This document shows positions 1-24,419 of a stretch of 24,419 nucleotides of DNA, in pieces. Source of the DNA: Planctomycetaceae bacterium (GTDB taxonomy: Bacteria > Planctomycetota > Planctomycetia > Pirellulales > Thermoguttaceae); the NCBI GenBank assembly GCA_031288765.1, contig JAITQV010000483.1, positions 1-24,419 on the forward strand, read 5' to 3'. The notes beneath the pieces are model-generated. The model was not told the DNA's origin and did no database searches. It saw only the letters and a list, made by a program, of their open reading frames with translations. Positions within the stretch are counted from its first letter, which is position 1. Every line of letters begins with the position of its first letter. A program made the position numbers and the translations under genes.

Positions 1-780
1 GGTTTGTTCGCCCAACTTTTGTAAATTTTCCTTTTGTAAGGCAAAATACACCCGCCATGCCTCATGTTCCGCTTCTATTTGTTTGCGTTCATCCATGTCG
101 CTTGCACAATAATGCAATATATCAATAATCCGGCGAATATTTTCGTCATCAATAACATGTTTATAATCTTTATATATTTCATCGGTACCGATAAAATGTT
201 TCTGTTCAAATACACTCAACAGTTTGTCCAATTTTGTCTGATATCTGTTACTTTCTATTTTAGGTGTTTGTACCATAACACAGTCGTGCGTCAACAACTC
301 TATGAAATAACAGCGTTTGTTGATAACCGTTCCATGTATTGCGTCATAATATTTCCGGTTTACCCTCACACAAGCAGTATCAATATCGGAAAACGTATCG
401 CCTACAATATAAATCGTAACTACCGGCAGTATTTCACGTTTGCCGTTAACAGTGTCTTCACGTTTGTACTCCTCTGCAAGATAGTTACGGAAACGCATAA
501 TATCTATATTGGAAAATGCTTTCTGCATTTCTATGAGTACTTTCTTATATTCGCCGGTTTCGGTTTTAATGGTTGCAACGAAATCAAGCCGCATTAACCG
601 CAACAAAGGAGCATGTTTGGCTTCATTCTCGTCCGACCTGTAATAACTTAACTCCTGCGATTTGGCATCAATAAATATGACCGTTTGGTCAAGCAAAGTA
701 CTGATAATAAATTTCGCAGTGTCCACATCTTCCATTAAATGTTTGAACACGCTGTCATAAATCGGATTTGCTATTAACAT
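1..780 (-). CDS. Rpn-like / PD-(D/E)XK nuclease-family protein, partial (3' end runs off the window)
   Basis: Hand translation of the minus strand from ATG at 780 gives 260 stop-free codons to the edge: MLIANPIYDSVFKHLMED...RLDFVATIKTETGEYKKVLIEMQK...LQKLGEQT. The N-terminal P-x-x-D-x-x-F-K and the R-x-D...I-E-M-Q motif match the Rpn/PDDEXK_2 pattern. Not in the supplied ORF track. Confidence 0.8.
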   Translation of the reverse strand, partial: MLIANPIYDSVFKHLMEDVDTAKFIISTLLDQTVIFIDAKSQELSYYRSDENEAKHAPLLRLMRLDFVATIKTETGEYKKVLIEMQKAFSNIDIMRFRNYLAEEYKREDTVNGKREILPVVTIYIVGDTFSDIDTACVRVNRKYYDAIHGTVINKRCYFIELLTHDCVMVQTPKIESNRYQTKLDKLLSVFEQKHFIGTDEIYKDYKHVIDDENIRRIIDILHYCASDMDERKQIEAEHEAWRVYFALQKENLQKLGEQT

Positions 781-1022
781 AATCTTGTCTTTTTAATTTA
801 TGTAATATTTCAAAGTTTTTTGTTTCTCAATTTAATCCTACGGGGATAATTATCCATAATCACTGGCGTAACAAATTACAGCCTACGACCCAATCCCTTG
901 AATTGTTATAGATTTAAAAGTTAAAAATCATCTACGGCATTACGAATAATACTATTCTTAATGCCAATAGTATTTAAGGGACTTGGTAGTAAGGACATTG
1001 AAAAAAGATTGCGTTGTTGGGG

Positions 1023-2351
1023 TCAATCCCGTTGGTTTAATTCGGCATAGTCAATCCAAATGGAAGGTAAAGGTTCGTATAATTTGGCTTCTTCTTCTGT
1101 TTTGGGCGGTTCGAGCGGTCTCACCACACGAAAACCGACATAAGCCGCGTCCGTTACCCACCAAATACTTTGCGGGAATTGCGGGTCTTGTTGTTTCCAT
1201 GTTGTTTCCGAATACAGCCGCCGTGCGGAACGAAGATTAATTGCTTCGTCGTCTTCACAATTTCCGCCGCGTGCGACCTGCCCGAAGCCGTCTCCTTTGG
1301 GCGGTTTAACCGGAACTCCAAAAGAATTGGGTTTTCGGTTCGCATACGTTTTTACGTCGTATTGTTCAAGAACCCATTCGGACAAATTGCCGTGCATGTC
1401 GTAAAGCCCCCACGCGTTGGGTTTTTTAGTCATGATTTTCTTGGAAGAGCCGTCGCTGTTGTCGAAAAACCATGCGTAATCTCCGAGTTTATTTTCGTCA
1501 TCGCCGAAAGAATATGCGGTTGTGGAACCGGCACGGCAAGCGTATTCCCATTCCGCCTCCGTCGGCAACCGGTAATAACGTCCGGTAATCATCATTAACC
1601 ACCGGCAATAGAGTTGCGCGGCGTATGCGGTCATTCCGCTGGCGGGATATCCGATTTTCCCGGCGTTATCGTGGCTGATGGAACTAATATCATACGGCGG
1701 AGTCGGCGACGCCAACGCATCCGCTAATTTTTCCCGCTCCGTAAGTTGGGATTTTTCTTTCCGGCTATCTCGCAAAATTTTAAGCGCAAACTGTTCAAAC
1801 TCTTTCCATGTGGTTTCGTGTTCCGCAATCCAAAAGGGTTTAAGTTCGACTTCGTGTTGGGGACTTTCGTCGTTGCGGCGACCTTTTTCATTTTCGGGGC
1901 TGCCCATCAAAAATTTTCCGCCTTTAAGGGGAATCATCTTGAACGTCTGATCCGAACCGGCAATTTTTTCAACATACAGCTTCATTTCGGATTCCGTTTT
2001 GGCGTCGGCGTTGTCCACCGGAACGGGGTCTTTAAGAAATTCCAACGACGATTTGAAAAACGGATTTTTGAGGTTTTCGCGTTTTCGGGCGGAAATTTCC
2101 TGCGCGGTTTTGGGTTCGGCGGTTGCGGCAACCGGCGCCGGATCGGGAACAACCGATGTTTCGGTTGGAGTTGTTGGGGAAGTTTCGGGAGTTGTTGACG
2201 GAGTTTCAGGAGTTGTTGGCGAAGTGGTTCCGGGCGAAACCGGAGAACTTGGCAACGGCGGCGGCAACGGTTTTGATGATTCACGGCACCGGCTGCCGGA
2301 GGCAACGAGAATCAAAACGGCAAACAGGATAACAGTTGATATTTTTTTCAT
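1023..2351 (-). CDS. Secreted formylglycine-generating-enzyme-fold (SUMF1/EgtB/PvdO family) protein with Pro/Thr-rich linker
   Basis: Motifs FLMGS, DESPQHEV, YYRLPTEAEWEYACRAG, KPNAWGLYDMHGNLSEW, RGG, GFRVVR; N-terminal basic+hydrophobic signal; SD-like GAGGAA about 6 nt upstream. Confidence 0.92.
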   Translation of the reverse strand: MKKISTVILFAVLILVASGSRCRESSKPLPPPLPSSPVSPGTTSPTTPETPSTTPETSPTTPTETSVVPDPAPVAATAEPKTAQEISARKRENLKNPFFKSSLEFLKDPVPVDNADAKTESEMKLYVEKIAGSDQTFKMIPLKGGKFLMGSPENEKGRRNDESPQHEVELKPFWIAEHETTWKEFEQFALKILRDSRKEKSQLTEREKLADALASPTPPYDISSISHDNAGKIGYPASGMTAYAAQLYCRWLMMITGRYYRLPTEAEWEYACRAGSTTAYSFGDDENKLGDYAWFFDNSDGSSKKIMTKKPNAWGLYDMHGNLSEWVLEQYDVKTYANRKPNSFGVPVKPPKGDGFGQVARGGNCEDDEAINLRSARRLYSETTWKQQDPQFPQSIWWVTDAAYVGFRVVRPLEPPKTEEEAKLYEPLPSIWIDYAELNQRD

Positions 2352-2610
2352 TAGGTGTTCCTCGCAACTATTAAAGGAGAAAAAACTTGACGGGCGAAGA
2401 CTTCAGGGATTTCCGAAACGTATCGGTAAAATGTCCGCTTCGTCCAAAACCATACGATTTCATTATTTTACAAACTTGTTGAGAAATTAAAAGGAGTAAA
2501 AAGGAAATTTTTTTGATTTCGGGAAAAATGAGGTAAAAAAGAAGCGGCGGGTTATCAATTAAAGCCAGCGAATGGTTAACGCGAAATTTTTTCTTAAAGA
2601 TTTCTAATCA

Positions 2611-2660
2611 AGAGGTCGGCGGCGGTGGGTGAAAACTCTTCGGCGAGCGATTGCCTACCT
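2611..2660 (-). repeat. GTAG-tagged REP-like element copy
   Basis: TGGGTGAAAACTCTTCGGCGAGCGATTGCCTACCT is the reverse complement of the family core AGGTAGGCAAYCGYTCGCCGAA plus the GGGYTTTCACCCA module; matches copies at 6703 and 6813. Confidence 0.85.
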
Positions 2661-2685
2661 TTTGTTGGCATACTTTTAAAAAAAC

Positions 2686-2740
2686 TCCGCTTGCGTACTA
2701 TCCATGATCCGCTATCAACTCTCAACTCTCCACTATTTTT
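2686..2740 (+). repeat. TCCGCWTGCGW-(heptamer)n module
   Basis: TCCGCTTGCGT followed by six 7-mers ACTATCC ATGATCC GCTATCA ACTCTCA ACTCTCC ACTATTT; same head and same first and last heptamer as 21574-21612 (minus). Confidence 0.75.
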
Positions 2741-2945
2741 TGAACCTCGTTATTGACGGAAATCATAAGATCAGTTACCATACTTCGCTTAGTAATACTT
2801 CGTTTAGTAATCTTTTAAACGGTCAATCTGTTGCCGTTTTGAAAGATTAGGATTTTAGGGTTTAATGTTGGAACTTATTTTGGAACTTTATTATTGTATC
2901 GGCTCCTTTTAGCAACTTTTATCAACTTCTAACTCACCACCGGTA

Positions 2946-3947
2946 ATGCAAACTTTACAAACATCATTAACAACTTTTACTTTGCTCATAACGGTAATTT
3001 TGCCGTTTTCTTTATTCGGAGCGGAAACAAATTCCGGTGTTAAACCGCCGGTTTTGACCGGTTTTGCCCCGCTCACCGAAACCGAATTGCAAAACGGTTG
3101 GATTCGTCTTTTCGACGGAGTTTCCCTTTACGGTTGGCGGTCAATCGAAGGAAAATACACAATACAACACGGTTTATTGATAAGCGATCCGAACCAAAAC
3201 GGCGTTATTCGTTTTACAAGCCGGTTCGGTAACAGTATTCTGACAGGGGAACGGCGCCCCGCCGATTCGCAAGGGAATTGGGTTCCGTTTACGCTTAGTA
3301 TGAAAACAAGCCGGTCCGACCGCACAGGAATACCGGACATCACATTGGATTCGGGACAATTTCGCAATATCAAAATCCAACCCCAAGAAATGAAACCGAT
3401 TTTCGACGGTAAAACGTTAAACGGTTGGACGGTTCGAGCCAAAGCCGACACGAAAGTTGATGCCAAAGCGGAGAACGGGGCAATTCGTTTGACCGGCGGT
3501 TCCGGCTCCCTCGAATCCGAAGAACAATACGCCGACTTCATCCTGCAACTGGAATATAAAACCGATAAACCCGTCAATTCCGGTGTTTTTTTCCGTTGCC
3601 TGCCGGGGGAATTGATGAACGGTTATGAATGTCAGATTTTTAACAATCCTCCGGCGGCGGATTACAAAAAGTTTATCGGAACGGACACTGGAGGGATTTT
3701 CCGGCGTCAGGTTGGGCGTAATGTTGCTCCAAAGGACGGGCAATGGAATTATTTAACCGTTTTTGCACGGGGTGCGCAAATTTCAACATGGGTGAATGGG
3801 ATTCAAACCGCCGACTGGCTTGACGAACGCGATCCCGACCCGAATCCGAGAAAAGGTTGCCGAACCGAAGCCGGAACCATTCAATTTCAAGGACATGACC
3901 CCGAAACCAACATCTTGTTCAGAAATATCCGAATCGGAATACTGTAA
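2946..3947 (+). CDS. DUF1080 (3-keto-disaccharide hydrolase-like) secreted protein
   Basis: Signal peptide; truncated first repeat WIRLFDGVSLYGW; full second domain IFDGKTLNGW...YADFILQLEYK...NSGVFFR...YECQI...WNYL...WVNG...GTIQFQGHD...FRNIRI. Confidence 0.9.
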   Translation: MQTLQTSLTTFTLLITVILPFSLFGAETNSGVKPPVLTGFAPLTETELQNGWIRLFDGVSLYGWRSIEGKYTIQHGLLISDPNQNGVIRFTSRFGNSILTGERRPADSQGNWVPFTLSMKTSRSDRTGIPDITLDSGQFRNIKIQPQEMKPIFDGKTLNGWTVRAKADTKVDAKAENGAIRLTGGSGSLESEEQYADFILQLEYKTDKPVNSGVFFRCLPGELMNGYECQIFNNPPAADYKKFIGTDTGGIFRRQVGRNVAPKDGQWNYLTVFARGAQISTWVNGIQTADWLDERDPDPNPRKGCRTEAGTIQFQGHDPETNILFRNIRIGIL

Positions 3948-3982
3948 TTGGAAAATCGGAGTTCTTGGTTTATTCTTTCGGA

Positions 3983-4019
3983 AACCGTTCGGCGAGCGGT
4001 TGCGTCGGCGTTAGCCGAC
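3983..4019 (+). repeat. REP-like element copy (hairpin plus GTCGGCGTTAGCCGAC tail)
   Basis: AACCGTTC-GGC-GAGCGGTT hairpin followed by GCGTCGGCGTTAGCCGAC, a tail also at 6744-6761 and 6893-6910. Confidence 0.8.
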
Positions 4020-4045
4020 AAATTTTTGTTTTCACACGGCAATCA

Positions 4046-4277
4046 GAATCTTAACCCCGCACGGGGTGTGATGTGCATAACCGGCGGTGAAGCGCAGCGC
4101 AACCGCCGGATCAGAATCCCCAATATCATAAAGCCCCGCATGGGGCGAGATTATCAATCAACACAACCATAATCTCGTCCCTGCGGGACTTTGTGAGGAG
4201 AGGGACATCTGATCCGTAGGTTGCGCTTCGCTCCACCTACGGTTATGCACATCTCGTCCCTTGCGGGACTAAGATTC
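4046..4277. repeat. 232-bp nested imperfect palindrome (REPIN/MITE-like)
   Basis: 70-nt arms 4046-4115 and 4208-4277 are inverted copies; inner inverted pair 4131-4154 / 4169-4190; each arm carries its own hairpins. Confidence 0.88.
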
Positions 4278-4348
4278 GGTGTTAATACCGGAAAGAAACA
4301 AATCACTAATAGATACAAACAATCAACATTTTTACCGGAACAACTTCA

Positions 4349-5224
4349 ATGACGAACAACAACTTATTTATTACGTCTATTTCTATTTTTATTGTTATCA
4401 ACGTAATCGGTTACGGACACAACAACACTGCCGCAAACACTGCCGCAGAATCTGTTTTAAATATTCCTGATGATGTGATTGTACTTGAAGGGCATACCGG
4501 TGAAGTAAGTTCCGCCGTCTTTTCCCCCGACAGTAAAAAAATTGTTACTGCAAGCTGGGATAAAACCGCGCGGATTTGGGATGCGGCAACAGGAAAAATA
4601 TTACAAAAACTCGAAGGACATACCAAAGCAATAAATTCCGTCCTTTTTTCTCCCGACGGCAAAAAAATTATTACGGCAAGCCGTGATACAACCGCCCGGA
4701 TTTGGGAGGCGGAAACAGGGAAAGAATTACAAAAACTCAAACATGACGATTATGTACGATTGGTTGCGATTTCCCCCGACAGTAAAACAATTCTGACGAC
4801 AAGTTTGGATTACACGGCGCGGGTTTGGGATGCGGCGACAGGGAAAATATTAAAAAAACTTGAAGGACATACCGATTCCATTGATTTTATTTCTTTTTCT
4901 TCTAACGGCAAAACGATTCTTACGGTGTGTTGGGACAAAACCGCGCGGATTTGGGATGTATCAACGGGAAGGGTATTACAAAAAATTGACGGTTATACGG
5001 ATCATTTTTCACGGGCTACAATTTTTTCACCCAACGGCAGAACATTTATTTTATTGAGTTTGGACAACAGTGTACGGGTTTGTGATGGGGAGACGGGCAG
5101 GGAATTACGAAAGCTTGAGGGTCATACGGGGGCGGTGTTATCGGCTGTTTTTTCTTCTAACGGCGAAAGGGTAGTTACGGCGAGTTGGGACAAAACCGCC
5201 CGTATCTGGAATCTAAAAAGATAA
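4349..5224 (+). CDS. WD40-repeat beta-propeller protein with N-terminal hydrophobic segment
   Basis: Six repeats of the type LEGHT...VFSPD.K.I.TASWDKTARIWD..TG; N-terminal hydrophobic stretch FITSISIFIVINVIG. Confidence 0.93.
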   Translation: MTNNNLFITSISIFIVINVIGYGHNNTAANTAAESVLNIPDDVIVLEGHTGEVSSAVFSPDSKKIVTASWDKTARIWDAATGKILQKLEGHTKAINSVLFSPDGKKIITASRDTTARIWEAETGKELQKLKHDDYVRLVAISPDSKTILTTSLDYTARVWDAATGKILKKLEGHTDSIDFISFSSNGKTILTVCWDKTARIWDVSTGRVLQKIDGYTDHFSRATIFSPNGRTFILLSLDNSVRVCDGETGRELRKLEGHTGAVLSAVFSSNGERVVTASWDKTARIWNLKR

Positions 5225-5232
5225 GCAACCGT

Positions 5233-6216
5233 TTAGTTAATATCGCTAACGGAAAATATATTGCGGCAATATATTGCGGGTTGATTGGTATTGGGGGGCG
5301 GATCGTTAATATTGATGGGCGTCGGCGTAAACCCCAACACAATAAACCCCAATATGCCCCAACCAAGAATCCGGCGTAACAGTGTGAGTTTTATTTTTTC
5401 GTCGGCGGTGGGCGGGTGTGTAATTCCAATCCACGCAAGCAGTATTAAAATCAACGACCAATGCCATAACCGAAACCCTATCACCAGAATAATCACCGCA
5501 CCAAAAACCACCCATGAAATACCCGTGGCACGGCGACCTAACAACGCATAAAAAACATGTCCGCCGTCGAGTTGTCCGAACGGCATCAGGTTGAGGGAAG
5601 TCAGAAACAACCCAACCCACCCCGCCAAACCTACCGGATGAAGATATAAAACAACATCGGGAGGTGTTGCCCCGAAAATCCAGTAAACCATTGATTGAAA
5701 CAACAACGGATTGCCAAACGTTATGTCCCCGCCAACCGACACCGGTACAAAATACGACCACTTAATTCCATAATAAAGACAAAACATCGTCGGAATAAGA
5801 CCGGCAAGCGGACCGGAAATCCCAATGTCAAACAACGCACGGCGGTTGGGAATACGTCCGTCCATTGCTATCACCGCACCAAGCGTCCCAAAAGGTCCAA
5901 CCGGCATGGGAATAAAATACGGAAGACTGCAACGAACCCCATACCGCTGCATTTGAATAAAATGCCCCAACTCATGGCACGTTAAAATCAACATCAGCGG
6001 CACAGAAAATAAAACCCCTTGGTAAAACTTTTGCCCGAAAATCTGCCACGCTTCCGCTGTTAATTCGCTGCCGGACAGGTTCAGTATCAGAAAAAGGCAA
6101 AACCGGTAAATTATATCGTTGTCAAGATCAAAACGTAAACCGGTTGTTGTAAGCCAGGTAACAAGGTAAAGTAAAAGAGGAAGTTGCCAGTAAATTCGGG
6201 AACGGTTCGATTGCAT
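5233..6216 (-). CDS. Site-2 protease family (M50) intramembrane metalloprotease
   Basis: HELGH (HExxH), IGISGPLAG, NLMPFGQLDGGH (NxxPxxxLDG); multiple hydrophobic segments. Confidence 0.93.
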   Translation of the reverse strand: MQSNRSRIYWQLPLLLYLVTWLTTTGLRFDLDNDIIYRFCLFLILNLSGSELTAEAWQIFGQKFYQGVLFSVPLMLILTCHELGHFIQMQRYGVRCSLPYFIPMPVGPFGTLGAVIAMDGRIPNRRALFDIGISGPLAGLIPTMFCLYYGIKWSYFVPVSVGGDITFGNPLLFQSMVYWIFGATPPDVVLYLHPVGLAGWVGLFLTSLNLMPFGQLDGGHVFYALLGRRATGISWVVFGAVIILVIGFRLWHWSLILILLAWIGITHPPTADEKIKLTLLRRILGWGILGFIVLGFTPTPININDPPPNTNQPAIYCRNIFSVSDIN

Positions 6217-6313
6217 AGATTCAGTGTTTTAATATGGTTAAGTGATTTGGTGGTTAAGTGATTTAACGATTGGGGGTAATTGGGGATTGTTCGTGTTGCG
6301 GGGGGCTTTTTTC

Positions 6314-6398
6314 CAAAGTGTTCTCAAAGTGTTCTCAAAGTGTTTCCAAAGTGTTTCCAAAGTGTTTTCGGCAGTGTTTTCGGCAGTGTTTTCGGCAG
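6314..6398 (+). repeat. 11-bp then 12-bp short tandem array
   Basis: CAAAGTGTTCT x2, CAAAGTGTTTC x2, CAAAGTGTTTT, then CGGCAGTGTTTT x2 and a partial CGGCAG. Confidence 0.9.
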
Positions 6399-6537
6399 CC
6401 GCACAAACCGCCGGATCAAGATCACGCTGATAATTTGCGAACTCGGAACCTTCAGTATATTGAACATACTATGCCGTTGCACTTCTGTCAATTGGTCGAA
6501 CATTTCAAAGAACCCTAACCGCCGAAAATTAATCGGT

Positions 6538-6643
6538 GTTAGCCGACAAATTTCTGTTTCCGCACGGCAATCGGAATCTTAACCCCGCAAGGGGTGTGAT
6601 GTGCATAACCGTAGGTGGAGCGAAGCGCAACCTACGGATCGGA
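6538..6643 (+). repeat. Solo-arm copy of the 4046-4277 element with shared upstream linker
   Basis: 106-bp near-direct repeat of 4010-4115; its hairpin CCGTAGGT-GGAGCGAAGCGCA-ACCTACGG is identical to the reverse complement of the right arm at 4213-4241. Confidence 0.88.
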
Positions 6644-6660
6644 ATTTCCAACCCGACAAA

Positions 6661-6910
6661 AGGTAGGCAACCGTTCGCCGATTTTGCGGTTAAAAATTCA
6701 CAAGGTAGGCAATCGTTCGCCGAAGGGCTTTCACCCAACGATTGCGTCGGCGTTAGCCGACAGCGAATTTGTACAATGTTGATTGCTTCGATTGCCTATC
6801 GGCAAGCGACCGTGGGTGAAAACCCTTCGGCGAAAGGTCGCCTACCTCTTAAATTGCGAATCATAAGGTAGGCAACCGCTCGCCGAACGATTGCGTCGGC
6901 GTTAGCCGAC
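6661..6910. repeat. Cluster of four REP-like copies (6661-6681 +, 6703-6761 +, 6791-6848 -, 6866-6910 +)
   Basis: AGGTAGGCAAYCGYTCGCCGA occurs three times on plus; a degenerate reverse copy ends in CCTACCTCTT at 6841-6850. Confidence 0.88.
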
Positions 6911-6927
6911 TGGGAATAAATTTGCCG

Positions 6928-7325
6928 CAAACGAGGGCAATCCCGCGGCAATCGGGGGCAATCCCAGGGCAAACGGGGGCAGATTTGCCACAACCGGGGG
7001 CAGATTCATGGCAAACGGAGGCAGATTTGCCACAAACGGGGGCAGATTTGCCACAAACGGGGGCAGATTCGTCACAAACGGGGGCAGATTCGTCACAAAC
7101 GGGGGCAGATTCATGCAAACGGGGGCAGATTCGTCACAAACGGGGGCAGATTCATGGCAAACGGGGGCAGATTTGCCACAAACGGGGGCAGATTTATCGC
7201 AAACGGGGGCAGATTTATCGCAAACGGGGGCAGATTTATCGCAAACGGGGGCAGATTTGCCACAAACGGGGGTAAGTTTACTACGAACTGGGGTAAGTTT
7301 GCAGCAATCGGGAACGAAATTAGTT
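6928..7325. repeat. 21-bp tandem array A, about 19 units, consensus CAAACGGGGGCAGATT + variable 5-mer
   Basis: Units read in register from 6928; variable tails TGCCA, CATGG, CGTCA, TATCG; one 20-bp unit at 7096-7115; degenerate units at both ends. Confidence 0.95.
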
Positions 7326-7366
7326 AATAGCGCCGCAAGCGGATTTCCTACCGCAATGGCAATAAT

Positions 7367-7416
7367 TCCGCATGCGACACGATTAATCATTCATTACTAA
7401 CTATTAACTATCAATT
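7367..7416 (+). repeat. Degenerate TCCGCATGCGA-(heptamer)n module
   Basis: TCCGCATGCGA then a 7-periodic run including ATTACTA ACTATTA ACTATCA. Confidence 0.55.
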
Positions 7417-7479
7417 GATCCCTCTCTTGCGGAATTGTATCTATTCAGTAGAATGTTTCCACAGAATAGATATGATTTG

Positions 7480-7575
7480 TTTTTAACGCAGAAGACGCTG
7501 AAATTTTGCGGAAAAACGCGGTTGTTATTGTTCTGCGTCTTTCGCGTACTTTTCCGCGTTTTCGTGTTAAAAAAA
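7480..7575. repeat. Inverted-repeat element of the TTAACGCAGAAGACGC type
   Basis: Starts TTTTTAACGCAGAAGACGC, contains TTCTGCGTCTTTCGCGT and ends GTGTTAAAAAA; roughly 9-bp periodic. Confidence 0.6.
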
Positions 7576-7603
7576 CATTCCGCCGAATAGATACGAAAAA
7601 TCA

Positions 7604-8566
7604 ATGTCTTTCAAATTATTTGACTCCTCCCAATTACATCTGAAACCGCTCCACGAACGTCAGCACGATATTTCACACGAAGTGATGATTTCCCCCGAAG
7701 CGGTTGCCGCGTTTGACCATCCGTCTTTGGATATTCTCGCCGAACAAATCCGGTACGCCCAAAACCGGAAAAGTACGGTTCTTTGGATGCTCGGAGCCCA
7801 TGTGATCCGAACCGGAAACGCCCCCAATATGATTCAACTTATGAAAGAAGGTTATGTAACCCATTTCGCCCTGAACGGAGCCGGCGCTATTCATGACTTC
7901 GAACTCGCCATGATCGGCGCAACCACCGAAAGTGTCGCTAAATATATCAGCGAAGGACAATTCGGACTTTGGAAAGAATCAGGAAAAATTAACGACGCCG
8001 TAAAAGAAGGCGCCGATAACGGACTCGGTTTCGGCGAAGCGGTCGGGCAAATGATTGATCGGGAAAATTTCCCCTACAAAGAAAACAGTTTGCTCTGGAA
8101 CGGATATAAAAATCACGTTCCGGTAACAGTTCATGTCGGCATCGGCTGCGATATTATCCACGAACACCCAAATGTCAACGGAGCCGCAATCGGAACAACT
8201 TCCTATACGGATTTTTTGATTTATGTTCAGTCAATTGCCAATTTGGAAGGCGGCGTCTTCTGCAATATCGGCAACGCCGTTATGGGACCGGAAATTTTCC
8301 TGAAAGCACTGTCTATGGCACGAAATGTTGCGCACCAAGACGGTAAAAAAATTACCGATTTTACCGCAGCCGTGTTTGATTTGCTCCCGCTGGAAGGACT
8401 AAACCTGTTGGAAATCCCGCCGAAACAGGATCCGCGGTCTTATTTTCGCCCTTGGAAAAGGATTTTGGCTCAAACGGTTCTTGACGGCGGTCAGGCGTTT
8501 TATGTTGCCGGTGAACATAAAAATACAATTCCCGCATTGACTCGGAAAGTCCGAACCGGAAAATAA
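7604..8566 (+). CDS. Conserved hypothetical protein with deoxyhypusine-synthase-like (NAD-binding) fold
   Basis: LGAHVIRTG...LMKEGYVTHFALNGAGAIHDFE parallels the DHS-family segment GA..PAG....LI..G.VD.LV.TGANLYHD; VPVTVHVGIGCDIIH parallels the DHS VP.F.P strand. Fold assignment is from memory of the family pattern. Confidence 0.7.
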   Translation: MSFKLFDSSQLHLKPLHERQHDISHEVMISPEAVAAFDHPSLDILAEQIRYAQNRKSTVLWMLGAHVIRTGNAPNMIQLMKEGYVTHFALNGAGAIHDFELAMIGATTESVAKYISEGQFGLWKESGKINDAVKEGADNGLGFGEAVGQMIDRENFPYKENSLLWNGYKNHVPVTVHVGIGCDIIHEHPNVNGAAIGTTSYTDFLIYVQSIANLEGGVFCNIGNAVMGPEIFLKALSMARNVAHQDGKKITDFTAAVFDLLPLEGLNLLEIPPKQDPRSYFRPWKRILAQTVLDGGQAFYVAGEHKNTIPALTRKVRTGK

Positions 8567-8647
8567 GAGTTGACGGATTGAGACGGATAATTCCTGTTGG
8601 TAATTCCTGTTGGTGATGTTATCTATATAACAAATAATGAGTAAATT

Positions 8648-10024
8648 ATGTCGGAGTTAATTATTAGTGTTTCCGGTTTGCGCGGTGTTGTCGGCGAAAC
8701 GCTGACGTTGGATGTTGCCATGCGTTATGCTGCGGCGTTTTCTGCGTCCATGCCGCCGGGAACTTTCGTCATAACCCGTGACAGCCGCCCAACCGGAACA
8801 ATGTTAACCGATGTTATTCACGCCATCCTGAATGCTTCCGGGCGTTCCACAATTGACGCCGAAATCGCCGCAACCCCCACAACCGGTATTTTGATTCGCC
8901 AATTCGGTGCTGTTGGCGGTATTCAAGTTTCCGCATCGCATAATCCCATTGAGTTTAACGGCATCAAACTGTTTTCCGGCGAAGGCAGGGTTATTCCCCA
9001 AACGTGCGGAAAAGATGTTTTGGAACATTACCGGAATGTGAAAACACAATGGGTTCCCCACGATCAAATCGGTTCCAGAACGCTTTGTAAAAACACCATT
9101 TCCGAACACCGTAAAGCAATTATGCAAACGGTTGATATTGAAGCGGTTGCCGGCAGGAAGTTTAAGGTTTTGCTTGATGCCAACCGCGGAGCCGGAGCAA
9201 TTCTTGGGGACTGGCTGCTCGAAGGGTTGGGCTGCGAATTGACCATTCTCGGCGAACAGCCCGACGGTCAATTTCAGCATACTCCCGAACCGACCGCCGA
9301 AAATCTTATTGATGTTTGCCGGCGTGTGAAAGAATCGGATGTGGACATTGCTTTTTGCCAAGACCCGGACGCCGACCGTGTTGCGATCATCGATGCCGAC
9401 GGTCGGTATGTCGGCGAAGAATACACAATAACGCTTTGTTTGGAACATCTCTTGCGAATCTCGGAAAATTCCCAACATCCGCATTGCAGGAAAAAAGGCG
9501 CTGTTGTTATCAACTGTGCTACGAGCCGGATGAACGAAGATATTGCGGAGCGGTATGGGGTTCCGGTTTTTCGGAGTGCGGTTGGCGAGGCGAATGTGGT
9601 TGATTTGATGCTTGAAAAAGGGGCAATGTTCGGCGGTGAGGGCAACGGCGGTCCGATTGATCCGCAAGTGGGTTTTGTTCGGGACAGTTTTGTCGGAATG
9701 GCGTTGATTCTTGACGCAATGGCGGCAACCGGAAAAACGGTTGCGCAGCTTGTTGACGAATTGCCGCATTATGCGTTAGTCAAGCGAAAAACCGGCGTCG
9801 AACTTTCCGAAGTTCCGGCAATTCTCGACAAAACTGCGGCAATGTTCCGGCATTTACCGTGCAATCGTTTGGACGGATTACGGATTGATCATGGAGATGC
9901 GTGGGTTCTTTTGCGCGGCAGCAATACCGAGCCGATTATTCGGATTTTTGCCGAAGCCCCAACCAATGATTATGCCAATCGTCTTTGTGATGAAATTGAA
10001 CGGATTGTTGCGTCGTCTTGCTGA
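8648..10024 (+). CDS. glmM: Alpha-D-phosphohexomutase (phosphoglucosamine mutase / PMM-PGM)
   Basis: Catalytic SASHNP, metal loop QDPDADR, sugar-binding GGEGNGG, C-terminal RGSNTEPIIR. Substrate specificity (GlmM versus PMM) is not resolvable from motifs. Confidence 0.88.
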   Translation: MSELIISVSGLRGVVGETLTLDVAMRYAAAFSASMPPGTFVITRDSRPTGTMLTDVIHAILNASGRSTIDAEIAATPTTGILIRQFGAVGGIQVSASHNPIEFNGIKLFSGEGRVIPQTCGKDVLEHYRNVKTQWVPHDQIGSRTLCKNTISEHRKAIMQTVDIEAVAGRKFKVLLDANRGAGAILGDWLLEGLGCELTILGEQPDGQFQHTPEPTAENLIDVCRRVKESDVDIAFCQDPDADRVAIIDADGRYVGEEYTITLCLEHLLRISENSQHPHCRKKGAVVINCATSRMNEDIAERYGVPVFRSAVGEANVVDLMLEKGAMFGGEGNGGPIDPQVGFVRDSFVGMALILDAMAATGKTVAQLVDELPHYALVKRKTGVELSEVPAILDKTAAMFRHLPCNRLDGLRIDHGDAWVLLRGSNTEPIIRIFAEAPTNDYANRLCDEIERIVASSC

Positions 10025-10061
10025 AAATCTTTTGCGGTTTGCTGAAAATCATTTACGGTTG

Positions 10062-10736
10062 TTAGCGGGTGAAAACGGCAATTTCTGCCGGAGGATACGA
10101 CTTGACTTTATTGGGTAACGGCTTAATAGGAAGCATGTCAAAGTTAAACCGGTTGTCCGATTCAATAACAAACAACGACCCCAACGGCGCCGAATCAATA
10201 AGATGTTGAAGCATTTCGAGCATTTCGGTTTGGCGGCTGACGTAAAAATCGTAAGGCGGCGAACAAAATACAAGCCAAGGTATCTTTTGGGTTTTATCTG
10301 GACACGTAATATTTGAATACGGATGTTCTTCTTGGTTTTTTGCCCAGAAAAAGGCGTCGGTTTTTCGCACATCGCAAACATTCAGCAAGTCCAACGATTC
10401 AAGGTTCTGCCGCAGCAGTGCTGCTGTTGGAAAGTGGAGTTCGATAACAGTTGCGGAAACCGCTCCTCGGCTGATTGCTTCAATTGCCAACGCTCCGGTT
10501 CCGCCGAACAAATCAACCACATGACGTCCCCGAACTTCCGGACCAATCAAATTAAACACCGCTTCTCGAACCCGATCTTTCATGGGTCTTACTCTGTTGT
10601 CGCCGATATACAGCAACTTGCTGCCGCGAAACCGTCCGCCGATAATTCGCAAACCGAGTGGTTCTTTTGGGGCGGGTTTGCTGCCGGTAGAGCGGTTTTT
10701 GGTTTTTTCTGCTGATTGCAATGCCGATTGCGGCAC
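10062..10736 (-). CDS. rsmD: 16S rRNA m2G966 methyltransferase
   Basis: LRIIGGRFRG, RPMKDRVREAVFN, DLFGGTGALAIEAISRGA, SPPY (variant of DPPY). The true start may be further downstream. Confidence 0.9.
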   Translation of the reverse strand: MPQSALQSAEKTKNRSTGSKPAPKEPLGLRIIGGRFRGSKLLYIGDNRVRPMKDRVREAVFNLIGPEVRGRHVVDLFGGTGALAIEAISRGAVSATVIELHFPTAALLRQNLESLDLLNVCDVRKTDAFFWAKNQEEHPYSNITCPDKTQKIPWLVFCSPPYDFYVSRQTEMLEMLQHLIDSAPLGSLFVIESDNRFNFDMLPIKPLPNKVKSYPPAEIAVFTR

Positions 10737-10853
10737 AGGCGGAACAAAAACACCTTGATTATTATTGTCAATTTCAAAAAGTGTTTCTTTCCGGTTACGG
10801 AAGTTTTTTTTATTTTATTTTTTCATACGAACCTCAAGACATTAAAACGTAAC

Positions 10854-11073
10854 TGTCTATTTTTATTAACCACAGAATACACAGAACACACGGAAATTAG
10901 TAAATTGCTAAGATCACAATCTTATTTTTTGAGGATACAAAATGAAGACAATAACAAAAAAACATTTTGTGTCCTAATTTTTTATAAATAAATGAATCTT
11001 GAAGTTGTACGTAAACATTATTACTAATACCAATTCCGTGTATTTCGTGTATTCAACGGTTAATAAATAGACA
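10854..11073. repeat. Inverted-repeat pair with 9-bp internal periodicity around a 138-bp AT-rich spacer
   Basis: Arms 10854-10895 and 11034-11073; the 28-nt cores match at 22/28; left arm reads ACCACAGAA TACACAGAA CACACGGAA. Confidence 0.8.
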
Positions 11074-11078
11074 ATTAC

Positions 11079-11414
11079 TTATGCTTTTTTCCACTCAACA
11101 GTTACTGAAGTCGAAATTCCGCCGCGAGGTGTAAAAGACGCCGTTAATTTGATCCAACGAGGTTGAAGCAAATCCACTAAATCATCCAATATCCGATTCG
11201 TAATATTTTCATAAAAAATTCCCTCATTGCGGAATTGTTGAAGATACAACTTCAAACTCTTAAGCTCCACACAAAGATTATCAGGAATATATTGAAATGT
11301 TAACGTTCCAAAATCCGGTTGCCCCGTCTTCGGACACACCGAAGTAAATTCCGGACAAATAATCTCAATCAAATAATCCCGATTAGGATATGAATTGGTA
11401 AAAGTTTCAAGCAT
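11079..11414 (-). CDS. queF: NADPH-dependent 7-cyano-7-deazaguanine (preQ0) reductase, type I (short)
   Basis: [15 protein letters not shown] (catalytic Cys and Asp), QueF motif [16 protein letters not shown]. Confidence 0.95.
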
Positions 11415-11461
11415 TGTTTTTTTGTTTCTAATGTTAGTATTAAAGAGGTGATACTTATTGA

Positions 11462-11490
11462 ATTTCAGTAATATTTCAGTAATATTTCAG
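11462..11490 (+). repeat. 11-bp tandem repeat x2.6
   Basis: ATTTCAGTAAT ATTTCAGTAAT ATTTCAG. Confidence 0.85.
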
Positions 11491-11512
11491 CGGAATTTTC
11501 GTTAAAAGCCGG

Positions 11513-11561
11513 TCAAGATAAAGTCTCAACATAAAGTCTCAAGATAAAGTCTCAACATAAA
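11513..11561 (+). repeat. 13-bp tandem repeat x3.8 with alternating variants
   Basis: TCAAGATAAAGTC TCAACATAAAGTC TCAAGATAAAGTC TCAACATAAA, flanked by inverted GCCGG (11508) / CCGGC (11563). Confidence 0.88.
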
Positions 11562-11569
11562 ACCGGCAA

Positions 11570-12061
11570 TCACAAAGCCGACAACCGTTCGGCAAGAAGT
11601 TTGAGAGCCTCGCCGTCCAGACGAAATGTAGTCCAGTCTTCAACAGGATGACCGCCAAGTTTTTTGTAAAACGCAATACTATCGGTATTCCAGTCGAGCA
11701 CCATCCAATCCAAACGAAAACAACCGCGCAATCGGGCAATTCGCGCCAATTCACAAAAAAACATTGTTCCAATCCCCAACCCCCGAAACTGCGGACGTAC
11801 AAAAAGGTCTTCAATGTAAATTCCCGGCTGCCCGCGAAATGTCGAATAAGTAAAATAATATAACGCAAAACCAACCGTTGCCCCCTCATACTCCGCCAAC
11901 AAAACCTCAATCCGTTGCGAAGAAATCCATTCGTACAAAACCTCTTCCGTTATAAACACCGATTCCAAAAGATGTTCATACTCCGCAAGTTCCCGAATAA
12001 ACCGCAATACCAATGCCGTATCCTCCGAAACAGCAATCCGTATGATCGTTTTTTGGCACAT
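11570..12061 (-). CDS. GNAT acetyltransferase, diamine/spermidine N-acetyltransferase (SSAT)-like
   Basis: FIRELAEYE, YSTF.G..GIYIEDLFVRPQFRGLGIG (acetyl-CoA loop), VLDWNT.SIAFYKKLG. Confidence 0.92.
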   Translation of the reverse strand: MCQKTIIRIAVSEDTALVLRFIRELAEYEHLLESVFITEEVLYEWISSQRIEVLLAEYEGATVGFALYYFTYSTFRGQPGIYIEDLFVRPQFRGLGIGTMFFCELARIARLRGCFRLDWMVLDWNTDSIAFYKKLGGHPVEDWTTFRLDGEALKLLAERLSAL

Positions 12062-12083
12062 AAATTGTTCCTGAAATTGTTTA

Positions 12084-12533
12084 TCAATCGGAAGAAGAAA
12101 CGATCTCTTTCATGGCAATGTAAGGTCCCAAAGAACGGGTTTTCTCGACGATTTCCGTAATGAATTTCTGAAACTTTGCGCCTTCAGCGGCGGAAATCCA
12201 TGAGAAATGAACACGGTTTGTATCAATGCCAAGCGTGTTCAGTAACTCCCGAAACAGAATCCAACGCCTTCGCGCATGAAAATTACCGCTCGTGTAATGG
12301 CAGTCGCCCGGATGACAACCACTCACTAACACCGAATCGGCTCCGTTTTCAAAAGCTTTGATAATCAAATTAAAATCAATTCGCCCCGTACAAGGAAGAC
12401 GTATAATCCGTAAATTGGAAGGGTATTCAAGACGGCTTGTCCCGGCAAGATCAGCGCCTAAATACGTACACCAATTACAAACAAACGCAATTACTTTCGG
12501 TTCAAATTGTGTTGCAGTTGATTCGGCGGACAT
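12084..12533 (-). CDS. mvhD: MvhD/FlpD-type [2Fe-2S] hydrogenase/heterodisulfide-reductase iron-sulfur subunit
   Basis: FVCNWCTYLGADLAGTSR, RLPCTGR, GCHPGDCHY, RVHFSWISAAEG. Confidence 0.92.
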   Translation of the reverse strand: MSAESTATQFEPKVIAFVCNWCTYLGADLAGTSRLEYPSNLRIIRLPCTGRIDFNLIIKAFENGADSVLVSGCHPGDCHYTSGNFHARRRWILFRELLNTLGIDTNRVHFSWISAAEGAKFQKFITEIVEKTRSLGPYIAMKEIVSSSD

Positions 12534-12856
12534 GTTTTTTGTCAGGGTTGAGTTTCACAAAAATACTTCGTAACATTTTACGCAAAATACCATTTTATTT
12601 CCTGCTGTACTTGCGTTGGGAATGATCTCTCTTGTTCCCGATTAAAGTAAGGAAACAATATAACAGGAAAAACCGGCTTTTCAAGATATCGCCGTCTTTC
12701 CAACATATTTTTTATCCGAACCGCAACGGCAATCCAAAACAAGCGATGTCCCGCCAAACCGTCAACACCAACAACTTTCGTCCGGCATTACATTACATTG
12801 TATTACATTACCGGTCGGCAATTTGACTTTGTTACGGATAAAAGTTGCTGCCGAAA

Positions 12857-14464
12857 TTACATTCCCGCTGAATTTGTTGACGCAGCCTGATAATCGGTCA
12901 TCCATCTTTTAACCGCAGCAACAGCGGCATCACGAACAATCATTGATTTATCGTTCATCAAATGTTTCAGCGTTTCGATGGATTCCTTCGTTAAAATCGC
13001 CGATAACGCCGAAATCGCAGCACAACGAACATTGGCTTCATCATCTGTTTCCGCCAGTTCAATTAAACGTTTTATAAATTGAGAACTCAAACCTGTTGCA
13101 AAAGCGGCAAGACACGCCGAAAGACGCCGAACCGGAATCGGTGAAAAAAGATCGTCCCGAATCACCGTCAACGTATTCGGATCAACAAGGTAAACATAAT
13201 GCCCCATTGTTTTGGCGGATTCCGCAGTCATCTGGTTGATCCGCGAAGTAAAAGTTTCAATATGAAATTCCGGCGTTGTTTCGTAAATTGCCTTTCGGAT
13301 TTCCGTTTCCCGCCGATTGATTAACTGCTCGAATTGCGTACTCAATTCTTTCACTTGACGGGATTTGAGAATACGGAACACCATTGACGCCGTTTCGGCA
13401 TCGGAATTATTGACGAACTTAAGCAGCATCGCATTGACATCATCGCCGACCAAATTACGTACCGCAACCGCCGCAGCACGGCGCGATTCCACCGACGGAC
13501 GCTCAAAAAAGAAACGATAAAGAGCCACCATCTGGTATTTGGGAAAACTGCTCGCCTGTAACAACTGAACCGCACACGGTTCCAATCCCTCAATCAATTT
13601 CGGCAAATTGGGATTCTTGGGAGTAAACCAGGCAAAAGACCGAAACCTCCTCAACGCCTCCTGAAATTCGGGCGCCGGATTCATACCGACAAATTCCAAC
13701 ATTTTACGCACAAAGAACGGATCAGACCGCGTTGCCAAAATCTCGTCAATCACCGCAGGACTGTCCGGATCACAAAAATAGCTGAGCAACAGCCTGATAT
13801 AACTTCCGTGCTGACCGTTGAGAAGCAAGTCTGATATCCGCTTTCCCGCCGGAGAACGGTGATCGTTGGCAAGAGTTAACATCGTTGCAAAATCCTTTTT
13901 CGTAATAATCAAAAGACTCTGCAGCAATTCGTCAATCCCGTGAACCGCATAACGCTTAACCGGTCCGTCCAATTGCTCGATAAACCATTCGCGGCGTTTA
14001 TCGAAATTCCGGCGTTCGGACTCGGAAGTGTTGAGCAGGTCGGCATAAAACAATTCCGCAAGTTGGAGAACCATTGTTCTCGATTCTTGGGCGCGTTTTT
14101 CGTTGGTTCCTTCCAGATTGGCGAGAACGGACGGAAGCGTTTCGTAAAGTTTATGCTCCAGAATAACAGCCGCCGCCGCTTCATGGAGAACATCGTTCTC
14201 ATTCCTGAACGCCGTGTCCGTCAAACGGAAAAGACGATCCCGCTGCAAGGATTTTGTCTTCAACCAATAGTCTTTGTCCTGAATAAAACACTTGAACAAA
14301 TTCAAATAAATCTCAGCGTCTTTCCTAAGATAAAGACTGTCAAAAGCCAGTGTGCGAATACGATCAACCGAATGACCAAGAAGTTTCAAAAGAATTTCAT
14401 TGGATGCCGGATTCGGGGATTTACCGAGAAATCGAATCGTTTTTTCCTGAAATTGCGTTGTCAT
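12857..14464 (-). CDS. Conserved alpha-helical protein with C-terminal HEAT-like repeats
   Basis: 535-aa open frame, helical composition, C-terminal ETDDEANVRCAAISALS and DKSMIVRDAAVAAV HEAT-type motifs. Confidence 0.75.
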   Translation of the reverse strand: MTTQFQEKTIRFLGKSPNPASNEILLKLLGHSVDRIRTLAFDSLYLRKDAEIYLNLFKCFIQDKDYWLKTKSLQRDRLFRLTDTAFRNENDVLHEAAAAVILEHKLYETLPSVLANLEGTNEKRAQESRTMVLQLAELFYADLLNTSESERRNFDKRREWFIEQLDGPVKRYAVHGIDELLQSLLIITKKDFATMLTLANDHRSPAGKRISDLLLNGQHGSYIRLLLSYFCDPDSPAVIDEILATRSDPFFVRKMLEFVGMNPAPEFQEALRRFRSFAWFTPKNPNLPKLIEGLEPCAVQLLQASSFPKYQMVALYRFFFERPSVESRRAAAVAVRNLVGDDVNAMLLKFVNNSDAETASMVFRILKSRQVKELSTQFEQLINRRETEIRKAIYETTPEFHIETFTSRINQMTAESAKTMGHYVYLVDPNTLTVIRDDLFSPIPVRRLSACLAAFATGLSSQFIKRLIELAETDDEANVRCAAISALSAILTKESIETLKHLMNDKSMIVRDAAVAAVKRWMTDYQAASTNSAGM

Positions 14465-14729
14465 GGAAATCTAATAAAACCGAAGTAAATAAAATCCGTC
14501 TGCTCTGTTTTTCGAACAATTCCAAGCGGAAACTGCAACTATTGAACCGTTTGGCTGTCGGACCGGAAAATCAATACTCTTAATTTTCCTAATATATCAG
14601 GCGGAATGCCCTATCGTCAGAAACTCCGCAGAGTCAGGATTACCGTTGCGGCAAACCGATAATCTTGTCCCTACGGAGTTCGGATAAACCGTCAAGGATC
14701 AATCAACACAACAAAACCGATCCCCAACA

Positions 14730-15749
14730 TCAATGTTTGCAACAGCAACACCCGCCGCCGGACTTTTTGCCGCTGTTCAACATCTCGCGAACACCGTCCA
14801 GTTGTCCGGCACTGCCGAGAACATTATTTTTGTGGATAATGTATTCGGCGTAGGCTTGGATGAAGATTTTCCCCGGCGGACGAAGGTCGAAATTCGCCGG
14901 ATCATCACGGAATTGTTCACGGTGAATCGCACACCAAACCAAACGACCGTCGGTATCGATATTGATTTTGGTAACGCCGAGTTTGGCGGCGGGGAGATAT
15001 TGTTTTTCATCGACACCGCTGGCGTCTTTAAGTTTTCCGCCGGCATTGTTAATACGTTCCACCCATTCGTGCGGAACACTGCTGCTGCCGTGCATTACCA
15101 GCGGGAAATTTTTGGGGATTGCCTTTTGAATTTTTTCCAGCACATCGAAATGCAAACCTTGCTTTCCGGTAAACTTGAAGGCTCCGTGTGAAGTTCCGAT
15201 GGCGACCGCCAAGGAATCAACACCGGTTTTTTCGATAAATTCGGCAGCCTGAGCGGGGTCGGTCAATTTGACACTTCCGACCACATCTTCTTCGACTCCG
15301 CCGAGTTGCCCAAGTTCCGCTTCAACAACAATATTTTTAGCGTGGGCTTTATCGACGATTTTTTTCGTGATTTCGACATTTTTAGCAAATTCCTCATGGG
15401 AAGCGTCGATCATCACGGAGCTGTAAAATCCGCTGTTGATACAATCGCAGCAAGCTTCTTCGGTGCCGTGGTCGAGGTGAACCGCGAAAATTGCTTCCGG
15501 GAAGACCTCGTCGGCAGCGCGAATCAATGCTTCGAGCATACGTTTATCGCTGTACGAGCGGGCGCCGCGAGAGATTTGGATGATAAACGGGGCGCTGTTG
15601 GTTTGGTCGACGGGGTCGTCGTTTTTCGCTTTTTTACCGAGGTTCCCGCGGAACAGACCGACGGTTTGCTCGAGGTTGTTGATGTTATACGCTCCGATGG
15701 CGTATTTTCCGTAAGCGTGTTGAAACAAATCTTTTGTAGTAACAATCAT
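14730..15749 (-). CDS. fba: Class II fructose-1,6-bisphosphate aldolase
   Basis: VHLDHG, SSVMIDAS, VEAELG, LAVAIGTSHG, PLVMHGSSS, KINIDTD. Confidence 0.96.
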   Translation of the reverse strand: MIVTTKDLFQHAYGKYAIGAYNINNLEQTVGLFRGNLGKKAKNDDPVDQTNSAPFIIQISRGARSYSDKRMLEALIRAADEVFPEAIFAVHLDHGTEEACCDCINSGFYSSVMIDASHEEFAKNVEITKKIVDKAHAKNIVVEAELGQLGGVEEDVVGSVKLTDPAQAAEFIEKTGVDSLAVAIGTSHGAFKFTGKQGLHFDVLEKIQKAIPKNFPLVMHGSSSVPHEWVERINNAGGKLKDASGVDEKQYLPAAKLGVTKINIDTDGRLVWCAIHREQFRDDPANFDLRPPGKIFIQAYAEYIIHKNNVLGSAGQLDGVREMLNSGKKSGGGCCCCKH

Positions 15750-15754
15750 ATAAT

Positions 15755-15760
15755 TCTCCT
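15755..15760 (-). promoter_or_regulatory. Shine-Dalgarno site of fba
   Basis: AGGAGA on the minus strand, 5 nt before the ATG at 15749. Confidence 0.6.
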
Positions 15761-15839
15761 AAGAGGTTGTAAGGGGGACAAAAGTTTCCGCATTATTATA
15801 TTGCAAGGGCGTAACAGAGTAAAGCCCCTGCGATGCGGG

Positions 15840-16232
15840 TTATCCATAACCGAGTTGTTCGAGTTGATTTTCATTGAGACCGTGAAAGTGTCCTAATTCA
15901 TGGAGGATGGTGATGCGGATTTGCCGGCGGAGTTCTGATCGGTTGCAGGTTCCGTGTTCATTGGCGGCAAGGGCGTAAATTCCCCGCCGAAACAGGATAA
16001 TTGTATTGGGGGTTTGAGCCTGCCAATTGTATTTTTCGCCCAAGGGGATTCCGACAAAGCAGCCGCAGAGATCGGTGTTGGGTTTCATTTTTATATCCCG
16101 AACCAAATGGCGGGAAGGGCGGTCTTCGACGTGCAATGGAATTTCTTCGAGTAAATTTTTAACTTTTTTTGGGAGACGTTCGAGAACCCATTTGACTTGT
16201 TTATCGAAATAGGCGCGTTTGGAGGGAGTCAT
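15840..16232 (-). CDS. Zincin-like (Zincin_1) metallopeptidase family protein
   Basis: G.FVGIPL, PNTIILFRRGI, ELRRQIRITILHELGHFHGLNENQLEQLGYG. Confidence 0.9.
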   Translation of the reverse strand: MTPSKRAYFDKQVKWVLERLPKKVKNLLEEIPLHVEDRPSRHLVRDIKMKPNTDLCGCFVGIPLGEKYNWQAQTPNTIILFRRGIYALAANEHGTCNRSELRRQIRITILHELGHFHGLNENQLEQLGYG

Positions 16233-16434
16233 GCAATTGGCAAACGGAGGTAATTGTCTTTATTTAATAAGTACGGAGAACAGCGGCGGGAAGTCTGCGG
16301 AAGGTGCGGATTTTCACTGATGCGGATTTTCGCCGGTGATATATTTTTTATCGACCCTATTGCACCGTTTTTAAAAAGACAAAACAAATAAAAATTGGGT
16401 CTTTATTTGGTCGTTTATTTTCAGTATTAACACG

Positions 16435-16477
16435 GAATCTTAATTCTGCAAGAGGTGTGATGTGTATAATCGGCGGT
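16435..16477 (+). repeat. Decayed partial copy of the 4046 element arm
   Basis: GAATCTTAATTCTGCAAGAGGTGTGATGTGTATAATCGGCGGT versus GAATCTTAACCCCGCA(A/C)GGGGTGTGATGTGCATAACCGGCGGT; differences are five C>T and one G>A. Confidence 0.75.
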
Positions 16478-16581
16478 AATTTGTGGGGAGTTGGCAGTGG
16501 AATAATGTGGGGGTGAAAAATTTTTCGCCTCTGCCGACAGCGGGATTTACGGTTTTTGGGATTGTAAATCAAAAGATCGGC

Positions 16582-16976
16582 GAACATTTGCCGACCTGCA
16601 TCGCAAAACAGATAAAAGTGTTAGCGAGTTTACCGGAGGTTTCGGCGAGTTTACCGGAGGTTTCGGCGAGTTCGCCGGAGGTCTTGGCGAGTTCGCCGGA
16701 GGTCTTGGCGAGTTCGCCGGAGGTCTTGGCGAGTTCGCCGGAGGTCTCGGCGAGTTCGCCGGAGGTCTCGGCGAGTTCGCCGGAGGTCTTGGCGAGTTCG
16801 CCGGAGGTCTCGGCGAGTTCGCCGGAGGTCTTGGCGAGTTCGCCGGAGGTCTTGGCAAGTTCGCCGGAGGTCTCGGCAAGTTCGCCGGAGGTCTCGGCGA
16901 GTTCGCCGGAGGAAATTGGTAGATACCAAAAAAGAATTGGTACCTACCGGAAAGCAATTACTGTGTACCCCAAAGC
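16582..16976. repeat. 21-bp tandem array B; core 16624-16912 (about 14 units of GCGAGTTCGCCGGAGGTCTYG) with degenerate in-register flanks
   Basis: Units read in register from 16624; AATT...TACC...AAAG recurs at 16914, 16935 and 16956; TTTGCCG at 16587 is in register with TTCGCCG. Confidence 0.95.
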
Positions 16977-17066
16977 GGTAATTTTTCTCAAATTGAGATT
17001 AAAAAAACATTCCGCTGAATAATTACCCAATAATTTCAGAGGGTTTAGAGATTGACGATTCTCCGT

Positions 17067-17094
17067 TATTAACTACTCCCTGCTAACTATTCAC
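17067..17094 (+). repeat. Degenerate heptamer run
   Basis: TATTAAC TACTCCC TGCTAAC TATTCAC. Confidence 0.45.
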
Positions 17095-17105
17095 TAAAAA
17101 TAGAG

Positions 17106-19160
17106 TTAGGTTCGTAATTGGAATTGCGCGACCAACTGCTGCAACCGGCTTGCCATATCACTCATCTCATTGGCAGCACTCGCCGATTCTTCGGCAGCCG
17201 CCGTGTTTTGCTGTGTTACCGCATCAATTTGCTGAAGACCAATCGTTACCTGCGTAACTCCCTGAGCCTGTTCATTACTCGCTTCGGCAATCCCCGAAAC
17301 CAAACCGGTTGTTTGCCGAATCTGCTCAACTATCGTATTAAGAACTTCCGCTGTGTGTGTTGCCACTTCACCGCCCTTGTGAATTTCATTGCCGCTGGTT
17401 GAAATCAAATCGGTTGTTTCTCTTGCGGCTTTAGCACTTCGAGCGGCAAGATTTCGGACTTCCTCCGCCACAACCGCAAACCCCTTGCCGTGAACACCCG
17501 CCCGCGCCGCCTCCACCGCCGCATTCAACGCCAACAAATTCGTCTGGAACGCAATATCGTCAATCACTTTAACCACCCGCTGAATCTCATTCGAATTTTT
17601 AGTAATCCGGTTCATTGCCTCATTCATTTCTTTCATTGCGTTTTGACCGTCCGCTGCGGCGTGAGTTGCTTTTTGAGCGAGGTCGCGAGCCTCCGAAGCA
17701 CTTTGGGCGTTTGCTTTTGTTTGGCTGCTGATTTCACTCATGGACGCCGTGATTTCCTCAAGACTGGCTGCGGATTCCTGCGCCCCGCTGGACAAAGTCT
17801 GCGCGGCAGACGAAACCTCTCCGGCTCCGGTCGTTACCTGCTTAACACTTTCATCGATTTGCAGAAGAGTGCTGTTGACCTGACTCAACATCTTGGCAAG
17901 ATTCAAATTCATCGAATCCAGCTCGCTCTTTTCCTTAACATCAACCCGCCAATTCCCGTCCGCCAATGCAGTTGCCATTGTGTCAATCGTTTTGTAATCA
18001 TTCAGCACCGAATTTCCTACATGCGCCATTCCGCCGATTTCGTCTTGCCGGTTTAGCAATTCATGCGGAATTTCCACATTCAAATCGCCTTCCAAAACAA
18101 CTTTTTTAAGTGTTTCCATTACTTTTGAAAGTCCGGTTGTAATATTCCGGCTCAGAACAAAACTGAAAACAAGACCAAGAACAAACGCAAAAAACGACGT
18201 AACCGGAATAACCGCCAACATAAACCGGCATGTACTTACCGAATCACTCTGAATTTGCTCAACCTGTTTGGTCAGGCGTGTGGTGATGTCGTTTCTGAAT
18301 GTTTCCATATCGGTGATTTTTTTTGCTTGTTCGGCATCAATATCACTTTGTTCTTTAAGATAATTAACATTGTTTGCGAAAATTGTTTCCCACTCTTTAA
18401 GCACCGTATCAATTTCTGCGGCGGCGGTTTTACCGGCGTCGGTGGTTAATTCGGATTTGACGATTTTCAGTTCGGCACGCAAGTCCGCCAAATTCTTGTT
18501 AATATTTTCCGTAATAGCGGTTTTGTTTTTGGGGTCTATTTCCGAAAGATATTGATAAAAGAAACGGCGAAGTCTTGCGAAGGTGGTGGAGGAATGATTG
18601 ATTTGTTTTAATTGGATGGATCGTTTTTCGGAAAAATAAAGATGTTGATCGATTTCTTTTGCTTCTTCGGGCGTTTTCATGGCGTTTTCAATCAGATCGG
18701 AGAGTGCGGTCAAATTTTGGCTGATGGAGTTGGCATGTTCTTTTAAAATGTCAACTTCTTTCACGCGATTATCTTCAACCACATACCAACGTTCGTCCAG
18801 ATCGGCAAATCCTTTGTAAGCGGTTACGAGGTTATCGAGAATTTCCTGTTCTTCGTTTTGGAGGAGCGGTTTTGTTTCTTTGGCGATATCCTGAAGTTTT
18901 TGATCATATTCTTTTCGGTTTTCGGAATATTTTCTATCGCGATAGATGATGCCGTTAAGAGCGGCAATCTGTGCATGGAACATCGTATTGCGAATTTCGA
19001 CGATTCGCTGTTGGATGTTTTCCATGTTAATGACATTGTGGGTGGCGTCGGCGCTGCGGGACAATCCCCAGTAACCGCAAAATGCAACCAACAGCAACAA
19101 CAATAAAACAAACAAAAATCCTGCAAACAGTTTTTTTTCTATTTTGAATTTGTTCAACAT
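17106..19160 (-). CDS. Methyl-accepting chemotaxis protein
   Basis: TM1, helical periplasmic sensor, TM2, HAMP region, signalling hairpin [37 protein letters not shown]; GGAG SD upstream. Confidence 0.96.
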
Positions 19161-19465
19161 AATTCTACTCCGTGTTTTTTATGGGGGAAAACGACAGTAA
19201 TGATTTTAGTGTAATGTTTCCGGTGTAATGGTTCTAAGGATTTTCAAAAACAGTAATACGGTAATAATACGGTAATAATACTGTCCGAATTTTGATTTTC
19301 CTTTCAATTGGAGATTAGTATAATTTATTTTAATCCCAATTACCAGAATGGTAAGGTTAAAAATTAAAAAAATTTTTCCGAAGATTACCGGTTATACGTA
19401 TTTTTTTAATGATTGGTTGGATTATTTGGTTTTGGAGTATTTTTTATGTCCTGATGAAGCCAACG

Positions 19466-19525
19466 CGGTGGCGGGTGAAAATCCTTCGGCGAGCGGTTGC
19501 CAATCTGATGATTAACAATTCACAA
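19466..19525 (-). repeat. Degenerate REP-like copy
   Basis: CGGGTGAAAATCCTTCGGCGAGCGGTTGCC, then TGATTAACAATTCACA, which matches the minus-strand flank TGATTAACAATCCACA of the 21641 copy. Confidence 0.75.
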
Positions 19526-19744
19526 TATTGTCTAAGTCTTGATTTTCAACCGTAAACAAGGTATAAGTAAATGAAACAATTTGGTTGGATTTGTGTTATC
19601 ATGTTGGGAATGATATTGGTCGATTTTATTTTTATTCCTGCGAATTTCGCGGACGAAACTCGCGGACGAAATAATCAGACAAAACAATCGGGCGAAATAA
19701 TCGGTTGAATCATTGCCGAAAATTTATTGGTTGCGGAACATTTT

Positions 19745-21181
19745 ATGCAGAAGTTTTATATTGAGACGGTGGGATGTCAGATGAATGTTTTGGACAGCGA
19801 ATTGGTTTACTCCGGTTTGGTTCAATCCGGTTTGGTTCCGGCAACAGACCGCCGCAATGCCGACATCATTCTGTTCAACACGTGCAGCATACGGCAACAC
19901 GCCGAAGATAAAATCTACAGCGCATTGGGAAGATTAAAACATTGGAAAGTATTGAAACCTTATGGGGTTCTCGGCGTGATTGGCTGCATGGCTCAGAAAG
20001 ATCAGAACATCATTTTTCAACGTGCGCCTCATGTTGATCTTGTTGTGGGTCCCGGTCAATTGGAACTGCTTCCCGAAACGGTTCACCAGCTTCTTGACGA
20101 AAAGTTACAGCGAACCTCCGAACCAAACCTTGTTGGTCGGGGAGAGGAATCCGGCAAAAAACTTTTGGTCAGTCTGAAACGCCGTGAACACCGTCATGCT
20201 GAAGTTGCGGGCAGTTTCCGTCTTTTCGATCCGGTTCGGAACCCCGAAGCACGGCTCAACCGTTTTCAGGCGATGGTTCGTATCATGTTCGGTTGTGATA
20301 AATTCTGCACGTACTGTATTGTTCCGTCGGTTCGGGGACCGGAGCAAAGCCGTCCGCCGCAGGAAATTCTTGACGAGGTACGGAGATTGGTTGGTCAGGG
20401 GGTGGTGGAGATCACATTGATTGGTCAGGCGGTTAATTCGTACTGTTATAAAGCGGGCGGAAAAACGGTATTGCTTTCGGATATTCTTTATTTGGTTTCG
20501 GCGGTTGAGGGGTTACGGCGGCTCTGTTTTGTGACGAATTATCCTCGCGGAATGGGGGAGGATTTACTTTGGGCGGTGCGGGATTTGCCGAAGGTTGCGG
20601 GGCATCTTCATGTTCCGGCTCAAAGCGGTTCGGACGGGGTGCTTGGGCGGATGAAAAGGAACTACTCCGCAACCGAATACCGCGAACTCGTAAACCGTAT
20701 CTATTCAACCATTCCCAACGCCTCTATAACCAGCGATTTTATTGTCGGGTTTTGCGGGGAGACGGACGGCGAGTTTTTGCAGACGGTTGAATTGGTGGAA
20801 GGCAGCCGGTTCAGGAACAGTTTTATTTTCAAATACAGTGAGCGACCCGGTACAAAATCGGCGGAACTTTATTCCGATGATGTTCCCGAGCCGGTTAAGA
20901 AGATGCGGAATCGTGTATTGCTGGCTATTCAGGACAAAATTTCGCTTGAGCAGAACCGGCAATTTATTGGTAAAACGGCGGAGATTCTTGTGGAGGGGAT
21001 AAGCAGGCAATTTGAAAACGGCGGGGTTCAGCTTTCCGGTCGTACTTCGTGTGGTCGGATAGTTGTTTTTGATGCGCCGGACGACCGCCTCACCGGTCAA
21101 TTCCTGAAATTGAATATTTATGATGCGGCTCCGTTTACGTTGTTTGGACGGCAACCCGAACCGGTTTTTCACGGGAAATAA
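19745..21181 (+). CDS. miaB: tRNA (N6-isopentenyl-A37) methylthiotransferase
   Basis: ETVGCQMN, NTCSIRQHAE, GCMAQ, radical-SAM CDKFCTYC, HLHVPAQSGSD, DFIVGFCGET, C-terminal TRAM domain. ATG at 19745 preferred over TTG at 19727. Confidence 0.96.
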   Translation: MQKFYIETVGCQMNVLDSELVYSGLVQSGLVPATDRRNADIILFNTCSIRQHAEDKIYSALGRLKHWKVLKPYGVLGVIGCMAQKDQNIIFQRAPHVDLVVGPGQLELLPETVHQLLDEKLQRTSEPNLVGRGEESGKKLLVSLKRREHRHAEVAGSFRLFDPVRNPEARLNRFQAMVRIMFGCDKFCTYCIVPSVRGPEQSRPPQEILDEVRRLVGQGVVEITLIGQAVNSYCYKAGGKTVLLSDILYLVSAVEGLRRLCFVTNYPRGMGEDLLWAVRDLPKVAGHLHVPAQSGSDGVLGRMKRNYSATEYRELVNRIYSTIPNASITSDFIVGFCGETDGEFLQTVELVEGSRFRNSFIFKYSERPGTKSAELYSDDVPEPVKKMRNRVLLAIQDKISLEQNRQFIGKTAEILVEGISRQFENGGVQLSGRTSCGRIVVFDAPDDRLTGQFLKLNIYDAAPFTLFGRQPEPVFHGK

Positions 21182-21289
21182 ACGCAAAAAAGTCAAAACC
21201 CGTCAATTAACCGCCCGAAAAGCGGTTGTCTGCCTTTTCCTTACAAAACCGCAGAAAACCAACCATGAAACCCCAAAAATATCAAAAAA

Positions 21290-21490
21290 TGTCATACGAC
21301 AATTATCAATTGTCACACGACAATCGCCGGTTGTCATACGACAATCGCCGGTTGCCAAACGACAATCGCCGGTTGCCAAACGACAATTGCCGGTTGTCAT
21401 ACGACAATTGCCGGTTGTCGCACGACAATTGCCGGTTGTCATACGACAATTGCCGATTGTCACACGACAATTACCGGTTGTCGCACGACA
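21290..21490. repeat. 21-bp tandem array C, about 9.5 units, consensus TGTCATACGACAATTGCCGGT
   Basis: Units read in register from 21290; each junction forms GACAA-TTGCCGG-TTGTC. Confidence 0.95.
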
Positions 21491-21573
21491 TTTTTTGCAT
21501 TTTGCACGTTTGAATGCTTCAAAAAGATACAAATTCGACCAAAATTGCCGCAAAATAAAACAATCATTGGAAT

Positions 21574-21612
21574 AAATAGTTGATAATTGAGAGTGGATAG
21601 TTCGCATGCGGA
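21574..21612 (-). repeat. TCCGCATGCGA-(heptamer)n module
   Basis: Minus strand: TCCGCATGCGA ACTATCC ACTCTCA ATTATCA ACTATTT. Confidence 0.75.
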
Positions 21613-21640
21613 TTGCCGACCATGTGGATTGTTAATCAAG

Positions 21641-21757
21641 AGGTAGGCAATCGTTCGCCGAACGATTGCGTCGACATCAGCCGACAATGAATTTATGTCA
21701 TTTGGTTATTTTGGTTGCCTATCGGCAAGCAACCGCTACGGCGAGCGGTTGCCCTAC
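21641..21757. repeat. Two REP-like copies (21641-21685, 21713-21757)
   Basis: GTAG + perfect hairpin GCAATCGTTC-GCC-GAACGATTGC; the second copy shares TTGCCTATCGGCAAGC(G/A)ACCG with 6792. Confidence 0.85.
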
Positions 21758-22060
21758 GCTACTGTATTGACTAAAAGGCTTTCAGCCCTATTTTCAAGAC
21801 AGATGACTGACTGGATACAACTATTTTTTTAACTGCGAAACCCGTGAAACAAAACAAAGGACTGAATAATAGACGCAATAACGTTTCTTTTCTTGTACCG
21901 TGTCTTTTTTCGATTTTATAATAAGGAATTTCTAAAAATTTTGTTTTTTACAAGTCCGGCACTGAAAAAATGAATGTCCGTAAATTTTTTTCGGATTGGC
22001 GGATTAAAGATTCCGTTTTTAGGAATTTCAAAGAGTCATTTAGAAAATAAAGTCAAATAA

Positions 22061-24253
22061 ATGTTTCCTTTACAAACAAGCCCGAAAAGAAAAAGAGTAA
22101 ACCCTTACAGCTTACCCTTTTTTTTCCACAAGATGCCCTTAGAACAGTCAAATATGATTGATCCTCCTCCAGTAATGCGGTTTACACATCCGCTTCCGTA
22201 CGGCGCCATTCTGCATGATAACGGTGTTCAATTTGTTGTTGTCAGCCGGTTGGCAAAAGCGATGAAACTTCTTTTATATGAAAAAGTTACGGATACGGAA
22301 CCGTCCGATGTTATTCAGTTTAACCGCGAGGAAAACCGTTGGGGGCATGTTTGGTCTTTGTTTGTCAAAGGCTTGCAAGCCAAACAACTTTACCATTTTC
22401 AGGCGGAAGGTCCGTTTGAACCGGAAAAAGGTCTCCGGTTTGATGGACGCGCCCGTTTGATCGATCCTTACACCAAAGCCTTGGCGGGAACATTTTTACC
22501 GTCCGCCGACGGAATAATCCGTCCGCCGAAATGTGTTGTTATCGACGATGACGATTTTGATTGGCGAGGTGACCGGCATATCCGGCAAGACCTGTCAAAG
22601 TCAATTATTTATGAACTCCATGTCCGCGGTTTTACGCAATCGCCGTCCGGTGAAACAAACCACCCCGGAACTTATCTTGGTTTGATTGAAAAGATTCCTT
22701 ATTTGCAGGATTTGGGAATTACGGCGGTGGAGTTGATGCCGATTCATGAGTTTCCGATCTTGGGAAGCAACGGTCTGGAACCGAAAATCAAAAATTATTG
22801 GGGTTACGACACGATGGCGTTTTTTGCGCCGCACCGCGGTTACGCATACGGCAGGGAACCCGGCGCACAAGTCCGTGAATTTAAGGAAATGGTTCGCTCA
22901 TTTCATCAGGCGGGAATCGAAGTCATTCTCGATGTCGTGTTCAATCATACCTGCGAAGGCAACGAATTTGGACCGACACTCAGTTTCAAAGGACTTGACA
23001 ATCAGATTTATTACATGCTTGACCGCGGGCAGTATTACAAAAATTACAGCGGCTGCGGGAACACGGTGAACGGTAATCATCCGATTGTCCGTGAAATGAT
23101 TTTCAATTGTCTCCGGCATTGGGTACACAATTATCATATTGACGGTTTCCGTTTCGATTTGGCGTCCATTTTAAGCCGCGACCAATCCGGCAATCTTCAA
23201 GCGAATCCGCCGTTAATCGAACAAATTTCGGAAGACCCGCTGCTCGCCGATACGAAAATTATTGCGGAGGCGTGGGATGCTGCCGGAGCGTATCAGGTGG
23301 GGTCGTTTGGGGCTTACGGACTCGGCTCGCAACGCTGGGCGGAATGGAACGGTAAATACCGCGACGATATCCGGCGTTTTTGGCGCGGCGATCAGAATAT
23401 GACGGGGGCGTTGGCGACACGTCTTTCCGGATCAAGCGATTTGTATTCCCACAGCGGGCGGCATCCGCAAAACAGCATCAATTTCGTAACCGCCCACGAC
23501 GGCTTTACAATGAACGATCTTGTTTCGTATAATTACAAACACAACGAAGAAAACGGCGAACAAAACCGCGACGGGGAAAATCATAATTGCAGCTGTAATT
23601 ACGGAGTGGAAGGACCGACAACAAACCGTGAAATTGAAACGGTACGGAACCGCCAGATTAAAAATATGATGGCAACACTTCTTTTGAGTCAGGGAGTTCC
23701 GATGCTTTCCGCCGGAGACGAAGTCCGCAGAACTCAACGCGGTAACAATAACGCATATTGTCAGGACAATGCGATTTCGTGGTTTGATTGGCGGCTTCTC
23801 AAACGGCACGGCGATATTCGGCGTTTTGTCAGTGAGCTGATACGGTTTCGCAAAAAGGAAGTTGCGGTACGGCAGCCCTATTTTATGACCGGTCAGCCGC
23901 GAACTCCCGGCGGATTACCGGATATAAGCTGGTATGGTGCGCTTGGCGGTGCGGTGCCTTGGAATAACAGTCTTGACCGGAGTTTAACCTGCCTGATTGC
24001 CGCTGTGCCGCCGACAACAGAACACGAAGGTTCGCTGTATCATCTTTTAATAATGTTTCACGGCGGCTGGGAACAGCGTGATTTTTGTTTTCCGGCGGTG
24101 TGTCAAAATTTTTCGTGGCGGCTTTTTCTTGATACTTCATCTGCAGCGCCCAACGATATTTTTCCCGAAGGAACAGGTCCAAAACCAAATCTCAATTCCG
24201 CATTAAAATTTATTCCCCATTCCATGCGGGTTTTCCTCGCGGAAACACAATAA
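22061..24253 (+). CDS. glgX: Glycogen debranching enzyme / isoamylase (GH13)
   Basis: IYELHVRGFT, NYWGY, DVVFNH, GFRFDLAS (nucleophile Asp), IIAEAWD (acid/base Glu), FVTAHDGFT, RTQRGNNNAYCQDN. Real start more likely at 22133 or 22154. Confidence 0.96.
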   Translation: MFPLQTSPKRKRVNPYSLPFFFHKMPLEQSNMIDPPPVMRFTHPLPYGAILHDNGVQFVVVSRLAKAMKLLLYEKVTDTEPSDVIQFNREENRWGHVWSLFVKGLQAKQLYHFQAEGPFEPEKGLRFDGRARLIDPYTKALAGTFLPSADGIIRPPKCVVIDDDDFDWRGDRHIRQDLSKSIIYELHVRGFTQSPSGETNHPGTYLGLIEKIPYLQDLGITAVELMPIHEFPILGSNGLEPKIKNYWGYDTMAFFAPHRGYAYGREPGAQVREFKEMVRSFHQAGIEVILDVVFNHTCEGNEFGPTLSFKGLDNQIYYMLDRGQYYKNYSGCGNTVNGNHPIVREMIFNCLRHWVHNYHIDGFRFDLASILSRDQSGNLQANPPLIEQISEDPLLADTKIIAEAWDAAGAYQVGSFGAYGLGSQRWAEWNGKYRDDIRRFWRGDQNMTGALATRLSGSSDLYSHSGRHPQNSINFVTAHDGFTMNDLVSYNYKHNEENGEQNRDGENHNCSCNYGVEGPTTNREIETVRNRQIKNMMATLLLSQGVPMLSAGDEVRRTQRGNNNAYCQDNAISWFDWRLLKRHGDIRRFVSELIRFRKKEVAVRQPYFMTGQPRTPGGLPDISWYGALGGAVPWNNSLDRSLTCLIAAVPPTTEHEGSLYHLLIMFHGGWEQRDFCFPAVCQNFSWRLFLDTSSAAPNDIFPEGTGPKPNLNSALKFIPHSMRVFLAETQ

Positions 24254-24419
24254 GAATTGTAAAAAAACGTTATAAAATATTACTGCAAAATAACGCCGCT
24301 GATTATTGCTGCGGTTATTGACGCCGACACCATTTATTACCGGAATCTTATTTATCAATTGTGAAGATTTCCGTACTTTTACAAACCGGAATCCGGTTAT
24401 TTTGAGATTATGCCGACTG

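Follow-up and report, generated by a model that had tools for sequence, protein, structure and literature searches.

Period-21 intergenic arrays of a termite-gut planctomycete as probable cores of dispersed, modular repeat elements

We observed that three tandem arrays in one stretch of planctomycete DNA have different repeat units but share a 21-bp period, and that this common period is far beyond chance. We propose that each array is the tandem-repeat core of an intergenic element, non-coding and modular, and that such elements form a large, lineage-specific superfamily dispersed through the genome, having inherited their period and spread like selfish repeats; we regard this as the probable explanation. 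The window (the whole stretch of DNA that was analysed, 24,419 nucleotides) comes from a 4.39-Mb, Thermoguttaceae-like MAG from a termite gut, and its arrays A, B and C are a local sample of a genome-wide phenomenon.

Within positions 6,928-21,490 of the window, Tandem Repeats Finder (TRF) recovered all three arrays at period 21, each with its own consensus unit (coordinates below are on the + strand unless stated otherwise). TRF places array A at 6927-7272, with a core (6970..7272) of 14.5 copies at 87% matches in which, on reading the sequence, variant units lie in runs. The unit family of array A was found at three loci (contigs C25, C162 and C679). The left edge of the array (6927..6981) consists of diverged 21-bp units of a related type, which makes arrays of its own at ~30 other loci; a BLAST search with 6905-6969 gave 37 genomic matches, 33 of which adjoin 21n arrays. 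On the right, we read a decayed edge and a short flank motif (7273..7330) that recurs beside arrays of a sister unit family, with a weaker BLAST comparison of 4 matches. Array B (16624..16912) comprises 13.8 copies at 95% identity of a unit with a 5+2+5 dyad, which by eye agrees at 17 of 21 positions with an f6-family unit of contig C97. In an independent k=31 assembly, the array B bin had ~7-fold k-mer depth over baseline. Directly next to array B (16913..16975) are three 21-bp units that keep its register but are of another family, identified as f10 type by reading against the family listing; BLAST returned zero matches for this stretch at its threshold. The three units are followed by a dispersed flank module (16976..17035; 54 BLAST matches) ending in an A-run/CATTCCGC motif that has 169 copies genome-wide. 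Array C (21290..21490; 9.6 copies, 88%) has a unit made of a dyad with 5-6-bp arms plus a spacer, and its unit family occupies 14 loci.

An earlier note on this DNA had described the arrays as intergenic, with homogeneous centres and decayed edges. Both descriptions hold for A, B and C: the second by sequence reading, the first by Pfam-supported genes on either side of each array. Its claim of internal dyad symmetry stands for B and C but is weak for A (4-bp arms). The arrays had also been called sequence-unrelated; the consensus units do differ, but a similarity network connects the unit families well above the shuffled null. A CRISPR array was ruled out, the units being contiguous without spacers.

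To place the window in its genome, we took a TRF census of periods, a check that the earlier note had proposed, and found a strong excess at 21. Period 21 accounts for 334 of 1301 TRF loci, with a further 92 loci at periods 42 or 63, and for 101 of the 118 arrays with at least 8 copies. Periods 19, 20, 22 and 23 are nearly missing among TRF loci: drift to period 20-23 is seen in just ~4-5% of arrays, and a few arrays have periods 22, 23, 41, 43 or 64. The 21-bp minisatellites make up ~1.6% of the genome's DNA at several hundred loci. Counting every array of period >=10 with >=4 copies, the genome has ~63 arrays per Mb. Some 90% of the longer arrays lie between genes, and the arrays show no bias in spacer type or gene orientation and none in position towards promoters. 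The units fall into ~60 sequence families, the majority of them multi-locus, and units differ at about half their positions. This agrees with the earlier proposal that period, not sequence, is what the arrays have in common.

We also considered whether the arrays could be an assembly artefact. All evidence comes from short-read MAGs, the period is also a frequently used k value (a common metagenome assembler starts from k = 21 by default), and 67 of the 334 arrays touch contig ends. We nevertheless judge an artefact unlikely and give it almost no weight. In an independent k=31 assembly of the source run, contigs stop precisely at the array borders, and the raised depth in array bins fits ~14 copies. 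Variant units lie in ordered runs within the arrays, whose edges are decayed; one and the same family is found again between different flanks, and periods other than 21 occur. Some congeners that were assembled alike have no such arrays in 150-200 kb.

The period also equals seven codons, and heptad-repeat micro-proteins encoded by the arrays had been suggested. A mean of 4.9 of 6 unit frames are open, compared to 4.2 in shuffles, and elsewhere the genome does encode a few true 7-residue repeats. However, the openness extends over both strands and all frames and singles out none. Variable sites lack codon periodicity (0.531 vs null 0.538, p = 0.46), no frame is open in 8 of 127 arrays and one only in 11 of 127, and a conserved flank ATG shifts frame relative to the array among copies. 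We therefore reject the coding explanation as scarcely credible. One array-containing 'gene', on contig C246, proved to result from extending a real start upstream.

Arrays A and C lie within dispersed composite elements with conserved flanking modules, laid out as end module, (21-bp unit)n, end module. For array C, the left module (21225..21289) has 41 genomic matches, 33 of which adjoin 21n arrays, and was also aligned by eye; the right module (21491..21568) has 54 BLAST matches, 46 of them adjoining arrays, and at least 36 copies in a genome search. Left and right flanks are common to 14 of 14 loci of the array C family. The right module furthermore stands at a fixed distance and in the same register from arrays of five unit families (f0, f1, f5, f8 and f46), with internal copy numbers beside it of 1.9 to 26.8 units. 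In the congener G010, a copy of this module at 76% identity adjoins a 13-copy 21-bp array of yet another unit. The same frame around at least five unit families, and in a congener around another unit, suggests that the period is mainly inherited, while sequences turn over by concerted evolution. On this reading the arrays have a period in common mainly because, as paralogues, they form the cores of dispersed composite elements whose flanks are conserved.

The element borders were also compared. A boundary histogram showed that homology between copies stops sharply 70-85 nt past the array on the right, whereas the left boundaries form two groups. The motifs immediately beside the array are limited to short A-runs/T-runs and imperfect inverted ones, and neither empty sites nor a candidate transposase were found. 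The flanks of array B are generic dispersed repeats only, and several frames, these flanks included, have no recognisable homology to one another, which leaves a single origin of the period unproven.

These data are consistent with the following course of events. The 21-bp period would have been set in founder elements, on one or a few occasions, and then inherited. Slippage or unequal recombination within each array may homogenise new variants; between copies, sequence but not period would then diverge, and homogeneous centres and decayed edges would result. The dyad seen in most units could be kept or re-created by hairpin-related processes, either selection on single-strand hairpins or cruciforms or quasipalindrome-templated mutation. 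The elements may spread like MITEs or other selfish repeats, regardless of neighbouring genes, and they are probably selfish repeats rather than a new functional system. The few arrays shifted to other periods are expected if rare indels can spread.

Against this account, period-shifted arrays appear ~10-fold too few for neutral drift, under an assumed indel:substitution ratio of ~1:10, which hints at an extra length constraint outside this model. Stop codons are also depleted in all six unit frames, a further point against it. Some lineage-specific process or function, strict about length but tolerant of sequence, might instead actively keep the period at two helical turns; a protein that reads shape or hairpins, or a structural part played by the arrays in organising nucleoid or RNA, would be examples. 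We consider such active maintenance unlikely, though it deserves some weight.

We next weighed what the dyads themselves may do. Across the genome, perfect dyad arms of at least 5 bp are present in 56% of units, compared to 11% of shuffled units, and between families the inner three dyad pairs covary around a constant outer TTG..CAA. Such compensatory changes would suit arrays that act as rows of functional hairpins in RNA or extruded DNA, REP/BIME-like bidirectional terminators, stabilisers of mRNA 3' ends or supercoiling/insulator sites, with selection keeping the dyad and the two-turn register. One element copy has a single A-run/palindrome/T-run between its modules and resembles a terminator, and the rarity of period-shifted arrays points the same way. 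The element folds much better than shuffles (z = -5.9), but any palindromic repeat folds well. On the oriented strand, G.T mismatches exceed A.C mismatches (113 vs 64), counts in which units within an array are not independent. However, 44% of units have no good dyad, and the arrays favour neither convergent nor co-directional spacers. Rfam 15 covariance models gave no relevant match in the whole window at E up to 1, and the only sequencing run containing the sequence is a DNA run; no RNA run contains it. A hairpin function is accordingly rather unlikely in our estimation.

The same dyads, 12-16 bp long within a period of two helical turns, could make the arrays phased platforms for DNA-binding proteins, iteron- or centromere-like, with each dyad an operator on the same helical face. 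In this respect the arrays may be likened to sopC- or parC-type repeats. This explanation appears highly improbable: dozens of cognate proteins would have to exist to serve ~60 unrelated dyad sequences at more than 300 loci, and no replication or partition genes lie beside arrays A, B and C in the window. Only 20% of families have A or T runs of at least 4, which gives no general signal of curvature, and the absence of a bias towards promoters also speaks against it.

Finally, a lineage-specific process with a fixed step of ~21 nt might build and extend arrays, for instance an enzyme or nucleoprotein acting as a ruler on hairpin DNA. One period spans many unit families, long arrays have almost solely period 21, and several congeners share the trait with differing units. 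Coding repeats with at least 4 copies likewise include ~10 genuine 7-residue repeats genome-wide, compared to one period-18 array and none at period 24. Yet 28 of 35 isolated intergenic 21-bp duplications belong to existing families, and the 6 unrelated ones do not exceed the numbers seen at neighbouring lengths; the excess of isolated two-copy duplications exists only because of known families. Arrays off period 21 occur, and units show no lag-7 self-similarity, which means that the 21-mers are not triple heptamers, and none at lag 10. Nor does Y1_Tnp (RAYT) track arrays across the genus. The fixed-step generator put forward earlier is thus not supported, and we hold it to be very unlikely.

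Period-21 arrays with diverse units are present in three of six sampled congeners. Across 25 congeners, Y1_Tnp presence does not follow array presence: G010 has arrays and no Y1_Tnp match, while G009 and G011 have Y1_Tnp and no arrays in the sampled DNA, all in incomplete genomes. The nearest relatives have their genes around miaB in a rearranged order, and the six same-gene loci (~80% identity) hold no 21-bp array there. When JGI metagenome contigs were scanned twice for right-module patterns, the first scan found 0 matches and the second 7 chance ones. Literature searches found no described 21-bp system in Planctomycetes, in agreement with the earlier remark that no named family has this architecture.

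Among the closest analogues of the composite elements, with a comparable layout (boxA-(boxB)n-boxC), are the BOX elements found in Streptococcus pneumoniae and S. suis (Croucher et al. 2011, PMC3049150). Both are dispersed intergenic composites with conserved end modules and a tandem core of variable copy number, and both form mosaics with other small repeats, have open frames on both strands and predicted stem-loops. For the array A and C frames, we found end modules around a tandem core at many loci, and internal copy number varies down to minimal forms. The core, however, is not a single conserved sequence. boxB, ~45 nt long, is essentially one sequence; here a 21-bp unit comes in at least five families within one frame and ~60 overall, and the arrays reach 27 units, which makes them much longer, and occur in far greater numbers. 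TIRs and target duplications have been shown for BOX; in the present elements, what was observed in this respect are the short motifs beside the array.

The BIME-2/REP clusters of Escherichia coli, which go with the RAYT-REP system, are built from units of alternating orientation that exceed 21 bp in length. The arrays resemble BIME-2 in that short palindromic units are tandemly amplified in intergenic spacers. The host genome moreover has true GTAG-headed REPs beside Y1_Tnp genes, and some units have GTAG..CTAC dyads. The repeats here are direct, and a GTAG head is confined to a single sub-family (TGTAG..CTACA units) and missing from most families, which are thus not GTAG- or CGTC-headed palindromes of 20-40 nt. 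GTAG-tagged REPs have been reviewed (PMC3733652).

Dispersed non-coding satellites are described from Leptospira interrogans, Chloroflexus aurantiacus (Fam_1_14_23) and Methanocella conradii (Subirana and Messeguer 2019, PMC6749651). Like these, the arrays are species-specific non-coding tandem repeats across the genome; scattered species-specific satellites have been read as evidence of satellite transposition, rare in prokaryotes (PMC6749651). In that survey each family has one unit sequence at a few to 23 loci, whereas we found ~60 families at more than 300 loci with one period. No bacterium surveyed there exceeds 23 arrays per Mb, compared to the ~63 per Mb counted here, although definitions differ.

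Iterons and sopC/parC centromere repeats are ~20-bp direct repeats, often with internal dyads and whole-turn phasing. They have one sequence, occur once per replicon and adjoin rep or par genes; the present arrays occupy hundreds of chromosomal loci with dozens of sequences, and arrays A, B and C have no cognate rep or par gene nearby.

Non-coding satellite DNA is generally scarce in bacteria, and dispersed families have been reported as rare exceptions (PMC6749651). The arrays are an unusual bacterial 'satellite DNA'. In their concerted evolution, turnover of units and decayed edges they resemble eukaryotic satellites, and they offer a compact bacterial setting for the birth, spread and homogenisation of satellites and for asking why repeat length outlives sequence. 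In practical terms, they fragment short-read assemblies, as the arrays at contig ends illustrate, and since they are open in many frames they give rise to spurious long ORFs. Were the period actively held, they would represent a previously undescribed kind of 'satellite DNA system' in these planctomycetes.

The neighbourhood of the arrays in the window contains other repeats. Proximity to REP and heptamer modules, noted earlier, is true within the window but does not rise above the long-spacer background: in the proposed permutation check, 15% of arrays lay within 150 bp of a REP/MITE-end motif, compared to 23% at random placement in long intergenic runs, and 1% compared to 5% for heptamer runs, so no enrichment was seen. 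Heptamer runs occur in the window, at 54 loci in the genome and also in congeners; heptanucleotide (STRR-like) repeats differ from the 21-mers, which lack lag-7 self-similarity and are not enriched near them. As context outside the arrays, we observed a MITE-like element with ~26-bp terminal inverted repeats (6702..6849, no strand assigned; inverted-repeat pairs I1 and I2), previously taken for a REP-like copy. Partial copies lie at ~6651-6675, 6866-6915 and 21642-21760, and its end motif has 581 copies genome-wide. Also outside the arrays is a dispersed 30-mer with a GTAG-headed REP hairpin (6573..6645; related copies at 4045-4075 and 16434-16464), with 111 copies in the host genome and 0 in 20 relatives. 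The same REP flanks a Y1_Tnp (RAYT-like) gene on contig C720.

Running TRF on the window, we recovered its three tandem arrays as array A (6927-7272, core 6970-7272; 14.5 copies), array B (16624-16912; 13.8 copies) and array C (21290-21490; 9.6 copies). They share a period of 21 bp and differ in consensus unit, which bears out the description in the earlier note. Their sequences also agree with its account of homogeneous centres and decayed edges, with runs of variant units centrally and diverged units at the borders, and all three are intergenic as it had stated, lying inside long spacers (~870-1390 bp) flanked by well-supported genes. These genes are ordinary and encode an M50 peptidase, a phosphoglucomutase-family protein, a class II aldolase, an MCP, MiaB and a GH13 enzyme. 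At its left edge, array A is composed of units of a related type; that type makes up arrays at ~30 other loci and has a flank in common with a sister family. Array B is adjoined by three in-register units of a second family, f10, followed by the flank module of that family.

The window is one entire contig (C162, 24,419 bp) of a MAG that comprises 4.39 Mb in 748 contigs (42% GC, 77% complete). We ran TRF over this whole genome and merged the resulting loci. Period 21 was found in 334 of 1301 merged repeat loci and period 42 or 63 in 92. Among arrays with at least eight copies, 101 of 118 had period 21, the others being microsatellites, heptamers, two 12-mers, one 63-mer and two 99-mers. The genome-wide excess of period 21, without which the earlier note would have abandoned its proposal, is thus clearly present. 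In the genome, 71.8 kb (1.6%) lies in arrays of period 21n (±1). Crude ORF calls place 135 of 148 arrays with at least five copies between genes, unlike repeats of periods 12, 15 and 18, which across the genome are mostly coding. Arrays A to C are real, and the phenomenon is far larger than is visible from the window.

It is extremely improbable that the arrays are an assembly artefact. Contigs of the source run built at k=31 by a different assembler cover the unique DNA and halt precisely at array borders, with stops at 16621 and 16900 (array B), 7243 (array A) and 21233 (the array C element). Their summed depth rises from ~15 to ~105 in the bin of array B, in line with ~14 copies. Furthermore, the runs of variant units are ordered, one unit recurs between different flanks, arrays of other periods are also present, and some congeners that were assembled likewise are without arrays.

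We clustered the units of the 169 arrays with at least four copies at no more than 4 mismatches, considering all rotations and both strands. This yielded ~60 unit families, 26 of them singletons; shuffled units practically never come nearer than 6 mismatches (0.01% quantile). The array C family occurs at 14 loci and the array A family at 3. The array B unit is a singleton at this threshold, with a 17/21 match, seen by eye, to an f6-family unit of contig C97. Between families we counted 28 links at no more than 6 mismatches, compared to 0-1 in shuffled representative sets, or an expectation of ~5 once the more numerous comparisons are allowed for. The unit families are therefore not fully independent.

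All 14 loci of the array C family are flanked alike, over ~60 nt on the left and ~80 nt on the right. The right module is present in at least 36 copies; BLAST returned 54 hits in the genome, 46 of them adjoining 21n arrays, and the homology stops sharply 70-85 nt past the array. This one module stands at equal distance from arrays of five or more unit families (f0, f1, which is that of array C, f5, f8 and f46), whose units share a single register when aligned on it. These are consequently paralogous elements in which the frame and the period are kept and the unit sequence differs. The earlier inference that period rather than sequence is conserved was right. In the congener G010, a right module at 76% identity stands beside a 21-bp array of 13 copies, whose unit is again different and forms a perfect 7+2+7 palindrome. 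At several loci, two or three different arrays follow one another in constant order. One copy of the C-type frame has a single A-run/palindrome/T-run between its modules, possibly a founder-like state.

A strict ruler, duplicating 21 nt of any stretch, would make unrelated two-copy duplications peak at 21 bp. Isolated two-copy duplications do peak there (50, compared to 1-14 at neighbouring lengths from 18 to 24 bp). However, of the 35 intergenic 21-bp cases, 28 are members of unit families already identified, and the 6 without such a relationship show no excess over neighbouring lengths. We also found arrays at periods 22 and 23 and higher-order periods of 41, 43 and 64 made from 20-22 bp units, so indel variants are able to spread. 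Together, these data speak more for a period that is inherited and rarely drifts than for a strict ruler. Period-shifted arrays account for just ~4-5% of arrays, and the families differ at about half of their positions. Under an indel:substitution ratio of ~1:10, which is our assumption, several-fold more shifted arrays would be expected, and an extra constraint on unit length is therefore possible. The most economical cause of a shared period without a shared sequence would be that the arrays descend inside proliferating modular repeat elements and undergo concerted evolution, rather than a new functional system.

A perfect dyad arm of at least 5 bp is present in 56% of units, compared to 11% of shuffled units. 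Units in the shared frame keep their outer arms TTG..CAA unchanged, and the inner three pairs occur in four fully compensated states, GAG/CTC, TCG/CGA and GTA/TAC in the source genome and TAG/CTA in G010. The inner pairs genuinely covary. The covariation is as compatible with quasipalindrome-templated mutation, known as a mutational process, as with selection acting on a single-strand hairpin or a cruciform. In other families that sit in this frame the dyads are broken, showing that pairing is not obligatory.

Several other readings were rejected. Against coding, variable sites lack codon periodicity (0.531 versus a null of 0.538, p = 0.46), 8 of 127 arrays have no open frame, and a conserved flank ATG shifts frame relative to the array from copy to copy. 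The units show no lag-7 or lag-10 self-similarity, as triple heptamers or 10.5-bp phased motifs would, and A or T runs of at least 4, relevant to A-tract curvature, occur in only 20% of families. For cis-regulatory elements tied to gene ends, the distribution over spacer types is simply proportional to spacer length, and oriented elements face the downstream gene in 29 cases and oppose it in 23. For the window, Rfam returned no relevant match to known RNA families.

Stop codons are depleted in all six frames of the consensus 21-mers (39 of 127 open in six, compared to 11% of shuffles), and the arrays artificially lengthen neighbouring ORFs in this genome. On contig C246, an apparent 693-aa ORF takes in an upstream array ahead of the real signal-peptide start. 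True protein-coding 7-residue tandem repeats exist on contigs C460, C114, C380, C148, C623 and C238, among them a C-terminal DDEYEDE x11 and a PAPTPAT x12 that comes behind a signal peptide. Genome-wide, 21-nt coding repeats with at least four copies number about ten, compared to a single array of period 18 and zero of period 24.

The window's MiaB-like protein shares ~80% identity with proteins from termite-gut Planctomycetaceae/Thermoguttaceae MAGs, and a termite-gut metagenome is the only public run with the window's sequence. We sampled six congeners at 52-261 kb each and counted period-21 arrays with at least four copies. G010 has six, each of another unit (261 kb), G001 four (213 kb) and G008 one (52 kb), and G005 (152 kb), G009 (61 kb) and G011 (200 kb) have none; the density in the source genome is 3.85 per 100 kb. 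At 80 MiaB loci of the wider Planctomycetota (~480 kb) we found no long non-coding 21-bp array. The trait is thus lineage-specific and common to several species with different units. G011, assigned to the same genus, has 56% GC over its sampled loci (L131-L140), compared to 40-44% elsewhere in the sample, and is nearly devoid of tandem repeats. It is perhaps misplaced in the genus, or a member very unlike the rest.

We take E. coli BIME-2 clusters to be a close relative in kind of the 21-bp arrays. With BOX elements (PMC3049150) and the rare dispersed bacterial satellites (PMC6749651), they are the nearest described systems, from all of which the arrays differ in joining one period to dozens of unit sequences. 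Array density here is ~63 per Mb, compared to a maximum of 23 per Mb for any bacterium in the satellite survey (PMC6749651), under differing definitions.

The association with REP and heptamer modules that the earlier note had proposed did not hold up, as these are not enriched near arrays over random placement in long spacers. Dependence on RAYT was likewise rejected, since Y1_Tnp presence does not track array presence in 25 congeners. The 'REP-like' copy of the earlier note is a MITE-like element of ~148 bp (6702-6849) with terminal inverted repeats of ~26 bp; partial copies lie at ~6651-6675, 6866-6915 and 21642-21760, and its end motif occurs 581 times in the genome. A dispersed motif of 30 nt carrying a CCCC-GCAA-GGGG hairpin (window 6573-6645, 4045-4075 and 16434-16464) occurs 111 times in this genome and is absent from 20 relatives. 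A GTAG-headed REP hairpin follows it in the window; on contig C720 (locus L141) this REP is tandemly repeated with an 83-bp period to either side of a Y1_Tnp (RAYT-like) gene, an arrangement that resembles a classical REP-RAYT pair. A second REP type, with a GTAGGGCAACGCCCTAC-like hairpin and a 'GGGCTTTCAGCCC' hairpin, flanks the second Y1_Tnp gene, on contig C606 (locus L142) and also occurs downstream of array C at 21745-21800.

Gene order in the miaB region (17106-24253) differs in the nearest relatives. Loci L002 and L004 have the MCP gene downstream on the same strand, and L005 has the GH13 gene upstream and divergent, at 92% identity versus 78% for MiaB. The repeat-filled spacers thus coincide with rearrangement breakpoints. 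The long spacer of array A also holds adjoining short arrays of an 11-mer (5.3 copies) and a 12-mer (3.2 copies) at 6310-6398, unrelated to the 21-mers. The 126-bp tandem repeat at 4520-4989 encodes the WD40 repeat in the product of 4349-5224.

Follow-up and report, generated by a model that had tools for sequence, protein, structure and literature searches.

Third codon positions in the genes of a planctomycete are organised in domains of roughly 10–60 codons, in which either the keto bases (G, T) or the amino bases (A, C) prevail, and only this keto/amino axis is patchy. The pattern is real, heritable and lineage-specific, and it persists between species beyond what site identity accounts for. 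It occurs in this termite-gut planctomycete and in several of its congeners; E. coli and families elsewhere in the order are without it. The blocks follow the keto/amino class of the protein-constrained bases in their neighbourhood, and replacement changes at unconstrained residues are pulled along with them. Full-text literature searches returned no description of sub-gene keto/amino patches.

Third-position blocks in the window and in its genome

The window, i.e. the whole 24,419 nt stretch of DNA that was analysed, belongs to a fragmented metagenome bin (G000; 748 contigs, 77% completeness, approximately 15x depth). Its congeners are metagenome-assembled genomes of termite-gut Planctomycetota, among which G010 is the extreme, i.e. 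patchiest, one. The sequence is present in one sample only, there in the form of contigs. A sequence-only reading of the window had noted from hand counts that codon endings flip block-wise between G/T and A/C inside single genes. The genes and blocks concerned are the following:

2946..3947, plus strand: 3-keto-disaccharide hydrolase family gene (Pfam PF06439), with significant patches
4349..5224, plus strand: WD40-repeat gene (Pfam WD40), with patchiness within the null
5233..6216, minus strand: peptidase M50 gene (Pfam PF02163), with a flip near 5320-5410 on the third-position map
8648..10024, plus strand: phosphoglucomutase/phosphomannomutase gene, here called the mutase (Pfam PGM_PMM I-IV)
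17106..19160, minus strand: methyl-accepting chemotaxis protein (MCP) gene (Pfam MCPsignal, 4HB_MCP_1)
19727..21181, plus strand: miaB (tRNA methylthiotransferase), from its open reading frame and translation; relatives are named MiaB and carry PF00919 and PF04055
20471..20620, plus strand: miaB block of G/T-ending codons (45 of 50), within a run spanning approximately 20450-20656
20660..20737, plus strand: miaB block of A/C-ending codons (5 of 26 end in G/T)

On recount all four hand counts were exact: 45/50 and 5/26 in the two miaB blocks, 23/24 codons ending in G/T in a run of the mutase at 9542-9613, and 11/40 in an A/C-rich stretch of the same gene at 8765-8884. The patchiest gene of the window is the MCP gene, which adjoins miaB. 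Read on the plus strand, its third positions are A/C-rich up to approximately 18200 and G/T-rich past approximately 18270.

Patchiness was expressed as the third-position G/T autocorrelation summed over lags of 1–20 codons. It was compared with synonymous-codon shuffles within each gene and with a stricter null in which amino acid, codon family and following base were all kept (300 shuffles). For miaB we obtained z scores of 7.4 with the synonymous shuffle and 5.4 with the stricter null, where 0 of 300 shuffles reached the observed value; the block flip that had been described for this gene is thus real. The corresponding values were 9.6 and 8.8 for the MCP gene, 4.3 and 3.8 for the hydrolase family gene at 2946-3947, and 2.4 and 3.1 for the M50 gene, whose proposed flip near 5325 hence lies beyond the null. 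The z scores of these four genes show that the flips exceed what a homogeneous codon usage produces. The flip in the mutase, albeit exact in its counts, was of marginal significance under both shuffles (z = 2.5, and 1.8 under the stricter one, where 8 of 300 shuffles reached it). A further flip, suggested between WD40 repeats 1 and 6, was not supported, as the patchiness of this gene was within chance (z = 0.4 and -0.6).

Genome-wide, the keto axis gave a mean z score of 2.06 over 1,767 open reading frames of at least 250 amino acids, with 27% of them above 3 and 10% above 5. Over the same reading frames the GC3 axis was flat (mean z -0.16). The purine axis was flat as well (mean z 0.47), with a third-position autocorrelation of approximately zero beyond lag 1. 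Runs of at least 20 G/T-ending codons occurred 114 times where 15 were expected, and A/C runs of this length 23 times where 1.5 were expected. The effect in this genome is moderate, with autocorrelations of about 0.03–0.05 that decay over approximately 8–10 codons and have a tail reaching gene scale. The typical patch is shorter than the 70–300 bp given earlier. Mean coding-strand GT3 was 0.556 and genome third-base use was A.247, C.198, G.224 and T.331. Block switches were not anchored at GGCC (z = -1.2) or at other palindromes, for which no effect exceeded 0.014. A sawtooth chirality of the blocks (step skewness -0.02 to -0.05) was significant, tiny and entangled with the positional trend along genes.

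Composition, gene context and inheritance of the blocks

In G/T context G and T went up and C and A went down in all codon families. From A/C to G/T context C falls 3–5 fold and G rises 2–5 fold. The swap at four-fold sites is largely C<->G and does not consist of transitions alone, with a local amplitude at G-versus-C sites of approximately ±0.6. The synonymous first position of Leu shifts along with the local class. That the bias is strand-oriented, local and reaches the amino acids, as proposed from the letters, was borne out: Lys, Thr and Asn fall with G/T context while Val, Leu(TTR), Phe and Cys rise.

Lineage-private changes follow the blocks in which they lie. In the miaB G/T block they include AAA>GGG, CAA>TGG, CAG>TTG and ACA>GTA, some of them nonsynonymous. 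In the A/C block they include GAC>AAC, ATG>ATA and GTT>GCC, with amino-ward T>C and G>A changes that are private relative to six congeners. The gene at 2946-3947 carries 13 private amino-ward changes in one run. Among 486 private changes of G000, 119 are A>G and 110 are T>C. The sign concordance of private changes was 0.15–0.2 at distances under 48 nt, 0.08 from there to 190 nt and 0.05 at larger distances; runs tests of their clustering gave a mean z score of -0.49, with striking runs in miaB and in the gene at 2946-3947.

At distances of 6–30 nt the autocorrelation of coding third positions in G000 was 0.054–0.032, compared to 0.014–0.006 in intergenic DNA. For G010 it was 0.14–0.11 in coding DNA versus 0.04 in intergenic DNA, where it fell to 0 by 15 nt. 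Intergenic patchiness is thus 3–4x weaker and shorter-ranged, in a comparison made less sharp by numerous palindromic repeats, as these impose a negative keto autocorrelation. Genes of G010 are polar: the residual is +0.053 in their first decile and -0.149 in their last, and across the final 20 codons it reaches -0.19. Gene ends of G000 show a small effect (last decile -0.024).

Third positions of G010 correlated with nearby first and second positions in orthologues from non-patchy genomes (0.119) and with those of G010 itself (0.187). For G000 these values were 0.029 and 0.072, and controls gave 0.00–0.01. Amino-acid context was discarded as the driver in G000, since first and second positions explain 0.5% of the third-position variance and leave the autocorrelation unchanged. 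A tie of codon choice to residue conservation was discarded as well (r = 0.01–0.04). Highly expressed genes show no codon bias: in 28 such genes the mean residual was -0.010 and third-base use was A.257, C.210, G.207 and T.326. They were not clearly patchier either (0.022 versus 0.014 ± 0.007).

Genomes were compared by their mean third-position autocorrelation at lags of 2–10 codons. It was 0.03 in G000, G001, G014, G016 and G018, 0.042 in G006 and 0.11 in G010, i.e. the strongest congener is 3–4x patchier. It was approximately zero in E. coli, G029, G026, G017, G011 and G009. The lagged cross-species correlation amounted to 0.66 of the within-species value, while site identity alone predicts 0.40. 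Blocks are partly common to species with approximately 63% four-fold-site identity; more distant orthologues do not share them. The extremeness of a block was unrelated to its divergence (r = 0.015 over 397 windows, from identity to relatives), i.e. blocks have not diverged more than the sequence around them.

Mechanisms that may maintain the blocks

We tentatively favour, well short of conviction, a fixation bias towards the surrounding base class that is tied to how readily the single-stranded transcript can pair. Silent sites would form slowly evolving domains of approximately 10–60 codons with one base class prevailing on the coding strand. A persistent local fixation bias would keep these domains, and new substitutions would follow them, replacements at unconstrained residues included. 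Free sites would drift to the keto or amino class of the bases around them, among them those fixed by the protein, such that G/T blocks would arise at membrane helices and A/C blocks at hydrophilic loops or tails. Each Watson-Crick pair consists of one keto and one amino base, so the quantity being read is most plausibly the self-complementarity of a single strand. The mRNA is the probable candidate for this strand, given that intergenic DNA carries little of the pattern and the 3' ends of G010 genes have a polarity of their own. The bias may be weak selection against local pairing, maybe relevant after the genus lost its cold-shock-domain RNA chaperones. We infer the pairing potential as the variable, selection rather than context-dependent mutation as the cause, and the role of the missing chaperones.

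Predicted folding bears on this pairing reading from both sides. Seven G010 genes folded worse than synonymous shuffles did (+0.6 to +0.8 kcal/mol per 60–120 nt; z up to 4.2). G000, G014 and non-patchy relatives folded better than shuffles (-0.85, -1.05 and -1.24 kcal/mol, the G000 value being per 120 nt). Within G000 patchier genes had less excess stability (r = 0.27; -0.46 versus -0.99), which supports the reading. Structure avoidance as a property of G000 as a whole was rejected, since its real mRNAs are, like controls, 0.85 kcal/mol per 120 nt stabler than shuffles. Against the reading, the miaB blocks do not reduce predicted folding (real -30.57 versus class-permuted -30.27 kcal/mol) and the effect on folding energy is small overall. 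Furthermore, a purine/pyrimidine axis would reduce pairing equally, yet it is flat, and G/T blocks permit G-U pairs, yet they outnumber A/C blocks. Selection on silent sites looks weak in this organism given that highly expressed genes lack codon bias. In a register test, folding was lower by approximately 1.7–2.0 kcal/mol when the class pattern was kept in register than when it was permuted or shifted. Genes with weak patchiness gave the identical value, so the test measures amino-acid-specific codon preference rather than blocks, and we dropped it as support. A hairpin between the two miaB blocks was also rejected: folding of 20560-20760 gave z = -0.5, and no inverted repeats were found.

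A cold-shock domain was detected in 0 of 19 genomes of the genus and in 11 of 12 families elsewhere in the order; this genus-level link with patchiness represents a single evolutionary event. G009, G011 and G017 of the genus, as well as G026, are without the domain and yet not patchy, which argues against the chaperone link. DEAD-box helicases were seen with one strong copy per genus genome versus at least two elsewhere, a difference too weak to use. A bolder version of the pairing reading, which we consider rather unlikely, is that the coding sequences of this clade sort themselves into keto-pure and amino-pure domains under some penalty on pairing within the single strand; such "keto/amino loading" would be a local counterpart of purine loading that takes either sign. 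The penalty could stem from the loss of the cold-shock-domain RNA chaperones. Alternatively, hairpin-seeking mobile elements could impose it, as these abound in the genomes concerned and would do harm inside genes.

The main rival of the pairing reading, less likely in our view but a serious possibility, is local strand-specific mutagenesis. Stretches of one strand would be persistently exposed or error-prone (single-stranded DNA, gap filling with G-T mispairs, R-loops) and change from amino to keto, with selection purging most replacements such that the footprint remains chiefly at silent sites. The private changes, mostly A>G and T>C in like-signed groups, speak for it, as do unidirectional multi-base codon changes (AAA>GGG, CAA>TGG) and three differences between assemblies within miaB that are all T>C. 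The pattern is moreover independent of expression, and G>C is coupled to T>A as in known mutational skews. On the other hand, intergenic DNA is 3–4x less patchy and shorter-ranged, the sign in G010 depends on the position within the gene, and third positions track protein-determined neighbours, even those of non-patchy orthologues. We know of no process that fixes strand asymmetry at a scale of 30–150 nt over a divergence of approximately 63% four-fold identity. Blocks that are not extra diverged and a mainly C<->G four-fold swap also speak against it. Together with the weak intergenic pattern and with blocks partly common to species at approximately 63% four-fold identity, they disfavour the recent deamination or repair tracts that the sequence-only reading had considered. 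Nor was the suspected loss of mutS, mutL or ung found in the clade: MutS and MutL are present, and UDG occurs in 15 of 18 congeners. EndoV was not found in the clade and is also absent from 9 of 12 non-patchy families. Translation kinetics is an improbable source of the blocks. G/T-ending codons would be read by wobble or extra tRNAs and A/C-ending ones by cognate G34/U34 tRNAs, and the blocks would correspond to slowly and quickly translated stretches, under selection for co-translational folding or membrane insertion. The far stronger pattern in coding regions, the coincidence of G/T blocks with membrane helices in SecY and in a transporter-like gene of G010, and the blocks kept by close species beyond site identity would fit. 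Opposed to it are the Leu codons, whose synonymous first position follows the same class, the amino-acid composition, which does so too, and the directional replacement changes. Likewise, highly expressed genes have the third-base composition of the genome average, residue conservation is unlinked (r = 0.01–0.04), and more distant orthologues have no blocks in common.

Comparably improbable is an origin in Rho-related signals, where A/C blocks, being C-rich, G-poor and unstructured, would resemble Rho loading sites, blocks at gene ends would serve termination and G/T-rich gene bodies would resist Rho. A Rho loading site is usually given as roughly 80 nt, which is near the block size. C and G respond most strongly to context, the composition fits rut-like regions, and the last 20–60 codons of G010 genes are strongly A/C-rich. 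Internal A/C blocks such as that of miaB and the like-with-like coupling to protein-determined bases are nevertheless left unexplained, and the gene-end effect in G000 is small (-0.024 in the last decile). Another suggestion made from the sequence, that recombination has built mosaics from alleles with a history on opposite replication strands, is very unlikely and largely refuted. Poorly kept gene order among congeners makes changes of orientation plausible, and homology confined to genes would suit the weak intergenic pattern. However, a replichore-scale skew from which donors could have arisen is absent. Whole-gene G/T fractions lie between approximately 0.32 and 0.73 while blocks reach 0.9 or 0.15; with a whole-gene range narrower than the block extremes, donor alleles do not exist. 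The best window identity was 0.62–0.96, with no near-identical tracts, no windows of unusual identity, no breakpoints and no association with blocks (r = 0.015). Least likely is an artefact or chance, be it a chimera in the assembly, a join made in binning, sequencing damage specific to one strand or codon-usage noise, for which one could cite the fragmented bin with its 748 contigs, 77% completeness and depth of approximately 15x. No sign of a join was found: an independent assembly spans the MCP gene and miaB in one 4,334-nt contig with 4 differences. In addition, the bias sits at third positions with reading frames intact, the pattern recurs in other bins from the genus, partly with the same blocks, and both shuffle nulls were exceeded.

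Implications and relation to known asymmetries

Heritable domains of either sign that span tens of codons inside genes and steer replacements lie outside the textbook picture of strand asymmetry. If they are mutational, they indicate that strand-specific mutation in bacteria has a hitherto unrecognised local determinant. If they are selective, they show that the transcript's pairing potential can constrain silent sites as a group; should keto/amino loading be true, the silent sites of these bacteria would carry a pervasive, previously unrecognised layer of constraint. Either way, tests of codon usage, dN/dS and horizontal transfer are affected on such genomes. The extreme congener G010 provides a good test system.

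Strand compositional asymmetry is textbook knowledge at the scale of replichores and genes, and typical replichore skews are far below the local amplitude of ±0.6 seen here. Replication renders the leading strand G/T-rich, with G>C accompanied by T>A and with codon as well as amino-acid use affected (PMC3269016, PMC5291525). The blocks share G>C with T>A on one strand, its mirror image on the other, and the effects on codons and amino acids, but their sign changes within genes, at intervals of 30–200 nt, and not at origin and terminus. One sign per replichore is not what we found: coding-strand GT3 of adjacent genes correlated with r = 0.11 on the same strand and r = -0.05 on opposite strands. 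As in transcription-associated asymmetry, the pattern is tied to genes, the coding strand has a G/T excess (GT3 0.556) and the 5' end of G010 genes is G/T-richer than the 3' end. Unlike it, both signs occur in one transcript (miaB, MCP, M50 and others), patches extend over tens of codons, and G+T does not rise in highly expressed genes (28 genes, mean residual -0.010).

Purine loading (Szybalski's rule; Forsdyke) resembles the blocks in that depleting one Watson-Crick partner lowers self- and cross-pairing. Here, by contrast, the axis is keto/amino with a flat purine axis, and the bias is local and of either sign rather than uniform per transcript. Hypermutation by deamination tracts differs from the blocks, which show no local excess of divergence (r = 0.015, 397 windows). 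With clusters of rare or optimal codons they have in common that the codon class is autocorrelated along genes and partly kept between close orthologues. In our case, however, it is base chemistry that defines the class across all amino acids, and neither tRNA abundance nor expression; codon bias is absent from highly expressed genes, and non-third positions and amino-acid use follow the class.

Codon-class patches in the window and beyond

The window corresponds to contig C162, the longest in a fragmented bin from a metagenome (G000; 748 contigs, 4.39 Mb, 42% GC, approximately 77% complete), and a termite-gut metagenome was the sole public run containing its sequence. Relatives of its MiaB are named 'Planctomycetaceae bacterium', farther ones Thermoguttaceae or Pirellulales.

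Genes of the window, named via Pfam
1023-2351: FGE-sulfatase
2946-3947: 3-keto-disaccharide hydrolase
4349-5224: WD40
5233-6216: peptidase M50
8648-10024: phosphogluco/mannomutase
11079-12533: QueF, GNAT acetyltransferase, FlpD
12857-14464: HEAT-repeat protein
14730-15749: class-II aldolase
17106-19160: MCP
19727-21181: miaB
22061-24253: alpha-amylase family protein

The sequence-only reading had described flips between G/T-ending (keto, K) and A/C-ending (amino, m) codons inside the miaB, mutase, M50 and WD40 genes, and its four hand counts were reproduced exactly. We quantified patchiness as the autocorrelation of third-position class, summed over lags of 1-20 codons. Compared to synonymous shuffles within the gene, z-scores of 7.4 (miaB), 9.6 (MCP gene) and 4.3 (gene 2946-3947) were found. 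With a stricter null that additionally preserves codon family and following base, z was 5.4 for miaB, 8.8 for the MCP gene, 3.8 for gene 2946-3947 and 3.1 for M50. The flips in miaB and M50 thus stand, the mutase flip is marginal (z = 1.8) and the WD40 claim fails (z = -0.6).

For the 1,767 ORFs of at least 250 aa in the bin, the mean z on the K axis was 2.06, with 27% above 3, while the same statistic was null on the GC3 and purine axes (mean z -0.16 and 0.47). Like-class codons formed runs of 20 or more 7-15 times as often as expected. The residual autocorrelation was 0.07 at lag 1, fell to 0.037 for lags 2-3 and to 0.014 for lag 10, and had vanished by lag 20 save for a gene-level component. 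Across the genome the effect is therefore moderate, and the strongly patchy genes form a tail.

An assembly made independently from the source run has one 4,334-nt contig of uniform depth (approximately 14x) that spans the MCP gene and miaB with four differences. The bias is located at third positions with the encoded proteins intact, and the pattern recurs in other bins of the genus, partly with the same blocks. The patches are not an artefact. Three of the assembly differences lie in miaB within 157 nt (20044, 20060, 20200); at each the bin has T where the other contig has C.

Mean K autocorrelation at lags of 2-10 codons
G010 (congener, 86 genes): 0.11
G006: 0.042
G000, G001, G014, G016, G018: approximately 0.03
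G005: 0.023
G002, G003, G012, G013, G015: 0.01-0.016
G009, G011, G017 (same genus): approximately 0
G029, G026 and three other families of the order: approximately 0
E. coli: approximately 0

G010 contains runs of more than 30 G/T-ending and of 24-28 A/C-ending codons. The observation is thus confirmed and generalised beyond the window; a full-text literature search turned up no description of sub-gene keto/amino patches.

Composition and determinants of the blocks

From m- to K-context, C dropped 3-5 fold and G climbed 2-5 fold, with smaller shifts of A and T. All codon families moved with local context, the swap being C to G or back (GCC/GCG) after a second-position C and between C and T after a second-position T. 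At Leu codons the synonymous first position tracked the same class, and so did amino-acid composition: toward K-context Lys, Thr and Asn decreased, and Val, Leu (TTR), Phe and Cys increased. The description as a local, strand-oriented bias reaching the amino acids holds.

GT3 per gene was overdispersed (sd 0.068 vs 0.022 expected). GT3 of adjacent genes was nearly uncorrelated (0.11 and -0.05), so a replichore-scale skew is absent. Intergenic DNA of G000 and G010 was 3-4 times less patchy and over a shorter range, a comparison blurred by abundant palindromic repeats. Genes of G010 were K-rich in their 5' part and became strongly m-rich at the 3' end (-0.19 over the last 20 codons); those of G000 were slightly m-rich in the last decile only. 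In the G010 blocks inspected, the bias covered all codon positions, with a membrane helix as K block and a hydrophilic loop and a Thr/Asn/Pro/Lys/Gln-rich tail, one of the A/C-rich gene ends, as m blocks. Most genes at L111, L112 and L137-L156 of G010 ended in 20-60 codons with a strong A/C excess at every codon position.

Local first and second positions explained only 0.5% of the third-position variance in G000 and were clearly coupled to third positions in G010 (r = 0.19-0.22, slope approximately 0.9). As an instrument for the protein-determined part we used orthologues from non-patchy genomes. Their local first and second positions correlated with G010 third positions at 0.119 (approximately 0.105 expected if the protein-determined part behaves like the rest) and with those of G000 at 0.029, compared to 0.00-0.01 for the orthologues' own third positions. 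Protein-fixed neighbours therefore help to set the class of free sites. Residue conservation had no bearing on block class. Nor did expression matter: 28 highly expressed genes were about as patchy (0.022) as length-matched pieces (0.014 ± 0.007), and they lacked codon bias.

Class switches were not anchored at any palindrome, nor at GGCC, which is nearly absent. In G000 many short palindromes show extreme depletion: GGCC occurs 334 times in 4.4 Mb (observed/expected 0.03), with ratios of 0.30 for CCWGG, 0.40 for GGWCC and CTAG, 0.42 for AGCT and 0.09 for CATATG and GTATAC. Its dinucleotides are also unusual (AG/CT 0.58, CG 1.50, AA/TT 1.41).

History and possible origin of the blocks

The closest congeners (G014, G015, G005) share 82-86% protein identity and 63% four-fold-site identity with the bin. 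The lagged cross-species correlation of third-position class reached 0.66 of the within-species value, compared to the 0.40 predicted from retained sites alone. New substitutions have thus kept to the blocks. This excess was gone with the more distant G006. Private changes, polarised in 12 window genes against 3-6 congeners, shared their sign above chance (concordance 0.15-0.2 below 48 nt, 0.08 to 190 nt, 0.05 at gene scale); runs tests were only mildly negative. Every congener shows K-rich third positions in the miaB K block of G000, where G000 itself has gained extra keto-ward replacements (AAA>GGG, CAA>TGG, CAG>TTG, ACA>GTA), and the m block was lengthened through T>C and G>A substitutions, GAC>AAC, ATG>ATA and GTT>GCC among them. 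A single in-frame TAA breaks the miaB match in G001, G013 and G010, which could reflect gene splitting, pseudogenisation or misassembly. Private substitutions of the G000 lineage in these 12 genes were chiefly AT>GC transitions (A>G 119, T>C 110 vs C>T 46, G>A 51) despite a genome of only 42% GC, with the opposite excess in G014 and G005.

In sliding windows, no stretch stood out by its identity to any relative, and block extremeness was unrelated to divergence (r = 0.015). The blocks are therefore old, maintained features, neither fresh imports nor fresh hypermutation tracts. Of the mechanisms initially proposed, mosaic recombination with alleles from the opposite replication strand finds no support in these windows or in the absent replichore-scale skew, and recent localised mutagenesis none in the divergence data.

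Our tentative preference is a fixation bias that would match free sites to the keto/amino class of their neighbourhood and act at the level of the single-stranded transcript. Class-pure stretches cannot self-pair, since every Watson-Crick pair joins a keto and an amino base. In seven G010 genes folding was weaker than in their synonymous shuffles, by +0.6 to +0.8 kcal/mol and with z as high as 4.2. Folding was stronger than in shuffles for G000 (-0.85), G014 (-1.05) and non-patchy relatives (-1.24), the excess stability in G000 being smaller in patchier genes (r = 0.27). The miaB blocks themselves left predicted folding unchanged. A register test of folding was confounded and dropped as support. 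The main rival, a persistent local strand-specific mutation bias, is held somewhat less likely; translation kinetics, Rho-related signals, recombination and artefact receive smaller shares.

Gene content and repeats

A check for loss of mutS, mutL or ung showed MutS and MutL to be present, and 15 of 18 congeners to have UDG. No EndoV was detected, a gap shared by most non-patchy families. The cold-shock domain (PF00313) was not detected in any of the 19 genomes of the genus (65-88% complete) but was present in 11 of 12 other families of the order, with 1-8 copies each. Since this absence is one evolutionary event and some genomes without the domain are non-patchy, it is a lead and no evidence of cause.

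Neighbouring window genes sit on separate contigs in G014, G015, G005, G001 and G018, with few pairs still linked; gene order seems poorly conserved among congeners, though bin fragmentation may contribute. Arrays of 21-bp tandem repeats form ORF-like frames at 6902-7390, 16483-17022 and 21203-21607, which are not to be counted as genes; they cause a 7-codon periodic G/T pattern and a lag-21 peak in the raw keto autocorrelation. At 6421-7087, 10423-11089 and 21095-21761 the summed contig depth in the source run was in the thousands vs approximately 15 elsewhere, and many contig joints connect these segments to one another; they are high-copy repeat elements where the assembly graph branches. 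A 232-bp nested palindrome at 4047-4276 is likewise a multi-copy element, with dozens of copies (71-82% identity, both orientations) in G014 and G015 and a few in G005.
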